A stretch of 64,000 nt of DNA from Candidatus Limnocylindrales bacterium (GTDB lineage: Bacteria; Chloroflexota; Limnocylindria; Limnocylindrales; CSP1-4), in contig DASSHB010000031.1 of NCBI GenBank assembly GCA_035693125.1, forward strand, positions 29,864 through 93,863, written 5' to 3'. The notes beneath the pieces were generated by a model that worked only from the letters and a program-made list of their open reading frames with translations, did not search any database and had not been told where the DNA came from. Shown in pieces: positions 1 through 64,000 of this stretch. Position 1 is the first letter of the stretch; each line of letters opens with the position of its first letter. The position numbers and the translations under genes were made by a program.

Positions 1-111
1 GGGCGGTGGAAATCGGGCCGCCGGAGGGGCCGGCGACCCGTCCAGCCGTCGCAAGGCCCGCGAGACGCACGCCGTGCGGCTGGGGCGTCGCCGCTCGACG
101 GGGACGAAGAA

Positions 112-137
112 GGCCGGACCCCAATCCGGGCCCGGCC
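112..137 (-). terminator. Candidate intrinsic terminator hairpin after the VOC gene
   Basis: Inverted repeat GGCCGG (112-117) / CCGGCC (132-137) with further internal pairing. On the - strand it is followed by TTCTTC and lies about 20 nt after the stop codon at 161-163. Confidence 0.35.
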
Positions 138-160
138 TCCGACCTTCGCGCGAGAAGGGA

Positions 161-499
161 CTACATGATCCCGATGACGTGCCCCTCCGGATCGGTGAAC
201 AGCGCGATCGTCGTCTCGGGCGCCACCTCGGTCAGCGGCATGATCACCTTCCCGCCGGCCGCCTCGGCCCGGGCCAGCGTGCCCTTGGGGTCGTCGGTGT
301 GGACGTAGAACGTCACGCCGCCAGGCCCGCCGTTCTGGGCGGCGCCGATCCCGCCGGTCAGGCCGTCGGCCTGGCGGTACATCCCGTATCCGCCGGGATT
401 GCTCGTGTCGAGACTCCAACCGAACACGTCCTGGAAGAACTGCTGGAGCTTCGCCCCGTCCTTGCCGGTGACCTCGACGTGGATGACCTGGGCTCCCAT
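161..499 (-). CDS. VOC (glyoxalase/bleomycin-resistance fold) family protein
   Basis: ORF 161..529. I prefer the internal ATG at 499 because GAGGAGG lies 5 nt upstream. The translation MGAQVIHVEVTGKDGAKLQQFFQDVFGW...FTDPEGHVIG is typical of single-domain VOC proteins. Confidence 0.8.
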   Translation of the reverse strand: MGAQVIHVEVTGKDGAKLQQFFQDVFGWSLDTSNPGGYGMYRQADGLTGGIGAAQNGGPGGVTFYVHTDDPKGTLARAEAAGGKVIMPLTEVAPETTIALFTDPEGHVIGIM

Positions 500-651
500 C
501 GGAACCTCCTCACGCTTGGGAGCGGCCACCTCGGTCGCCCCGTCAGCCAGACGACGAACGAGGGGGGCCCGAATCGACAGGCCCCCGCGAGGCGCGGCCG
601 ACCTCGGGGTACACTCGCCCTCCCGGTTCCAGGGACATCGATGGAGGTCTC

Positions 652-1092
652 GTGAAGTTCGCCGGCACGGTCGCGATCGCCGCTCCCCGGGAGCGGGTCT
701 GGGCCTTCGTCATCGATCCCAATCAGGTCGGCCAGTGCGGGCCGGGCGTCGAATCGATCGAGGTCGTCGACGACCGCCATTTCAAGGCGACGGCCAAGGT
801 CGGGATCGGCTTCATCAGCGCGCGCTTCGTCGTGAACATGGAGATGGCCGAGCAGGCGCCGCCCGATCGGGCCGTCATCAAGGCCCACGGCCAGGCGCCC
901 GGCAGCGCCGTCGACGCGACCGCGGAGATGACCCTGAGCGACGGCGCCGACGGCGGGACGACGATGGACTGGAGCGCCGACGTGGCGATCTCCGGCAGCC
1001 TCGCCTCGCTCGGGGCACGGTTGATCGAAGGGACGGCGAACAAGATGATCGGCCAGACGTTCGAGTGCATGAAGGCAAAGCTGGAGGCGTGA
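652..1092 (+). CDS. SRPBCC / CoxG-family protein
   Basis: GTG start with GGAGG a few nt upstream. APRERVWAFVIDPNQVGQCGPGVESIE...SGSLASLGARLIEGTANKMIGQTFECMKAKLE fits the CoxG (CO-dehydrogenase subunit G) pattern. A paralogue lies at 57917..58378. Confidence 0.8.
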   Translation: MKFAGTVAIAAPRERVWAFVIDPNQVGQCGPGVESIEVVDDRHFKATAKVGIGFISARFVVNMEMAEQAPPDRAVIKAHGQAPGSAVDATAEMTLSDGADGGTTMDWSADVAISGSLASLGARLIEGTANKMIGQTFECMKAKLEA

Positions 1093-1150
1093 CCCGCCGC
1101 TGCGGCACCGACGCCGGTCGGTCGCCGCACCCCGCCGGGGACTCGCCGCG

Positions 1151-3019
1151 ATGGTGACCCGGGTCCGCGTTCCTCCGCCGCCGGTCCGGAGCCGCCTGGG
1201 TGCCCTCGCCGATGCCGTCCCACACCTGGTCTGGGTGGCCACCGCCGACGGCATCATCCGCGACTACAACGGCCGGATCGCCGACTACGCCGACGCCCAC
1301 GCGCCGGACGAACGGGAAGGCTGGGCGTGGGAACGGCTCGTCCACCCCGATGACCTCGAGGCCGCGGCGACCGCCTGGCAGGAGGCGCTCGCCAGCGGCG
1401 AACCGTACGAGCACGAGCACCGCCTCCGGATGGCCGACGGGACGTACCGCTGGCACCTGAGCCGGGGCGTGCCGGCCCCGGACGAAGGGACGGGTGCGGT
1501 GAGCTGGTACGGCACCGCGACCGACATCGACAACGGGCGGAGCGCGGAGGACCAGCTGCGCCAGATCCAGAGCTCTCTCGCGCTCGCGATGCGGGCCGGC
1601 CGGATGGGCTGGTGGACCCGCGACCTGCGGACCGAGGTCGTGACGTGGAGTCCCGAGCTCGAGGAGCTGTTCGGCCTGCCGCGCGGCGGGTTCGAGGGCC
1701 GCGAGGCCGCGTTCCTCGAGCGCGTCCTGCCCGAGGACCAGGAGATGGTCTCGGCCGCCGTCACCGAGGCCATTGCGAACGGGACCGACTACGTAGCGGA
1801 GTTCCGCTTCCGGCACGCCGATGGCTCGGTCCGCTGGATGGACGGCCGCGGACGCGCGACGTACGACGACGATGGCCGGCCGGCGGTCCTGTACGGAATC
1901 GGGATCGACATCACGACCCGCAAGGAGGCGGAGGAGACGATCCGGGCCCGCGAGGAGCGGCTCCGACTGGCCGCCGAGGCCGGCGAGTTCGGGCTGTACG
2001 ACTACGACCTCGTCGGCGGCGGCCAGTACTGGTCACCCGACCTCCTGCGGATCCTGGGCGCGGACGAGGCGACCTCACCCGACCTGGCCGCGATCCACCC
2101 CGACGATCGCGACGAGGTCCTGGCTCGCTTCGGCGCGGCCCAATCACCCACGAGCGACGGGTCATTCGACTTCGAATACCGGATGGTCCGCCCCGACGGC
2201 CAGATCCGATGGGTCGCGACCCACGGCCGGACATACTTCTCCGCGCCGGAGCCGTCGCCGGAGCGGATCGCGGTCCGGTCGATCGGGATCGTCGAGGACA
2301 TCACCGAGCAGAAACGGGCCGATGAGCTGCGGGACGTGTTCGTGGGGATGCTCAGCCACGAGCTCCGGACGCCGGTCACCGCGATCTACGGGGGCAGCCA
2401 GGTCCTCCGCCGTGACCACGTCGACGAGGCGACCCGCCAGGAGATCATCGGCGACATCATCTCCGAGAGCGAGCGCCTGGAGCGGCTCGTCGAGAACCTG
2501 CTCGTCCTCGCTCGGGCCGAGCGTCAGGTGGACCTCGGCGGCCGCGAGCCCGTCCTCCTCCGGCCGTTGCTCAGCCGGGTGATCGCCGACAAGCGCCGGC
2601 GCTGGCCCGGATCGCGGATCGAGTTCGACGTCGAGCCGGGCCTGCCGCCGGTCACCGGCGACGAGTCGTCCGTCGAGCTCGTCCTGCGCAACCTGGTCTC
2701 CAATGCGCTCAAGTACGGCTCGCCGACTGGTCTGGTCGGGGTCACGGCCGAGCGTCGCGACGGTGCGGTCGCCGTTCGGGTCGTCGATGACGGGCCGGGA
2801 ATCGACGCCGACCAGATCGAGCGGCTGTTCGACCTCTTCTACCGGAGCGACGACGCGCGCCGGCGCGCCCAGGGCGCAGGCATCGGGTTGTTCGTCGTGC
2901 GCGCGCTCGTCGAGTCGACCGGCGGCCGGGTCTGGGCGGCCAACCGGCCGAGCGGTGGCGCCGAGTTCGGGTTCGAGCTGCCGGCCTGGTCCGAGGCCGA
3001 CGACCTCGGCGTCGACTAG
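1151..3019 (+). CDS. Multi-PAS sensor histidine kinase (orphan, no adjacent response regulator)
   Basis: Three PAS/PAC-like repeats (..YRWHLSRG.., ..VRWMDGRG.., ..IRWVATHG..). H-box MLSHELRTPVTAIYG. ATPase boxes RNLVSNALKY, DDGPGI and GAGIGLFVV. Confidence 0.9.
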   Translation: MVTRVRVPPPPVRSRLGALADAVPHLVWVATADGIIRDYNGRIADYADAHAPDEREGWAWERLVHPDDLEAAATAWQEALASGEPYEHEHRLRMADGTYRWHLSRGVPAPDEGTGAVSWYGTATDIDNGRSAEDQLRQIQSSLALAMRAGRMGWWTRDLRTEVVTWSPELEELFGLPRGGFEGREAAFLERVLPEDQEMVSAAVTEAIANGTDYVAEFRFRHADGSVRWMDGRGRATYDDDGRPAVLYGIGIDITTRKEAEETIRAREERLRLAAEAGEFGLYDYDLVGGGQYWSPDLLRILGADEATSPDLAAIHPDDRDEVLARFGAAQSPTSDGSFDFEYRMVRPDGQIRWVATHGRTYFSAPEPSPERIAVRSIGIVEDITEQKRADELRDVFVGMLSHELRTPVTAIYGGSQVLRRDHVDEATRQEIIGDIISESERLERLVENLLVLARAERQVDLGGREPVLLRPLLSRVIADKRRRWPGSRIEFDVEPGLPPVTGDESSVELVLRNLVSNALKYGSPTGLVGVTAERRDGAVAVRVVDDGPGIDADQIERLFDLFYRSDDARRRAQGAGIGLFVVRALVESTGGRVWAANRPSGGAEFGFELPAWSEADDLGVD

Positions 3020-3044
3020 CCCCGGCCGTCCCTCGTCGGCCGTC

Positions 3045-3683
3045 GTGGAACGCCTCCATCGGGTCGTGGGTCCGCTCGCGACCAACGTCCACCTCCTTGC
3101 CGATCCGCGGGGCCGCGAGGCGATCGCGATCGACACCGCGATTCCGTCCCTCGCCTGGATCCGCGACGAGCTGGCCGCCCGCGACTGGACCCTCAAGCTG
3201 ATCGTCTCCACCCATGGCCACTGGGATCACACCGGCGACAACGCATCGATCGCGGCCCACACCGGCGCCGACATCGCGGTCCATCCGCTGGATCGGGCGA
3301 TGCTCGAGACGCCCGAGCCGCTGTGGGCGCCGTTCGACATCCCGCCGTCGGTGCCGGCCGTCGAGCTGGCGGAGGGCGGCGAGATCCGGTTCGGCGCGAT
3401 CCGGCTGCGCGTGCTCCACACGCCCGGTCACACCCCCGGGTCCGTCTGCCTCCAGTCGGTGGACGACGGCCTGCTCTTCAGCGGCGACACCTTGTTCGCG
3501 GGCGGTTGGGGGCGAGTCGACCTGCCCGGTGGCTCGGCGGAGCAGATCGTCGACTCCCTGGCTCGGCTCGCCGACCTCGAGTCGCCCACCGCCGTCCTGC
3601 CCGGGCACGGGCCGGCGACGACGATCGGCCGGGAGCGGCCCTGGCTCGAGCTCGTCCGGGCGTCGGGCCGGCTGCCATTCTGA
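3045..3683 (+). CDS. MBL-fold metallo-hydrolase (hydroxyacylglutathione-hydrolase-like)
   Basis: In-frame GTG at 3045 just after the kinase stop. Motifs STHGHWDH (HxHxDH), HTPGHTPGS, SGDTLF and LPGHG. The upstream part of ORF 2703..3683 overlaps the kinase and is Arg/Ser/Pro junk. Confidence 0.85.
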   Translation: MERLHRVVGPLATNVHLLADPRGREAIAIDTAIPSLAWIRDELAARDWTLKLIVSTHGHWDHTGDNASIAAHTGADIAVHPLDRAMLETPEPLWAPFDIPPSVPAVELAEGGEIRFGAIRLRVLHTPGHTPGSVCLQSVDDGLLFSGDTLFAGGWGRVDLPGGSAEQIVDSLARLADLESPTAVLPGHGPATTIGRERPWLELVRASGRLPF

Positions 3684-3687
3684 GGCG

Positions 3688-4707
3688 TCAGCCGGCGGCG
3701 TCGTCCACGACGAGCGGCTTCCGGTAGGCGATCCCCGTCCGCGTTCGGTGGAATCCGAGCGCTTCGTAGAGCGCCACCGCACCGGTCGGGTTCTCGGCGT
3801 CGACCCCGAGGGCGGCCTCGGCGAGCCCTCGCTCGCGGAAGTCGCGCAGGGCTCGGACGATCAGCGCCGAGGCGAGGCCGCGCCGGCGCCATGGCCGGCG
3901 GACGCTGATGTGCTCGAGCCAGCCGCGCGACAGGCCGAGCGTTCGGTTCTCGTCGGGGTAGACGAAGGGCATCACCGAGCCGGCGACCTCGCCGCGATCC
4001 CACGCCACCTGCCACGTCCCCGGGTCGTTCTCGGGGATCGCGAACCAGCGCTCGTAGTCGCTTTCGAGCGGCTCGGACCGGCCCCAGTGGTCCTGGAAGG
4101 CCTCGACGTCCGCGTCCCAGATCCGGCGATGGTCGGCCGCGACGACGGGACGAACCTCGAGACCCGCCGGCAAGGGCGCATCCGGGATCGGGTCGGCGAG
4201 ATCGCGGACCATCGTGAACCCGTAGCGGATGATCTCGTAGCCCTCGCCCTCGTAGAGCGCGATCGCGCCGGCCTGGTCCGCATCGGGCCAGGAGGTGGTC
4301 ACCCGGGCACCGGTCCGGCCGTCGACGCGCGCCACCTCCGCCGAGCGGCGCTCCGTCCAGTGCAGGAGCGCCCGCCCGATGCCCTGCCGACGGACATCGG
4401 GTCGGACCCAGCCGTCGACGTGGTGGACGGCCATCCCGTCGCGGGTCCGGACATTCGTCTGGGCCGCCGCCACGAGCGCTCCGTCGATCTCGACGAGCAG
4501 GACATCGCGGCGCGGATCGAACTCGGCCAGATGCTCGAAGTCGACCCGGAGGGCCTCGGCGCCCAGGATGAACTCGACGCCATCCGCCTGGTTGGCGATC
4601 CCCATCAGCTCCGCCAGGGCCGGGTAATCCCGCCCAGGATCGAACGGCCGGGCGACGAGCCCGGGGATCGCTGGCGCGCTCGGGAGCAGGATCCGCTGGT
4701 CGATCAT
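3688..4707 (-). CDS. Double-GNAT N-acetyltransferase, mycothiol synthase (MshD)-like, copy 1
   Basis: Start is the ATG of MIDQRILL at 4707. There are two GNAT halves with RRQGIGRALL and RRRGLASALI acetyl-CoA loops, and the C-terminus is ..GVDAENPTGAVALYEALGF..AYRKPL. The longer ORF 3688..5661 is an artefactual extension. Confidence 0.8.
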   Translation of the reverse strand: MIDQRILLPSAPAIPGLVARPFDPGRDYPALAELMGIANQADGVEFILGAEALRVDFEHLAEFDPRRDVLLVEIDGALVAAAQTNVRTRDGMAVHHVDGWVRPDVRRQGIGRALLHWTERRSAEVARVDGRTGARVTTSWPDADQAGAIALYEGEGYEIIRYGFTMVRDLADPIPDAPLPAGLEVRPVVAADHRRIWDADVEAFQDHWGRSEPLESDYERWFAIPENDPGTWQVAWDRGEVAGSVMPFVYPDENRTLGLSRGWLEHISVRRPWRRRGLASALIVRALRDFRERGLAEAALGVDAENPTGAVALYEALGFHRTRTGIAYRKPLVVDDAAG

Positions 4708-5771
4708 CGGGGGTCCTCCGCTGGGCCGCCGGGCAGCGACGGCAGGGGCTTGCGATAGGCGGTGGCGCTCGAGACCTCGCGGAAGCCGCACGACTCGTAG
4801 AGCGAGAGCGCCTGATGGGGGTTGGTGAGGTCCACGCCGAGCGAGGCAGCCTCGAAGCCGCGGGCGCGGAGGACCTCGAGACTGCGGGCGATCAGCGCCC
4901 GGGCCAGTCCGCGGCGGCGCCACGGACGGCGCACGAACACCGAGTCGAGCCAGCCCTCCAGGCCGCCGTCGGGGACGTGATGGCTGACGTTCAGCACGCC
5001 GCCGGCGACCTCGTCGCCGTCGAAGGCGATGACCCACAGGTCGGGGTCGGTCTCGGGGTCCTCGACGAAGGCCGCGAACTGCTCGTCCGTCGCCTCGCTC
5101 CAGCCGAAGTGGTCGCGGAACGCCTCGGCGTCCGCGTCGAAGACCTGGCGCATCGCGGCCCGGTTGCGCGGCACCGGCCGGATCTCGAGGCCGGCCGGCA
5201 GGCCGTGCGGCTCGATCGCGTCGAGCGTGGGTCGGGTCATCGAGGCGAACCGCCGGAAGCGCTCGTAGCCGGCGTCGGCCAGCAGCGTCCGTCCGCCACG
5301 GTCGCCGTCGAACAGGAAGGTCGTCAGCCAGCGCCGGCGGTCCGCGGCCTCGCCGACGGCCGCGTGGGCGCGGGCGATCTCCAGGCGGCGCCGCTCGCTC
5401 CAGGCCAGGAGCACCGTGCCGATGCCGCGCCGGCGGGCGTCCGGATGGACGACGCCGACCGCCTCGTACCAGCGCTCGCCCTCGTTCGAGTCGTTCCATT
5501 CGACCCGGGAATAGCCCACGACCCGGCCGCCTCCCTCCGCGATGACGAGGTCGCGCTCGAGGTCCGATCGCTCGAGGTGGCGGTAATGGGTGGCGGTGCC
5601 CTCGTACGTGCCGCGGCCCAGCTCGCCGTCGGCCACGCGGGCCGCATCGGACGCCGCCCACATCGCCGGCAGGTCTGCATCGAGCCCGTGCCAGTGGCGC
5701 AGGTGGATCCCGGCCGGCACGGGGAGACCGCCCAGGTCGATCGGCTCGTTCGCCACCGGCTCGCTCGTCAT
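4704..5771 (-). CDS. Double-GNAT N-acetyltransferase, MshD-like, copy 2
   Basis: Start is the ATG of MTSEPVANEP at 5771. Motifs RRRGIGTVLL and RRRGLARALI, with C-terminus GVDLTNPHQALSLYESCGF..AYRKPL. Its stop overlaps the copy 1 start (ATGA at 4704-4707). Confidence 0.8.
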   Translation of the reverse strand: MTSEPVANEPIDLGGLPVPAGIHLRHWHGLDADLPAMWAASDAARVADGELGRGTYEGTATHYRHLERSDLERDLVIAEGGGRVVGYSRVEWNDSNEGERWYEAVGVVHPDARRRGIGTVLLAWSERRRLEIARAHAAVGEAADRRRWLTTFLFDGDRGGRTLLADAGYERFRRFASMTRPTLDAIEPHGLPAGLEIRPVPRNRAAMRQVFDADAEAFRDHFGWSEATDEQFAAFVEDPETDPDLWVIAFDGDEVAGGVLNVSHHVPDGGLEGWLDSVFVRRPWRRRGLARALIARSLEVLRARGFEAASLGVDLTNPHQALSLYESCGFREVSSATAYRKPLPSLPGGPAEDPR

Positions 5772-6874
5772 CGCCAGCCCTCGGCCCCGTACTTCGCGTC
5801 CATGTGGCCCCGGACCGACTTGTGGACCTGCTTCCATTTCCGGCGATCGGCGTTGCGGGCGAGCGCGTCGACGCGGCGTTCGTGATGGGCTGCCTCGCGG
5901 CGGAGCTTCAGCCAGCTCTCGTGCCGGTCGCCCTCGAGCGAGCCATCGGCCAGCGCCGCGGCGATCGCGCAGCCGGGCTCGCCGTGGTGACTGCAGTTCC
6001 CGAACCGGCAGCTCGTCGCCAGCTCGTCGACGTCGGCGAAGGTCCGCTCGAGGCCGTCCCCGTCCCAGAGCGCCAGCTCGCGCATCCCCGGCGTGTCGAG
6101 GACGAGGCCGCCACCGGGCAGGACGTGGAGCTGGCGGCGGGTCGTCGTGTGGCGGCCGCGCGCGTCGTCCTCGCGGATCTCCTGGGTCGCTGCGATCTCC
6201 TCGCCGGCCAGGCGGTTCAGGAGGGTCGACTTGCCGACGCCCGACGAGCCCACGAACGCTGCCGTCCGGCCCGGCCCGATCCGGCTGCGGACCTCGTCCA
6301 CGCCCCGGCCGTCGAACGAGCTCACGACGAGGACGGCGGCGCCGGCCGCCACCGATCCGACGCCGGCCACGCCCGCTTCGATGTCGGCCCCCAGGTCTGC
6401 CTTCGACAGGAGGACGACGGGCTCCGCGGCGCTCTCCCAGGCGGCCGCCACGTAGCGCTCGAGGCGGCGCAGGTTCAGATCGCCGTTCAGCGAGGCCACG
6501 ACGAAGACGACGTCGAGGTTCGCCCCGACGACCTGCGCCTCGGTCCGTCGGCCGGCCGCCTGGCGGACGAGCGCGGAACGCCGTGGCAGGACCGCGTGGA
6601 TCACGGTCTCGCCCACGATGCCGCCTTCGGTCGCCACCCAATCCCCGACGGCCGGGAAGGCCGCCGGGTCGTCCTCCGCATCGAAGCGGAGGCGGCCGCT
6701 GACCACCGCCCGCTGCTCGCCGCTCGGGCCGAGGACGACATACGACCCGCGATCTTCGGCGACGACGCGCGCCGCGGCTCGGCCGAGCGCCGCGTGCGGC
6801 TCGTGCGCCGCCGCGAACGCGTCGGTCCAGCCGAGGCGCTCCAGGCCGAAGGCGGAATCAGCGGTCTCGCTCAT
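5768..6874 (-). CDS. rsgA: Ribosome small-subunit-dependent GTPase A
   Basis: Start MSETADS at 6874. P-loop GSSGVGKSTLLN, DTPG, and the C-terminal zinc knuckle CRFGNCSHHGEPGCAI characteristic of RsgA/YjeQ. ATGA overlaps occur at both ends. Confidence 0.9.
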   Translation of the reverse strand: MSETADSAFGLERLGWTDAFAAAHEPHAALGRAAARVVAEDRGSYVVLGPSGEQRAVVSGRLRFDAEDDPAAFPAVGDWVATEGGIVGETVIHAVLPRRSALVRQAAGRRTEAQVVGANLDVVFVVASLNGDLNLRRLERYVAAAWESAAEPVVLLSKADLGADIEAGVAGVGSVAAGAAVLVVSSFDGRGVDEVRSRIGPGRTAAFVGSSGVGKSTLLNRLAGEEIAATQEIREDDARGRHTTTRRQLHVLPGGGLVLDTPGMRELALWDGDGLERTFADVDELATSCRFGNCSHHGEPGCAIAAALADGSLEGDRHESWLKLRREAAHHERRVDALARNADRRKWKQVHKSVRGHMDAKYGAEGWR

Positions 6875-7713
6875 CCGACCCGCTTCAGCTTCCCGGTCCG
6901 CTTGGCATAGCGCTCGGCCCTGCCGAACGCCCACAACCCGAACGGGATGAGGAACGCGCCCATCAGGAGCAGCGGCCAGACATCGCCGAGCAGCGCCGTC
7001 ACCGGCGCGCCGTCGATCAGGCCCTTGCGGACACCGTCCAGGACGTACGTCGCCGGCGAGAGCCGCGAAAGGACCTGCATCCAGCCCGGCAGGACGTTGA
7101 TCGAGTAGTACACGCCGCTCACGAGCAGCAGGCACGACTGGAGGACGAACGTCATCTGCGCCCCCCGCTCGACGTAGAGCAGCGGCAGGATCGCGGCGAT
7201 CATCCCGATCCCGACGAAGCTGAACGAGCCGAGGAGCATGAACGCCACGACGGTCAGCGGGTTCGCCCCGTGGACGTCGAGCTGCGGGAAGAACAGGACG
7301 AGCACGACGAGGATCGCGGTCGTGTGGACGAGCCCGTAGACCATCGCGTACAGGACCGATCCAAGCAGCTGCGACCAGCGCCGGATCGGCGCCATCATCG
7401 TGTACTCGAGCGTCCCTTCCCAGCGCTCCACGCTGATCGTCTCGGCGATCCAGCTGAAGACCACCGACAGGTAGTTCCAGAAGATCGCCCCGACCATCAG
7501 GAGGAGGATCAGGCGAGGGCTGCCCTGGTCGGCCCCGATCAGCGAGATGCTCAGGGCGCCCGCCACCGAATAGACCAGGAACGCGAGCTCCCAGCCCCAG
7601 TAGCGGCGCGTCAGGAAGAAGTTGCGCTCGATGAAGGCGTACGACGCCTTCAGCTCGTGACCGAGGGACAGCATCGGGGTGCTCCGGATGGGGGAGCGTG
7701 CCCGGTCGCTCAC
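6871..7713 (-). CDS. ABC-2 type transporter permease
   Basis: 280-aa ORF with about six hydrophobic segments (..LAFLVYSVAGALSISLIG.., ..LLLMVGAIFWNYL.., ..AILVVLVLFFP.., ..FMLLGSFSFVGIGMIAAILPLL..). Its GTG start overlaps the stop of the upstream small ORF (GTGA at 7710-7713). Confidence 0.85.
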   Translation of the reverse strand: MSDRARSPIRSTPMLSLGHELKASYAFIERNFFLTRRYWGWELAFLVYSVAGALSISLIGADQGSPRLILLLMVGAIFWNYLSVVFSWIAETISVERWEGTLEYTMMAPIRRWSQLLGSVLYAMVYGLVHTTAILVVLVLFFPQLDVHGANPLTVVAFMLLGSFSFVGIGMIAAILPLLYVERGAQMTFVLQSCLLLVSGVYYSINVLPGWMQVLSRLSPATYVLDGVRKGLIDGAPVTALLGDVWPLLLMGAFLIPFGLWAFGRAERYAKRTGKLKRVG

Positions 7714-7904
7714 CGCGACCGGGCCAGCTCGTAGGAACCCGGGTCACCCGCCAGGCGGGTGCCCAGACGGACGATCGACGTGCCGATCGCACGCCGGATC
7801 GAGGACCGCGTCGCTTGGAACCGGCGGGCGTCGTTCGCCCGACGAATGTCCTCCGCGCGCAGCGCCTGGATCAGCCACAGCTGATCGTTCTGAAAGCTCT
7901 GCAT
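7710..7904 (-). CDS. Small hypothetical protein (64 aa) between the ABC ATPase and the permease
   Basis: ATG at 7904 preceded by AGGAGGTGAG (strong SD). Product is MQSFQNDQLWLIQALRAEDIRRANDARRFQATRSSIRRAIGTSIVRLGTRLAGDPGSYELARSR. It is coupled to the permease by a 4-nt overlap, and I recognise no family. Confidence 0.55.
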   Translation of the reverse strand: MQSFQNDQLWLIQALRAEDIRRANDARRFQATRSSIRRAIGTSIVRLGTRLAGDPGSYELARSR

Positions 7905-7921
7905 CTCGTTCTCACCTCCTT

Positions 7922-8815
<894 letters not shown>

Positions 8816-8866
8816 AGGGGTGACTCCTACGTGTCGCGGTTGCCCGCTGGAACCCACGGAATCGAA

Positions 8867-8902
8867 CGAGCCGTGGACCTCGTCGGTTGGGTCCACGGCT
8901 CG
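8867..8902 (-). promoter_or_regulatory. Perfect 13-bp hairpin in the 5' leader of the ABC exporter operon
   Basis: CGAGCCGTGGACC (8867-8879) and GGTCCACGGCTCG (8890-8902) form a perfect inverted repeat with a 10-nt loop. On the - strand it is followed by TTCGATT. A third near-identical copy lies at 8944-8956. Confidence 0.5.
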
Positions 8903-8922
8903 GGGATGCCTCGCGAGGCATC

Positions 8923-8953
8923 AAAAAAGCCGGGGGCCCGTCTGGCCCACGGC
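8923..8953 (-). terminator. Intrinsic terminator-like hairpin plus T6 inside the exporter leader
   Basis: The - strand reads GCCGTGGGCC-AGACG-GGCCCCCGGC (10 bp with one mismatch) followed by TTTTTT. The A6 run at 8923-8928 on the + strand is conspicuous in this GC-rich DNA. Confidence 0.6.
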
Positions 8954-8989
8954 TCGTGGTTCGCTCGGTGGCGGGTTACCGCCTCAGGG

Positions 8990-9073
8990 CTAGCTCGAGA
9001 TGGGCACAGATCTCCCGCCATCGACGGCGCCGATGGGCGCGGTCGCGGGCCGGAAGAGCAGGTGGTTCATCAT
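8990..9073 (-). CDS. 27-codon sORF (leader peptide or small-peptide gene)
   Basis: ATGATG at 9073/9070 with GGAGGA 9 nt upstream. Product MMNHLLFRPATAPIGAVDGGRSVPISS, TAG stop at 8990-8992. It is below the ORF-track size cut-off and was found by hand translation. Confidence 0.4.
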   Translation of the reverse strand: MMNHLLFRPATAPIGAVDGGRSVPISS

Positions 9074-9128
9074 TCGGAGTCGTCCTCCGGGAGCCAGATG
9101 AGGGCGGGCGATCTGCACGCCGGCGCGC

Positions 9129-9158
9129 AGTCTACGCGTCGCGTCGCGAGGCCGTCAA
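9129..9158 (-). promoter_or_regulatory. Candidate sigma-70/SigA-type promoter for the sORF and exporter leader
   Basis: The - strand reads TTGACG (9158-9153), an 18-nt spacer, then TAGACT (9134-9129). It lies about 70 nt downstream of the GNAT stop and about 55 nt upstream of the sORF ATG. Confidence 0.5.
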
Positions 9159-9228
9159 CCGGGCGGAATGACGACCGCCGGGCCGCGACGAATGACGTAG
9201 GCGCGGCTCTGCGAGCGGTGCGAACGGG

Positions 9229-9852
9229 TCAGGCGTCTCGGCGAACGGTCACGCGGCGGACGGTCGACTGCGGCGAATCGACCGCCTGGACGACACGGAA
9301 CCCGGCCGCCTCGAACGTCGAGAGGAGGCCGGTGTAGCCGAGCGCCGCGGGGACCCGGGCGTTACCCGGATCCACGGGATACGCCTCGAGGGCGGGCGCG
9401 CCGTGATCGCGGGCGTAGGCCGAAGCCGCGTCGAGGAGCAACGTCGTCAGACCGCGGCCGCGGGCCGCCTTCGAGACGACGAAGCAGACGATCGACCAGA
9501 CCGGCGTGTCGTCGATGGGCGGCCGGACCTTGGAGTGGACCAGGCGCTGGTAGTCCGCTCGCGGCGCGACGCTGACCCAGCCAACGGGGCGGCCGTCCTC
9601 GTACGCAAGGAGCCCCGGGGCCGGGTCACGACCCTCGTTGACGAGGCGGTGGAGCCCGTCGCGGGCCTCGCCGGCGGTGCCGAACGACCAGTCCTTCGAG
9701 CGGAGTCGCCAGAACATGCACCAGCAGGTCTTCGGGTCGCCACCCTCGCCGAAGAGCGTCGCGACGTCGTCCCAGCGCGCGGCTGTCAACGGGACGATCT
9801 CGACGGCGGCGGCGTCGAGGGGCTCACGCGGTGGAGCGCTGCGGGCCGGCAT
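9229..9852 (-). CDS. GNAT family N-acetyltransferase (CWC-motif subgroup)
   Basis: 207-aa ORF with ..DPKTCWCMFWR.., PGLLAYEDGRPVGWVSV, DDTPVWSIVCFVVSKAARGRGL and GAPALEAYPVDP. It is a clear paralogue of 61583..62197. Confidence 0.85.
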   Translation of the reverse strand: MPARSAPPREPLDAAAVEIVPLTAARWDDVATLFGEGGDPKTCWCMFWRLRSKDWSFGTAGEARDGLHRLVNEGRDPAPGLLAYEDGRPVGWVSVAPRADYQRLVHSKVRPPIDDTPVWSIVCFVVSKAARGRGLTTLLLDAASAYARDHGAPALEAYPVDPGNARVPAALGYTGLLSTFEAAGFRVVQAVDSPQSTVRRVTVRRDA

Positions 9853-9890
9853 CGCGACGATCCTAACCGGGCCGGCGGTCCACTCCTGTC

Positions 9891-10805
9891 ATGATCGCGC
9901 CGATGAACGACCACCTTGCAGCGTTCCGGCGGATGGCGACGCCGGGCCGCCGATCGATCGTCGAGCTGATCGCCGGCGGCGAGCTCGATGCGGAGCTGGC
10001 CGCGCTCGTCTGGCTGCTCGTCGAGGCGCGCCTGCCGCTCGTCGTGGCCGGGCTGGCCCGGAACGTCGGGAAGACGACGCTCCTCGAAGCCATGCTCGAC
10101 TTCCTCCCGCCGACGGCCCGGCGCGTGGACCTCGCCGGCGCGGACGAAGACTTCGCGTGGCTCCCGGAGGCGACGGCCCTCGGCTGGTCGAGCGCGGCGC
10201 CGGTCCCGACTCCTCAGGAGCCGCTGCCGGTCACGCCTGCGACGGGCTATCTCGTCGCCGGCGAGCTGTCGGAGCACCTCCCGATCTACACCTGGGGCCG
10301 CGCCGCTCGCACGCTGGTCCGTGCCGCCTCGATCGGCTACGGAATCGCGGCGACGATCCACGCCGATCGGCTCGAGGATGTCCACGACGAGCTGCGCTCT
10401 GCGGCCGTCGGGCTGACCGACGACGAGCTGTCCTACCTCGGCCTGGTCCTCGTCCTGCGACCCGTTGGCATCGACGGCGGCCATCACGCCCGGCGGGTCG
10501 TCGCGGCGCACTACGCGCGCCCGGTGGGGCGCGACGAGCACGGTCACGTCCAGCGTCTGCCCCCGGCGGTTCTCGCCGTCCACGACGAGCACGCGGATCG
10601 GCTCGAGCATTTCGCCTGGGGGATCATGCCGGAGCTGGCCCTCCGGCTGGGACGCCGCTCAGGCGACCTCGAAGCGGAGCAGCGCCGCCGGGCGGCGGTC
10701 CTCGACGGCCTCGTCCGGTCCGGGACCGTGGACGTCGAGTCCGTCCGGGCGGCGATCCGCGAGGCGCGCGCTGTCGGTGAGCCGTCGGGAACGCGCCCGA
10801 ACTGA
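9891..10805 (+). CDS. Degenerate VirB11/CpaF-like (T2SS/T4SS ATPase family) P-loop protein, orphan
   Basis: LVVAGLARNVGKTTLLEAML is Walker-A-like but has non-canonical spacing. YLVAGELSEHL...AASIGYGIAATIHADRLEDV resembles the Walker B / His-box region of secretion ATPases. No other secretion genes are nearby, and the start could be the second ATG at 9903. Confidence 0.55.
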   Translation: MIAPMNDHLAAFRRMATPGRRSIVELIAGGELDAELAALVWLLVEARLPLVVAGLARNVGKTTLLEAMLDFLPPTARRVDLAGADEDFAWLPEATALGWSSAAPVPTPQEPLPVTPATGYLVAGELSEHLPIYTWGRAARTLVRAASIGYGIAATIHADRLEDVHDELRSAAVGLTDDELSYLGLVLVLRPVGIDGGHHARRVVAAHYARPVGRDEHGHVQRLPPAVLAVHDEHADRLEHFAWGIMPELALRLGRRSGDLEAEQRRRAAVLDGLVRSGTVDVESVRAAIREARAVGEPSGTRPN

Positions 10806-10852
10806 CGGGCTCGGTCGTGGCAGGGCGCCCGACCTGCCAAGATGACCGGACG

Positions 10853-13576
10853 ATGCGCCTTCCGACAGGCCCCTCCGTCACGTTCCTGTTCACCGACATC
10901 GAAGGGTCGACCCGCCTCGAGCGTGGCGTCGGCTCGACGAGGTGGGCGGGCCTCGTCGCGCGCCACGACCGGCTCGTCCGCGACGCCGTGGAGCGGGCCG
11001 GCGGCGTCGTGGTGAAGACCGAGGGCGACGCGTTCTTCGCGGCGTTCGCGGCGCCATCGGAGGCGATCCGCGCCGCCGTCCGTGCCCAGCGCGCGCTGGC
11101 GGCCGAACCGTGGGGCGACGCGGCCCCCCGCGTCCGGATGGGCCTCCACGTGGGCGAGGGCCGGCTGCGCGAGCGGGCGGGCCCGACCGAGCCGGAGGAC
11201 TACGTCGGGATCGACGTGAACTACGCCGCGAGGGTCGCCGCGACCGGCAACGGGGGCCAGATCGTGCTGTCCGACGGGCTGGCGGATGCGATCCGTTCCG
11301 TGCTGGGCCAGGGCGACGAGCTGGCCGGTGTGGAGCTCGTCGACGAGGGACTCCGGATCGTCAAGGACTTCGACGATCCGGCTCGGCTCCATCGGCTGGT
11401 CGTGGGCGGGGCCGCCGATGATCCGCGACCGCTGCGCACGATCGATCCGCCGTCGAACCTGCCGGGCGACGTGACGGCCCTCGTCGGTCGGGACCTGGAC
11501 ATCTCGCTCGCGCGAGAGGCGCTCCTGTCGTCGAGGGTCGTGACGCTGACCGGCCCCGGTGGCAGCGGCAAGACCCGCCTGGCCCTCGGCGTGGCCCGCT
11601 CGGTCGCCGACCGCTTTCCGCATGGGACCTGGTTCGTCGATCTCGCCTCGCTCCGTGATTCGCAGCTGATCGAGACCGCGGTCGCCTCCGCGCTGGGGGT
11701 CCGTGAGTCGTCCGAGTCCGCCGTCTCGGATGCCCTCCGAGGGATGCTCCGCGATCGGTCGATGCTGCTGGTGCTGGACAATCTCGAGCAGCTCCTGCCC
11801 GGGGCGGCCGAGGTCGTCTCCGGCCTGGTCCGGGCCGCGCCGGAGCTGCGGGTGCTGGGCACGAGTCGCGAGCTGCTCCGGATCGCCGGGGAGCGCGGCT
11901 ACCCCGTGCCGCCGCTGGACCCGACGGCGGGCGTCACCCTGTTCGAGGAGCGAGCGCGGGCCCATCGGCCGGATCTGGCCCTGACCGCCGAGGTGGAGGC
12001 GACGATCCGGGCGATCTGCGACCGGCTGGGCGGCCTGCCGCTCGCGATCGAGCTGGCCGCCGCCCGGATCCGGACGCTGACGCCGGCGATGATCCTCGAG
12101 CGGCTCGGGCGGAGCCTGGACCTGACCGCCAACGCGCGCGACCTGCCCGAACGCCAGCGCACGCTCCGCGGCGCGATCGACTGGAGCCACGACCTCCTGG
12201 ACGATCCCGAGCGGCGGCTCTTCCGGCGACTGGGCGTGTTCGCCGGCGGCTGGACGATCCCGATGGCGGAGGCCGTGGTCGATCCCGAGCACGACCTCGG
12301 GATCGACCTGGTCGACGGCCTCGAATCGCTCGCCGACAAGAGCCTGACCCGGATCGAGCCGCCGAGCGGTGAAGCGGTGGCGGCCTCGGCGGAGCCGGCG
12401 GCGGCGATCGAGGACGAGGTCCGCTTCAGCCTCCACCCGCTCCTCCGCGAGTACGCCCAGGAGCGACTGACGGAGAGCGGCGAGCTGAGCCTGATGGAGG
12501 CGCGCCATGCCGACGCCGTCAGCGCGCTGGCGGAGGCGCTCGGTCCGGGCATCACCGGGCCGAATGCCGTGGCGATCCTGCGTCGGCTGGACCGCGAGGC
12601 CTACAACCTGCGGGCGGCGATCGACTGGTCGATCGACAACGACGTCGCGGATGTGGGCCTGCGGCTGTCGGGCGCGATCTGGCGCTGGTACCACCAGCGG
12701 AACCACCTCCGCGAAGGGCGGGCGATCGTGGCCGAGCTCCTGGGCCGGACACCGCATGGCGACCCGCGCGTCCGGATCGCGGGGCTGGCCGCCCAGGGTG
12801 GCCTGGCCTACTGGATGTCCGACGTCGACGGGGCCGAGACCGCCTACGGCGAGCGGCTGGCGATCGCCGAGTCGATCGGGGATCCCGCGCTCCTCGCGGA
12901 CGCCCACTACGACTTCGGCTTCATCGGGATGCTCCGGAAGGACGGCGCCAGCCTGCGCCGGCACGAGGACGTGGCGATCCGGCTCTACGAGCAGATCGGC
13001 GACGCTGCCGGCACGATCCGCGCCCGGCAGGCGCTCGTGCTCGCCGTGTTCCTGGCCGGCGAGCTCGTGTCCGCCCGTGACCTCGAGGAGCAGAACCTCC
13101 TGGCGTTCCGACGCACCAGCTCATGGAACGAGATCGCGGACAGCCTGACGTTCCTCACGGCCGTCCACATGCGTCTGGACGAACGCGGGATCGCCTGGTC
13201 GCGGCTGGCCGAGGCGCTCCGGATGTTCGCGGATGCGACCAACGCGTCAGGCCTCGCCCGAAGCCTGGGCATCGCCTCGCTCCTGCTGTTCCGGTCGGAC
13301 GAGCCGGAGCTCGGGGCGCGGGTCGCGGGGGCGGCGTACGAGCTGGTTCGCGTCCACGGCGTGATGATGGCCCCGGTGGTGGTCCTCCATCTCCCCGACC
13401 CTCGGGTCGAGGCCGCGGAGCACCTCGGGGCCGCCCGAGCCGACGAGCTCCTGGCGGCCGGGGCTGCCACGCCGATCGACGACGTCGTCGCCGAGACGAT
13501 GGCGTTCGCGGTCGCGGCGTCTGCGGCCGTCGCGGCGGCGCCGGCCGGATCGTCGTCGTCCGGCGGCGGGGCCTGA
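10853..13576 (+). CDS. Class III adenylate/guanylate cyclase fused to a STAND (NB-ARC-like) ATPase and TPR-like repeats
   Basis: Start at MRLPTG. Cyclase motifs VTFLFTDIEGSTRL and VKTEGDAFFAAF. P-loop VTLTGPGGSGKTRLAL, Walker B LLVLDNLEQL, GLPLAIELAA, and a long helical-repeat C-terminus. Confidence 0.85.
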   Translation: MRLPTGPSVTFLFTDIEGSTRLERGVGSTRWAGLVARHDRLVRDAVERAGGVVVKTEGDAFFAAFAAPSEAIRAAVRAQRALAAEPWGDAAPRVRMGLHVGEGRLRERAGPTEPEDYVGIDVNYAARVAATGNGGQIVLSDGLADAIRSVLGQGDELAGVELVDEGLRIVKDFDDPARLHRLVVGGAADDPRPLRTIDPPSNLPGDVTALVGRDLDISLAREALLSSRVVTLTGPGGSGKTRLALGVARSVADRFPHGTWFVDLASLRDSQLIETAVASALGVRESSESAVSDALRGMLRDRSMLLVLDNLEQLLPGAAEVVSGLVRAAPELRVLGTSRELLRIAGERGYPVPPLDPTAGVTLFEERARAHRPDLALTAEVEATIRAICDRLGGLPLAIELAAARIRTLTPAMILERLGRSLDLTANARDLPERQRTLRGAIDWSHDLLDDPERRLFRRLGVFAGGWTIPMAEAVVDPEHDLGIDLVDGLESLADKSLTRIEPPSGEAVAASAEPAAAIEDEVRFSLHPLLREYAQERLTESGELSLMEARHADAVSALAEALGPGITGPNAVAILRRLDREAYNLRAAIDWSIDNDVADVGLRLSGAIWRWYHQRNHLREGRAIVAELLGRTPHGDPRVRIAGLAAQGGLAYWMSDVDGAETAYGERLAIAESIGDPALLADAHYDFGFIGMLRKDGASLRRHEDVAIRLYEQIGDAAGTIRARQALVLAVFLAGELVSARDLEEQNLLAFRRTSSWNEIADSLTFLTAVHMRLDERGIAWSRLAEALRMFADATNASGLARSLGIASLLLFRSDEPELGARVAGAAYELVRVHGVMMAPVVVLHLPDPRVEAAEHLGAARADELLAAGAATPIDDVVAETMAFAVAASAAVAAAPAGSSSSGGGA

Positions 13577-13583
13577 GCGCGGG

Positions 13584-14384
13584 ATGCTCCTCGGGATCGA
13601 CCACCTCGTCCTCGCGACCGAGGACCCCGATGCGGCCGCAGCCGAGCTCGAGCGCAAGCTCGGGCTGGCGGTGGGTGGCGGCGGCCGGCACGACGCCCTG
13701 GGGACCCTGAACCGGCTCGTCTGGCTCGGCGACGCCTACCTGGAGCTGATCGGCGTGTTCGACGCCGAGCTGGCGGCGCGAAGCTGGCTCGGGCGGCCGG
13801 TTCTCGACGCGCTGGCGTCGGGGACGGGGCTCGTGACCTGGGCGATCGCGGTCGACGATCTCGAGGAGGCGCTCCGCTGGGGACCCCCGGACGGGGGCCT
13901 CGACGGGCCGCTCGATGGTGAGCGGCGGCGGCCCGACGGGCGCGTGGTGCGCTGGCGGATGGCACGACCCCCGGAGCCGTCGCCCGTGGCGCCCTTCCTG
14001 ATCGAGCACGACCCGGCGGGCGCCGAGTGGACGGCGGAGGAACGAGCGACCCGGGCGGAGGAGCGCCACCCCGTCGGCGGCCGCGTTCGCCTCGTCGGCG
14101 TGGAGATCGCGACGCCGTCACCCGCCGTCGCGGCCGGCGGCTTGCGGCGGCTCCTCGCCGCGGCCGTGGAGCCGGCTGGTCGCGGCGCCGTCCGGGTCCG
14201 GCTCGGCGCCCACGAGGCACGGCTCGTCGTCGAGCGGCCGCGGGGTCCGGCGGGGATCGACCTCCTCGCCGATGTCCCGCTCCGGACCCGGGTGACCCGG
14301 ATCGGCGACTGCGACATCCGACTCCGCGGGCAGCCGGTGGAGGCCGTGCCGCCGCCGCCGGACGAGGACCTGCCCGGCGTTTGA
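13584..14384 (+). CDS. VOC family protein (Glyoxalase_3-like)
   Basis: MLLGIDHLVLATEDPDAAAAELERKLGL..GGRHDALGTLNRLVWLGDAYLELIGV is the typical N-terminus of the glyoxalase-like domain family. Confidence 0.75.
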   Translation: MLLGIDHLVLATEDPDAAAAELERKLGLAVGGGGRHDALGTLNRLVWLGDAYLELIGVFDAELAARSWLGRPVLDALASGTGLVTWAIAVDDLEEALRWGPPDGGLDGPLDGERRRPDGRVVRWRMARPPEPSPVAPFLIEHDPAGAEWTAEERATRAEERHPVGGRVRLVGVEIATPSPAVAAGGLRRLLAAAVEPAGRGAVRVRLGAHEARLVVERPRGPAGIDLLADVPLRTRVTRIGDCDIRLRGQPVEAVPPPPDEDLPGV

Positions 14385-14409
14385 CGCTGCAACGACCCAG
14401 TCGTACGCT
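14381..14409 (+). promoter_or_regulatory. Candidate promoter giving a leaderless transcript for the AAA+ gene
   Basis: TTGACG (14381-14386), a 17-nt spacer, TACGCT (14404-14409), then 8 nt to the GTG at 14418. No SD is present between them. Confidence 0.5.
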
Positions 14410-14417
14410 CGGCGCCC

Positions 14418-15863
14418 GTGGTTGCTTCGCCGTCCGATCCCGTCACCCGGCCGCAGACGCTCGGTGAGCTGCGCGCCACGGGCTGGACGAGCCGGACCGT
14501 CAAGGCGGAGCTGCGGACCAACCTCCTCGCCCGGCTGGCCGCGAACCGCCCGATCGTCAGCGGCATCGTGGGCTACGACGAGACGGTCCTGCCGGCGATC
14601 GAGAACGCGATCATCGCCGGCCAGGACCTCGTCCTCCTCGGCGAGCGCGGCCAGGCGAAGACCCGCCTCGCCCGGCTGCTCGTGGGCCTCCTCGACGAGG
14701 CACTGCCGGTCGTCCGTGGCGGCGAGCTGAACGACGACCCGCTCGCGCCGATCAGCCCGAGCGCCCGGGCGATCGTGGAGGAGCACGGCGACTCGACGCC
14801 GCTCGACTGGCTGCCCCGCGACCGCCGCTACGCCGAGAAGCTGGCCACGCCGGACATCACGATCGCCGACCTGATCGGCGAGGTCGACCCGATCCGCGTG
14901 GCGGAAGGCCGCTACCTGAGCGACGAGCTGACGCTCCACTACGGCCTGATCCCGCGAGCGAACCGCGGCATCTTCGCGATCAACGAGCTGCCCGATCTGG
15001 CCGAACGGATCCAGGTGGGGCTGCTGAACATCCTCGAAGAGCGCGACGTGCAGATCCGCGGCTTCACTGTCCGCCTCCCGCTCGACCTGTTCGTCGTCGC
15101 GAGCGCGAATCCCGAGGACTACACGTCTCGCGGCCGGATCATCACGCCGCTCAAGGACCGTCTGGGCTCGCAGGTCCGGACCCATTACCCGCGCACCCTC
15201 GATCACGAGCTCGAGATCGTGCGCCAGGAGAAGCAGCGCTTCGCCGGCGAGGAGGGCGAGCCGACGGTCGTCGTGCCCGCATTCGTCGAGGAGCTGCTCG
15301 CCGAGCTGACCCATCTCGCCCGCCGCTCCCCGGAGATCTCGCAGCGGAGCGGGGTGAGCGTCCGCGTCACTGTCGCGAACACCGAGGTCCTCGAGGCCGC
15401 GGCCCTGCGCCGGGCGGTCCGCCTCGGGGAGACCGTGGCCGCGCCGCGCGTCTCGGACCTCGGCGCCGTCATCGCCTCGACGGTCGGCAAGATCGAGCTC
15501 GAATCGGTGGGCGACGAGGCCCCCGAGGAGCGAATCGTCGAGCGGCTGATCACGAAGGCCCTGTTCGCGACGTTCGGGCGGCGGGTCGACGTCGACGACC
15601 TGGACGATGTCGTGCTGGCCTTCGAGGACGGCCTCGTCGTCGACACCGGAGAGCGCGTCCCATCGCGCGACTACGTGCGCTGGATGGCCGAGATCCCGGG
15701 GCTCCACGACGCGGTCCGCCGGCTCGGCACGTTCGACGTGACCGACGGGGCGGAGGAGCCGGCGGTCGTCGCCTCGGCCGTCGAGTTCCTCCTCGAAGGC
15801 CTCCACCTGTCGCGCCGAATCAACAAGGATCGCTCGGGAGCGGGCACGGTCTACCGGCGATGA
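14418..15863 (+). CDS. ChlI/MoxR-like AAA+ ATPase (Mg-chelatase subunit I family)
   Basis: Walker A LLGERGQAKT, Walker B GIFAINELPDL and ..LLNILEERDVQIRG... The arrangement with the downstream vWA protein mirrors ChlI/ChlD and MoxR/vWA pairs. Confidence 0.85.
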   Translation: MVASPSDPVTRPQTLGELRATGWTSRTVKAELRTNLLARLAANRPIVSGIVGYDETVLPAIENAIIAGQDLVLLGERGQAKTRLARLLVGLLDEALPVVRGGELNDDPLAPISPSARAIVEEHGDSTPLDWLPRDRRYAEKLATPDITIADLIGEVDPIRVAEGRYLSDELTLHYGLIPRANRGIFAINELPDLAERIQVGLLNILEERDVQIRGFTVRLPLDLFVVASANPEDYTSRGRIITPLKDRLGSQVRTHYPRTLDHELEIVRQEKQRFAGEEGEPTVVVPAFVEELLAELTHLARRSPEISQRSGVSVRVTVANTEVLEAAALRRAVRLGETVAAPRVSDLGAVIASTVGKIELESVGDEAPEERIVERLITKALFATFGRRVDVDDLDDVVLAFEDGLVVDTGERVPSRDYVRWMAEIPGLHDAVRRLGTFDVTDGAEEPAVVASAVEFLLEGLHLSRRINKDRSGAGTVYRR

Positions 15864-16032
15864 GCTCCGGGCCTGGAGGCGAGTCGCGCGTGACCTCCGC
15901 CCGCCGTCCCGCTTCGTGCATCGGCGGACACGCTCCGGCGGCCGGCGGGCCAGCGCGCCATGCACCAAGCAGCATCGCCGGCAGGACCTTCGCCGGCAGG
16001 ACGCTCGCCGGGCGGGCGTCCGAGACCGTCCG

Positions 16033-18201
16033 ATGACGGCGGGATACACCCCGGATCCGCGCGACCTGGCGGCGCCGGCTGCCGCCGAGGCCGGCCGCGA
16101 CGCCCTCCTGAGCCGCGCGGCCCGCTACGCCCGCTGGGACGGGACCCAGACGATCCCGGCCCTCGACGCGGACGAGATCCTGGACGCCCTCGCCGACGAC
16201 GTGATGGCCGAGGGCGACCTCTCGGAGGCGCTGCGCCGCCTGATGGAGCGCGGCTGGCGGACGAGCGATCCAACGCGGCGTGACCTGCCCGGGCTCGACG
16301 AGCTGCGCGAGCGGCTGCGCCGGCGGCGCGAGGAGCTCCAGGAGCGATACCAGCTCCGTGACGTCCTCGCCGACGTCCGCCAGGAGCTCGACGACATCGT
16401 CGCCCAGGAACGAGCCGGGATCGAGCGGCGCCTCGACGAGGCAGCCGCCGGCCCGCCGACGGGCGGCTCGCCGACGGGCGGCTCGCCGACGGGCGGCGCG
16501 GAGCCCGATGCGGCCGACGCGGCGCTCCGGAACATGCTCCGCGACGCGGCCGCCCGGCGGATCGACCAGCTCGACGCCCTGCCGCGCGACGTCGGCGGGC
16601 GGATCCGCCGCCTCGAGGAGTACGACTTCATGGAGCCGGCGGCTCGCGACCGGTTCAACGAGCTGACCGAGCGGCTCCGCAAGCAGACCCTCGACCGGTT
16701 CGTGGAAGGCCTGAGCGAGGCGATCCAGGGCACGACCCCCGAGGAGCTCCAGGCGAACCGGGACATGGTCCGCGACCTGAACTCGCTCCTCGAGGAGCGC
16801 CTGGAGGGGCGCGAGCCGGGCCAGGATCAGGTCGACGACTTCCTCGCCCAGCACGGCCGCTTCTTCCCGGGCGCCCGGACGCTCGACGACATCGTCGAGC
16901 AGCTCACCCAGCGGATGGCGGCGATGCAGTCGCTCCTCCGCTCGATGACCCCGCAGCAGCGGGCCGAGCTCCAGTCGATGATGGATGCGCTCCTCCGCGA
17001 CGATCGGCTGCGCTGGGACCTGGCGAGGCTCGCATCGAACCTGGACCAGCTGATGCCGGATGGGCTCGGCGAGGGCTACGACTTCAGCGGCGAGGAGTCG
17101 CTGGGCCTGGAGCCGGCCCTCGACCGGATCGGCCAGCTCCAGGCCCTCGATGCGCTCGAGGACGAGCTCGGCGCGATCGAGAGCCCCGGCGACCTGGCCG
17201 GCCTCGACCGCGACGGCGTGCGCGATCTCCTCGGCCCGGACGCCGCGCGCGATCTGGAGGCCCTCGATGAGCTCGCACGGCAGCTCGAAGCTGCCGGGTA
17301 CCTCACCCGCGATGGCGACCGCCTCGAGCTCACGCCGCGGGGCAGCCGGCGGATCGGCCAGAAGGTCCTCGACGACCTGTTCGCCCGGCTCTCGCGCGAC
17401 GCCTTCGGGGGCCACCGGATCGACCGCGCCGGCCGGGGAGGGGAGCGCGAGGAGACGACGAAGCCGTACGAGTTCGGCGATCCGTTCCATCTCGACATCC
17501 GGGGCACCATCGACAACGCCCTGCGTCGGCCCGAGAACGCGCCCGAGGCTCGATTGGGGCGCGGCGATCCCGGCGTCCGCCTCTCACCGCGCGACTTCGA
17601 GGTGTTCCGGACCGAGCAGCTGACCCGGACCTCGACCGTCCTGCTCGTCGACATGAGCCGCTCGATGCTCCTGCGCGGCTGCTTCCTGGCGGCGAAGAAG
17701 GTCGCCGTCGCGCTCGATACGCTGATCCGGACCCAGTTCCCTCACGACGACCTGACCGTCATCGGGTTCGCCTACTACGCCCGCGAGCTGCGGCCGGAGG
17801 CCCTGGCCGAGCTGACCTGGCACGGCTACGAGTACGGGACGAACCTCCAGCACGGCCTGATGCTCGCTCGACGGATCCTCGCCCGGCAGCGCGGCGCCAA
17901 CCGCCAGGTCGTCGTGATCACCGACGGCGAGCCCACGGCCCACTTCGAGAATGGCCAGGTCGAGTTCAGCTACCCGCCGACGCGGCGGACGATCACCGAA
18001 ACCCTCCGCGAGGTCCAGCGCTGCACCCGCGACGGGATCACGATCAACACATTCATGCTCGAGCGATCGCGCGCCCTGGCCGAGTTCGTGGCCCTCGTCA
18101 CCCGGTTGAACCGCGGCCGGGCCTTCTACGCGACGCCGGAGCGGCTCGGCGAATACGTGCTGGTGGATTTCGTCTCGGGCCGGACGCGCGCCGCGAGCTG
18201 A
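16033..18201 (+). CDS. vWA domain-containing protein (ChlD/COG4867-like partner of the AAA+ ATPase)
   Basis: Start at MTAGYTPD. C-terminal vWA domain with the MIDAS-like VLLVDMSRSM ... GTNLQHGL ... VVVITDGEPT. The N-terminal part is long and acidic/helical. Confidence 0.85.
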   Translation: MTAGYTPDPRDLAAPAAAEAGRDALLSRAARYARWDGTQTIPALDADEILDALADDVMAEGDLSEALRRLMERGWRTSDPTRRDLPGLDELRERLRRRREELQERYQLRDVLADVRQELDDIVAQERAGIERRLDEAAAGPPTGGSPTGGSPTGGAEPDAADAALRNMLRDAAARRIDQLDALPRDVGGRIRRLEEYDFMEPAARDRFNELTERLRKQTLDRFVEGLSEAIQGTTPEELQANRDMVRDLNSLLEERLEGREPGQDQVDDFLAQHGRFFPGARTLDDIVEQLTQRMAAMQSLLRSMTPQQRAELQSMMDALLRDDRLRWDLARLASNLDQLMPDGLGEGYDFSGEESLGLEPALDRIGQLQALDALEDELGAIESPGDLAGLDRDGVRDLLGPDAARDLEALDELARQLEAAGYLTRDGDRLELTPRGSRRIGQKVLDDLFARLSRDAFGGHRIDRAGRGGEREETTKPYEFGDPFHLDIRGTIDNALRRPENAPEARLGRGDPGVRLSPRDFEVFRTEQLTRTSTVLLVDMSRSMLLRGCFLAAKKVAVALDTLIRTQFPHDDLTVIGFAYYARELRPEALAELTWHGYEYGTNLQHGLMLARRILARQRGANRQVVVITDGEPTAHFENGQVEFSYPPTRRTITETLREVQRCTRDGITINTFMLERSRALAEFVALVTRLNRGRAFYATPERLGEYVLVDFVSGRTRAAS
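16456..16497 (+). repeat. 15-bp tandem repeat (2.8 copies) inside the vWA gene
   Basis: CCGACGGGCGGCTCG x2 plus the partial CCGACGGGCGGC, encoding PTGGS-PTGGS-PTGG. Confidence 0.85.
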
Positions 18202-18287
18202 TGGCGCGCAATCGCGTCAAGACGTGCGGTGCGCGCGACTATTCTTCGAAGGACTGACACCGGACGCCGTACAGAGAGGGAGTGCCC

Positions 18288-18776
18288 ATGTCGCCCTGGT
18301 TCCAGATCGTCCTGTTCCTGCACGTGTTCGGAGCGATCCTCGCCTTCGGGCCGACCTACGCCTATTCGATCATCGGGGCGATGGGCGGCAGGGAGCCGAT
18401 GCACGCGAACTTCGCCATCCGGGTCTCGGACCGGATCGGCACGACGCTCGTGTATCCGCTCGCGGTCGTCCAGGGGATCACCGGGCTCCTCTTGATCTGG
18501 CTCGGGAACATCGATCTGACCAAGTCGCTCTGGCTCGGGATCGCGATCGTCCTGTACGTGGGCGCGCTGGCATTCGCCTTCACCGGCCAGCGGAACGCGG
18601 TCCACCGGGTCATCGAGCTGTCGACGCCTCCGGCGGGTGGGCCGCCCCCCGGCGCGCCGGCCGGACCGCCGCCCGGGCTGCCGGAGGCGGTGAAGAAGGT
18701 CCAGCAGGGCGGGATGGCGCTCGGGCTGACGATCGCGGTGATTGTCTTCCTGATGGTGACGAAGCTCAGCTTCTGA
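18288..18776 (+). CDS. DUF2269-like integral membrane protein
   Basis: ATG at 18288 with GAGGGAG upstream. There are four hydrophobic segments (WFQIVLFLHVFGAILAFGP.., ..GITGLLLIWLG.., ..LGIAIVLYVGALAFAF.., ..LGLTIAVIVFLMV). Confidence 0.7.
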   Translation: MSPWFQIVLFLHVFGAILAFGPTYAYSIIGAMGGREPMHANFAIRVSDRIGTTLVYPLAVVQGITGLLLIWLGNIDLTKSLWLGIAIVLYVGALAFAFTGQRNAVHRVIELSTPPAGGPPPGAPAGPPPGLPEAVKKVQQGGMALGLTIAVIVFLMVTKLSF

Positions 18777-19034
18777 GCGCCCTCGGCGGCCCCTCCACGA
18801 GCAGCCGCTGCTCATTCCAGCGCGCGAAGGCGCTCTCGGCGGTCACGGCGAGCAGATTCGGCTCGTTCCGGCGCGTGAACGGCCCGATCCGGGCCCACCG
18901 TTGCCCGCCGCGTGAAGGAATGAGCACCGGCTGCTCATCCCGAGCGCTCGCGGGTCCGTGACGGGGCGCTCCGCGGGGCGCTCCACGGGGCACGCGGCTA
19001 CGATGGACCCAACCAGCAGGGAGCCCGCCATCCG

Positions 19035-20444
19035 ATGCCGCATGTCGCCGAACGCACCTCCGATCTGATCGGCCGCCTCGCCGGCGCCGCCCACCTCGAC
19101 GGGGAGCGGCTGGTCGTCGATGACGAGGCCGCCATCCGCGGCGACGTCATCCGCGACCTCGCCTGGACCGCGGCCTTCGCGACCGACGACGCGACGATCG
19201 CGGCCGCTCAATGGCTGGTCCGCGAAGCGGCCCGCGAGCTCGGCGCGCTCAGCGCGAGCATCCACGACCTGTACGTGGCCCGGTCTCGCGGTGAGGTCGC
19301 CGGGTTCACGGTCCCGGCGATCAACATCCGGGCCCAGACCTTCGACATGGCCCGGACGGTCTACGAGACTGCCGCCGCCGCCGACGTCGGGGCCGTGATC
19401 GTGGAGCTCGCCCGGAGCGAGCAGACCTACACGTTCCAGCGGCCCGCGGACTACGCGACCTCGGTCCTCGCGGGCGCGATCGCCGCGGGCTGGCGCGGCC
19501 CGGTCTTCATCCAGGGCGACCACTACCAGTTCAACGCGAAGAAGTACGCGACCGATCCGGAGGCGATGACCGAGGAGATCCGGCGGGCGTGTCGCCTCGC
19601 GATCGACGCCGGCTACCGGAACATCGACATCGACAGCTCGACCCTGGTCGACCTCTCGAAGCCCAACGTCGACGAGGAGCAGCGCCAGAACTACCTCCGG
19701 GCGGCCGAGCTCACGGCGCTCATCCGTTCGCTCGAGACCGATGGCGTGACCGTCAGCGTCGGCGGCGAGATCGGCGAGGTCGGCAAGGAGAACTCGAACG
19801 AGGCCGAGCTGGTCGCCTATCTCGACGGCTATCGCGCCGAGCTCGACCGGCTGGCGCCTGGTGCCACCGGGATCAGCAAGGTCAGCGTCCAGACGGGAAC
19901 TTCGCACGGCGGCGTGCCGTTGCCGGACGGCTCGGTCGCCGCGGTCAAGCTCGATTTCGAGGTGCTCCGCCGGCTCGGTGAGGTCGCCCGCTCGCGCGGA
20001 CTGGCGGGCGCGGTCCAGCACGGTGCCTCCACCCTGCCCGATGAACTGTTCCACCGCTTCCCCGCCGTCGAGACGGCCGAGATTCACCTCGCGACCGGCT
20101 TCCAGAACGCGCTCTATGAGCATCCGGCGTTCCCGGCCGAGCTCCACCGCGAGATCGAGGCGTGGTGCTTCGAGAACGCGCTCGACGAGCGCAAGCCCGA
20201 TCAGACCGACCAGCAGTTCGTCTACACCACGCGGAAGAAGGCGATCGGACCGTTCAAGCGGAAGCTCTGGGACCTGGCCACCAAGGACGAGATCCTCGCG
20301 GGCCAGCGGCGGAAGATCGCGTTCCTGTTCACCGAGCTCGGCGTGAACGGCTCGCGCGGGATGGTCGATCGCTACATCCGGCCGGTCGAGCAGCGGACCG
20401 CGGCCCCGGAGGGCATCCGCCAGGCCACGCGAGCGGCCGGCTGA
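19035..20444 (+). CDS. Class II fructose-bisphosphate aldolase family protein (long form)
   Basis: Motifs FTVPAINIR, PVFIQGDHYQ, NIDIDSS, VQTGTSHGG and AVQHGASTLP. These are metal-dependent class II aldolase signatures. Confidence 0.85.
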   Translation: MPHVAERTSDLIGRLAGAAHLDGERLVVDDEAAIRGDVIRDLAWTAAFATDDATIAAAQWLVREAARELGALSASIHDLYVARSRGEVAGFTVPAINIRAQTFDMARTVYETAAAADVGAVIVELARSEQTYTFQRPADYATSVLAGAIAAGWRGPVFIQGDHYQFNAKKYATDPEAMTEEIRRACRLAIDAGYRNIDIDSSTLVDLSKPNVDEEQRQNYLRAAELTALIRSLETDGVTVSVGGEIGEVGKENSNEAELVAYLDGYRAELDRLAPGATGISKVSVQTGTSHGGVPLPDGSVAAVKLDFEVLRRLGEVARSRGLAGAVQHGASTLPDELFHRFPAVETAEIHLATGFQNALYEHPAFPAELHREIEAWCFENALDERKPDQTDQQFVYTTRKKAIGPFKRKLWDLATKDEILAGQRRKIAFLFTELGVNGSRGMVDRYIRPVEQRTAAPEGIRQATRAAG

Positions 20445-21019
20445 CGGAGCGGCCGCCGAGCGACGGGCGCGAGGGCACGCCGCCCGGCGTCCGGATCCGG
20501 CCGGAGCGAGCGGCCGATGCCGCGGCGATCGACGCGCTCCACCTCGCGGCGTTCCGGGATCCGAAACTGCCGCCCCTCGTCGCATCGATCCGGTCCTCGC
20601 CAGGCTGGATCCCCGGGCTCGCACTCGTCGCCGACCGGCCCGCCGAGCCGGGTGCGCCGATCGTCGGCCACCTCATCGTGAGCGGAACGACCCTCGTCAC
20701 CGACCGCGGCGGGACGGTGCCGATCCTGATGCTGTCGCCGCTCGGCGTGGTGCCGGACGAGCAGAACCGCGGAATCGGGAAGGCCCTGAGCCGGGCGGCA
20801 CTGGCGCTCGCCGACGAGCGGGACGAGCCGCTGATGATCGTCCAGGGCCACCCCGACTACTACCCGCGCTTCGGGTTCGTCCGCGGCCGGACGATCGGCG
20901 TGCTCCCGCCCGAGCACCTCGGCGCGATCGACCGGGCCTGGATGGTTCGCCGCCGCCCCGGCGCGCCCGCGATCCGCGGCCGGGTCGTCTACCCGGAGGC
21001 GTTCATCGAGCTCGACTGA
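20441..21019 (+). CDS. GNAT family N-acetyltransferase (YhbS-like); start codon uncertain
   Basis: The conserved N-terminus ..VRIRPERAADAAAIDALHLAAF.. and NRGIGKAL lie in ORF frame 20162..21019. No ATG/GTG/TTG precedes them after the aldolase stop. CTG at 20441 overlaps that stop (CTGA), and ATC at 20495 is an alternative. Confidence 0.7.
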   Translation: MTERPPSDGREGTPPGVRIRPERAADAAAIDALHLAAFRDPKLPPLVASIRSSPGWIPGLALVADRPAEPGAPIVGHLIVSGTTLVTDRGGTVPILMLSPLGVVPDEQNRGIGKALSRAALALADERDEPLMIVQGHPDYYPRFGFVRGRTIGVLPPEHLGAIDRAWMVRRRPGAPAIRGRVVYPEAFIELD

Positions 21020-21044
21020 GCGCCGTTGCCCGCACCGCGGTGGC

Positions 21045-21671
21045 TCACGGGCAGATCCCGAGCAGGCGACAGAACAGGCCGGTGGGCGTCGGCGTCGGCG
21101 TCGGTGTCGGTGTCGGCGTCGGCGGCGGGGTGGGGACGGGCGTTGGCGTGGGCGTGGGTGGAGGCGTCGGCGGGGGGGTCGCAGCCGGTGTCGGGCGAGG
21201 CGTTGGCGCAGCGGTCGGTGCCGGGGTCGGCCGGATCGTGGGCGCAACGGTCGGCGCGCCGGACGCCGGGGTCGCGGGCGGAGTCACGGCAGGCGGGACG
21301 CCCGCGGCGGACGGCGCGTTCGGAGCCACCGCAGCCGCCGAGGCGGCGCTCGTCGCGCCCGGTGCGGTCGGACCGATCTCGAGGACACCGGAACCGCTCG
21401 GAGCTCCGGCCGCCACCGTGCTCACCGGCCCGAGGCTCGCCTCGGCCAGCAACGGATCCGACGCGAGGACGACCTGGCGTGGGGCCGGGTCGTAGGCGCC
21501 CGTCGACTGCGGTCCGGACAGCACGATGCCCAAGACGATCGCGAGGATCGCCCCGGGCACGAGCGCTACGAAGGCGCGAAGGCGAGTGCGTTCGTCCAAG
21601 CAGTCCTTCCTCGACGGGCGTTCGCCAGCGGCGGCTTGGCGGATGAACGCCGCGGTGTCCGGACGCACCAT
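21045..21671 (-). CDS. Single-pass membrane protein with a Pro/Thr/Ala-rich extracytoplasmic tail
   Basis: N-terminus MVRPDTAAFIRQ.. followed by the TM segment AFVALVPGAILAIVLGIVL, then a long PT/PA low-complexity region ending ..PTPTPTPTPTPTGLFCRLLGICP. Third-codon positions are G/C-rich, which is consistent with coding. Alternative frames give poly-Gly/Val junk. Confidence 0.5.
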   Translation of the reverse strand: MVRPDTAAFIRQAAAGERPSRKDCLDERTRLRAFVALVPGAILAIVLGIVLSGPQSTGAYDPAPRQVVLASDPLLAEASLGPVSTVAAGAPSGSGVLEIGPTAPGATSAASAAAVAPNAPSAAGVPPAVTPPATPASGAPTVAPTIRPTPAPTAAPTPRPTPAATPPPTPPPTPTPTPVPTPPPTPTPTPTPTPTPTGLFCRLLGICP

Positions 21672-21937
21672 GGGCGGCGCGCCCGACGGACGGTCGGATC
21701 GAGTGTGACGCCACTCCTGGGTCAGGTCGATGGCCGCGAGGCTCGCTGGCCTTGAGATTCCGTGTCAAGCCCATCCACCGCAACGCGCGAGACGGCGTTG
21801 ACATCGATCGGGCATCGGCGGATGCTCCCGCCACTCGCGATCGGCCGGAGGGACCGCTCGCGGATGTCCCCGCGTCCTCGCGTCCACTCCAGCGATCAGG
21901 CGCGCACGAGTTCGTGCGACGGTAGGAGGAGGAGATC

Positions 21938-23551
21938 GTGACGGGATCGGTCCAGGACCAGGCGGCGCGCGACGACGCGCATCTTCGCTCGTTAGGGATC
22001 AAGCCCGAGCTCAAGCGGACGCTCGGCTTCCTCTCGAACTTCGCCGTCGCGTTCAGTTACATCAGCGTGTCGACTGGCACGTTCACGAACCAGGCCGTGG
22101 CCTTCGGCGTCGGTGGTCCGGCGATCTTCTGGGCCTGGCCGCTCGTCATCCTGGGTCAGACCTTCGTCGCCCTGAACTTCGCCGAGCTCGCCAGCCACTT
22201 CCCGGTCGCCGGTTCGATCTACCAGTGGTCGAAGCGGCTCTCGAACAAGACCCTCGGCTGGTTCACAGGCTGGATCTATTTCTGGGCCGGAGTGATCACG
22301 GTGACCGCCGTCGCGGTGACCGTGCCGTTGGTCCTGTCGACGATCGTCGGCTTCAAGCTGTCGGATCCGTCGATCGTGCCCTTCCTGGACAATCAGTCGT
22401 TCCTCGGGCTCCTCACGCTGCTCACGACGACGCTCATCAACGTCGCCGGCGTCCGCCTCCTGGCGATCATCAACAACATCGGCGTCGCCGCCGAGATCCT
22501 AGGCATGGTCGTGTTCGCGTTGATCCTGCTGTTCTTCGCGAACCACCAGCCGCTGTCGATCCTGACCGATACCTCCTACACGAGCGACCTGGGCGGCGGT
22601 AACTACCTGCCCGTCTTCGCCGTCGGCGCGTTCATGGCGCTGTTCGTGGTCTACGGCTTCGACACGGCCGGAACCTTCGGCGAAGAGACGCTCGACGCCG
22701 GTCGCCAAGCGCCCCGCGGAATCCTGTCCGCGATCTGGCTGTCGGGCATCGTCGGCGCGATCTTCCTGATCGCCGTCACGCTGTCATTCCCCGATATGAA
22801 CGCCGCCGTCGCCAGCGGTCAGGCATTCGGCTTCCCGATCGCCGACACGATCAAGGGCAACCTGATATTCGCCTTCCCCGGTGGCTTCACGATGGGCGAC
22901 CTCTATCTGGTCGTGATCCTGATCGCGGTGTACGTCTGCACCCTGGCGATCCAGGGCGCGACGGTTCGGCTGATGTTCTCGATGGGCCGAGACCATCGCC
23001 TGCCGATGGGCGCCACCTGGGGTCACGTCCATCCCACCCTGAAGACGCCCGCCAATGCCGCCGTCGCGGTCGGCATCCTGGCCGCAATCCCGCTGTTCGT
23101 CACCGGCGCCGGCAGCGCGGCGATCCTCGCGATCGGGGCGACCGGGATGATCTATCTCGCCTACCTGATGTGCAACCTCGGCGTGCTCGCCGCACGGACC
23201 CGTGGCTGGCCGCACCAGGGGGCGTGGTTCAAGCTCGGGAGCTGGGGCACGATCATCAACATCGTGGCCATCGTCTACGGCGCCGTGATGGTCGTGAACA
23301 TCGGCCTCTGGACGTCAACCCTGTTCGGAGACTTCGGCAGCGACCTCCGCAACACGTGGTCGAACCCGTTCATCAACACGTTCCTGAAGGTTGGCGGCAA
23401 CCTGCTCGACGGGCTGCCGGCGATCCCGGTCTTCGAGGCCCTGGTCGGGGTCGTGGTGATCGTCGGGCTGGTCTACTACCTCGTCGCCCAACGAGGCCGT
23501 GAGGAGGCCGTCGCCGCCGATCTCGCAACGGGCGAGGCCGTGATCGGCTGA
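21938..23551 (+). CDS. APC-superfamily amino acid (or amine) permease
   Basis: 537 aa with about 12-14 hydrophobic segments. The N-terminal region ..SNFAVAFSYISVSTG.. and AELASHFPVAGSIYQW are typical of APC transporters. GGAGGAGGAG lies upstream of the GTG. Confidence 0.9.
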   Translation: MTGSVQDQAARDDAHLRSLGIKPELKRTLGFLSNFAVAFSYISVSTGTFTNQAVAFGVGGPAIFWAWPLVILGQTFVALNFAELASHFPVAGSIYQWSKRLSNKTLGWFTGWIYFWAGVITVTAVAVTVPLVLSTIVGFKLSDPSIVPFLDNQSFLGLLTLLTTTLINVAGVRLLAIINNIGVAAEILGMVVFALILLFFANHQPLSILTDTSYTSDLGGGNYLPVFAVGAFMALFVVYGFDTAGTFGEETLDAGRQAPRGILSAIWLSGIVGAIFLIAVTLSFPDMNAAVASGQAFGFPIADTIKGNLIFAFPGGFTMGDLYLVVILIAVYVCTLAIQGATVRLMFSMGRDHRLPMGATWGHVHPTLKTPANAAVAVGILAAIPLFVTGAGSAAILAIGATGMIYLAYLMCNLGVLAARTRGWPHQGAWFKLGSWGTIINIVAIVYGAVMVVNIGLWTSTLFGDFGSDLRNTWSNPFINTFLKVGGNLLDGLPAIPVFEALVGVVVIVGLVYYLVAQRGREEAVAADLATGEAVIG

Positions 23552-23625
23552 CCTGGGATCACGAGGCAGTCCTGGGCGGCGCGTCGTGACGGCGCGCCGC
23601 CTCCGCATGTCCGGCGAGGTTCGGC

Positions 23626-24570
23626 GTGGCGACTGAGACCGACGCGCCGCTCCACGGCGACCTCCGCGACGAGCTCGTCGGCGCGATGCAGCGCGTGCCG
23701 GAGCTGACCGGGGCCGAGCTCACCCTCACCGCCTTGAGCGGCGGCATCACGAACCGCAACTTCCTCGTCACGGTCGCCGGCCGTCCCGAGCGCTACGTGA
23801 TCCGCCTGGCCGGCAACGACACCCACCTGTTGGGAATCAGCCGCGAGGTCGAGCACGCGGCGACGGTCGCCGCGGCCGGGGTCGGCGTCGGGCCGGAGGT
23901 CACCGCATTCATCCGGCCCGAGGGCTACCTCGTCACGAGGTTCATCGACGGCTCCCCGGTGTCCGACGAGGCGATCCATCAGGCGGCCACACTCCAGCGC
24001 GTCGGGGAGTCGCTCCGGCGGATCCACGACGGCCCGGCGATCCCGGGCCTCTTCGTCCCGTTCCGGATCGTCGAGGCGTACCGTGCCCTCGCGGCAACGC
24101 GGGGCGTTCCGATCCCCGCCGAGTACGAGCTCGCGATGGCGCTCTCCCGCCGGATCGAGCTGGCGTTCCTGGCGAACCCGGTCCAGCTCCGGCCATGCCA
24201 CAACGACCTGCTGAATGCGAACTTCATCGACGACGGCCAGCGGATCCGGATCGTCGACTGGGAGTACGCCGGGATGGGCGACCCGTTCTTCGACCTGGGC
24301 AACTTCTCGATCAATCACGACCTCGCCCCGGACGAGGACGCCGAGGTCCTCCGAGCCTACGAGCGCGAGGTCCGCCCCGACCGGCTGGCGCGGCTGACCC
24401 TGATGCGGACCGTGTCGGACTTCCGCGAGGCGATGTGGGGCGTCCTCCAGCAGGGCGTCAGCACCCTCGACGTCGATTTCGTGACGTACGCGGGAGAGCA
24501 TTTCGAGCGGCTGCTCTCGCATGCGACCACGCCCGCGTTCGAGCGGGCCCTCCGCGAGGCCGCCGGCTGA
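23626..24570 (+). CDS. Choline/ethanolamine-kinase-like phosphotransferase (APH fold)
   Basis: LSGGITNRNFLV, the Brenner motif PCHNDLLNANFI, and the choline-kinase motif IVDWEYAGMGDPFFDLGN. Confidence 0.85.
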   Translation: MATETDAPLHGDLRDELVGAMQRVPELTGAELTLTALSGGITNRNFLVTVAGRPERYVIRLAGNDTHLLGISREVEHAATVAAAGVGVGPEVTAFIRPEGYLVTRFIDGSPVSDEAIHQAATLQRVGESLRRIHDGPAIPGLFVPFRIVEAYRALAATRGVPIPAEYELAMALSRRIELAFLANPVQLRPCHNDLLNANFIDDGQRIRIVDWEYAGMGDPFFDLGNFSINHDLAPDEDAEVLRAYEREVRPDRLARLTLMRTVSDFREAMWGVLQQGVSTLDVDFVTYAGEHFERLLSHATTPAFERALREAAG

Positions 24571-24618
24571 CGCTGGACCGTCCGCGGCAGCAGCCGCCCG
24601 CCCGGCTACCCTTCGGGC

Positions 24619-25647
24619 GTGGATCGTCCGTCTGCCGCTCGCTCGGCGGGCCTGCTCGTCGTGGCGTTCGTCGCGACCCTCGTGCTCCTCGCCGGCGGCC
24701 GGGCCTTGATCGGGCGAGGCGGCGCGGCCCCGCAACGATCGCCGGCTCTGTCCGGGCTCAGCCCATCGGCGATCGCCCCCGGGTCGATCCCGCCCAGCGT
24801 GGCGCCGGCCACCGTGCCTCCGGCCGTCGAACCGAACGCGTCCGACGCGCCGACGTTCGTCCTCCTCGGGGCCGGCGACATCGCCAACTGCTCCCTCGAC
24901 GGCGCGAAGCAGACGTCGGACCTCCTGCTCGGGCAGCCGGGCTGGATCTTCACCGCCGGGGACAACGCCTACGGCAACGGGAGCGCCGAGGACTACGCCT
25001 CGTGCTACGCGCCGACCTGGGGCCGCGTCCTCGGCCGGACGATCCTGCCCGCGGCCGGCAACCATGACTGGAACACGCCGAACGCGCAGGGCTATCGCGA
25101 CTACTTCGGGAGCCGGGCGGCCCCGCAGGGGACCACCTGGTACTCGACGACGATCGGGACCTGGCACATCGTCGTCCTGGATTCGGACTGCAACCGCGTC
25201 GGCGGGTGCGACCGTGACTCGGCGCAGGGCCGCTGGCTGGCCGCGGACTTGAAGGCCAGCGACGCCCGCTGCACCCTGGCGATCTGGCACCAGCCGCGGT
25301 TCAGCTCGGGGGTCCACGGGGACGATCCGCAAGTCGCTCCGTTCTGGGACCTGCTCTTCGAGCACGGGGCCGAGCTCGTGATCAACGGCCACGACCACGA
25401 CTACGAGCGGTTCGGGCCGCAGGACCCGTCCGGGAAGGCGGACTCGCCGGCCGGCATCCGGGAGCTGGTCGTGGGGACCGGCGGCGCCGACCTCCGCGGA
25501 TTCACCCACTCGACCCCGAACAGCGAGTTCCGGATGCAGGGGACGAACGGCGTCCTGCGCCTGACCCTCCACCAGGTCAACTACGACTGGGAGTTCCTGC
25601 CGACCGCGAGCGACATCGCGGAGTCCGGCAGCACGCCCTGCCACTGA
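24619..25647 (+). CDS. Secreted or membrane-anchored metallophosphoesterase
   Basis: N-terminal hydrophobic anchor, then the calcineurin-like motifs GAGDIA, TAGDNAY, AAGNHD and INGHDHDYERF. Confidence 0.85.
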   Translation: MDRPSAARSAGLLVVAFVATLVLLAGGRALIGRGGAAPQRSPALSGLSPSAIAPGSIPPSVAPATVPPAVEPNASDAPTFVLLGAGDIANCSLDGAKQTSDLLLGQPGWIFTAGDNAYGNGSAEDYASCYAPTWGRVLGRTILPAAGNHDWNTPNAQGYRDYFGSRAAPQGTTWYSTTIGTWHIVVLDSDCNRVGGCDRDSAQGRWLAADLKASDARCTLAIWHQPRFSSGVHGDDPQVAPFWDLLFEHGAELVINGHDHDYERFGPQDPSGKADSPAGIRELVVGTGGADLRGFTHSTPNSEFRMQGTNGVLRLTLHQVNYDWEFLPTASDIAESGSTPCH

Positions 25648-25710
25648 TCCGGTCGCCGCACGCCGTGACACGACCCCACGGCGGTCGGTCGGCCTCGATA
25701 CGCTGACGGC

Positions 25711-28173
25711 GTGGTGGAGCATGCCCGGGCGGTGATCATCGGCGGCGGCGTCGGCGGGACGTCGGTCGCCTACCACCTCGCCGAGCGCGGCTGGCGGGAC
25801 GTCGTCCTGGTCGACCGCGCGGAGCTGACGTCGGGATCGACATTCCACTCGGCCGGGCTGGTCGGCCAGCTCCGGAGCTCGGTGACCCTGACGACGATGA
25901 TGATGTCCGGGGCGTCGCTCTACCGCCGGCTGAAGGAGCTGACCGGGGTCGATCCGTCGTGGCACGAGGTGGGATCGCTCCGGCTCGCCTCCTCTCCGGC
26001 CCGCTTCGAGGAGCTCCAGCGCCAGGCGAGCTGGGCGAAGACCTTCGGGCTGCCGCTCGAGCTGATCAGCGCGCGCGAGGCACAGGATCGGTTCCCGCTG
26101 ATGTCGACCGAGGGCGTGCTCGGCGCGGTCTGGCTCCCGACCGACGGCTGGCTGGATCCCTCAGGACTCGCGATGGCCCTGGCGGCCGGCGCCCGCCAGA
26201 AGGGCGTCGCGATCCGGACGAACACCCGGGTCGTCGCCGTGGGCGTGGAGCGTGGCCGGGTGACGGGCGTGACGGTCGAGCTCCGGGACGGCTCGCGGGA
26301 GGAGATCCGCGCCGATGTCGTCGTCAACGCGGGCGGGATGTTCGCCCCGGAGATCGGCCGGCTGGCCGGCGTGACGATCCCGATCATCCCGATGGCCCAC
26401 CAGTACCTGTTCACCGAGCCGATGGACGGCGTCCATTCGGGCCTGCCGCAGCTCCGCGACCCGGACAACCTCGTCTACTTCCGGGAGGAGGTCGGCGGCC
26501 TGTGCATGGGCGGCTACGAGCGCGAGCCGGCGCCGTGGTCGCTGGACGGCGTGCCAGCCGATTTCAACGGGAAGCTGCTCGCCCCCGACTGGCCCCGCTT
26601 CGAGCCGATCATGGCCGGCGCGGTCCGGCGGGTCCCGTCGATCGAGGGCGCCGGGGTCTCACGGGTGATCAACGGCCCCGAGGGGTTCACGCCCGACAAC
26701 GAGTTCATCCTGGGCGAGTCGGACGTCCGCGGCTTCTTCGTCGCGGCCGGCTTCTCGGCGCACGGGATCGCGGGCGCCGGCGGCGTGGGCCGCCAGGCCG
26801 CGAGCTGGATCGTGGACGGCGAGCCCGAGCTCGACCTGTGGCACATGGACATCCGCCGCTTCGGCGGGGCGCACTGGCGCTCGCGCGAATGGACGCTCGC
26901 CCGGACGACCGAGGTGTACGCGACCTACTACGACATCCACTACCCGAACGAGGAGCGTCAGGCGGGCCGTCCGCTGCGCGTCTCGCCGACCTACGAGCGG
27001 CTTGCGGCGGCCGGAGCCGTCTTCGGCGAGAAGTCCGGCTGGGAACGGGTGAACTGGTTCGGCCCGAACGCCGACGACGCGCGGTTCGGCGGACGGCCCG
27101 CCCTCGAGGCCCTCCGGCCCCGCGGCTGGGCCGGCCAGCATTGGGATCCGGCCATCGCGGCGGAGTCGCTGGCGACCCGGCGTGATGCAGCCCTCTTCGA
27201 CGAGACGAGCTTTGCCAAGCTCGAGGTCGTCGGGCCGGGGGCCGCCGCGTTCCTCCAGACGATGGCCGCCAACGACATCGACGTCCCGGTCGGCCGGATC
27301 GTCTACTCCTCGCTCCTCAACCGGCGGGGCGGAATCGAGTGCGACCTGACGATCACCCGGATCGCGCCCGACCGGTTCTTCCTCGTCACGGGAACGGCCT
27401 TCGGGCAGCACGATCTCGCCTGGCTGCGGATCCACCTGCCCGACGACGGCTCGGTCCAGCTCAACGACCTGACGTCGGGGCGCGTCTGCTTCGGTCTGTG
27501 GGGCCCGCGAGCCCGAGAGGTCCTCGGGCCGCTCACGACGGACGACCTCTCCAGCGGCGCGTTCCCGTACCTGACCGGCCGGCCGATCACGGTCGGGCGC
27601 GTGCCGGTGCTCGCCCTGCGCGTGACGTACGTCGGCGAGCTGGGCTGGGAGCTCTATGCCCAGAGCGAGTTCGGGCCGGCGCTCTGGGACACGCTCGTCG
27701 AGGCGGGCCGGCCGCACGGCCTCACCCTGGCCGGCTACCGGGCGATCGACGCGCTCCGGCTCGAGAAGGGCTATCGGGTGTGGTCGAGCGACATCACACC
27801 GGACGAGACGCCGTTCGAGGCGGGCCTCGGGTTCGCCGTGGCCCTCGACAAGGGCGTCGACTTCATCGGGCGGGAGGCGCTCATCGCGGCGAAGGCGGCC
27901 GGACCCAGGAAGCGGCTGCGCTGCCTGGTCCTCGACGATCCCCGCTCGATCTGCCTGGGCAACGAGCCGGTCAGGATCGGCGGCGAGATCGTGGGCCGGG
28001 TCACGAGCGGCGGCTATGGCTACGCCGTGGAGCGGTCCATCGCCTATGCCTACCTGCCGCCGGACGCCCCGATCGGGACACGCGGCGAGATCGACGTCTT
28101 CGGCGAATGGATCGGGTTCGAGGCGGTCCGCGAGCCCTTGTGGGATCCAGCGAACGAGCGGATCCGGGCCTGA
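25711..28173 (+). CDS. FAD-dependent oxidoreductase fused to a GcvT aminomethyltransferase domain (dimethylglycine/sarcosine dehydrogenase-like)
   Basis: N-terminal dinucleotide-binding motif VIIGGGVGGTSVAYHLA, a DAO-type domain, and a C-terminal GcvT-like domain (..YRAIDALRLEKGYRVW.., ..TSGGYGYAVERSIAYAY..). TACGCT lies 6 nt upstream of the GTG, so the gene appears leaderless. Confidence 0.9.
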   Translation: MVEHARAVIIGGGVGGTSVAYHLAERGWRDVVLVDRAELTSGSTFHSAGLVGQLRSSVTLTTMMMSGASLYRRLKELTGVDPSWHEVGSLRLASSPARFEELQRQASWAKTFGLPLELISAREAQDRFPLMSTEGVLGAVWLPTDGWLDPSGLAMALAAGARQKGVAIRTNTRVVAVGVERGRVTGVTVELRDGSREEIRADVVVNAGGMFAPEIGRLAGVTIPIIPMAHQYLFTEPMDGVHSGLPQLRDPDNLVYFREEVGGLCMGGYEREPAPWSLDGVPADFNGKLLAPDWPRFEPIMAGAVRRVPSIEGAGVSRVINGPEGFTPDNEFILGESDVRGFFVAAGFSAHGIAGAGGVGRQAASWIVDGEPELDLWHMDIRRFGGAHWRSREWTLARTTEVYATYYDIHYPNEERQAGRPLRVSPTYERLAAAGAVFGEKSGWERVNWFGPNADDARFGGRPALEALRPRGWAGQHWDPAIAAESLATRRDAALFDETSFAKLEVVGPGAAAFLQTMAANDIDVPVGRIVYSSLLNRRGGIECDLTITRIAPDRFFLVTGTAFGQHDLAWLRIHLPDDGSVQLNDLTSGRVCFGLWGPRAREVLGPLTTDDLSSGAFPYLTGRPITVGRVPVLALRVTYVGELGWELYAQSEFGPALWDTLVEAGRPHGLTLAGYRAIDALRLEKGYRVWSSDITPDETPFEAGLGFAVALDKGVDFIGREALIAAKAAGPRKRLRCLVLDDPRSICLGNEPVRIGGEIVGRVTSGGYGYAVERSIAYAYLPPDAPIGTRGEIDVFGEWIGFEAVREPLWDPANERIRA

Positions 28174-29024
28174 TGGAGGACGTCCGCGCCGAGGGTGCCG
28201 CCTGGTCGGCGGGTCGCCGGCGGGCCGATCCGTCCGAGCTCGCCGACTGGCTGGCGTTCTGTCATGAGACCTGCGACGAGGCCGATCGGATCGCCCTGGA
28301 GGCGTTCCGGACCGAGCTGCTCGTGGAGCGCAAGTCCGACGGCTCGTTCGTCACGGCGGCCGATCGTGCGGTCGAACGCGTGATCCGCGACCGGATCGAG
28401 GCCCGCTATCCGGGGCACGGGCTGATCGGGGAGGAGTACGGCGAGTCGGAGGGCGCCGCCCGCGAGCGCTGGTACATCGACCCGATCGACGGCACCCACA
28501 ATTTCCTGCGGGGCCTGCCGGTGTTCGGGACGTTGCTCGCCGTGGAGCGCGACGGCGAGATCCAGGTGGGGATGATGAGCGCGCCGGCGCTCGGCCAGCG
28601 CTGGTACGCCTGGCGCGGCGGCGGGGCGTGGGTCGTGGGCGGACCCGCGAACCCGGCAACGCCGCGCCGGCTGCGCGTCTCGACGGTCGGGGAGCTGGAT
28701 CGGGCGCAGGTCCTCTTCCGCTCGATCCGCGACATGGAGGCCTCCCGGGTGGCGCCGGGCTTCGATCGCCTGATCCACCAGGCCTGGCGCGAGCGGGGGT
28801 TCGGCGACTTCTGGGGCTACACGCTGATCGCGGACGGCGTCGCCGAGGCGGTCCTCGAGCAGGACCTCCACCCATGGGACCTCGCGGCGCCGTGGATCAT
28901 CGTGGAGGAGGCGGGCGGGCGGATCACCGACTTCGACGGGCGGCGCAGCCTGGAGCGAGGGGAGGGGTTCGCGTCGAACGGTCTCCTCCACGACACGGTC
29001 GCGGCGATCCTGCGGGACGGTTGA
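28173..29024 (+). CDS. Inositol-monophosphatase family protein (HisN / histidinol-phosphatase-like)
   Basis: The ATG overlaps the upstream stop (TGATG). Motifs FVTAADRAVE, GEEYG, WYIDPIDGTHNF and HPWDLAAPWIIVEEAGG. Confidence 0.85.
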   Translation: MEDVRAEGAAWSAGRRRADPSELADWLAFCHETCDEADRIALEAFRTELLVERKSDGSFVTAADRAVERVIRDRIEARYPGHGLIGEEYGESEGAARERWYIDPIDGTHNFLRGLPVFGTLLAVERDGEIQVGMMSAPALGQRWYAWRGGGAWVVGGPANPATPRRLRVSTVGELDRAQVLFRSIRDMEASRVAPGFDRLIHQAWRERGFGDFWGYTLIADGVAEAVLEQDLHPWDLAAPWIIVEEAGGRITDFDGRRSLERGEGFASNGLLHDTVAAILRDG

Positions 29025-29122
29025 CCGGCGCAGCGACGGTGGCGATCGGCGGCCGCGGCTTCGGCCGTCGATGATCGGCAGGCCCTCGATCTCGTCGGGC
29101 GGGCGGCACGCCCCCGAGGCCT

Positions 29123-29146
29123 GAATCCGGGGCTTCGGCCGGATTC
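29123..29146 (+). terminator. Stem-loop with a cUUCGg-type loop after the IMPase gene
   Basis: GAATCCGG(G)GC-TTCG-GCCGGATTC. It sits immediately upstream of the TTGACA of the next promoter. There is no long U tract, only ATT. Confidence 0.45.
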
Positions 29147-29147
29147 A

Positions 29148-29184
29148 TTGACATGACGACAGACGTCTGACATCTTACGTCTTG
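29148..29184 (+). promoter_or_regulatory. Candidate promoter plus operator of the RLP cluster regulator (leaderless geometry)
   Basis: TTGACA (29148-29153), a 17-nt spacer containing the palindrome CAGACGTCTG, CATCTT, then 7 nt to the GTG at 29184. It contains AGACGTCT (29161-29168) and ATCTTACGTCTTG (29172-29184). Confidence 0.45.
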
Positions 29185-29939
29185 TGGTCACGAGCTCGCG
29201 CGTTCCGAAGGTCCGCACGCCGCGCTTCGTGGAGGTCCGCGGCGAGGTCCTGACCGACCTGACGTCGAGCTATCAGCCGGGAGACCGCTTGCCATCCGAG
29301 CCCGAGCTGGCCTCGGCCTACGGCGTGAGCCGGCCCACCATCCGGGACGTGCTGCGGAGCCTCGAGGGGGACGGCCTGGTCCGGCGCGTCCACGGCGTCG
29401 GGACGTTCGTGACGCAGATCCGGCCGCCGGTGTCCAGCCGGTTCGACCTGGATCTGGGCGTCACCGAGGCGGTCGCCGCCGCCCATCAGCGGCTGGGCGT
29501 CCAGCTCCTCCGCGCCTCCGTGGAGCCCGCGCCGCCCTCGATCGCCGAGCGCCTCGAGCTGGCCGGGTCCGCCGCCGTCCTCTGGGTGGAGCGGGTCATC
29601 CGGGTCAACGACATCCCGGCGGCGCACGCGATCGACGCGATCCCGACCGCGGTGGCCGGATCGGCGAGCTATGACGGCGGCTCGGTCTACCGCTTCCTCG
29701 AGGAATCGTGCGGCCTGGTGCTCGTCGGCGGCCAGGCCGACGTCACCGCGGTGAGCGCGGACCGCTCGCTGGCCCGGCTCCTCGGGACGGCGCCCGGCGC
29801 CCCGCTCCTCCGGATCGATCAGGTCGAGCGCTCGACGACGGATCGACCGGTCCTGTACTCCGCCGAGCACTACGTGCCGACCGTCCTGAACCTCAGCGTT
29901 CGCCGCGTCCGGCACGCCCGGCCCGGCGACGAGCGCTGA
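29184..29939 (+). CDS. GntR-family transcriptional regulator, HutC subfamily (UTRA effector domain)
   Basis: wHTH motif LPSEPELASAYGVSRPTIRDVLRSLEGDGLVRRVHGVGTFV followed by a UTRA-like C-terminal domain. Confidence 0.85.
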   Translation: MVTSSRVPKVRTPRFVEVRGEVLTDLTSSYQPGDRLPSEPELASAYGVSRPTIRDVLRSLEGDGLVRRVHGVGTFVTQIRPPVSSRFDLDLGVTEAVAAAHQRLGVQLLRASVEPAPPSIAERLELAGSAAVLWVERVIRVNDIPAAHAIDAIPTAVAGSASYDGGSVYRFLEESCGLVLVGGQADVTAVSADRSLARLLGTAPGAPLLRIDQVERSTTDRPVLYSAEHYVPTVLNLSVRRVRHARPGDER

Positions 29940-30056
29940 CCCAGCGGTCTCGATGGAGAAGGGAGGCCGGATGCGGGATTCCTAGACCCAACACGGAGGG
30001 TGGGGCGCGCGCCACGGGCCGCGCCGTCAGCGTCGGAAGGGGGAGGAGAGGTCCAC

Positions 30057-31559
30057 ATGTCCCTGTCCCGCGCGTCCGAAGCGGAGCACGATGACGACCG
30101 CGAGCTGCGGTCGTTCGGCTACGAACCGCAGCTGAACCGGTCGATGGGCCTGTTCAGCTCCCTGTCGATCTCGATCTCGTGCATGTGCATCACGGCCGGG
30201 ATCTTCACCGTCTACGCCTACTCGCTCGGCACGGTCGGGCCCGCGTTCATCTGGACGTGGCCGATCGTCGCCCTCGGCCAGATCATCGTCGCCTTGGTCC
30301 TCGCCGATCTGGCGGGACGGATGCCGTTGAGCGGCTATGCCTTCCAGTGGACGAGCCGGCTCGTGAACTCGCATTACGGCTGGTTCACCGGCTGGGCCGG
30401 GCTCATGGCGTTCACCCCCGGCTTCACCGGGTTGAACCTCGGCCTCTCACCGATCCTGCTCAACCGGCTCGGGATCGGGATCGACGCGACCTCGATCATG
30501 GTCACGACGATCTTGCTGACGCTCAGCCAGCTGTTGATCAACCTGGCCGGGGTCAGGATCGCGTCCCGCATCAACAACATCGCCGCGTACACGGCCGAGC
30601 TGGGCCTGTCGGTCGTCCTGACGGTCATCCTGCTCGTCGTCGGCTTCGTGACGAACCCCGTCCAGAGCGTCTCGTTCCTGACGACGTCGAGCGTGACCGA
30701 CGGCGGGTTCCTGACCGCGTTCCTCCTATCCGGCCTGCTCGGGATCTGGGTCCTCACCGGGTTCGAGGGTGCCGCGGACCTCGCCGAGGAGACGCAGGGC
30801 GCCCGACGCAACGTGCCCAAGGCGGTCGTCACCTCGCTGATCCTCGCCGTCGTGATCGGCTTCTTCATGCTGATCGCGCTGACGATCAACATCCGGAACC
30901 TCGGCGAGACGACGGGTGCCGCCGTCCCGATCGCCAATGTCCTGGAGGGCGCCCTCGGATCGACCGGCGCGATCATCTTCGAGGCGGTCGCGATGGTCGC
31001 CCTGTATGCCGGCGGCCTCGCCAACATGGCCGCGTCGTCGCGGCTCATCTTCTCGCTGTCGCGGGATCGGATGCTGCCGCGTTCGCAGGCGCTGGCCTCG
31101 GTGTCGCGGCGGACGGGCTCGCCCTCGGGCGCCCTCCTCCTTGCGGCTGGGCTCTCGATCGCCCTCGTCGTGATCGGCTCGACGATCGCCACCCAGGCGA
31201 TGTCACTGATCGTCGGCATGGCATCGGTCGGCTACTACGCGGTGTACGCCCTGACGATCCTCGGTGCGATCCTGGCCGCGCGGCGCGGCCTCCTGAAGGC
31301 TCGGAGCTCCTTCGATCTGGGTTCGTGGGCCGTGCCGATCCGCTGGATCGCGCTGATCTGGTCGCTGCTCGTGATCGCCGTCCTGACGATCCCGACCGCG
31401 AACCAGCAGACCGCGCTGATGGCGGGTGGGTTCTTCGTGATTGCGATCGTCTGGTACGTGGCGGTGCTTCGGGGCCGTCTCGTTCGAGGCCAGGCCGGGG
31501 TCCCCGACGCCGCCGGCGAGATGCCGGTGGCAGCCATCCCCGCCGAATCGACGATCTGA
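30057..31559 (+). CDS. APC-superfamily amino acid/amine permease
   Basis: ATG at 30057 behind GGGGGAGGAGAGG, with 12 or more hydrophobic segments. It is a paralogue of 21938..23551. Confidence 0.88.
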   Translation: MSLSRASEAEHDDDRELRSFGYEPQLNRSMGLFSSLSISISCMCITAGIFTVYAYSLGTVGPAFIWTWPIVALGQIIVALVLADLAGRMPLSGYAFQWTSRLVNSHYGWFTGWAGLMAFTPGFTGLNLGLSPILLNRLGIGIDATSIMVTTILLTLSQLLINLAGVRIASRINNIAAYTAELGLSVVLTVILLVVGFVTNPVQSVSFLTTSSVTDGGFLTAFLLSGLLGIWVLTGFEGAADLAEETQGARRNVPKAVVTSLILAVVIGFFMLIALTINIRNLGETTGAAVPIANVLEGALGSTGAIIFEAVAMVALYAGGLANMAASSRLIFSLSRDRMLPRSQALASVSRRTGSPSGALLLAAGLSIALVVIGSTIATQAMSLIVGMASVGYYAVYALTILGAILAARRGLLKARSSFDLGSWAVPIRWIALIWSLLVIAVLTIPTANQQTALMAGGFFVIAIVWYVAVLRGRLVRGQAGVPDAAGEMPVAAIPAESTI

Positions 31560-31653
31560 CCCCTTCGGCGGCGCGGGCCCTTTGTGGTCCGCGCCGCTCT
31601 CACCGCACCGATCCGGGTCCGCGTCCGCGGCCCGCCCCGCTCCGAGGAGACCG

Positions 31654-32832
31654 ATGAGCCCGACCGCGATCGAGGACTACCTGCGACCCGGCATCGCCTC
31701 GGCGTCGCCGTACGACGCCCGACACCACGACTTCGCCTGGCGCCACCGCGAGCTCGACCGGCTGATGTCGAACGAATGCCCGTTGCCGCCGTCCCCGACC
31801 GTGATCGCCGCCGCGACGGCCGCCCTCCAGATCGCGAACTTCTACCCGAACTCGGGCGAGGACCTCCGGGCCGCGGTTGCCCGCTTCAATGGTGTCGACG
31901 CCGCAAGCGTGATCCTCGGCAACGGCTCGACTGAGGTGCTCGATGTCGTGACCCGCGCGTTCGTCGGCCCGGGCGACGAGGTCGTGATCTCCGTCCCGAC
32001 GTACGCCTTCTTCGAGTCCCAGACACGGCTCTACGGCGGAGAGCCGCTGCTGATCCCGATGACGGACGACTTCCGGTTCGACGTGCCCGCGATCCTCGAC
32101 GCCGTCACCGGGCGGACGAAGGCGATCTTCCTGTGCAGCCCGAACAACCCGACGGGCAACAGCTGGACCGCGCAAGAGCTCGAGGCGGTCCTCGGGGCCG
32201 GCGTCCCGACGGTCGTCGATCAGGCCTACCTGGAGTGCGGCTGGGCGCCGTCGTTCGCCCCGCTCGTGGCGCGCCACCCGAACCTGATCGTGACCCGGAC
32301 GATGTCGAAGGCGTTCGGACTGGCGGCCCTCCGGCTCGGTTACGGGATCGCCGCGCCCACCCTCGTCGACGCCTTCCTCCGGCTGCGGATCCCGTTCAGC
32401 CTGAGCCTCGTGGCGCTCCGGGCCGGGCTCGCGGCGATGGACCACCCCGAAGAGCTCGAGGAGCGCCGCGCCTTCATCTCCACCGAGCGCGATCGGGTGT
32501 TCGCCGCCCTGGATCAGATGCCGGGGGTGCGACCGTTCCCGTCCGCGGGCAACTTCATCCTGATCGACGTCTCGGCGACCGGCCGGACGAGCGGCGAGAT
32601 CGTCGAGTTCGCCCGGCGCGAGAACATGCTCCTGCGGGCGATGACGGCACACCGCCTGAAGGACGCGTTCGTCCGGGTCACGATCGGCACCGTCGACCAG
32701 AACGATCGGTTCGTCGACGTCTTCACCCGGGCGATCGCGGGCGGCCCCCAGGTGCCTGCCCCGGCCGACACGGGCGGAGCGATGACCCGCCTCGTGGCTC
32801 GCGACCGTGCGGACGCACCGCTCGGCGCATGA
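31654..32832 (+). CDS. Class I/II (HisC-family) pyridoxal-phosphate aminotransferase
   Basis: ATG at 31654 behind GAGGAGA. Motifs NECPLPPSP, YPNSGEDLR, CSPNNPTG, and the PLP-lysine motif TRTMSKAFGLAALRLGY. It is histidinol-phosphate-aminotransferase-like. Confidence 0.85.
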   Translation: MSPTAIEDYLRPGIASASPYDARHHDFAWRHRELDRLMSNECPLPPSPTVIAAATAALQIANFYPNSGEDLRAAVARFNGVDAASVILGNGSTEVLDVVTRAFVGPGDEVVISVPTYAFFESQTRLYGGEPLLIPMTDDFRFDVPAILDAVTGRTKAIFLCSPNNPTGNSWTAQELEAVLGAGVPTVVDQAYLECGWAPSFAPLVARHPNLIVTRTMSKAFGLAALRLGYGIAAPTLVDAFLRLRIPFSLSLVALRAGLAAMDHPEELEERRAFISTERDRVFAALDQMPGVRPFPSAGNFILIDVSATGRTSGEIVEFARRENMLLRAMTAHRLKDAFVRVTIGTVDQNDRFVDVFTRAIAGGPQVPAPADTGGAMTRLVARDRADAPLGA

Positions 32833-34385
32833 CCGTTCTCGCCTGGGACATCGGGACGAGCGGTGTCAAGGCCGTGGTCGTCGATCGGTCGGGCCGCATC
32901 CTGGCCGCCGCCCGGCGGAGCTACGGCCTCGTCACGCGCGCGGACGGTTGGGTGGAGCAGGATCTCGACGCGATCGAGGCGGCGATCGGCGAGGCGACCC
33001 GCGAGCTGCTGACGGACCCGCTCTGCCGGGCTGGCGACGTCGAGGCGATCGGGCTGACCGCGCAGATGTTCGATCTCGCTGCGGTCGACGCCGACGGCCG
33101 CCAGACGATCCCGATGCTCAGCTGGCTCGACCAGCGGGCGGTCGGGGAAGCCGAGGCACTGGCCGCGGTCGTCGATCGCCGGCGACAGGCGCAGCTCTTC
33201 GGCTCGATCGTCACCGCGAAGGACGTGATCCCGAAGATCGCCTGGCTCCGCGACCAGCGGCCGGACGCCTGGCGACGGACGCGCTGGCTGCTCGACTGCA
33301 AGGAGGCCATCGTCCTCCGCCTCACCGGGCGGGCGGTGATCGATCCCGCCGGGGCGCTCGCGTTCCGCCTGGCCGATCCGCTCTCGGCATCGTGGTCCGC
33401 CGCTGCCTGCGCGGCCGCCGGGGTACCCCTCGAGCGCCTTCCGGCGATCGAGCCGGCGAGCACGGTCGCCGGAACCCTCCTGCCCGAGGTCGCGGCCCGG
33501 CTGGGCCTGGGTGCCGCGGTCCCCGTGGTGGTCGGGGCCGGGGATGTCCCCGCCAGCCAGCTCGGCGCAGGCGCGACGGATCCCGGCGACGCCCACGTCA
33601 GCCTGGGAACCGCGGTCTATTTCGGGATCACGGTCGACCGGCCCCTCGCCGACCCGGCGGGCCAGCTGGGCGTGATCGGCCACGCCGACCCGCGCCTGTT
33701 CATCCTGTGGCTGGAGGTGGCGACCGGCGGTGGCGCCCTGTCGTGGCTGCTCCGGGCGCTCGGCGACGGCGCGGAGCCCGACGCGGCCGCCCTGGCCGGG
33801 CTGGACCGGGAGGTGGCCGGGGTCGCCGCCGAGATGGACGATCTCGTCTTCGCCCCGTGGCTCAGTGGCGAACGCGTTCCGGTCTTCGACGACCGGATCC
33901 GGGGCGCCTTCGTCGGACTGGGGCTCCGTCATGGGCGCGGCCACCTCCTCCGAGCGCTGATGGAGGGCGTCGCCTACCAGATGCGCTGGGCCCTCGACTA
34001 CGGCGAGCGCTTCGGCCCGGCGGTCGGCGAGGTGCGCGGCGTCGGCGGTGGGTTCATCGGAACGAGCTGGACCCAGATCATCGCCGATGTGCTCGACCGG
34101 CCGATCCTGTCGATCCGCCATCCGCAGGACGCAGCCGCTGTCGGGGCGGCCGCCTGCGCCCTCGTCGCCATCGGGGCCCAGTCCGACCTGCGCTTCGTGC
34201 GCGAGATCGCCGAGGTCGAACGGACGCACCGGCCGGATCCTGCGAATCGCGCGCGTCTCGATGCGGGATACGCCCGCTTCCGGCAGCTGTACGAGGCCCT
34301 CGCCCCGCTGTTCTCGGGCGAGCCCGCCCGGGACACGCCGGCCGTGGCTGTTCCGCCGGCGCTCGAATCGGCGGCGGCGCCGTGA
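32829..34385 (+). CDS. FGGY-family carbohydrate kinase (xylulokinase-like)
   Basis: MTVLAWDIGTSGVKAVVVD, GAGDVPASQLGAGA and VGGGFIGTSWTQIIADVLDRPI. It has an ATGA overlap with the aminotransferase stop. Confidence 0.88.
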   Translation: MTVLAWDIGTSGVKAVVVDRSGRILAAARRSYGLVTRADGWVEQDLDAIEAAIGEATRELLTDPLCRAGDVEAIGLTAQMFDLAAVDADGRQTIPMLSWLDQRAVGEAEALAAVVDRRRQAQLFGSIVTAKDVIPKIAWLRDQRPDAWRRTRWLLDCKEAIVLRLTGRAVIDPAGALAFRLADPLSASWSAAACAAAGVPLERLPAIEPASTVAGTLLPEVAARLGLGAAVPVVVGAGDVPASQLGAGATDPGDAHVSLGTAVYFGITVDRPLADPAGQLGVIGHADPRLFILWLEVATGGGALSWLLRALGDGAEPDAAALAGLDREVAGVAAEMDDLVFAPWLSGERVPVFDDRIRGAFVGLGLRHGRGHLLRALMEGVAYQMRWALDYGERFGPAVGEVRGVGGGFIGTSWTQIIADVLDRPILSIRHPQDAAAVGAAACALVAIGAQSDLRFVREIAEVERTHRPDPANRARLDAGYARFRQLYEALAPLFSGEPARDTPAVAVPPALESAAAP

Positions 34386-35641
34386 CCGGGGCGTCCGCCG
34401 TCAGCCAGACGCTCCATGCGTCGCCACCGGGCGCGGAGCCGCGCGAGGACGTCGTGGTGACCTACCTGGCGGGCCTTCCGAGCGAGGAGTCCGCCGCGCG
34501 CACCGCGGCCGACGCGTTCGCGCTCGGGCAGAGCCTCGGAACGTGGAAGCCCGTGCCGGGCATCACCGACGCCATGCGCCGCGACCACGGCGCACGCGTC
34601 GTGGAGCTCCGCAGGACGGATCGCGACGAGGTGGTCGGCGGCGTCCGGACCGACGGGCGGTGGGTGCTGTCGGTCGCGTTCCCGGTGATCAATCTCGGGT
34701 CGTCCCTGGCGATGCTCCTGACGACGGCGATCGGGAACGACCCCTCCACGTCGATCGCGATGCGCGTCGTCGGAATCGACGTCCCCGCGCGGTACGTCGA
34801 GCTGTTCCCCGGCCCGCGCTTCGGCGTCGAGGGCTGGCGGCGGGTGACCGGCGTCGCGGCCCGGCCGCTGCTGCTGAACATGATCAAGCCGTGCACCGGG
34901 TTCCCGCCCGAGGTGGGCGCCGGGTTCGCGGCCGAGAGCGCTCGGGGCGAGGTGGACCTGATCAAGGACGACGAGCTCCTGGCCGACCCGTCGTTCTCGC
35001 GGGTCGCCGACCGGACGAGGGCGTACGTGGCCGCGATCGATGCGGTCGCCGCCGAGACCGGCCGCGCAACTCGCTACGTCGCGCACGTCACGACGACGCC
35101 AGCGCGTCTCGCCCCCACGGCGCGGGCCGCGGTCGATGCCGGAGCCGGTGCCGTGATGGTCACGCCGCTCACGCTCGGGCTCGATGCGCTCGCCGAGCTC
35201 GCGGCGACGGCCGGCGTGCCGATCCTCGCCCATGTCGCGGGGATCGAGATGTGGACCGGCGCCGCCGAGGGCGGGATCGGCCACGGGGCGCTCGCGCGCC
35301 TCCTCCGACTCGCCGGCGCGGACGCCGTCCTCACGAGCACGCCCCATGCGCCGCGGCCACTCTCGGATGCCGCCTACGCGGCGGTCGCCGCCGGGTTGCG
35401 CGACGAGGTCGCCGGGGGCCGCGTGCGCGCCGCGCTGCCGATGCCCGGCGGCGGGATCACGGCCGATCACGTCGCGCCGATCGTCGCAGCGCTCGGGACG
35501 GACGTGATCATCGCCGTCGGAGGGGCGATCCAGGGCCATCCCGACGGAGCGGCGGCGGGCGGCCGCGCCGTCCGTGCCGCGATCGACGCGGCCGTCGCGC
35601 GCCGGCCGGCGCTCGCGGGGACCGGGGAGGACCGAGCGTGA
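34382..35641 (+). CDS. RuBisCO large-subunit-like protein (form IV RLP)
   Basis: GTGA overlap with the kinase stop. Motifs LLLNMIKPCTG, VDLIKDDELL, PILAHVAG, LLRLAGADAV, LPMPGGGI and VGGAIQGHPDG align by eye with the RuBisCO IKPK, KDDE, HRAMH, SGGIH and GGGTLGHPWG regions. There is no small-subunit or PRK gene in the window. Confidence 0.85.
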   Translation: MTGASAVSQTLHASPPGAEPREDVVVTYLAGLPSEESAARTAADAFALGQSLGTWKPVPGITDAMRRDHGARVVELRRTDRDEVVGGVRTDGRWVLSVAFPVINLGSSLAMLLTTAIGNDPSTSIAMRVVGIDVPARYVELFPGPRFGVEGWRRVTGVAARPLLLNMIKPCTGFPPEVGAGFAAESARGEVDLIKDDELLADPSFSRVADRTRAYVAAIDAVAAETGRATRYVAHVTTTPARLAPTARAAVDAGAGAVMVTPLTLGLDALAELAATAGVPILAHVAGIEMWTGAAEGGIGHGALARLLRLAGADAVLTSTPHAPRPLSDAAYAAVAAGLRDEVAGGRVRAALPMPGGGITADHVAPIVAALGTDVIIAVGGAIQGHPDGAAAGGRAVRAAIDAAVARRPALAGTGEDRA

Positions 35642-36426
35642 CGCCGCCGCTCATCGGCACGAGCTGGAAGATGAACCTGACGCCGAGCGAGGCGGCCCGC
35701 TGGTTCGCGGTCGCGCGGCCGCTCCTCGAGCCGCTCGCCGCGACCCGCGACCTGTTCGTCCTGCCGCCGTTCCCGGCGATCTTCGTCGCACGTGATGCGC
35801 TGGCCGGCAGCGCGATCGGGTGGGGCGGGCAGGACCTCCACGCCGACGACGGTGGCGCCCACACCGGCGACGTGTCCGGGGCGATGCTGGCCGACCTCGG
35901 GTCCCGCTACGTCGAGATGGGCCACTCCGAGCGGCGACGCGACCACGGGGAGACCGACGCGGAGGTCGCGGGCAAGGTCCGCGCGGCGTTCCGCTGGAAC
36001 CTCACCCCGATCGTGTGCGTCGGCGAGCGGATCCAGGGTCCGCTCGCGCCGGCTTGGCGGATCGTCGAGGGCCAGCTCGCCGGCGCGTTCGACGGCCTCG
36101 TGCCCGCGGACCTCGACCGCGTCGTCGTCGCGTACGAGCCGGTCTGGGCGATCGGCGAGGGCTCGGTCGCCGCGGACCCGGACCACGTCGCCGGAATCCA
36201 CGACGCGATCGACGCCTGGCTCGCCGCGCGGGGCGCGACGGCCCGGCGCGTCCTGTACGGCGGCAGCGTCGACGAGACGACCGCGGCCGCCCTGCTCGCC
36301 GTCTCGCACGTCGCCGGGCTGTTCGTCGGCCGAGCGGCCCTCGATCCAAATCGGTTCTCCGCGATCGCCGCGACGCCGATCCCGGCCACTCGCACCGGGT
36401 CCACGGTCACCGAGAGGAGCGCCTGA
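35638..36426 (+). CDS. Triosephosphate-isomerase-family protein (TpiA2/EryH-like)
   Basis: GTGA overlap with the RLP stop and GGAGGA upstream. Motifs GTSWKMN, EMGHSERR, AYEPVWAIGEG and LYGGSV. Confidence 0.85.
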   Translation: MTPPLIGTSWKMNLTPSEAARWFAVARPLLEPLAATRDLFVLPPFPAIFVARDALAGSAIGWGGQDLHADDGGAHTGDVSGAMLADLGSRYVEMGHSERRRDHGETDAEVAGKVRAAFRWNLTPIVCVGERIQGPLAPAWRIVEGQLAGAFDGLVPADLDRVVVAYEPVWAIGEGSVAADPDHVAGIHDAIDAWLAARGATARRVLYGGSVDETTAAALLAVSHVAGLFVGRAALDPNRFSAIAATPIPATRTGSTVTERSA

Positions 36427-36927
36427 ATGCCCACCGACACCCCGATCCTGCTCGGCGCCGACGACGCCGGCCTCGGCCTGCTCGAGATCATCGCCGACGA
36501 CCTGCGGACGCTCGGCCGGGCGGTCGAGACCTACCGCCCCGATGATCCGCTCCCGGACGACGCGACGACGCCGGCCGACGAGGTCGACTACCCCGACGTC
36601 GCCGAACGCGTCGCGAACGCGATCCGGAGCGGTCGATCGGACCGCGGGATCCTGATCTGCGGAACGGGGATCGGGATGGCGATCGCCGCCAACAAGGTGC
36701 CCGGCGTCCGGGCCGCCCAGGCCCACGACGTCTATTCCGCCGAGCGCGCGCGCAAGAGCAACGATGCCCAGATCCTCACCCTGGGCGCACGGGTCATCGG
36801 CCCCGAATCCGCCAAGACGGTCGTCCATGCCTGGCTCGAGTCCGAGTTCGCCGGCGGCGCGTCGACGCGGAAGGTCGCGAAGCTCGAGCGGTTGGACGAG
36901 CGGCGCTCGGCGGCGGAGCCGCGATAG
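36427..36927 (+). CDS. rpiB: RpiB/LacA/LacB-family sugar-phosphate isomerase (EryI-like context)
   Basis: The ATG directly follows the upstream TGA. Catalytic-Cys motif ILICGTGIGMAIAANK, plus SNDAQILTLGARVIG and WLESEFAGG. Confidence 0.8.
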   Translation: MPTDTPILLGADDAGLGLLEIIADDLRTLGRAVETYRPDDPLPDDATTPADEVDYPDVAERVANAIRSGRSDRGILICGTGIGMAIAANKVPGVRAAQAHDVYSAERARKSNDAQILTLGARVIGPESAKTVVHAWLESEFAGGASTRKVAKLERLDERRSAAEPR

Positions 36928-36933
36928 GCGGCG

Positions 36934-37725
36934 CTACGCGGACTCCGCGGACCGGGGCGCGGGTGGCCGGTCCCAGAGCGGTTCGGTCGTCTGCGGCGGC
37001 CAGACCTCGGGACCGCAGATGAACGCCCGAGGGCGCGGAGCCGGCACCTGGGAGTCGAGGAGCGCGACGACGACCGGCCGGATGTCGTCGAACGTCGACC
37101 ACTCGAGATACGGCCAGCCGCGGTCGGCGCAGATCGCGGCCAGGTGGTCCTTGGCGAAGACGAGGTCGGCGTGAGCGGCCGCGTACAGGTCGCTGAACCC
37201 GTCGCCGACGAACACGGTGTAGTCGCCGGCCGCCTGGTGGACGAGGATTCGCTGGCGTTTGCAGGTGCCGCACACGCGGCAGGCCGGGTGTCCGTCCGGG
37301 AAGTCGATCGCGACGCGTCCGGGCGGGAACGTCGTCCGCGCCGCGAACACCGGGAGGTCTCCGAGACCCAGCCGCGCCAGGGACGGCCCGACGAAGAAGC
37401 CGAACCCGTCGCTGACGACTTCGACGACCGCGCCCCGGCCGCGGAGCTCGTCGACGAAGGGGCGGAACGCCGGGTCGAGGTCCTCGCCCTCGGTCATCGT
37501 CGCGATCCGCTCCGTGGCGCCGTGGAGCAGCGCCGCCTGGCGGGTGAGGAGGGTCCGCGAGCCGATCGCTCCCTCGAGATATGCGGCTTCGAGCGGCGCC
37601 CAGGCGTCGAGGTCGGCGTAGCGCCGCATGACCTCGTCGGAGAGGTCCAGGCGAGCGATCGTCCCGTCGAAGTCGACGAGCACGACCAGCCTGGCCGCCC
37701 GGTCGACCGCCCCCGGACCGGTCAC
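36934..37725 (-). CDS. HAD-IB phosphatase, MtnX-like (2-hydroxy-3-keto-5-methylthiopentenyl-1-phosphate phosphatase family)
   Basis: VLVDFDGTI, VVSDGFGFF, the Cys cluster HPACRVCGTCK, and FVGDGFSDLYAAAHADLVFAKD. This layout is shared with Bacillus MtnX as I recall it. Confidence 0.7.
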   Translation of the reverse strand: MTGPGAVDRAARLVVLVDFDGTIARLDLSDEVMRRYADLDAWAPLEAAYLEGAIGSRTLLTRQAALLHGATERIATMTEGEDLDPAFRPFVDELRGRGAVVEVVSDGFGFFVGPSLARLGLGDLPVFAARTTFPPGRVAIDFPDGHPACRVCGTCKRQRILVHQAAGDYTVFVGDGFSDLYAAAHADLVFAKDHLAAICADRGWPYLEWSTFDDIRPVVVALLDSQVPAPRPRAFICGPEVWPPQTTEPLWDRPPAPRSAESA

Positions 37726-38534
37726 GAGCGGGGCGATGCCGGCGCGGCGCCCGCGGGCTGGCTTCGGCCCAGCCCTTCGAGCAGGAGCGGGACGTCGTCA
37801 CCGATGATCCCGTCGCAGCCCAGCTGCACGCTGCGCCGGATCGACTCGAGCGTATCGATCGGCCACGACCAGACCGCGGTTCCGGCGTCGTGGAGCGCCG
37901 CGACCACCTCCGGCGTCAGGTCCTCCCAGCGGTGCTGGAGGACGGCCGCGTCGAGGGCGACGGCCTGGCCGGTGGCGATCGAGGGATCCGAGCGGCCGGC
38001 CTCGGGCAGGCGCTCCGGCGCGAACAACGGGCTCCCCACCTCGGCCCGCGCCGCGGCGAGCGCCGCGTGGTCGAACGACGAGATGAACACCTGGTCGAGA
38101 AGGTCGCGATCGCGGAGGAGCCGGGCGACGGCGACGGCGGTGGCGGGTGCGTCCTCGGCGCTGCCTTTGATCTCGACGCACAGCAGCAGGCCCGCGCCGA
38201 CGATCAGCTCGATCGTGTCCTCGAGTGACGGGATCCGGGAGCCACGGAACCGCTCACCCCGCCAGCTGCCCGCATCCAGCGTCCGGACGCGATCCCAGTC
38301 GAGCTCCGCGATCGGCCCATGGCCGTCCGTCGTCCGGTCGACCGTCAGGTCGTGGAGCATGGCCAGCCGCCCGTCGCGGGTTCGCTGGACGTCCGTCTCG
38401 ATGCCCTCCGCGCCGAGCCGGATCGCCTCCTCGTAGGCCTCGAGCGTCTGCTCCGGGAAGGTGGCGCGCTGGCCGCGGTGAGCGATCGCGAGGGGCGTCG
38501 CCCGCCGAAACGGGTTGTCGACGCGACGGCTCAT
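37722..38534 (-). CDS. Glycerophosphodiester phosphodiesterase (GDPD) family protein
   Basis: Start MSRRVDNP at 38534. Motifs LAIAHRG, PEQTLEAYEEAIRLGAEGIETDVQRTRDG and HDLTVDRTT. NTGA overlaps occur at both ends. Confidence 0.85.
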   Translation of the reverse strand: MSRRVDNPFRRATPLAIAHRGQRATFPEQTLEAYEEAIRLGAEGIETDVQRTRDGRLAMLHDLTVDRTTDGHGPIAELDWDRVRTLDAGSWRGERFRGSRIPSLEDTIELIVGAGLLLCVEIKGSAEDAPATAVAVARLLRDRDLLDQVFISSFDHAALAAARAEVGSPLFAPERLPEAGRSDPSIATGQAVALDAAVLQHRWEDLTPEVVAALHDAGTAVWSWPIDTLESIRRSVQLGCDGIIGDDVPLLLEGLGRSQPAGAAPASPRS

Positions 38535-39637
38535 CCCGGGGCGTCGGCGGGCGCCGCGGGATCGGAGCCGAAGGGGATCAGCCGTCCCCCGCCCGGCTCG
38601 AAGCCGAGCGTGACCGGATCGTCGAGGTCGAGCCGGACCTCGGCGGTCGCCTCGCCCGGAACGTCGGCGAGGAGCAGCTCGTCCCCGACCCGGATCGTGA
38701 ACCGGGTCACGGCGCCCAGGAACGTCCGCTCGGCGATGCGCCCCGGCCAGCCGCCGGGATCGGCGCCGTCGGCGGCCGGGCTCACCCGGATCCGCTCGGG
38801 CCGGACGACCATGACGGCGCTGCTGCCGGCCGCGAACCGGCTGTCGGGGGCGACGCGAACCGTCCGGCCCTGCCACTCGACCTGGGATCCATCGCCGCCC
38901 GTGACCCGGACCGGCAGCCGGTTCGAGGTGCCCACGAACCGGGCGACGTACTCGTTCGCGGGGGCCGTGTAGATCTCCTCCGGCGTCCCGAGCTGCTCGA
39001 CCCGGCCGTCGCGCATCACCGCGACCCGGTCGGAGATCGAGAGGGCCTCCTCCTGGTCGTGGGTGATGTACATCGTGGCGATGCCGAGGCTCCGCTGGAT
39101 CCGCCGGATCTCGAGCCGGAGCGTCAGCCGGACGGCGGCGTCGAGCGCCGACAGCGGCTCGTCGAGGAGGAGGACCGGCGGCTCGATCGCGAGGGCGCGC
39201 GCGAGGGCCACCCGCTGCTGCTGGCCGCCGGACAGCTGATGGGGATAGCGGCCGGCGGCGTCGCCGATCTGGATGAGCTCCACGAGCTCGGCCACCTTGC
39301 GCTTGACGTCCGCCCGGGAGCGCTTGCGAACCGCGAGGCCGTAGCCGATGTTCTCGGCCGCGGTCATGTTCGGGAAGAGCGCGTACGACTGGAACACGAC
39401 GCCCATGCCCCGCTGGTTGGCGGGCTCGTGGGTCACGTCGCGGCCTTCGAGGAAGATCCGGCCGCGGTCGGCGGCCACGAGGCCGGCCACCATCCGCAGC
39501 GTCGTCGTCTTGCCGCAGCCGCTCGGGCCCACGAGGGATACGAGCTCGCCGCGGTCGATCACCAGATCAAGGCTGTCGACGGCGACGACACGACCGAACG
39601 TCTTGCGCAGCTGCTGGAGCTCGAGCTGGGTCACCAT
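38531..39637 (-). CDS. ABC importer ATP-binding protein (PotA/MalK-like)
   Basis: Walker A GPSGCGKTT, signature LSGGQQQR, Walker B LLLDEPLSALD, and a C-terminal TOBE-like regulatory domain. Confidence 0.9.
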   Translation of the reverse strand: MVTQLELQQLRKTFGRVVAVDSLDLVIDRGELVSLVGPSGCGKTTTLRMVAGLVAADRGRIFLEGRDVTHEPANQRGMGVVFQSYALFPNMTAAENIGYGLAVRKRSRADVKRKVAELVELIQIGDAAGRYPHQLSGGQQQRVALARALAIEPPVLLLDEPLSALDAAVRLTLRLEIRRIQRSLGIATMYITHDQEEALSISDRVAVMRDGRVEQLGTPEEIYTAPANEYVARFVGTSNRLPVRVTGGDGSQVEWQGRTVRVAPDSRFAAGSSAVMVVRPERIRVSPAADGADPGGWPGRIAERTFLGAVTRFTIRVGDELLLADVPGEATAEVRLDLDDPVTLGFEPGGGRLIPFGSDPAAPADAPG

Positions 39638-39706
39638 CGCGTCCCCTCTGGTCGGCGGCGGATTGGCCTGCGCTGGCTTGACATGGAGTGTAGCGTGGTC
39701 GAGGTC

Positions 39707-39740
39707 AGACGTTATACCTCATACGTCTTCCCGTCTAGAC
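39707..39740. promoter_or_regulatory. Candidate HutC-type operator cluster in a divergent intergenic region
   Basis: AGACGT (39707-39712), a 10-nt spacer, ACGTCT within CTCATACGTCTTC (39718-39730), and the perfect palindrome GTCTAGAC (39733-39740). The last is the core of DasR-like HutC operators. Confidence 0.45.
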
Positions 39741-39767
39741 CGCGTTTGGCAGAGGGACCAGCCGACC

Positions 39768-40556
39768 GTGACGTTGATCGGCCAGGCGAAGCTCGCCTCC
39801 AGGGTGCGCGAAGAGGTCCGCGACCGGATCCGCGACGGCCGGTTCTCGGACGGCGTCCAGCTGCCCCCCGAGGTCGAGCTCGCGACGTCCCTCGGCGTCA
39901 GCCGGACGACGGTCCGCGAGGCGCTCCTCCAGCTGGAGCAGGAAGGCCTGCTCATCCGGCGCCACGGCCACGGGACGTTCGTCCGCTCCGCGGCCCGCCT
40001 GCGCGGCAGCCTCAACGCGAACCTGAGCGCCACGGAGGTGATCCGCGGCCACGGGATGGAGCCCGGGACGAGCCACGCCCGGATCGAGGAGGTCGCGCTC
40101 GATGACGACGCCGCCGCGAGCCTCGGGCTGGCCCCGGGCGCAGCGGCGGTCCGCCTCGAACGGGTCCGGACGGCCGACGGGCGGCCGGTGATCTTCACGG
40201 TGGACGTCATCCCCGCCAGCCTCTTCCGGTCGAGCGGCGTCCCGCTCCAGAGCCTCCTCGATTCCGGCCTGTCGCTGTATCGCCTGTATGCCGATCGCCT
40301 CGGCCGGTCGATCACGGACGGTCAGGCGTCGATCCGGCTCACTCGCGCGGACGCCCTGGTGGCCGACCGCCTCGGGATCCCCGCCGGGAGCCCGATCCTG
40401 CGCCTCGAACAGGTCGACGCGACGGCGGAGGGCGAGCCCGTCCTCTTCTCGGTGGAGTCGTACGTCGCCGACACGTTCGAGTTCAGCGTCCATCGTCGAG
40501 GGCCGGCTCTCGAGGCCCTCCCGACTCGGGCCCGGCCGGCCCGACCGAGCGGATGA
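39768..40556 (+). CDS. GntR-family transcriptional regulator, HutC subfamily
   Basis: GTG at 39768 with GAGGGA about 10 nt upstream. LPPEVELATSLGVSRTTVREALLQLEQEGLLIRRHGHGTFV plus a UTRA-like domain. Confidence 0.85.
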   Translation: MTLIGQAKLASRVREEVRDRIRDGRFSDGVQLPPEVELATSLGVSRTTVREALLQLEQEGLLIRRHGHGTFVRSAARLRGSLNANLSATEVIRGHGMEPGTSHARIEEVALDDDAAASLGLAPGAAAVRLERVRTADGRPVIFTVDVIPASLFRSSGVPLQSLLDSGLSLYRLYADRLGRSITDGQASIRLTRADALVADRLGIPAGSPILRLEQVDATAEGEPVLFSVESYVADTFEFSVHRRGPALEALPTRARPARPSG

Positions 40557-40689
40557 GGCGCCGTGCCCGACGCGGACCGTGAACGGGTCGCCGCGGCCCG
40601 GAACCCCATCTGACCGGTCGCGGGCCGGAGGGCCCTCGACCACCAACCGACCATCGCGCAACCGGGATCGAATCTGTGGAGGAGGACGA

Positions 40690-41826
40690 ATGCATCGACG
40701 ACGCTCAGCGATCGGCTCGATCGGGCTGACCTTGATCCTCGTGGCCGCCTGCGGCAGCACGGCTTCGCCGTCGCCGTCGAGCAGCGGCGCCGGCGCGAGT
40801 GCCGGAACGGGATCGAGCGGCCCGGACGCCTCGGCCGTCATCGCGGACCTCGTGACGAAGGCGAAGGCCGAAGGCGCGCTGAACAGCTACGGCATGCCGC
40901 CCGACTGGACGAACTTCGGCGCGATCTGGGACAAGTTCCTGCCGACCTACGGCCTGACCCACACCGACACCGACATGTCGAGCGCGGAGGAGATCCAGAA
41001 GTTCGACGCCGAGAAGAACAACCCGGTCTCCGACCAGGGCGACATCGGGATCCAGTTCGGCCCGGTCGCCGTGTCGTCCGGCACGGTCCAGCCGTACAAG
41101 CCGACCCGCTGGGACCTGATCCCCGACTACGCCAAGGACCCCGACGGCAACTGGATGTGCTGGTACACCGGCACGATCTCCTTCGCCGTGAACACGGCGC
41201 TCGTGCCGAACGTGCCCAAGAGCTGGGCCGATCTGCTCAAGCCCGAGTACAAGGGCACCGTCGCGATCAGCGACCCGCGGAACGCCGCACAGGGCTCGAT
41301 GACGGTCCTCGCCGCGGCCCTGGCCAACGGCGGCTCCGAGACGAACATCGACCCGGGCCTGAAGTACTTCGATGACCTCAACAAGGCCGGCAACCTGACG
41401 TCGGTCGCCCCGAGCAAGGCCAACATCGAGAAGGGCGAGGCGAAGATCTCGATCCTGTGGGACTACAACGCCCTGCCGGTTCGCGACGACCTCGCCGCGG
41501 CCAGCCCGGCGGTGCCGATCGAGGTCGTGATCCCGAGCGACGGGACGACCCAGGCCCCCTACTGCCACATCATCAACAAGTACGCCGCGCATCCCAACGC
41601 GGCCAAGCTGTTCCGGGAGTACATCCTGACCGACGAGGCGCAGGTGCTCCAGGCGCAGAAGTACGCCCGACCGTTGGTCAAGGGCGTCCAGATCCCCGCC
41701 GACCTGGCCTCGAAGTTCCCGGCCGAGTCGCAGTACGCTGCGGTCAAGCCGATCCAGGACTGGAAGGCCGCGGCCGACGCGATCGCCCGGCTGGCGACCG
41801 AGTGGACCATCGAGGTCGGAGCCTGA
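40690..41826 (+). CDS. ABC transporter substrate-binding lipoprotein (PotD / family-1 SBP-like)
   Basis: ATG behind GGAGGAGGA. Signal peptide with a lipobox (LILVAACGS), then a Ser/Gly linker and a periplasmic binding fold. Confidence 0.85.
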   Translation: MHRRRSAIGSIGLTLILVAACGSTASPSPSSSGAGASAGTGSSGPDASAVIADLVTKAKAEGALNSYGMPPDWTNFGAIWDKFLPTYGLTHTDTDMSSAEEIQKFDAEKNNPVSDQGDIGIQFGPVAVSSGTVQPYKPTRWDLIPDYAKDPDGNWMCWYTGTISFAVNTALVPNVPKSWADLLKPEYKGTVAISDPRNAAQGSMTVLAAALANGGSETNIDPGLKYFDDLNKAGNLTSVAPSKANIEKGEAKISILWDYNALPVRDDLAAASPAVPIEVVIPSDGTTQAPYCHIINKYAAHPNAAKLFREYILTDEAQVLQAQKYARPLVKGVQIPADLASKFPAESQYAAVKPIQDWKAAADAIARLATEWTIEVGA

Positions 41827-41936
41827 CGTCGTCCTCCTCCTCAAGCGGGATCCGCGTCCCCGCCGCCCATCGGGCGGCGGGGACGTCCCGCACCGAGGAC
41901 GAGGCCGGACGCCAACAGCTGAGGTGAGCCGCTGAC

Positions 41937-42791
41937 ATGTCGGGTCGGACGTGGAGCCGGGTGGGGCTCATTCTCGCCTTCGCCCCATTCCTGATCTTCT
42001 GCGCGATGTTCGAGCTGATCCCGACGGGCGCCCTGCTGCTCGGCAGCGTGGGTGGCGTCGAGCGCCACAGCCTCGAATGGATCGCGAAGGTCTTCACGAA
42101 CGCGACGTTCCAGCGCTCCATCCTGAACTCGCTCCTGCTGGCGGTCACCAGCTCGCTCCTCGGAGCGATCCTCGGGACGGCCGTCGGCTACGCGGTCACG
42201 CGAACCCGGCATGACCGGATCCGGCGGGCGCTCGTGGCCCTCGCCTCGCTCAGCTCGAATGCAGGCGGGATCTCGCTGGGCTTCGCGTTCATCACGATCC
42301 TGGGCTCGGCCGGGATGATCACGATCCTGCTCCGCCAGTTCGGGATCGACCTGATGTCGTTCTTCTCGATCTACTCCGTGATCGGGCTGATCGTCGTGTA
42401 CCTGTACTTCCAGGTGCCGCTGATGATCGTCCTGATGCTGCCGGCGTTCACCGCCCTGAAGGCGGACTGGGCGGAGGCCTCGGCCTCCCTCGGTGGCACC
42501 GGCCGCGACTTCTGGCGGCGGGTGGGGGTTCCCGTGCTGATGCCGTCGATCGTGGCCGGGACGGTCCTCCTCTTCGTGAGCTCGATGGGTGCCTACGCCA
42601 CCGCCCAGGCGCTGATCGGCAGCCGGATCAACCTGATGACGATCCAGATCTCGATCCTCCGCCGCGGCGAGATCCTGTACCAGCCCGCCCAGGCCGACGC
42701 CATGGCGACCGTCCTGCTCCTGATGGTCGCGCTGTCCGTCCTGGCCTACCACCTCATCCAGCGGCGCGCCCAGCGGTGGATCAAGGCATGA
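41937..42791 (+). CDS. ABC transporter permease (PotB-like)
   Basis: 284 aa with six hydrophobic segments, and an EAA-like loop around ..WAEASASLGGTGRDFWRRVGVPVL.. Confidence 0.85.
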   Translation: MSGRTWSRVGLILAFAPFLIFCAMFELIPTGALLLGSVGGVERHSLEWIAKVFTNATFQRSILNSLLLAVTSSLLGAILGTAVGYAVTRTRHDRIRRALVALASLSSNAGGISLGFAFITILGSAGMITILLRQFGIDLMSFFSIYSVIGLIVVYLYFQVPLMIVLMLPAFTALKADWAEASASLGGTGRDFWRRVGVPVLMPSIVAGTVLLFVSSMGAYATAQALIGSRINLMTIQISILRRGEILYQPAQADAMATVLLLMVALSVLAYHLIQRRAQRWIKA

Positions 42792-43654
42792 GCCTCCTGA
42801 GCGACGCGCCGGCCGTCATCGTCAACCAGCCGGACGAGGCCCAGCCGACCAAGGGCAGCCGGGAGCTCGGCTTCTCGTTCCTGTTCATCGTCTTCACGGT
42901 CTACATGCTCATCCCGCTGGTCGGGGTGTTCCTCTTCTCGATCGCGACGACGTGGTTCGACACGGTCCTGCCGGTCGGCTACACGTTCGACCACGTGATC
43001 GAGACGGTCACCGATCCGCTCTTCATCCCGACCACCGGCCGGTCCCTGATCGCCGCCCTGGCAACGATCATCGTGAGCGTCGTCCTGATGACCCCGGTGA
43101 TGTTCCTGATCCACGTCGCCGCGCCGCGCTTGCGCCCGGTCGTCGAGTTCCTGTCGCTCCTGCCCTTCGCGCTGCCGACGATCGTCCTCGCCCTGTCCCT
43201 GATCCGGACGTACTCGGCGCCGCCGATCGTCCTCTCGGGCACGCCGACGCTCCTGATCCTGAGCTACGTGGTGACCGGCCTGCCGTTCATGTACCGGGCG
43301 CTCGACAACAGTCTCCGGGCGATCGACACGACGACCCTCAACGAGGCCTCCGCGACGCTCGGTGCGTCGCGCTGGACGACCCTCCGCCGGGTGATCCTGC
43401 CGAACATCCGGACCGGGCTCGCGGCGGGCGCGCTGCTCGTGTTCTCGGTCTCCTTCGGCGAGTTCACCCTCTCGTCGTTCATCGTCGGCGACGCCTGGAA
43501 GACCTCCGGCGTCTGGACGGTGGCGATCTGGGACGACCAGCCGCACAAGACGACGGTGATGGTCGTCATCGGCTTCGCGATCAGCTGGATCATCTCGCTG
43601 ATCATCCTGTTCGCCTTCTCGAAGCGGGCGACGGTCGAGGTCGGCCAGCGCTGA
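42788..43654 (+). CDS. ABC transporter permease (PotC-like)
   Basis: The ATG at 42788 overlaps the upstream stop (ATGA). EAA-like loop ..LNEASATLGASRWTTLRRVILPN.. Confidence 0.85.
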   Translation: MSLLSDAPAVIVNQPDEAQPTKGSRELGFSFLFIVFTVYMLIPLVGVFLFSIATTWFDTVLPVGYTFDHVIETVTDPLFIPTTGRSLIAALATIIVSVVLMTPVMFLIHVAAPRLRPVVEFLSLLPFALPTIVLALSLIRTYSAPPIVLSGTPTLLILSYVVTGLPFMYRALDNSLRAIDTTTLNEASATLGASRWTTLRRVILPNIRTGLAAGALLVFSVSFGEFTLSSFIVGDAWKTSGVWTVAIWDDQPHKTTVMVVIGFAISWIISLIILFAFSKRATVEVGQR

Positions 43655-43695
43655 GGGCTGCCGGAGGGACGACGCGATCGCGCGAGATCGTTCCT

Positions 43696-43708
43696 ATCAT
43701 GCGTCTGA
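43696..43708 (+). promoter_or_regulatory. Recurrent 13-mer motif, copy upstream of the third GntR gene
   Basis: ATCATGCGTCTGA overlaps a TATCAT -10-like hexamer (43695-43700). It matches 12/13 with the copy at 55504-55516. Confidence 0.4.
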
Positions 43709-43736
43709 TGCCCAGCTCGTCGCCCACCTGCCGGCC

Positions 43737-44483
43737 GTGACGATGCATCCCGGCCGCGGCCGGCCGCTCCTGGCCGACGTCGTCCGCAGCGAGCTGAAGC
43801 GCCTGATCCTGGGTGGCGAGTTCGCGGTGGGCTCCAAGCTGCCCAACGAGGACCGGCTGTGCGAGCGCTTCGGCGTGAGCCGGGTCACGATCCGGGAGGC
43901 CGTCCGCGGCCTGATCGAGGACGGCCTGGTCGTCCGCCGTCATGGCTCCGGCACGTACGTGACGCGCCGACCGCTGATCCGGAACTCCCTCGACGTGAAC
44001 TACAGCTACACCGAGCACTTCCAGGCGTCCGGATTCCGGCCGGGCCGCAAGCTGGTGGGGCTGCGCACGGTGCCGGCCAACCACGAGGACGCCGCGGCGC
44101 TGGGCATCGAGCCCGGCACGCCCGTTCGCGAGGTCCGTCGCGTCCGGACGGCGGACAGCCGGCCGGCGATCTACTCGATCGATCGGATCCCGGTGGCGCT
44201 GCTCGCGGCCGGTGTCGACCGCTCGGAGTACGGCGGCTCGCTCTACCGGATCCTGACCGATGCCGGCCATCCGATCTCCCATGCCGAAGCCGTCCTCCGG
44301 CCGGCGGTCGCGAGCGCCGAGCTGGCCCGCGTCCTCGATGTCTCCCCCGGGACGCCGGTCCAGGAGCTGCACCAGGTGGACTTCGACCAGGACGGCCGCG
44401 CGGTGATGGTCTCCGACGAGTGGCACGTGACGTCGATCATCGAGCTGCGGGTGTATCGCCGGGGGCCCGGCCCGGTCGCCTGA
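43737..44483 (+). CDS. GntR-family transcriptional regulator, HutC subfamily
   Basis: LPNEDRLCERFGVSRVTIREAVRGLIEDGLVVRRHGSGTYV plus a UTRA-like domain. Confidence 0.85.
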   Translation: MTMHPGRGRPLLADVVRSELKRLILGGEFAVGSKLPNEDRLCERFGVSRVTIREAVRGLIEDGLVVRRHGSGTYVTRRPLIRNSLDVNYSYTEHFQASGFRPGRKLVGLRTVPANHEDAAALGIEPGTPVREVRRVRTADSRPAIYSIDRIPVALLAAGVDRSEYGGSLYRILTDAGHPISHAEAVLRPAVASAELARVLDVSPGTPVQELHQVDFDQDGRAVMVSDEWHVTSIIELRVYRRGPGPVA

Positions 44484-44559
44484 CCGCGACCCCCGCGGCC
44501 CAGGCCTTGACGCGGCCGCGCGATCGCCGCGCGGCGTCCCGGATCATGTAGGATAAGTC

Positions 44560-44572
44560 ATCATACGACTCT
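44560..44572 (+). promoter_or_regulatory. Recurrent 13-mer motif, copy upstream of the second FGGY kinase
   Basis: ATCATACGACTCT lies just downstream of a TAGGAT -10-like hexamer (44549-44554), in an unusually AT-rich patch. Confidence 0.4.
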
Positions 44573-44591
44573 GTCCGTCGGAGGGATCGCC

Positions 44592-46094
44592 ATCTACGTC
44601 ATCGGCTGCGACGTCGGAACCCAGTCGACGAAGGCGATCGTCCTCGACGACCGGGGCGCGATCGCCGGCCGTGGCGCCCGCTCGTATCCGGTGTCGCACC
44701 CGCGACCCGGCTGGGCCGAGCAGGACCCCGAAGCCTGGCTGACGGCCGCTGCCGGGGCCATCGCGGACGCGATCGCCGACGCGGGACAACCCGGTGCGCG
44801 GTGCGCCGCGATCGGCTTTGCCGCGCAGCTCGACGGGATCGTGGCGGTCGACGCCGCGAACCGGCCCCTCGGACCCGCGCCCATCTGGATGGATCGCCGC
44901 GCGACCGCGGAGGTGGCCGCGGCCGCGGACCGGATCGGCCCGGACCGGATCCGCGCGATCAGCGGCGCCAACGCCGATCCCTCCCACGGCGCGCCGAAGA
45001 TCGCCTGGCTTCGCGAGCACCTCGACGCGACACCGGACGGCTACCTGCTGCCGGCCGCCTGGATCGTCGCTCGACTCACCGGGCGGCGGGTCGTCGACCC
45101 GGCGAACGCGTCGTGTCTCCTGCTGCTCGACGTGGAACGCGGCGGCTGGTCCGCCGAGGCCCTCGCGGCGTTCGGGGTCGATGAGCGGACCCTCGGCGAC
45201 CTGCGGCCCGCGACCGACGTTGCCGGACCGTTGCTCGGCGAGGTGGCACGCGCGTGGGGCGTCGCGGAGTGTCCGGTCGTGGTCGGGACGGGCGACGAGC
45301 ACGCCGCGTGCGTCGCGGCCGGGATCCTCCGGCCGGGGATCATCGGCGACATCGCCGGCACGGCCGAGCCCGTCGCCGCCGCGGCCGATCGGCCCGTTCG
45401 CGATCCGGCCGGCCTGGTCGAGACCCATGCCCATGTCCCGAGCGGGTCGTGGCTCGTGGAGCATCCGGGGTTCGTCTCGGCGGGCAGCGTGCGCTGGCTG
45501 GCCGAGGACCTGCTGGGCGTGGCCCAGCCGGAGATCGGACGGCTCGCCGCGGACGCTCCCGCCGGCGCGGGCGGCGTCGGGTTCCTGCCGGCCCTCGGCG
45601 GTGCGATGACCCCGCGCTGGGAGCCGTCCGTCCTCGGTGCGTTCAGCGGGCTCGCGGCCGGCCACGATCGGCGGCATCTCGCCCGGGCCGTCCTCGAGGG
45701 CTGCTCGTACGCGGTCCGCGACGTCGTCGAGCGGCTGGCCGAGCTGGGATTGGCCGGCGACACGATCCGGGTCGTCGGCGGCGGGGCTCGCGACGACACC
45801 TGGCTCCGGATCAAGGCGGACGTCACGGGCCGCCGAATCGAGCGGCTCGCCGAACCGGAGGCGACGGCCCTCGGGGCGGCCCTGATCGCCGCGGTGGGCG
45901 TCGGCTGGTTCGCCGATCTCGATGCCGCAAGCGCCGCCACGCTGCGACTCGCACCGGAGGTCATCGAGCCCGACGCGGCCCAGCGGGCGCGCTACGAGGA
46001 CGGCTGGGCCGCGCATCGCGAGCGATTCGACGTCCTGGCCGCGGCCGGTCGCGATTCGACGCAACTCGCCGCCCTCGGCGGCCGACCGGCATGA
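44592..46094 (+). CDS. FGGY-family carbohydrate kinase; probable non-canonical ATC start
   Basis: The ORF track starts at GTG 44691, but the conserved FGGY N-terminus IYVIGCDVGTQSTKAIVLDD is encoded in-frame upstream. GGAGGG (44579-44584) lies 7 nt before ATC 44592. Later motifs are VVGTGDEHAACVAAG and VVGGGARDDTWLRIKADVTGRRI. Confidence 0.8.
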   Translation: MYVIGCDVGTQSTKAIVLDDRGAIAGRGARSYPVSHPRPGWAEQDPEAWLTAAAGAIADAIADAGQPGARCAAIGFAAQLDGIVAVDAANRPLGPAPIWMDRRATAEVAAAADRIGPDRIRAISGANADPSHGAPKIAWLREHLDATPDGYLLPAAWIVARLTGRRVVDPANASCLLLLDVERGGWSAEALAAFGVDERTLGDLRPATDVAGPLLGEVARAWGVAECPVVVGTGDEHAACVAAGILRPGIIGDIAGTAEPVAAAADRPVRDPAGLVETHAHVPSGSWLVEHPGFVSAGSVRWLAEDLLGVAQPEIGRLAADAPAGAGGVGFLPALGGAMTPRWEPSVLGAFSGLAAGHDRRHLARAVLEGCSYAVRDVVERLAELGLAGDTIRVVGGGARDDTWLRIKADVTGRRIERLAEPEATALGAALIAAVGVGWFADLDAASAATLRLAPEVIEPDAAQRARYEDGWAAHRERFDVLAAAGRDSTQLAALGGRPA

Positions 46095-47548
46095 CGGCGC
46101 GCCGCCATCTCGACCCGACCGATCTCGCCGCGGTTCGGGCCGCGGTCGGACTCGACGTCGCGGGCTCGAGGCTGCACGACGTGGGTCTCGAGCGCATCGT
46201 GATCGCCCGCGATGCGCTCGATTCCCTGCCCGAGCTCGTCCGAACGGCTCTGGCCGCGGCCGGCCGCCTCCCGGGGGCGGAGACGCCGTCCGTGGCCGTC
46301 GTCGTCGACGGCCACCCGATGGATCGCGGCGGCGCCGATCTCCGCGCCCTCGTCGTCGACCGGCTCGAAGGCGTCGCGGACGTTCGGATGGTCGTGCTGG
46401 GGACGGCGGACCGCGAGCTGCACGCCGAGGCATCGACGATCGCGGCCGCGGTCGAGGCCGCACGGGGTGCGGCCTGCCTCGTCGCGCTCGGCTCCGGAAC
46501 GATCTGTGACATCGTCAAGGAGGCGAGCCGCGAGCTGGGCGTCGCCGACATCGCGGTCCAGACCGCCAACTCCGTCAACGCCTTCTCGGACGACATGGCG
46601 GTCCTGCTCATCCGCGGCGTCAAGCGGACGGTCCCGTCGCGCTGGCCGACGGCCCTGCTCGTCGACCTGACCACGATCGCCGACGCGCCCGCCCGGCTGA
46701 ACCGCGCCGGGGTGGGGGAGCTCGCCGCGATGTTCACCGCGCCCGCCGACTGGCGCCTGGCCGCGGCGTTCGGGATGGATCCGACCTGGGACCCGCGCGT
46801 CGTCCGGCTGTTCACCGATGGCGGCGACGCCCTGCTCGAGGCGGCATCGGCGGCGACCTCGCCGGAGCCCGACGATCATCGACCGCTCGTCGAGCTGATG
46901 ACCCTGAGCGGGCTCGCCCTCGGCATTGCCGGCAAAACCTCGCCGATCTCGGGGACCGAGCACACGGTCAGCCACCTGCTGGACATGGTCGCGGCGCGCG
47001 AGCACACGCCGACGGGCCTCCACGGCGCGCAGGTCGGGGTGGCCGCGCTCGCCGTGTCCGTGGCCTGGCAACGCGTCCTGACCGCGATCGACCCGGTCGG
47101 GCTCGTGGAGCGGCCCACGCCGTCACACGAGCGGATGCTCGCGCGCACCGAGGACGCCTTCGGGGATCTCGATCCGAGTGGGGCGATGGCCGAGGAATGC
47201 TGGGCCCAGTACCGGCTGAAGCTCGAACGCTGGGAGGCTCAACGCCCGAACCTGCCGGCGATCGTCAGCGGCTGGGCGGCGTTGCGCGACGACCTGGGCG
47301 AGTTCCTGGGATCGCCGCAGCGCGTGGCGTCCGTGCTCTCCGCGGCCGGCGCGCCGGCGCGGTTCGATGAGCTGGACCCGGCCGTCAGCCGCGAGGACGC
47401 CGCCTGGGCGCTGTACAACGGCCACCTGATCCGCGATCGGTTCACCCTCGCCGATCTGGCCTGGTTCGCGGGGACGTGGACGCCCGATCTCGTCCGAGCC
47501 TCCATCGACGAAGCCGCCGCGATCGCGGCGGCGGCAGGAGGAGCGTGA
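46091..47548 (+). CDS. Iron-containing alcohol dehydrogenase family, sn-glycerol-1-phosphate dehydrogenase (AraM/EgsA)-like
   Basis: ATGA overlap with the kinase stop. Motifs LVALGSGTICDIVK, ..RAGVGEL.., and the metal-His motifs GTEHTVSHLLD and GLHGAQVGV. Confidence 0.75.
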   Translation: MTARRHLDPTDLAAVRAAVGLDVAGSRLHDVGLERIVIARDALDSLPELVRTALAAAGRLPGAETPSVAVVVDGHPMDRGGADLRALVVDRLEGVADVRMVVLGTADRELHAEASTIAAAVEAARGAACLVALGSGTICDIVKEASRELGVADIAVQTANSVNAFSDDMAVLLIRGVKRTVPSRWPTALLVDLTTIADAPARLNRAGVGELAAMFTAPADWRLAAAFGMDPTWDPRVVRLFTDGGDALLEAASAATSPEPDDHRPLVELMTLSGLALGIAGKTSPISGTEHTVSHLLDMVAAREHTPTGLHGAQVGVAALAVSVAWQRVLTAIDPVGLVERPTPSHERMLARTEDAFGDLDPSGAMAEECWAQYRLKLERWEAQRPNLPAIVSGWAALRDDLGEFLGSPQRVASVLSAAGAPARFDELDPAVSREDAAWALYNGHLIRDRFTLADLAWFAGTWTPDLVRASIDEAAAIAAAAGGA

Positions 47549-48381
47549 CGACGGCGACGGGCGGCGGGCGCGCCGTCCGACCGGCCGAGCGACGCTACCC
47601 GGGCTACGTCCTGGACCTGGACGGGACCGTCTATCTCGGCGGCTCGCCCCTGCCCGGCGCGGTCGACGCGATCGGCCGGCTGCGCGCGCTCGGCAGCCGC
47701 TTCGTGTTCCTCTCGAACAACCCACTCTGGGCACCGGCGGCCTACGCCGAGAAGCTGCGCGCGATGGGGATCCCGGTCGAGGACCGCGAAGTCGTGTCCT
47801 CGATCGACGCGCTCCTGGCCTATCTCGGCGACCGACCGCCGGAACGGATCCTGGCGATCTGCGAGCCGCTCCTGACCGAGCTGCTCGGCGAGGCCGGATA
47901 CGCCCTGACGGACGATCCGCGGGCGGCGGATGCGGTCGTCCTGTCGTGGGACCGCGGCTTCACCTACGACAAGCTCCATGCCGCGTATGTCGCGCTCCGC
48001 AACGGGGCCCGGCTCATCGCCACGAACCCCGACCCGTACTGCCCGACGCCCGAGGGCGGCCTGCCCGACTGCGGCGCGCTCCTCGCCGCGGTCGAGGTGG
48101 CCAGTGGCGTCCGGGCCGAGGCGGTCGTCGGCAAGCCGTCGGTCCACATCGCCCGAGCGGCCCTGTCGCGCCTGGGCGTTCCCGCCGGCGACGCCCTGAT
48201 GGTCGGCGACCGGGTCCTGACCGACGTGGGTCTCGCCCGCGCGGCCGGGATGACCGCGGCGCTCGTCCTGACCGGCGCGACCGCGCTGGGCGACGTGCCA
48301 CCGCCGCCCCACGGCCCCGATCTCGTCCTGGAAGGCCTCGGCCAGCTCATTCCGCCATCGATCGAGGGGAGCCCATCGTGA
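47545..48381 (+). CDS. HAD-IIA family hydrolase (NagD-like sugar-phosphate phosphatase)
   Basis: GTGA overlap. Motifs YVLDLDGTVY, FLSNN, GKPS and MVGDRVLTDV. Confidence 0.85.
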   Translation: MTTATGGGRAVRPAERRYPGYVLDLDGTVYLGGSPLPGAVDAIGRLRALGSRFVFLSNNPLWAPAAYAEKLRAMGIPVEDREVVSSIDALLAYLGDRPPERILAICEPLLTELLGEAGYALTDDPRAADAVVLSWDRGFTYDKLHAAYVALRNGARLIATNPDPYCPTPEGGLPDCGALLAAVEVASGVRAEAVVGKPSVHIARAALSRLGVPAGDALMVGDRVLTDVGLARAAGMTAALVLTGATALGDVPPPPHGPDLVLEGLGQLIPPSIEGSPS

Positions 48382-49049
48382 TCGAGTTCGTGTTCATGCT
48401 CACCCACAGCGACCGGACGGTCCCGAACGCCCGGGCCGTGTACGACGAGATCCGCGAGGCGGACCTGCGCTACGTCGGGTTCAAGGACATCGGCCTCCCG
48501 ATCGCGGAGCTCAAGGCCCTCTCGGCGGCGATCCGGGCCGACGGTCGCGAGGTGATGCTCGAGGTCGTGTCCGAGGCGAAGGACGACGAGCTGCGCTCGA
48601 TCCGGGCCGCGCTCGAGATCGGGGTCGACTGGCTGCTGGGCGGAACCCATCCCGAGGACGCGCTCCGGATCCTCGACGGCACCGACGGGATCCGGTACTG
48701 CCCGTTCCCCGGCCGGGTGATCGGTCACCCGAGCCTCCTGCGCGGGACGATCGACGAGATCGCGAGCGACGCCGACCGGCTCACCTCGATGCCGGGCGTC
48801 CACGGCCTGGACCTGCTCGCCTACCGCTATGACGGCGACGTCGAAGCGTTGACCGCGGCCGTCCGCGAGCGGGCCCACGGCCCCGTCATCGCCGCCGGCA
48901 GCGTCGATTCGCTCGAGCGGATCGCGGCCCTCGAGCGGATCGGCGTCTGGGGCTTCACGATCGGTGGGGCGATCTTCGACGGGAAGTTCGCGGGCGCGCC
49001 GTCCGTCGCCGCCCAGATCGCGACCGTGCTGGCCGCGACCGGCCGCTAA
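48378..49049 (+). CDS. Putative phosphate-binding (beta/alpha)8-barrel protein, GlpP/NanE-like, function unknown
   Basis: GTGA overlap. Alternating strand/helix pattern with a C-terminal ..PVIAAGSVDSLERIAALERIGVWGFTIGGAIFDGKF, reminiscent of G3P-antiterminator / ManNAc-6-P-epimerase-type barrels. The family assignment is tentative. Confidence 0.55.
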   Translation: MIEFVFMLTHSDRTVPNARAVYDEIREADLRYVGFKDIGLPIAELKALSAAIRADGREVMLEVVSEAKDDELRSIRAALEIGVDWLLGGTHPEDALRILDGTDGIRYCPFPGRVIGHPSLLRGTIDEIASDADRLTSMPGVHGLDLLAYRYDGDVEALTAAVRERAHGPVIAAGSVDSLERIAALERIGVWGFTIGGAIFDGKFAGAPSVAAQIATVLAATGR

Positions 49050-50134
49050 GCCGGCCCGGCGTCCGGGCCCACCGGCCGGACGCGCTCGAACCGACCGGTT
49101 CGGGCCGAGCGGTAGAGAGCCAGCACGGTCGCAAGCGCGACGTCCACGTCGGCCAGGCCCGGGCTCGGCGGCCGCCCGACGCGGATCGCTCCGACGAATG
49201 CCCGGATCGTCGCGACGAACGGGTCGACCGGTTCGGGCTCGAGCTCCAGCCAGCCCGCCGGCCGGGCGTCGCCCGTCGCCGCCCGGTGGTAGTGGCGCAG
49301 CTGCGGCCGAGCCGCGTACGGGTCGCCGAGCCGGACCGACCCGTCGGTGCCGTCGAGCTCGATCGTCTCCTCCTCGACGGCGCCGGGGGCATGGGCCGCG
49401 GCCACGAGGCTGCCGAGGACGCCGTCGCGGTACTCGAGCGTCGCGCTCGCGACGTCCTCGACCTCGACGCCGGGGATGCCGTAGCTGGTGAGGCCGGCGA
49501 CGCGGAGGGGCTCGAGGCCCGTGATCGCGCGAACGAGGTCCAGCTGGTGGATCGCGTTCATCAGGGCGACGCCGCCACCGGCCCGGGCCAGGCTCGCCCG
49601 CCACGGATCACGGACCGCGCCAGTCGGCCCGGCCGACCAGTAGTCCGCGGGCTTGTCGATCAGCGTCCGGATCCGGACCGAGCGCAGCCGGCCGAGGCTG
49701 CCCGTCCGGACCAGGGCCGTCGCCGCCGCGACCGTCGAGACCTGCCGGAGCTCGAAGACGACGCCAACCGATCGCCCGGCGGCGGCCGCCGCATCGCGGA
49801 TCGCGCGGATCCCGCGGGCCGTCGTCGCACCGGGTTTCTCGACGAGGACGTGATGGTCCGCCCGGAGGGCCGCGACCGCCGTCGGCGCGAGCCGATCGTG
49901 GGGCAGCGCGATCGCGACGACGTCGACGGCCGGATCGCGCAGGAGCGCGGCGAGCGACGAGCGGGTCTCGCAGCCGTGGCGCGCGGCGACGGCCGCGGCC
50001 CGGACCGGGTCGCGATCGTGGACCGCGACGAGCCGAGCCGCCGGCACCCCGGCGATCCCGCGAGCGAGATCGGCCGCGGCCCCACCGCAGCCCACGAGCG
50101 CGAAGCCGAGCGGCGCCTCGGCCGGGCGCCTCAC
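49046..50134 (-). CDS. Gfo/Idh/MocA family oxidoreductase
   Basis: N-terminal Rossmann motif FALVGCGGAAADLARG, plus VVAIALPHDRLAPTAVAALRADHHVLVEKP (the EKP motif). Confidence 0.85.
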   Translation of the reverse strand: MRRPAEAPLGFALVGCGGAAADLARGIAGVPAARLVAVHDRDPVRAAAVAARHGCETRSSLAALLRDPAVDVVAIALPHDRLAPTAVAALRADHHVLVEKPGATTARGIRAIRDAAAAAGRSVGVVFELRQVSTVAAATALVRTGSLGRLRSVRIRTLIDKPADYWSAGPTGAVRDPWRASLARAGGGVALMNAIHQLDLVRAITGLEPLRVAGLTSYGIPGVEVEDVASATLEYRDGVLGSLVAAAHAPGAVEEETIELDGTDGSVRLGDPYAARPQLRHYHRAATGDARPAGWLELEPEPVDPFVATIRAFVGAIRVGRPPSPGLADVDVALATVLALYRSARTGRFERVRPVGPDAGPA

Positions 50135-51066
50135 GGGACCGATCGCCGGACGAGATCGCCGAACGCCGGATCCTCGGCGTCCGCCCGGCCCAGCCCGAAC
50201 CGATCGCCCGGCAGGCGTGGCGAAGCGTGGAACGCCGCCGCGAACCCGGCCCGCTCGAGGGCGCCGGCCGAGCCGCCGCCCGATGCGCCGTACGGATAGG
50301 CGAACGCCCAGGGCCCCGGCTCCGGCGCGAGGAACGCGGCACTGGCCGCGATCTCGGCGGCCACCCGGTCCGCCGGCTCATGGTCGAACCAGAGGTGGCG
50401 GCGTCCATGTCCGCCGATCGTGTGACCGGCCGCACGCATCGTCGCGACGTCCGCCGGTGCGAGGTGGAGGGAATCGGCAACGTCGCCGGTCGGCCCCACG
50501 CGTTCCTCGACGAGCTCCTGGAGGATCGGCTCGACGACCCCGAGCAGATCGCGCTGGAGCGGCCGCTTCAGGATGTCGAGGGGTTCGGTGCCCGCCCTGC
50601 GCTCGCGCTCCTGGAGGGCCTCGAAGCGGGCCGCATCCGGGGCCGGCAGCCGGTCAAGCACGGCGTCGCGCAGACCGTCCGGGCCGAGGGGCGCGAGCAG
50701 GACATGGAGGGCATGCCCGACCGTCAGCGGCTCACCCGGCTCGCGGGCCATCGCGAAGAACACGCCGCGCCAGCCACGGGCGTCGAGACGCGGCGCCACG
50801 GACCGGGCGTGGTCGGCGAGGCCGTCGTCGAAGGTGAGGAGCGCCGCGCCCGCGGGGAGCGGCGGCCCGCCGGTCAGGGCCGCGGCGACGGATGGCCAGT
50901 CCACCACGGCCCGCTCACGGTCCAGCCGGTCGAGCTGCGCATCGAATGTCGCGAGGTCGAGGCCCGGGCTGCCGACACGCGGGGCTTGGGCGGGATCGCG
51001 GACGTAGTGCCACATCACGGTCAGGAGGCCGTCGAGTGGATGGCGGTGCGGCTCGGTCGTGGTCAT
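50131..51066 (-). CDS. Polysaccharide deacetylase (CE4-like) family protein
   Basis: Start MTTTEPHR at 51066. Motifs LLTFDDGLADH, ..GVFFAM.. and TIGGHGRRH. Confidence 0.75.
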   Translation of the reverse strand: MTTTEPHRHPLDGLLTVMWHYVRDPAQAPRVGSPGLDLATFDAQLDRLDRERAVVDWPSVAAALTGGPPLPAGAALLTFDDGLADHARSVAPRLDARGWRGVFFAMAREPGEPLTVGHALHVLLAPLGPDGLRDAVLDRLPAPDAARFEALQERERRAGTEPLDILKRPLQRDLLGVVEPILQELVEERVGPTGDVADSLHLAPADVATMRAAGHTIGGHGRRHLWFDHEPADRVAAEIAASAAFLAPEPGPWAFAYPYGASGGGSAGALERAGFAAAFHASPRLPGDRFGLGRADAEDPAFGDLVRRSVP

Positions 51067-53372
51067 CGGCGCTCGAACCGAATCGTGACGAGGCGCGCGC
51101 CGAGCCGCCGGGCCTGGCTGCGGATGAATGCGTCCGGCGCGACGCCGGCGGACCGCAGCGGGATGCGCTCGCCGAAGGGGCCGCCGCCCTCGCGGACCCG
51201 GACGCGATCGAGCCCCGCTCCCGCCCATGCCGGATCGATCGCGATGCCGCCGGCCACGGTCGCCTCGACGCCGGCGCCCACCCGGGAGATCGCGACGATC
51301 CCGGGCCGGGTGAGACGCAGGACGCCCTCGATCGCGACGATCCGCTCGCCCCCGAACGCCGAGCCGTCGTCGGCCGCCAGCACGACTCGGATCCCGGTCC
51401 CCACGACCCCACGGCCGCCGACGACGGCCCGAGACGGCGGGCGCTCGGAGACATCGACCATCGCGCTGAGGGCGCCGAAGCCGGCTCCGACATGAAGGCG
51501 GGCTCCCGCTCCTCCGTCGACCTCGATCGCGAGCGACCGAAGGGCCGCCGCGGCATCGGCCGCGCCGCCGCGATCCGGTGCCAGCGCGGTCACGACGGCC
51601 GAGGCGAGGAGTCGCCGGCGGTCCGATGGGCGGCCCTCCTGGGCCCACGGGTGGACCGAGCGATCGTGGACGAGGTTCATCCGGCCGCGGCCCGCGGCCG
51701 ACGAGCCGACCTCATCGAAGCCGTGGAGGGCGCGGATCGCCACCACCCGGCCGTCGCCGGCGACGCGGACGACCTGGCCGGCCTCGTCGAGCACCGTCGC
51801 GGGCTCGTCGGGGCCGTCCATCCCGAGGGCCGGCCCGCCGTCGCGCAGCCGAACCTCGGCTCCGGGCCGGACGGCATGGATCCGGACCTCGAGCGGACCG
51901 AGCAGGACGACGACCGTCCGGACGCCCGTCCGCCGCGGCGTCGGCAGGTCGTAACGGCTCACGATCCAGCCCGGACCGGCGCTCCCGGCGCGCGACTCAT
52001 TGCGATGGGCGAACCGCTGGATCGTGCCGTCGGTCGCCTCGATCGTCGTCAACGCGTCGTCGGAGCCGGCGCTCGCGCCAGGCTCGACCGGCACGTCGAA
52101 CGGGAACGCGGAGCGGTAGGCGAGCTTTCCATACGTGGCCGCGTAGTCGTGCTCCGCGATGTCGGCCGGGTGGCCGGTCCGGGCGTTGTGGAGCGTCGTC
52201 CCGGCGGTCGTTCGCGCCGCCAGGAGGCCCGCCGCCGCTGCGGCGACGAGCGGGGGAGCGGTCGTCGCGTCGCCTGCCGGCACGGCTGCGGCCCAGAACG
52301 CGTCGGTCGCCGGCAGCGCGAGCGACACGAACGCATGGGCAGCCCAGGCCGAGGCGCCGGCCGAGACGTAGCCCTCGACGACCTCCGGCCGCTCGCCCGC
52401 GACGCCGACCCGGAACCAGTCGGTCGCCGGGTCGAGGGCATCCTCGGCCAGCCCGTGCCGGCCGATCCGCCCGACGATCAGCCGGGCGGCCCCGGGCGGG
52501 AGCGGATCGATCCCGAGCAGGGCGGCTTGGGCGAACGGTGCGGCAATCGCGAATCGGTAGCCGAGGGATCGACCGAAGCGCGGGAAGCCGCCGTCCTCGG
52601 CGACGAGGCTGGCGGCGAAGCGGAGCCAAGCGCGGGCGCGCCGCCGGATGTCGGCCGCGAGGCGCGGACGCCGAGCCCCGTCGAGTGCGGCCCACCACAG
52701 GAGGTGCCAGTGGATCGCCCATCCGCTGTAGAGATCGAGGGCGTGGCCGGCGCCATCGCTCGTCCAGCCGTCACCGACCGTGTGCTCGACCATCCAGTCC
52801 AGGGCGCGGTCGACGGCTGCCACGTCGATGGGGCGACCGGCCGCTCGCCGGACGAGGGCGGGAACGACGGGGAACAGCACCCAGTTGTCCGGCCAGAGGT
52901 CCTTGCCGTCGACACCCGCCAGCCAGTCGAGGCAGCGCTCGAGGGCCTTCGGATCCAGGGCCTCCAGGGCGGCTCGGAGTCGGTCGCCACCCAGCCACAG
53001 CGCCGTTGCGATCTCGGCCGCCTCGACGATCCGCTGGTCGCGATCGCGGATCGGACCCCACCAGGCCGGCCCGGACGGATCGGTCGCATCGCGCAGCCCG
53101 CGGGCAAGCAACCGGGCCACGTCGTGCTCCCGGCCCGCCCACCGGATCGCCCCCGGGTTGGACGGCTCGCGGAGCCACGCGCCCCACGCGACGCTCATTC
53201 GGGCGAAGCCTTCGATCGCCGGCACCGGGTCGTCCGCCGGCGCACCCGGCAGGGCGGCCCTTGCCGGCGAGCCGCCGTCCGGGATCGAGCGGACGAAGCC
53301 GTCGGTGAGGCGGGCGAGGAGCGCCACCCAGTCGGACCGCGACCCGCCGAAGGACACCGGGGGCGTGCTCAC
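51063..53372 (-). CDS. DUF2264 domain-containing protein (putative glycan-processing enzyme)
   Basis: GTG at 53372 (VSTPPVSF) overlaps the upstream stop. The N-terminal region ..WVALLARL..IEGFARMSVAWGAWL.. resembles DUF2264, and there is a long C-terminal beta-rich extension. Confidence 0.65.
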   Translation of the reverse strand: MSTPPVSFGGSRSDWVALLARLTDGFVRSIPDGGSPARAALPGAPADDPVPAIEGFARMSVAWGAWLREPSNPGAIRWAGREHDVARLLARGLRDATDPSGPAWWGPIRDRDQRIVEAAEIATALWLGGDRLRAALEALDPKALERCLDWLAGVDGKDLWPDNWVLFPVVPALVRRAAGRPIDVAAVDRALDWMVEHTVGDGWTSDGAGHALDLYSGWAIHWHLLWWAALDGARRPRLAADIRRRARAWLRFAASLVAEDGGFPRFGRSLGYRFAIAAPFAQAALLGIDPLPPGAARLIVGRIGRHGLAEDALDPATDWFRVGVAGERPEVVEGYVSAGASAWAAHAFVSLALPATDAFWAAAVPAGDATTAPPLVAAAAAGLLAARTTAGTTLHNARTGHPADIAEHDYAATYGKLAYRSAFPFDVPVEPGASAGSDDALTTIEATDGTIQRFAHRNESRAGSAGPGWIVSRYDLPTPRRTGVRTVVVLLGPLEVRIHAVRPGAEVRLRDGGPALGMDGPDEPATVLDEAGQVVRVAGDGRVVAIRALHGFDEVGSSAAGRGRMNLVHDRSVHPWAQEGRPSDRRRLLASAVVTALAPDRGGAADAAAALRSLAIEVDGGAGARLHVGAGFGALSAMVDVSERPPSRAVVGGRGVVGTGIRVVLAADDGSAFGGERIVAIEGVLRLTRPGIVAISRVGAGVEATVAGGIAIDPAWAGAGLDRVRVREGGGPFGERIPLRSAGVAPDAFIRSQARRLGARLVTIRFERR

Positions 53373-54634
53373 GAGCCGTCCAGCGCCACGCGGTAGACCG
53401 CTCGAACGCCGGTCTTGTCGCTCGTGAACAGGATCGAACGGCCATTCGGGCTGACGATCGGATGAGGGTGGTCGTCCTGGCTCGACCAGCTGCTGCCATG
53501 GGCCACGATCGGGACCGCGACGGCCCGCCTCGTGAGCCAGTCCACCTCGAGCCGTGTGATCCATCGACCGCCGTCGTCCTCGGCCGGAGCGTCGGCGCCA
53601 TCGATGCGCGTCGGACGCCACGGCTCGCGGCCGCGAACGTGTTCGTCCGGCGCCGGAGCGCCATCACCGCCCGGATCGGCGATTCCGTCGGTGACGAACG
53701 TCCGGAGGTCGCGGGCGGCCAGGTGTCCGTATCGAACGGGTCCCGGGGGCAGCGAGACCTCGGTGACGAGTCCGTCGGCGAGCATGATCCGGCCCACGAA
53801 CGCCCGGCCGCCCCCAGCCGGCCCGCGTGACACGCCGTGGTAGACGACGGCGCCACCGTCGCGCGTGAACGTCTCGTGCTCGACCTCGTCGGCCGCGTGG
53901 ATCGGGGCGTCCGTCCAGGCGTGCTCCGGCCGGCGCAGCGGACGGACGCCGCGCTGGTCCCGGAGCCACATCCGGCGGAGCCCCGAGTCCTCGGCCCACT
54001 CGTGGTTGAACAGGATCGTCGACGGCTCGCCCGGTCGGAACTGGACGTGGGTGACCCAGCCGCCCGGGACCTCGACCTCGTCGACGATGCCCCCAACCGT
54101 CGTGTCGACGACGAGGATCCGGCTGACGAGGCCCAGGCGCCGGACCGTCGCATCGATCGCGTGGAGATCGGCGAATGCGGTCGCATCCACGATCGGCACG
54201 CCGTAGCGCTCGCCATCGGACGACAGCGCCCCGTAGCCCGTTACGACGCCCGGCGGCAGCTCCGCCAGCCGGTCGGCCCGGCCGTCGAGGCCGACGCGCT
54301 CGATCGACCGGCCGTGGACGAGCACGATCCGCTGCGCCACCGGGCTGAAGGCGACGCTGCCGGGCGCGATCCCGCGCTCCGGATGGCCCCCGAACGTGAC
54401 GTAGGCCCGGGCCACGCCATCGACGTTCCTCGTGAGCGGCCGAGCGTCGCCGGAGGCCAGCTCCACGGCGAAGACCTGGAGCGACGCGTCCGGGTCATAG
54501 GGTCCGCGGGCGGGCCGGTCGCGGTCGCCGAGGACGACGAGGCAGGCGCCGTCGGCGCTGAGCGAGGGTCCCGTGAAGTACAGATGCTGGGCGTTCCACG
54601 GGCCGTGAGTCAGTCGCTCCAGCGTGGCGGTCAT
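53369..54634 (-). CDS. Oligogalacturonate-lyase-like (PL22) / TolB-like beta-propeller protein
   Basis: Start MTATLERL at 54634. ..HLYFTGPSLSADGACLVVLGDRD...LQVFAVELASGDARPLT.. and the C-terminal ..HPHPIVSPNGRSILFTSDKTG.. are typical of this propeller family. Confidence 0.6.
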   Translation of the reverse strand: MTATLERLTHGPWNAQHLYFTGPSLSADGACLVVLGDRDRPARGPYDPDASLQVFAVELASGDARPLTRNVDGVARAYVTFGGHPERGIAPGSVAFSPVAQRIVLVHGRSIERVGLDGRADRLAELPPGVVTGYGALSSDGERYGVPIVDATAFADLHAIDATVRRLGLVSRILVVDTTVGGIVDEVEVPGGWVTHVQFRPGEPSTILFNHEWAEDSGLRRMWLRDQRGVRPLRRPEHAWTDAPIHAADEVEHETFTRDGGAVVYHGVSRGPAGGGRAFVGRIMLADGLVTEVSLPPGPVRYGHLAARDLRTFVTDGIADPGGDGAPAPDEHVRGREPWRPTRIDGADAPAEDDGGRWITRLEVDWLTRRAVAVPIVAHGSSWSSQDDHPHPIVSPNGRSILFTSDKTGVRAVYRVALDGS

Positions 54635-55497
54635 GGCGGCGACCCGCCGCGTTCGACCGCCTGGGTCACGTGCTCGCGGAGCCAGGCCTGGGCTGGCGGC
54701 AGGGCCACCGCCGCGGGCTCGAGCTCGTCGTGCCAGGCCCGCTCCCATTCGAGGCTGATCGGCGGAAGGTCGACCCCGTCGGCAGCGACCGCGCGGACGA
54801 GGCCCGCCAACGCGGCGTCGATGGGCACGTCGCCCGCCCCCAGGTCTCCGAGACGCCACGTGCCGTCGCGACCGGTCCCGTCCTTGACCTGGACCCAGGC
54901 GATCCGACCGCGGTAGGCAGCGAGCCCGGTGTCGGGCGCCTCGCCGACGGACCACGCGTTGCCGATGTCCCAGACCACGCCGAGGCGGGCGTCCGGCAGG
55001 GCATCGAGGATCGGCCGGATCGACTCGGCGTGGACGTGCTCGTCATGCGGCTCGATCGCCACGACGACGCCGCTGGCCCGGACGCGCTGGAGGAGATCGT
55101 CGAGGGCCTCGATGGCGCGTCGTTCGAGGACCGCCGGCGATCCGTCGTCGTCCCGCTCGCCGAGGAAGACGCGGATCGCCGGCGCTCCCAGATCCGCGGC
55201 CAGCTCGGCGTGGGCGACGGCATCGGCGACCGACGCCCGGACCACCGCCGGATCACCGCTGACGAGGTTCGTGTACGTCGTCACGGCGATGGAATCCAGC
55301 CCGGCGCTCGCCATCGCCGCCCGGACCGTCCGACGTCGCTCCGCGGTCCAGTCGACGCTGACCGTCCCCTCCGGGCCGCCGCGCCATTCCACGCCGTCCC
55401 AGCCGCCGGCAGCCGCCCGCTCGATGACCGTCGTCGCGGCCCACTCGGGGCAGGCGAGGGTGCTGAACGCCAGACGCGGACGGCTCGTCCCGCTCAC
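54631..55497 (-). CDS. Sugar-phosphate isomerase/epimerase (xylose-isomerase-like TIM barrel; EryC/LerI-like family)
   Basis: GTG at 55497 (VSGTSRPRLAFSTLACPEW). Motifs ..GWDGVEWRG.., ..IRVFLG.., VVVAIEPHDEH, VVWDIGNAW and ..ISLEWE.. Confidence 0.8.
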   Translation of the reverse strand: MSGTSRPRLAFSTLACPEWAATTVIERAAAGGWDGVEWRGGPEGTVSVDWTAERRRTVRAAMASAGLDSIAVTTYTNLVSGDPAVVRASVADAVAHAELAADLGAPAIRVFLGERDDDGSPAVLERRAIEALDDLLQRVRASGVVVAIEPHDEHVHAESIRPILDALPDARLGVVWDIGNAWSVGEAPDTGLAAYRGRIAWVQVKDGTGRDGTWRLGDLGAGDVPIDAALAGLVRAVAADGVDLPPISLEWERAWHDELEPAAVALPPAQAWLREHVTQAVERGGSPP

Positions 55498-55533
55498 CTT
55501 GACATCATACGTCTGACCACTTACGGTCGGGCC
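55498..55533. promoter_or_regulatory. 36-bp divergent control region with overlapping, apparently leaderless promoters and the 13-mer motif
   Basis: + strand: TTGACA (55499-55504), 17 nt, TACGGT (55522-55527), 6 nt, GTG 55534. - strand: TATGAT (55510-55505), 6 nt (55504-55499), then GTG whose first base is 55497. ATCATACGTCTGA (55504-55516) sits in the middle. Confidence 0.5.
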
Positions 55534-57882
55534 GTGGTCGAGGGCGGCGCGCGGGACGTCGAGCGGGTCGAGGCCGTCGTGATCGGCGGCGGCGTCGTGG
55601 GCTGCGCGGTCCTCCTGGAGCTGGCGCTGCGCGGCGTCGAGGCGCTCCTCGTCGAGGCCGAGAATGACCTCGGCGAGGGCACCAGCAAGGCCAACAGCGC
55701 GATCCTCCACACCGGTTTCGACGCGAAGCCCGGAACGATCGAGGCTCGCCTGCTGCGGCGGTCCGCCGAGCGCTGGCCGGGGCTACTCGAGGACCTCGGC
55801 GTTCCGTCGTTGGCCTGTGGTGCCCTGATGCTGGCGCGCAGCGCCGCCGAGGCGACCGGCCTCGCCGAGGTCGCCGCCCTTGCGCGTGCCCACGGAGTCC
55901 GGGTGGAGCTGGTCGACGGTCCGTGGCTGCGGGATGCTGCCCCGTACGTGACCCCGGCCGCGGTCGGCGCCCTGCACATCCCCGACGAGGGGATCGTCGA
56001 CCCGTTCTGGCTCACGCGGGCGTATGCAGAGGCAGCGATCGGGCTGGGGGCCCGCGTTCGGACGCGGGCCCGGGTGACCGGCCTCGCCGTCGACGCGGAC
56101 GCGGTCAGGCTGGCCCTGGCCGACGGCGCGACGATCGTGGCCGGCCACGCGTTCGATGCCGCCGGGCTCCGGGCCGACGAGGTCGCGGCGCTGGCCGGCG
56201 ACACGAGCATCTCGATCACGCCGCGCAAGGGCGAGTTCCTCGTCAGCGAGCGGACCGCGGGCGTCGATCGGATCGTCCTGCCGATCCCGGGCCCGCTCGG
56301 CAAGGGCATGCTCGTGACGCCGATCGTCTTCGGCGGCGTGCTGCTGGGTCCGACGGCGGTCGACGGGACGGACAAGACCGATCGCTCGACGAGCGCCGCC
56401 GGTCGGGCGCAGATCCTCGAGAGCTGCCGGGCGCTCGTCCCCGCCGTCGACGAGATGATCCCGATCCGGAGCTTCGCGGGGCTCCGGCCGGTCTCGAGCA
56501 CGGGCGACTACGTCATCCGCCCCTCGGCCGCGGGCGACCGGCTGACCCTGGTCGCCGGCATCCGCTCGACCGGGATCAGCGCCTCGCCCGGCATCGCCGA
56601 GGCCGCCGTGGACGTGGCCGCCGGGCCGCGCCGCTGGGGCGTCCGCCGGCCGGGGATCCGGCCGTCGGCGGCGGCCCCGGACCTGGCGGCCCAGACCGGC
56701 GCGATCGTCTGTCCGTGCCGCTCGATCGGCGAGGCGGAGGTCGCGGCGGCGCTCGCGAGCCCGACGTCCGTCGCGACGACGGACGCGCTGAAGCGTCGCT
56801 GCGGGGTGGGCTTCGGCGACTGCCAAGGCAACCAGTGCGGGGTCGATGCGATCGGCCGGATCGCGGCCGCGCGCGGGCTCCGACCGGAAGCCGTGGAGAA
56901 GGGAGCCGTCGGCTCCTGGCTCGTGGCCGCGGAGGGCTCGGATGTCGCGCTCGCCGCGCTGGACGGCATCGCGCCCGCCCCTCCGGCCCATCCGCTCCCC
57001 GTTGCCGACCGCACGGACTGGTCGGTTGACGTCCTGATCATCGGCGGCGGCATGAGCGGGATCGGCGCCGCGCTGGCGTTGGCGGACGGCGGCCGAACGG
57101 TGGCGGTCGTCGACCGCCGGTCGTCCCCCGGCGGCGCGCTGCGTACCATCGACCCCGATGCGTGGACCGCCGCCGAGCGCTCAGCGGTCGACCGCTTCGC
57201 GGCCGCGGCGCGAGACGGCCGCATCGGGTGGATCGCGAGCTCGACGGTGGTGGCCCTCGATCGAGACGACGGCCAGTGGCGCGCGGAGATCGCGTCGGCC
57301 CGCGCGGTCTCGACCGCGATCGCCCGCGACGTGGTCCTCGCGAGCGGCGGGTACGTCATGCCGCGCGAGCACTCGGTCGTCGACGGGCCCCGGCCGAGCG
57401 GCGTGATGACGGCCGATTTCGTGGCCGATGCGCTCGATCGCGGCTGGCGGCCGGCTCGTCGGGCGGTCGTCGTGGGCAGCGGGCGGCTGGCGATCGGGGT
57501 CAGACGGCGGCTGGAGGCTGCCGGGATCGACGCCGAGCTCGTCGGCGCCGACCCGGCCGGTGGCTCGGCCGTCAGCGCCATCCGCGGCCAGCCGCGTCTC
57601 GAGGCGGTCGCGATCGACGCCGAGTGGCGGCCAGCGGACGGCCTCGTCCTCGCAGACCGGCTCCAGCCGGCGACGTTCCTGCTGCGCGGCCTGGCGCTCG
57701 GCGACGAACGGCCCGGCATCCCGGCGCCGGTCGACGCCACCGGCGCCCTGGCACTGCCCGGACTGTGGGCCGCCGGGACCTGCGTCACCCCGGACATCGA
57801 TCACACGACGTCGCTCGCGGCCGGGACGGCGATCGCCGGCCACGTCCTCGCCGCGACCGGCGCGCAGCCGGCCCGCGCGTGA
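55534..57882 (+). CDS. Fused GlpA-like FAD-dependent glycerol-3-phosphate-type dehydrogenase + BFD-like [2Fe-2S] domain + second FAD/NAD(P) oxidoreductase domain
   Basis: VVIGGGVVGCAVLLELALRG; BFD-like Cys pattern CPCRSIGEAEV...RRCGVGFGDCQGNQC; second Rossmann VLIIGGGMSGIGAALALADGG and VVVGSGRLAIG; C-terminal GLWAAGTC. Confidence 0.85.
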   Translation: MVEGGARDVERVEAVVIGGGVVGCAVLLELALRGVEALLVEAENDLGEGTSKANSAILHTGFDAKPGTIEARLLRRSAERWPGLLEDLGVPSLACGALMLARSAAEATGLAEVAALARAHGVRVELVDGPWLRDAAPYVTPAAVGALHIPDEGIVDPFWLTRAYAEAAIGLGARVRTRARVTGLAVDADAVRLALADGATIVAGHAFDAAGLRADEVAALAGDTSISITPRKGEFLVSERTAGVDRIVLPIPGPLGKGMLVTPIVFGGVLLGPTAVDGTDKTDRSTSAAGRAQILESCRALVPAVDEMIPIRSFAGLRPVSSTGDYVIRPSAAGDRLTLVAGIRSTGISASPGIAEAAVDVAAGPRRWGVRRPGIRPSAAAPDLAAQTGAIVCPCRSIGEAEVAAALASPTSVATTDALKRRCGVGFGDCQGNQCGVDAIGRIAAARGLRPEAVEKGAVGSWLVAAEGSDVALAALDGIAPAPPAHPLPVADRTDWSVDVLIIGGGMSGIGAALALADGGRTVAVVDRRSSPGGALRTIDPDAWTAAERSAVDRFAAAARDGRIGWIASSTVVALDRDDGQWRAEIASARAVSTAIARDVVLASGGYVMPREHSVVDGPRPSGVMTADFVADALDRGWRPARRAVVVGSGRLAIGVRRRLEAAGIDAELVGADPAGGSAVSAIRGQPRLEAVAIDAEWRPADGLVLADRLQPATFLLRGLALGDERPGIPAPVDATGALALPGLWAAGTCVTPDIDHTTSLAAGTAIAGHVLAATGAQPARA

Positions 57883-57916
57883 GCCACCTGGCGGACGCAC
57901 TGGCGCTCGCCGCCGG

Positions 57917-58378
57917 ATGAGCGTCCTCGCCGACGAGACCGTCGTCGTCCGCGCCCCCCGATCGCGGATCTGGGACGTCTTCGGCGACGCCGGCCTGCTG
58001 GCCCGGGTCCTTCCCGGATGCGAGACGCTGAGCGCGACCGCGGACGGCGCGTTTCGCGGGGTCCTGGCGACGCGCCTCCAGTTCCTCACGCTCCGCGCGG
58101 ACGTGACGGCGACGATCGCCGATCCACGCCCCCCCGAGGCGCTGCGCCTGGAGCTCGACGGGAAGCCGCGCGGGCTCGCTGGCGCGTTCCGAGCGGTGAT
58201 CCCGATCGAGCTGGCCGAGGCCGACGGGGGCACCCGCATCCACTACACGGTCGAGCTGACGACGAGCGGCCGCCTCGCGACCTTCGGCGCGCCGATCCTG
58301 CGCGATTCGTTCCGAAAGCAGGTTGCGGCGCTGATCGCCAACCTCGAGCGGGTGCTCGGCGAGCCGGATCTCGCGTGA
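57917..58378 (+). CDS. SRPBCC / CoxG-family protein
   Basis: MSVLADETVVVRAPRSRIWDVFGDAGLLARVLPGCETL... It is a paralogue of 652..1092, and its stop overlaps the glpK-like start (GTGA). Confidence 0.8.
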   Translation: MSVLADETVVVRAPRSRIWDVFGDAGLLARVLPGCETLSATADGAFRGVLATRLQFLTLRADVTATIADPRPPEALRLELDGKPRGLAGAFRAVIPIELAEADGGTRIHYTVELTTSGRLATFGAPILRDSFRKQVAALIANLERVLGEPDLA

Positions 58379-59952
58379 GGGCGGACCTGGTTCTGGCGAT
58401 CGACGAGGGGACGAGCTCGGCCCGGGCGATCGTCTACGACCCGACCTGGCAGCCGATCGCGACCGCTTCGCGGCGGCTCCGCACGGACCATCCGCAGGCG
58501 GGTTGGGCGGAGCAGGACCCGGATGCGATCGTCAGCGCGGTCGTCGAGGTGGTCGGCGAGGCGCTGGACGCCGTCGGGGGGCCGGAGCGGATCGCCGCCG
58601 CGGGGCTCGCCAACCAGGGGGAGACGGTGGTCGCGTGGGATCGCCACTCCGGCGCCGCCCTGGCGCCCGCGATCCTGTGGTCGTGCCGCCGGAGCCAGCC
58701 GATCGTCGAGCGGGTGGCGACGGCCGGGCACGGACCGCGGATCCGGCAGCTGACCGGCCTGCCGCTGGATCCGTACTTCTCGGCGTCGAAGCTGCGCTGG
58801 TTGCTCGAGACGGTGCCTGCGGTGCGTCGTGCCGCGACCGACGGCCGCCTGGCATTCGGGACGGTCGATGCCTGGCTCACCGCGCGGCTCGGCGCGGGCG
58901 CGGACGTCGCCGCCGGCGCCAGCCCGGCCGCGGGCGCGGCCGCGGCCGCGCGGACCGACCCGTCGACGGCGTCCCGGACCCAGCTCATGGGGCTGGCGAG
59001 CCTCGCCTGGGACGACGAGCTCCTCGGGATCTGGGACCTCGACCGCCGGACCCTGCCCGCGATCGTCCCGACCGTCGGGGACCTCGGGAGCCTCCACCAC
59101 CCATCGTGGGGCGCTGCGCTGCCGTTGCGGGCGATGGTCTGCGACCAGCAGGCGGCACTGGCGGGACAGGCCGGCCAGCGGCCCGGCGCCATCAAGGCGA
59201 CCTTCGGGACCGGCGTCTTCGTCCTGGCGAACGCGGGATCCAGCGTGCCCCAACCGTCCGACGGGATCCTCGCGACCGTCGCCTGGACCGACGCTGCCGG
59301 CCGCCCGACCTACGCCCTCGACGGCGGCGTCTTCAGCGCCGGCTCGCTCCTCGACTGGCTGCATGCCGACCTCGGGATCGTCGATCCGCCGAACGACCTG
59401 GATCGCTTGGCCGGCGAGGTCCCGGATTCGGGCGGCGTCCGGCTCCTGCCAGCCCTCGCGGGGCTCGGCGCGCCCTGGTGGGATCCGGCCGCACGGGTGA
59501 CGCTGACCGGCCTGTCCGCGGCGACCCGTCGGTCGCACCTCGCCCGCGCGGCCCTCGATGCCATCGCCCAGCGGACCGCCGACATCATCGACGCGATGGC
59601 GCCGCTCGCCGGGACCGTCCGGGCCATCGGGGCGGGCGGTGCAGGGCCCCTCCGCGTCGACGGCGGGCTGGCCGCGAGCGATCGGCTCGTCCAGCGCCTC
59701 GCCGACCTGATCAACGGGCGCGTCGAGGTGGCGGCAGACGGCGAGTCCACCGCTCTGGGTACGGCGATCCTCGCCGCGATCGGCGCCGGCCGGATGGACG
59801 ATCAGGAGGCGGCCCGCATTCCTGGCACCCGCCGCACCGTCGAGCCGGCGCTCGCTGAGCCGGAGCGGCGCGCCGAGCGCGATGCCTGGCGCGACTTCGT
59901 CGAGCGCGCCATCGCGCTCTCCCACCCCGCGCCCGGATCCACCCACGATTGA
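58375..59952 (+). CDS. glpK: Glycerol kinase (FGGY family)
   Basis: LAIDEGTSSARAIVYD, GWAEQDP, LANQGETVVAWDRHSG, LDPYFSASKLRWLL, FGTGVF and ALDGGVFSAGSLLDWL match GlpK signatures. An Ala-rich insertion (..GADVAAGASPAAGAAAAART..) is unusual. Confidence 0.75.
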   Translation: MRADLVLAIDEGTSSARAIVYDPTWQPIATASRRLRTDHPQAGWAEQDPDAIVSAVVEVVGEALDAVGGPERIAAAGLANQGETVVAWDRHSGAALAPAILWSCRRSQPIVERVATAGHGPRIRQLTGLPLDPYFSASKLRWLLETVPAVRRAATDGRLAFGTVDAWLTARLGAGADVAAGASPAAGAAAAARTDPSTASRTQLMGLASLAWDDELLGIWDLDRRTLPAIVPTVGDLGSLHHPSWGAALPLRAMVCDQQAALAGQAGQRPGAIKATFGTGVFVLANAGSSVPQPSDGILATVAWTDAAGRPTYALDGGVFSAGSLLDWLHADLGIVDPPNDLDRLAGEVPDSGGVRLLPALAGLGAPWWDPAARVTLTGLSAATRRSHLARAALDAIAQRTADIIDAMAPLAGTVRAIGAGGAGPLRVDGGLAASDRLVQRLADLINGRVEVAADGESTALGTAILAAIGAGRMDDQEAARIPGTRRTVEPALAEPERRAERDAWRDFVERAIALSHPAPGSTHD

Positions 59953-59979
59953 GCTATCGAACGGAGGAGGAGTTCTGTC

Positions 59980-60768
59980 ATGCCCCGCAACCGCTGGATC
60001 GGCCGCGCCCGGCCGCTGATCATCGCCCACCGCGGCCATTCCATCGAGGTCCCCGAGAACACGCTCGAGGCGTATCGCCGGGCGGTCGAGCTGGGGGTCG
60101 AGATGATCGAGTGCGACGTGAACCGGACCCGGGACGGCGAACTCGTGATGATCCACGACTGGACGCTCGATCGGACGACGAACGGGTCCGGGCGCGTCGA
60201 GGAGCTGACGCTGGCCGAGGTCCGGGCCCTCGACGCCGGATCGCGCTTCGACCCGTCCTTCGCCGGCATCCGGGTCCCGACGACGGCCGAAGCCCTCGAC
60301 TTCGCCCGCGAGGCCGGCGTCCTGATGTGCTTCGAGGTCAAGGGCGAGACGCCGGCCCACTTCCGGCGCGTGGCCGAGGAGCTCGTGGATCTCTTCGTCG
60401 CCAAGGACGCGCTCGGCTGGGCGTTCATGTCGAGCTACGACCACGAAGCGCTGGCGGCGGCCAAGGCGAAGGTGTCCGAGCTGATGCTCGCGCCGGAGCG
60501 CCTGCCCGATGACGTCCCGGCCGTCCTTCCCGAGGCGATCCGCCAGGCCGAGGCGCTGGGAGCCGAGGCGCTCCAGAACCACTGGCGGTACGTCACGAGC
60601 GAGCTCGTCGACGGGCTCCACGAGCGCGAGATCGCGATCTGGACGTGGCCGACGACCGAGGACGAGGGGATCATCCGGAGCCTCGACGCGGGCGTCGACG
60701 GGGTGATGGGCGACGACGTGGCGGCGATGGTTCGGCTCGTCGGCGAACGCTTCGGTCCTCCGGCCTAG
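59980..60768 (+). CDS. Glycerophosphodiester phosphodiesterase (GDPD) family protein
   Basis: LIIAHRGHS, PENTLEAYRRAVELGVEMIECDVNRTRDG and HDWTLDRTT. It is a paralogue of 37722..38534. Confidence 0.85.
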   Translation: MPRNRWIGRARPLIIAHRGHSIEVPENTLEAYRRAVELGVEMIECDVNRTRDGELVMIHDWTLDRTTNGSGRVEELTLAEVRALDAGSRFDPSFAGIRVPTTAEALDFAREAGVLMCFEVKGETPAHFRRVAEELVDLFVAKDALGWAFMSSYDHEALAAAKAKVSELMLAPERLPDDVPAVLPEAIRQAEALGAEALQNHWRYVTSELVDGLHEREIAIWTWPTTEDEGIIRSLDAGVDGVMGDDVAAMVRLVGERFGPPA

Positions 60769-60887
60769 GGCGGCGCCTCGGACCAATCGACATCCCGCGG
60801 ACGGCGGGCGGGCCGACGATCAGGCGGTCGCCCCAGGCGAGGACGGCGACGGCGGCGAGGGTGGACATCGCTCGGCCGGGCTGACGC

Positions 60888-60911
60888 CACCGCCGGCGGC
60901 CGCCGGCGGTG
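60888..60911. terminator. Perfect 24-nt GC palindrome between convergent genes
   Basis: CACCGCCGGCGG|CCGCCGGCGGTG forms a 10-bp stem with a 4-nt loop on either strand. It ends 3 nt before the aldolase stop codon at 60915 and has no U tract. Confidence 0.4.
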
Positions 60912-60914
60912 CGC

Positions 60915-61586
60915 TCATCCGGAGCTCGATCGTCCGGTCTGGCGCGGGAACCGGGCCATTTGATCACGGACGCGGTCGAGCTCGGCGGCATCGAGGATCG
61001 CCGCGGTCCCGATCGCCGCGGCCCGCCACGCGAGCATCGCCAGCTCCTCCACGCGCTCGGCGCGCGCGAACGCGGTCGCCAGGTCCGGGCCGACCGCGAT
61101 CGCGCCGTGCGAGGCGAGCAGGACCGCGTGGTCGGGGCCCAGCGCGCCGATCACGTTCGTCCCGAGCTCGGCCGTCCCGAACGTCGCGTACTCGGCGATC
61201 TCGATCCGATCGCCGCCTGGCTCGACGAGGGTCGCGAGGACGTAGTGGACGGCCGGGATCGGCTGGCGCACGAGCGAGAACGTCGTTGCGTACGGGGAGT
61301 GCGTGTGAACGATCGCGCCGACATCGGGCCGCGCGGCGTAGACGGCGAGGTGCAGCGGCAGCTCGGAGGTGGGCCGCCGGCCCCCCTCGAGGACCGCGCC
61401 GGAGGCGTCGACGATCACGACGTCGGCCTCGGTCAGCTCGTCGTAATCGAGGTTCGCCGGGGTGACGGCGATCCGGCCGCCATGCCCGCGAGCGGACACA
61501 TTGCCCGACGTTCCGACGGCGAGGCCTCGGGATCGCAGCAGCCGGGCCGCCCGGACGACATCGCCCCGGACCGCGCCGGCGATCAC
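60915..61586 (-). CDS. Class II aldolase/adducin family protein (fuculose-phosphate-aldolase / MtnB-like fold)
   Basis: GTG at 61586 overlaps the GNAT stop. Motifs GTSGNVSAR, SELPLHLAVY, IVHTHSPYAT and LLASHGAIAVG. Confidence 0.85.
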   Translation of the reverse strand: MIAGAVRGDVVRAARLLRSRGLAVGTSGNVSARGHGGRIAVTPANLDYDELTEADVVIVDASGAVLEGGRRPTSELPLHLAVYAARPDVGAIVHTHSPYATTFSLVRQPIPAVHYVLATLVEPGGDRIEIAEYATFGTAELGTNVIGALGPDHAVLLASHGAIAVGPDLATAFARAERVEELAMLAWRAAAIGTAAILDAAELDRVRDQMARFPRQTGRSSSG

Positions 61587-62197
61587 GGTTCCGCCTTCGC
61601 GCCGAAGTCCAGGCGCATCAGCCAGCGCGTGCGCCCGTCGCTGTGAGCGGCCGTCGGCAGCACCCTGCGGAAGCCCGCCCGCTCGAACATCGGGGTCACG
61701 CCGACGTACCCGAAGCTGACGTCGACGCGACCGCCTTCCGGGTCGATCGGGTAGGCCTCGACGCCCGGCGCGCCGGCCCGCCGCGCGTAGTCGACGACGC
61801 CGTCGAGGAGCGCGGCCGCGACGCCGCGCCGCCGGAACCCGACCCGGACCTTGAAGCAGAGGATCGCCCAGACCGGCTCGTCGTCGATCCGTGGGATCGT
61901 CCGCGAGCGCTCGAGCCGCGGCAACAACGGCCGTGGCCCGAAGCCGCACCAGCCGGCCACCTCGCCGTCGACGTACGCGAGCAGTCCTGGCGGCGGCTCC
62001 TCGGCCAGCTGTTCCTGAAGGGCCGCCCGCCGGGCCCCCGGCGGGGTGTTCCGCCCGGCGCCGACCCGGCCGCGTGGTGCCTGGCACCAGCAGCCCACGT
62101 CCGTGTCGCCCATGACCGTGACGACGTCCGCCCAGCGATCCGGCGTCGCCGGCACGACGACGATCCCGCCGCTGCTCACGGCAGGAGCCGATCCCAC
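61583..62197 (-). CDS. GNAT family N-acetyltransferase (CWC-motif subgroup)
   Basis: ..VGCWCQAPRG.., PGLLAYVDGEVAGWCGF, DDEPVWAILCFKVRVGFRRRGV and GAPGVEAYPIDP. It is a paralogue of 9229..9852. Its start overlaps the upstream ORF by 22 nt, so a later start is possible. Confidence 0.8.
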   Translation of the reverse strand: MGSAPAVSSGGIVVVPATPDRWADVVTVMGDTDVGCWCQAPRGRVGAGRNTPPGARRAALQEQLAEEPPPGLLAYVDGEVAGWCGFGPRPLLPRLERSRTIPRIDDEPVWAILCFKVRVGFRRRGVAAALLDGVVDYARRAGAPGVEAYPIDPEGGRVDVSFGYVGVTPMFERAGFRRVLPTAAHSDGRTRWLMRLDFGAKAEP

Positions 62198-62604
62198 AGC
62201 CCCAGCAGCTCGCCCCGGATGTCCGCGTCGAGCCGATCGCCGAGGACGAGCGCGGAGACGGCTTCATCGAGCGAGCGCAGGATCGCCAGGCGCTCCTCCG
62301 GGTTCGCAACGGGACCGGTGCCGGCGAAGCCCGCGATCGTCGGGCGGAAGGCGGCATCCGCGTACGCACGCAGGACGTACGCGCGGACGGCCGCCCGCGC
62401 CGCGTCGAGGGGTTCCTCCAACCCGAGCTCGCGGGTGGTCAGCGCCGCCGTCTCGACCGCGCGCCGGTGCCGGGGTTGGCGCCGCCGGGCCATGTACAGC
62501 GGCAGGTCGTCGAGGTGGACCCGCTCGAGGGCCCTGGCGAACGCATCCAGTCGCAGGCGGGCGTCTGACGGCAGGTGCCCCAGCGCGTCCCCCGGGTCGC
62601 TCAC
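62176..62604 (-). CDS. Hypothetical protein (helical, 142 aa)
   Basis: The GTG overlaps the aminotransferase stop (GTGA at 62601-62604). The composition is protein-like, and I recognise no family. Confidence 0.5.
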   Translation of the reverse strand: MSDPGDALGHLPSDARLRLDAFARALERVHLDDLPLYMARRRQPRHRRAVETAALTTRELGLEEPLDAARAAVRAYVLRAYADAAFRPTIAGFAGTGPVANPEERLAILRSLDEAVSALVLGDRLDADIRGELLGLWDRLLP

Positions 62605-63941
62605 GCGCCGGCGGCGGCCAGGCTCTCGTCGAGCGTCCGAAGCGCCAGCTCGACCTCGTCGGCCGTCGTGACGAGCGGCGGGATGATCCGGACGACGTTC
62701 ACGTAGGTCCCGGCCGTGAGGACGATCAGCTTCCGCTTCAGGGCCTCGGCCTGGACGCGTTTCGTGACATCGGCGTCCGGGACGCGCCCGTCACCCTCCG
62801 CCGGCTTGACGAACTCGAGGGCCAGCATCAGCCCCAACCCGCGGACGTCCCCGATGGACGGGTACTTCGGGGCGAGCGCCCGCAACCCTGCCAGGAACTG
62901 AGCGCCGCGCTCGCGCGCATTCGCGACCAGCCCCTCGTCCTCGATGACGTCGAGGGTCGCGTTCGCCGCCGCGCACGCCACGACGTTGCCGCCGTACGTG
63001 CCGCCATGGCTTCCGGGCGGCATCGCCTCGAGGATCTCGCGCCGGGCCACGATCCCGCTGAGGGGCAATCCGCTCGCGATCCCCTTGGCCATGACAAGGA
63101 TGTCGGGCTCCACGTCCCAGTGCTGAACCGCGAACAGCTCGCCCGTCCGCCCGAAGCCGGTCTGGACCTCGTCGGCGACCAGGAGGATCCCGTGCCGGCG
63201 GGTGATCTCGCGGAGGCGGGGCAGGAAGCCGGGCGGCGGCACCAGGTAGCCGCCCTCGCCGAGGACCGGCTCCACGATGATCGCCGCGACGTGCTCGGGG
63301 TAGACGTACTGGTGGAACGTCAGGTCGAGCTGGGCCTCCCAATCGCAGACGCACGCCTCGATCGGATGGGCGCCGCCGGGCCAGCGATAGCAGTACGGAT
63401 AGGCCGTGTGGTAGACGCTGCCGGGCAAGGGCTCGAAATGGCCCCGATAGACGTCCTTCGCCGTCGTGAGGGCCATCGTCTGGCCGGTCCGCCCGTGGTA
63501 GCCGTAGCGGAAGCCGAGGATCACCGGCCGGCCCGTCGCGATCCGGGCGAGCTTGACCGACGCCTCGACCGCCTCGGCGCCGCTGTTCGACAGGAACGCG
63601 GCCCACTCCCCGCCGTCGCGCGGCGCGGGCAGGACCGTCCGCAGTCGCTCGTATAGCCGGAGCCCGGGCTCGTGGTAGGGGATGTTCTGCTGGGCGTGGA
63701 GGATCTTCGCCGCCTGGGCCTGGACGGCGGCCACGACCCGCGGATGGGCGTGCCCGGTGTTCGTCACGCCGATTCCCGAGGAATAGTCGAGGTAGCGTTC
63801 GCCGTCCGTCGTGATCAGCCACGAGCCCTCACCGCGGTCGACGACGAGATTCGTGATCCGGCTCCAGACCGGCGGGATGACCGACCGGTCGGGGAGGGGA
63901 CCGCTTCCGGCGGCGGTCGGCGCGGGGGCGGTGTCGACCAC
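62601..63941 (-). CDS. Class III (aspartate aminotransferase family) PLP aminotransferase, 4-aminobutyrate aminotransferase-like
   Basis: SGIGVTNTGHAHPRVV, SNSGAEAVE, LLVADEVQTGFGRTG and DILVMAKGIASGLP (the PLP lysine). Confidence 0.88.
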   Translation of the reverse strand: MVDTAPAPTAAGSGPLPDRSVIPPVWSRITNLVVDRGEGSWLITTDGERYLDYSSGIGVTNTGHAHPRVVAAVQAQAAKILHAQQNIPYHEPGLRLYERLRTVLPAPRDGGEWAAFLSNSGAEAVEASVKLARIATGRPVILGFRYGYHGRTGQTMALTTAKDVYRGHFEPLPGSVYHTAYPYCYRWPGGAHPIEACVCDWEAQLDLTFHQYVYPEHVAAIIVEPVLGEGGYLVPPPGFLPRLREITRRHGILLVADEVQTGFGRTGELFAVQHWDVEPDILVMAKGIASGLPLSGIVARREILEAMPPGSHGGTYGGNVVACAAANATLDVIEDEGLVANARERGAQFLAGLRALAPKYPSIGDVRGLGLMLALEFVKPAEGDGRVPDADVTKRVQAEALKRKLIVLTAGTYVNVVRIIPPLVTTADEVELALRTLDESLAAAGA

Positions 63942-64000
63942 GGGACTCCTTCGGGTGCGTGTCAGCGGATGCGGGCGGCGCGTCCGGATCGGAGGGTGGT

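Follow-up and report, generated by a model that had tools for sequence, protein, structure and literature searches.

A conserved four-gene bacterial cassette built around a glycerol-1-phosphate dehydrogenase-like enzyme and a phosphate-binding barrel, with a possible role in the breakdown of small amine-bearing diols

The window, i.e. the whole stretch of 64,000 nucleotides that we analyzed, carries a four-gene cassette, most likely for the breakdown of a hydroxy-amino acid or a small diol bearing an amine, by an undescribed route; our literature searches returned no paper on it. We propose, with a probability of about 40%, that the cassette is under HutC repression and serves the catabolism of a small imported compound R-CH(OH)-CH2OH, in which R bears an amino group, via a DHAP-like (amino-)ketophosphate. 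Gene order, conservation, fusions and neighboring transporters are the observations on which this proposal is built, and from them we infer the steps of the pathway.

The frames of the kinase, the Fe-ADH_2 protein, the HAD-IIA phosphatase, the barrel and the adjacent regulator are open over the coordinates of Table 1, as checked by translation, and the stop and start codons of the cassette genes overlap (ATGA at 46091-46094, GTGA at 47545-48 and 48378-81). Both regulators of Table 1 combine an N-terminal GntR winged helix-turn-helix with a C-terminal UTRA domain and thus belong to the GntR/HutC family. Frames, overlaps and regulator domains agree with the original prediction: the cassette is a real, translationally coupled four-gene operon with its own HutC regulator 5' of it. 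It had also been placed beside GDPD and glycerol genes; such genes do occur in the window, but 6.5-11 kb away, past a convergent five-gene operon. As the kinase has no canonical start codon ahead of its essential N-terminus, its start must be the ATC at 44592, a probable start codon that lies 6 nt past a Shine-Dalgarno sequence (GGAGGG, 44580-44585) and is kept in three related genomes. The block TAGGATAAGTCATCATACGACTCT is the sole strongly conserved intergenic stretch in an alignment of the window with loci L003, L006 and L007 (alignment A3), and is a candidate HutC operator.

Table 1. Cassette genes and upstream features, in window coordinates.
Feature	Coordinates	Strand	Remarks
ABC transporter ATPase, PotA/PhnT-like, with TOBE_2	38531..39637	-	Pfam ABC_tran + TOBE_2
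First HutC-type GntR/UTRA regulator	39348..40556	+	Long ORF: GntR residues 149-212, UTRA 236-377
Periplasmic binding protein, SBP_bac_6, PhnS-like (2-aminoethylphosphonate type)	40288..41826	+	Pfam SBP_bac_6 1e-31
ABC permease 1	41937..42791	+	BPD_transp_1; PhnU/PotB-like
ABC permease 2	42776..43654	+	BPD_transp_1; top NCBIfam match PhnV, 85 bits
Second HutC-type GntR/UTRA regulator	43737..44483	+	Directly 5' of cassette; GntR 1.5e-20, UTRA 8.5e-30
Candidate HutC operator TAGGATAAGTCATCATACGACTCT, non-coding, overlapping the -10 region	44549..44572	+	Conserved block
FGGY-family kinase, XylB-like	44592..46094	+	FGGY_N 2.7e-49, FGGY_C 6.9e-31
G1P-dehydrogenase-like Fe-ADH_2 protein, 485 aa, distinct clade	46091..47548	+	Fe-ADH_2 domain
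HAD-IIA phosphatase (NagD/AraL/PGP type), accessory cassette member	47545..48381	+	Hydrolase_6 + Hydrolase_like; TIGR01460
Phosphate-binding (beta/alpha)8 barrel, 223 aa, family without Pfam model	48378..49049	+	

The cassette arrangement is not due to chance, as it is conserved over several bacterial phyla, including Chloroflexota, Actinomycetota and Acidobacteriota. All four genes are found in the same order and on the same strand in 48 of the 58 species-level loci with enough flanking sequence, and most loci have a HutC homologue beside the cassette. The dehydrogenase and the barrel form an invariant core (58/58), the kinase is almost always present, and the phosphatase occurs in 50 loci and is missing from 8. 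Since the phosphatase is dispensable, the kinase/dehydrogenase/phosphatase cycle that had been proposed is not the core of the system. One natural fusion of kinase and dehydrogenase (P0422) is known.

The transporters identified next to the cassette, in about 50 loci, belong to four unrelated systems and are all of the amine or amino-acid type. This context does not point to polyol-phosphate head groups, as had been suggested, or to glycerophosphodiester ones; no sugar or glycerophosphodiester transporter was identified beside the cassette in the loci examined. A PhnS/T/U/V-like ABC system accompanies it in the window and in loci L003, L006 and L060. In the window, its ATPase, conserved beside the cassette in L003 and L006, scores 397 bits on the NCBIfam PhnT2 model (cut-off 458), and its binding protein, the true start of which lies 3' of 40288, matches only PhnS-type NCBIfam models, at 65-73 bits and far under their cut-offs. 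The first HutC regulator, which probably starts near 39790, is syntenic in L003 and L006. Elsewhere, a PotD/PotF-like binding protein is encoded directly 3' of the barrel (15 Limnocylindrales-type loci), an ethanolamine-permease-like APC protein adjoins the cassette in 7 loci (415 bits in L020, above the cut-off of 382), and another APC permease lies directly 5' of the kinase in about 20 Actinomycetota loci. Enzymes of amine metabolism are also found there: a class-III aminotransferase, an acylating aldehyde dehydrogenase, a BMC shell protein and an APH kinase, as in an RMM-like amino-alcohol locus, adjoin the cassette in 21 Actinomycetota loci, and in Mycobacterium sp. OAS707 its neighbors are glutamine-synthetase-like, Peptidase_C26, ALDH and SDR genes of the gamma-glutamylation type. 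GlpK-like and GlpD-like genes lie directly 3' of the barrel in 30 Actinomycetota loci. No arabinose genes were seen among the neighbors examined, and the cassette is no part of a known pathway such as that for L-arabinose, which is in line with the original prediction.

The kinase contains FGGY_N and FGGY_C domains and, in the ATC-started protein, the DxGT phosphate-1 motif (CDVGTQSTK, residues 6-14), and is thus an FGGY kinase; on the XylB equivalog TIGR01312 it remains below the xylulokinase level (321 bits, cut-off 380). The phosphatase, with its Hydrolase_6 and Hydrolase_like domains, belongs to the HAD-IIA subfamily (TIGR01460, 126 bits, cut-off 100) and reaches 121 bits on TIGR01452 (PGP type).

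The dehydrogenase is a member of the Fe-ADH_2/DHQS-like family (PF13685, 65 bits, cut-off 28). Its closest solved relative is the AraM-type G1P dehydrogenase 9h4x (profile E 1.7e-48); GldA follows at a great distance (1e-8). By sequence it is thus nearest to the AraM type, in line with its earlier assignment to the AraM/EgsA branch, yet it falls in a separate clade, the members of which are longer (about 475-500 aa vs 350-400). The metal motifs that had been reported are only partly as expected. GSGTICD (residues 134-140, invariant in the family alignment), EHTVSH (290-295) and LHG (310-312) are present, with His291, His295 and His311 retained. However, the metal triad of GldA and G1P dehydrogenases is Asp-His-His, and the Asp ligand is here Asn163, which aligns with the Asp of AraM SVDGF, 3ce9 SNDGF and 5fb3 SHDGI. 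This Asn replaces the metal-binding Asp in all of the about 70 barrel-linked orthologues, whereas AraM and GldA carry Asp. The alignment with M. jannaschii G1P dehydrogenase is ambiguous, and its Asp could pair with D167 instead; D167 and D168 are both invariant in an alignment of 23 sequences (A2), and most orthologues have at least one Asp 4-5 residues after the Asn. An Asp to Asn change beside the catalytic metal site would be compatible with an altered, possibly cationic, substrate. On the EgsA equivalog NF002022 the protein reaches 114 bits (cut-off 413), a strict test for AraM-type enzymes as this archaeal model exceeds its cut-off in only 3 control genomes. No protein of 151 Chloroflexota genomes attains this cut-off. 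With this score, the Asn in every barrel-linked orthologue and the extra sequence, the protein cannot be shown to be a G1P dehydrogenase. We also noted proteins of Bacillota in which Fe-ADH_2 and HAD-IIA are fused (a 98-member Atlas cluster), which suggests that the two can be paired for reduction.

The fourth protein had been loosely described as a phosphate-binding barrel, and its AF2 model (pLDDT 97.5) bears this out, predicting a phosphate-binding (beta/alpha)8 fold. Its family has no Pfam model and counts over 6,600 homologues, which fall into 869 clusters at 50% identity, with 80-90% identity among the closest homologues listed. The conserved residues are T9, D12, T14, K36, D37, E62, S65, D145, R150, G174, S175, T194 and G196. 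The top structural matches are HPS, KGPDC and OMPDC-suprafamily enzymes, aldolases and RPE. The OMPDC suprafamily (HPS, KGPDC, OMPDC) is recognized by a shared barrel and conserved acidic/Lys residues ending strands 1-3; its sequence motif was not seen in our barrel, nor was a sequence match to the PdxJ family. Assignment to His_biosynth (HisA/HisF), NanE or GlpP is not supported: the protein matches via its C-terminal phosphate-binding stretch only (19.4 bits, below 23.6), so that the domain as a whole falls short of the Pfam gathering score. Weak matches among 55 family members were to His_biosynth (23), NanE (13) and GlpP (1).

The barrel is also found fused to other enzymes, with every conserved residue identical across the fusions: PdxA in Acidovorax-like genomes (377 bits, above the TIGR00557 cut-off of 290), methylglyoxal synthase (MGS; 145 bits, cut-off 84) and Ser/Thr dehydratase (426 bits, cut-off 331). 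Compounds of the type X-CH2-CO-CH2-OP are substrates or products of the G1PDH-like enzyme as well as of PdxA and MGS. The marine barrel-MGS fusion resembles a stand-alone housekeeping gene.

On this basis, the FGGY kinase would phosphorylate the terminal hydroxyl of the substrate, and the G1P-dehydrogenase-like enzyme would oxidize the adjacent secondary alcohol, in analogy to the oxidation of G1P by G1P dehydrogenase, to give a DHAP-like 2-oxopropyl phosphate. Most attractively, this product could be 3-amino-2-oxopropyl phosphate, the product of PdxA, of which the dehydrogenase would then be a non-homologous counterpart. The barrel would convert the ketophosphate, most plausibly by an Amadori-type enaminol/imine isomerization yielding NH3 and triose phosphate, or else by decarboxylation of a beta-keto acid precursor, while the phosphatase may be accessory, e.g. 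to relieve the build-up of a phosphorylated intermediate that is reactive. As substrate, one could guess at 3-amino-1,2-propanediol, which to our knowledge is no abundant natural product, or a 4-hydroxythreonine-like hydroxy-amino acid. A bolder proposal, somewhat unlikely as it stands, is that the barrel represents a new family of enzymes with 3-amino-2-oxopropyl phosphate ("amino-DHAP") or a carboxylated precursor as substrate, releasing ammonia and triose phosphate, and that, with the FGGY kinase and the Asn-type G1PDH-like enzyme as PdxA counterpart, it forms a widespread, as yet undescribed soil-bacterial route from aminopropanediol/4-hydroxythreonine-type compounds to glycolysis.

Several observations do not favor an amino-bearing substrate. 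The barrel-MGS fusion fits plain DHAP no worse than its amino analogue, and the GlpK-like/GlpD-like genes after the barrel point to a glycerol-like substrate, although one way to reconcile them would be a second kinase/dehydrogenase arm of opposite stereochemistry. The phosphatase is poorly explained, and the Fe-ADH_2/HAD-IIA fusions could reflect a reductive pair. One would wonder whether the kinase could instead phosphorylate C1 of a polyol such as a tetritol or pentitol, with the G1PDH-like enzyme producing a ketose-1-phosphate and the barrel, as an aldolase, epimerase or HPS/KGPDC-type enzyme, delivering DHAP as in erythritol/threitol-type pathways. The XylB-like kinase, the structural matches of the barrel, the MGS fusion and the GlpK-like/GlpD-like pairs (compare EryA/EryB) would suit such a neutral route. 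We nevertheless consider it unlikely, because all the transporters identified are of the amine or amino-acid type, no OMPDC motif was seen in the barrel, and the PdxA and Ser/Thr-dehydratase fusions would be left unexplained.

A true sn-glycerol-1-phosphate dehydrogenase appears quite doubtful. The operon would then handle G1P-type glycerophosphate (e.g. from lipoteichoic acid, phosphatidylglycerol or archaeal head groups), and the phosphatase and glycerol kinase/GlpD would re-route the "wrong" enantiomer. AraM as nearest solved relative, the retained His and NAD motifs and the GlpK-like/GlpD-like and GDPD genes, adjoining the cassette or in the window, are consistent with this, as is the resemblance to araB-araL-araM, which we take to be the same trio of FGGY kinase, HAD-IIA phosphatase and G1PDH-like enzyme. 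But the Asn in place of the Asp ligand and the EgsA score argue against it, and the conserved cassette includes neither an Ugp-type/glycerophosphodiester transporter nor GDPD. Moreover, one G1P dehydrogenase is enough for G1P use, so that neither the kinase nor the invariant barrel would be explained. In the source genome (79% complete) we found PdxS, but no PdxJ and no match to the G1P-consuming PcrB/GGGPS (PF01884); neither PLP nor G1P-lipid synthesis is likely to explain the cassette. The physiological direction of G1P dehydrogenases is reduction, HAD-IIA includes repair phosphatases of the PGP type, and fusions of the two families exist. The barrel or another enzyme could then form a reactive ketophosphate that the dehydrogenase reduces and the phosphatase releases as a harmless alcohol, serving to repair metabolites or to form a product instead of yielding energy by catabolism. 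This is very improbable in our opinion, since a substrate-type repressor and an importer belong to the operon, as they do to catabolic operons, and since 8 of 58 loci do without the phosphatase but hardly any without the kinase.

Our results bear on annotation. Thousands of automatic "glycerol-1-phosphate dehydrogenase" labels in Chloroflexota, Actinomycetota and Acidobacteriota feed arguments on archaeal-type lipids in bacteria, and for the barrel-linked clade this label is probably wrong. The barrel is a large family with neither a name nor a Pfam model, and its fusions with PdxA, MGS and Ser/Thr dehydratase lead to the testable hypothesis of a missing reaction at the triose-phosphate/amino-ketophosphate node. 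The cultured carrier Mycobacterium sp. OAS707 opens the way to genetics and growth tests.

A parallel can be drawn with four known systems. The ara operon unites the same trio of protein families, and AraM shares with our dehydrogenase the fold family, the GSGT..D nucleotide motif and both His motifs. However, identity is only about 30%, the cassette enzyme is about 80-100 residues longer, and AraM SVDGF reads S(V/I)N(A/G)(F/Y) in every cassette orthologue; the ara operon also lacks the barrel that always accompanies the cassette dehydrogenase, and the cassette has amine-type rather than sugar-type transporters and no arabinose genes among the neighbors examined. PdxA (4-hydroxythreonine-4-phosphate dehydrogenase, preceding PdxJ in PLP synthesis) likewise turns R-CHOH-CH2OP into a 2-oxopropyl phosphate and occurs fused to the barrel family, but the cassette dehydrogenase is not homologous to it, the source genome has PdxS and no PdxJ, and the barrel has no PdxJ-family match. 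The RMM-type amino-alcohol metabolosome loci of Mycobacterium and Rhodococcus, with APH kinase, class-III aminotransferase-like enzyme, aldehyde dehydrogenase and shell proteins (PMC4207490), share a GntR regulator, an amino-acid permease and the amino-alcohol theme, and such genes adjoin the cassette in the 21 loci mentioned above; their enzymes and shell proteins are nevertheless absent from the window and lie outside the conserved cassette. Finally, the Brucella/Rhizobium erythritol pathway (EryA FGGY kinase, EryB GlpD-type dehydrogenase, isomerases) offers the same succession of kinase, polyol-phosphate dehydrogenase and isomerase-type barrel, and a GlpD-like gene adjoins the cassette in many loci; yet the cassette dehydrogenase is an NAD-type Fe-ADH_2 protein and not a flavoprotein, its barrel is unrelated in sequence to EryC/TpiA2, and its transporters are of the amine type.

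Translation of the window, whose G+C content is about 73%, gave clean frames for the four genes and confirmed the ATGA, GTGA and GTGA overlaps by which the original prediction had joined them, as well as a HutC regulator of their own ahead of the operon. Its family calls for the kinase, the dehydrogenase and the phosphatase were likewise recovered with the Pfam and NCBIfam models. The kinase frame holds no ATG, GTG or TTG ahead of the essential N-terminal DxGT motif. Judging from the sequence, it apparently starts at an ATC codon (44592), which lies 6 nt downstream of a strong GGAGGG (window 44571-44594) and is kept, together with the codons that follow, in three related genomes (loci L003, L006 and L007). 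The sole well-conserved piece of the spacer upstream of the kinase is a 24-nt block, a candidate operator for HutC, and promoter and terminator scans of the region 43500-49500 found neither kind of signal. On the opposite strand downstream lie genes for a Gfo/Idh/MocA protein, a CE4 deacetylase and a DUF2264 protein. The TAA stop of the barrel gene and the TAG stop of the convergent Gfo/Idh/MocA gene overlap, so that the two operons abut without any intergenic space.

Features of the cassette and its borders, in window positions
Feature	Position	Strand	Basis
HutC-type regulator (GntR+UTRA)	43737-44483	+	translation, Pfam/NCBIfam
Conserved 24-nt block (candidate operator)	44549-44572		
FGGY kinase	44592-46094	+	translation, Pfam/NCBIfam
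Fe-ADH_2 protein, 485 aa	46091-47548	+	translation, Pfam/NCBIfam
HAD-IIA phosphatase	47545-48381	+	translation, Pfam/NCBIfam
Barrel protein, 223 aa	48378-49049	+	translation
CTAA shared by the TAA (+) and TAG (-) stops	49046-49049		

We then consider how far this arrangement is conserved. When one genome from each prokaryotic species was surveyed, barrel genes turned up at 80 loci, in Chloroflexota (Limnocylindrales, Ktedonobacteria), Actinomycetota (Streptosporangiaceae, Rubrobacteraceae, Mycobacterium, Acidimicrobiales), Acidobacteriota and a few Pseudomonadota. Gene order was tallied wherever 4.2 kb or more of sequence precedes the barrel gene, as is the case at 58 loci: 48 display kinase-dehydrogenase-phosphatase-barrel, five the same order without the phosphatase, two dehydrogenase-phosphatase-barrel without a local kinase, two dehydrogenase-barrel alone, and in one the kinase and the dehydrogenase come after the barrel, at a distance of 2.5 kb. 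The invariant core thus consists of the dehydrogenase and the barrel. One natural kinase-dehydrogenase fusion was also observed. Few Gammaproteobacteria carry the barrel (2 of the 201 genomes searched), and the context of a Rhodocyclaceae locus (L047) was uninformative. In one gammaproteobacterium (G401, L105:5077-10669) a barrel of 43% identity closes a quite different set of genes, behind those for 2-oxoacid dehydrogenase E2 and E3, a Zn-ADH and a protein of the PEP-mutase/isocitrate-lyase family. Literature searches returned nothing relevant on the cassette, on aminopropanediol or serinol catabolism, or on AraM structure. Altogether, the operon is real, ancient, widespread and undescribed, and the object of interest is the dehydrogenase-barrel pair and the reaction of the barrel.

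Homologues of the dehydrogenase form a family of about 475-500 aa, automatically annotated as glycerol-1-phosphate (G1P) dehydrogenase or iron-containing alcohol dehydrogenase. Its profile matched the AraM-type G1P dehydrogenase of PDB entry 9h4x with an E-value of 1.7e-48, 3ce9 with 7e-31, archaeal G1P dehydrogenases with about 1e-22 and GldA with about 1e-8. The original prediction relied on a GSGTICD motif and on metal-binding motifs; the family does keep the nucleotide motif and both His motifs without exception, but the Asp ligand is not kept. In a 23-sequence family alignment the metal-site segment reads Q-T-A-x-S-V-N-A-F-S-D-D-M, where AraM has SVDGF, 3ce9 SNDGF and 5fb3 SHDGI. These alignments place Asn163 at the position of the Asp that serves as a metal ligand in this class of enzymes. 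S(V/I)N(A/G)(F/Y) was read there in every barrel-linked orthologue, at all loci, and most of them have an Asp 4-5 residues further on. Two AraM-like proteins from Chloroflexota without barrel linkage carry SMDGY, one of them next to a HAD-IIA gene. Also unlinked to the barrel, and also from Chloroflexota, is a sister group of Fe-ADH_2 proteins (475 aa, 35-38% identical; L127 in G1087:C433, L131 in G1071:C62), which has a Thr at the ligand position (SVTAY/SVTAF) and retains both His motifs. One of the 151 Chloroflexota genomes tallied, G1041, is unpublished, and no sequence-level claim rests on it. Membership among the G1P dehydrogenases is not established, and one defining feature is absent; the enzyme could still act in a G1PDH-like way, by oxidation of the carbinol next to CH2-O-phosphate.

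Homologues of the barrel number more than 6,600 at E <= 1e-3, all 'hypothetical' and none with a Pfam domain, and an exhaustive search grouped the family into 869 clusters at 50% identity. The barrel sequence is clearly better conserved than that of the neighbouring dehydrogenase, with nearest homologues at 80-92% identity versus 60-78% among the matches listed. K36, P109, R150 and G174 are invariant in 55 diverse members, and D12, T14, E62 and two phosphate-binding glycine motifs nearly so. Against Pfam, these members gave sub-threshold matches only, to the phosphate-binding ends of HisA, NanE and NMO. AF2 run with the family alignment predicts a confident (beta/alpha)8 barrel (pLDDT 97.5), in line with the barrel-like protein first proposed; this model replaces a single-sequence one of pLDDT 52. 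Foldseek searches of the PDB retrieved generic barrels at TM 0.6-0.7, namely HisA/PriA, TrpA, pyruvate kinase, RPE and GGGPS. The predicted fold says that the protein would be of the small phosphate-binding type that stabilises enol(ate)-type intermediates, and nothing more specific. A PcrB/GGGPS identity was considered and rejected: with a single GGGPS chain at rank 17 and no sequence signal, GGGPS is not distinguished from other barrels.

We turn to the proteins to which the barrel is fused. These are 4-hydroxythreonine-4-phosphate dehydrogenase, PdxA (8 cluster members, from Acidovorax isolates; TIGR00557 score 377 bits against a cut-off of 290), methylglyoxal synthase (11 members; 145 bits on NF003559, whose cut-off is 84, and under the TIGR00160 cut-off), a Ser/Thr dehydratase (426 bits, cut-off 331; 5 members) and a cupin (Cupin_2 of Pfam; 3 members). 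Among the apparent genome matches, only G243 holds a true PdxA-barrel fusion, which has two LysR regulators and a sodium:solute symporter as its neighbours; the read-throughs in G141 and G032 proved wrong, as it is a DUF1537 kinase or a CoA ligase that comes after PdxA there. The Burkholderiales search also took in G209, G298 and G030, on which no sequence-level claim rests. The methylglyoxal synthase fusion is a stand-alone gene with syntenic flanks on marine metagenome contigs of about 42% GC (L109-L116), and may be the sole methylglyoxal synthase of those organisms; it was absent from the 201 Acidobacteriota genomes searched, as was the dehydratase fusion from 301 Actinomycetota genomes. 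Since T9, D12, T14, K36, D37, E62, S65, D145, R150, S175 and T194 are kept in all fusions, the chemistry of the barrel should be the same in all. Stand-alone homologues bear the Atlas name '4-hydroxythreonine-4-phosphate dehydrogenase family', evidently transferred from PdxA-type fusions. G1PDH-like enzymes, PdxA and methylglyoxal synthase all make or use X-CH2-CO-CH2-O-phosphate (DHAP or 3-amino-2-oxopropyl phosphate), and we infer that this shared chemistry is the strongest pointer to the barrel substrate.

Upstream of the cassette lie genes for a PotA/PhnT-like ATPase (-), a first HutC regulator, a binding protein of the SBP_bac_6 family and a pair of permeases. The top curated matches of these transporter genes are to the 2-aminoethylphosphonate transporter PhnS/T/U/V, with every score under the cut-off. 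The region from 29 to 49 kb (including 29184-43654) looks like a single polyol or amino-polyol catabolism island, in which two HutC regulators accompany a single PhnS-like importer; the ATPase of this importer is encoded on the opposite strand. In the host assembly (2.67 Mb, 79% complete) the dehydrogenase and the barrel are each single-copy and PdxS is present; no PcrB/GGGPS and no PdxJ were found in this incomplete assembly. Across the phyla, the transporters identified beside the cassette are all of amine or amino-acid type: a PhnS-like ABC system (the window and 3 loci), a PotD/PotF-like binding protein immediately after the barrel (15 loci), an ethanolamine-permease-like APC (7 loci, one over the equivalog cut-off) and a second APC type whose gene immediately precedes that of the kinase (about 20 Actinomycetota loci; 4 others have weaker relatives).

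The best-supported reading, to which we give a probability of about 0.4, is that the cassette, under the control of a repressor, serves to break down an imported compound that bears an amine and ends in a 1,2-diol. The kinase would phosphorylate the primary hydroxyl, the G1PDH-like enzyme would oxidise the adjacent carbinol to give a DHAP-like ketophosphate, and the barrel would take this product as its substrate. If the product were 3-amino-2-oxopropyl phosphate, the dehydrogenase would fill the role of PdxA without being homologous to it, which would explain why PdxA can take over as the partner of the barrel. An Amadori-type enaminol/imine isomerisation by the barrel could then yield triose phosphate and ammonia without an aminotransferase, and the conserved core of the cassette contains none. 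The phosphatase could serve as a safety valve. In 30 Actinomycetota loci the barrel is followed on the same strand by genes for a kinase resembling GlpK (406 bits against a cut-off of 590) and a flavoprotein resembling GlpD (325 bits against 360), a pair that could form a second arm for the opposite enantiomer.

A neutral polyol route, in which an aldolase-, epimerase- or decarboxylase-type barrel would lead to DHAP, would suit the fusion to methylglyoxal synthase, but appears unlikely beside amine-type transporters; no sugar-type or Ugp-type transporter was seen next to the cassette in the loci examined. We consider it somewhat less probable still that the dehydrogenase is a genuine G1P/DHAP enzyme: AraM-type proteins match its profile well, but the archaeal EgsA model gives it 114 bits against a cut-off of 413. 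With this score and the Asn at the ligand position, the archaeal-type stereochemistry first envisaged becomes the less likely reading. A reductive dehydrogenase-phosphatase repair module would agree with the Fe-ADH_2/HAD-IIA fusions of Bacillota; it seems the most doubtful proposal, the phosphatase lying outside the invariant core.

The catabolic reading for an amine-bearing diol can finally be set beside known amine pathways. In Mycobacterium sp. OAS707 (L080:11564-15790), genes for a glutamine-synthetase-like protein, a Peptidase_C26 protein, an aldehyde dehydrogenase and an SDR sit after the HutC gene of the cassette on the same strand, a set whose predicted function is gamma-glutamylation-type amine catabolism. 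In 21 Actinomycetota loci, a class-III aminotransferase and an acylating aldehyde dehydrogenase are encoded on the opposite strand, and a BMC shell protein and an APH kinase lie near the cassette in loci of this group. At L019:185-5770 and some 20 related Actinomycetota loci, the cassette stands head-to-head with the genes for the shell protein, the class-III aminotransferase and an acylating aldehyde dehydrogenase of the PduP/EutE-like kind. The same make-up of aminotransferase, aldehyde dehydrogenase, shell protein and APH kinase is that of the RMM loci, the amino-alcohol metabolosomes of Mycobacterium and Rhodococcus, and RMM-like loci are thereby extended to Streptosporangiaceae-type genomes.
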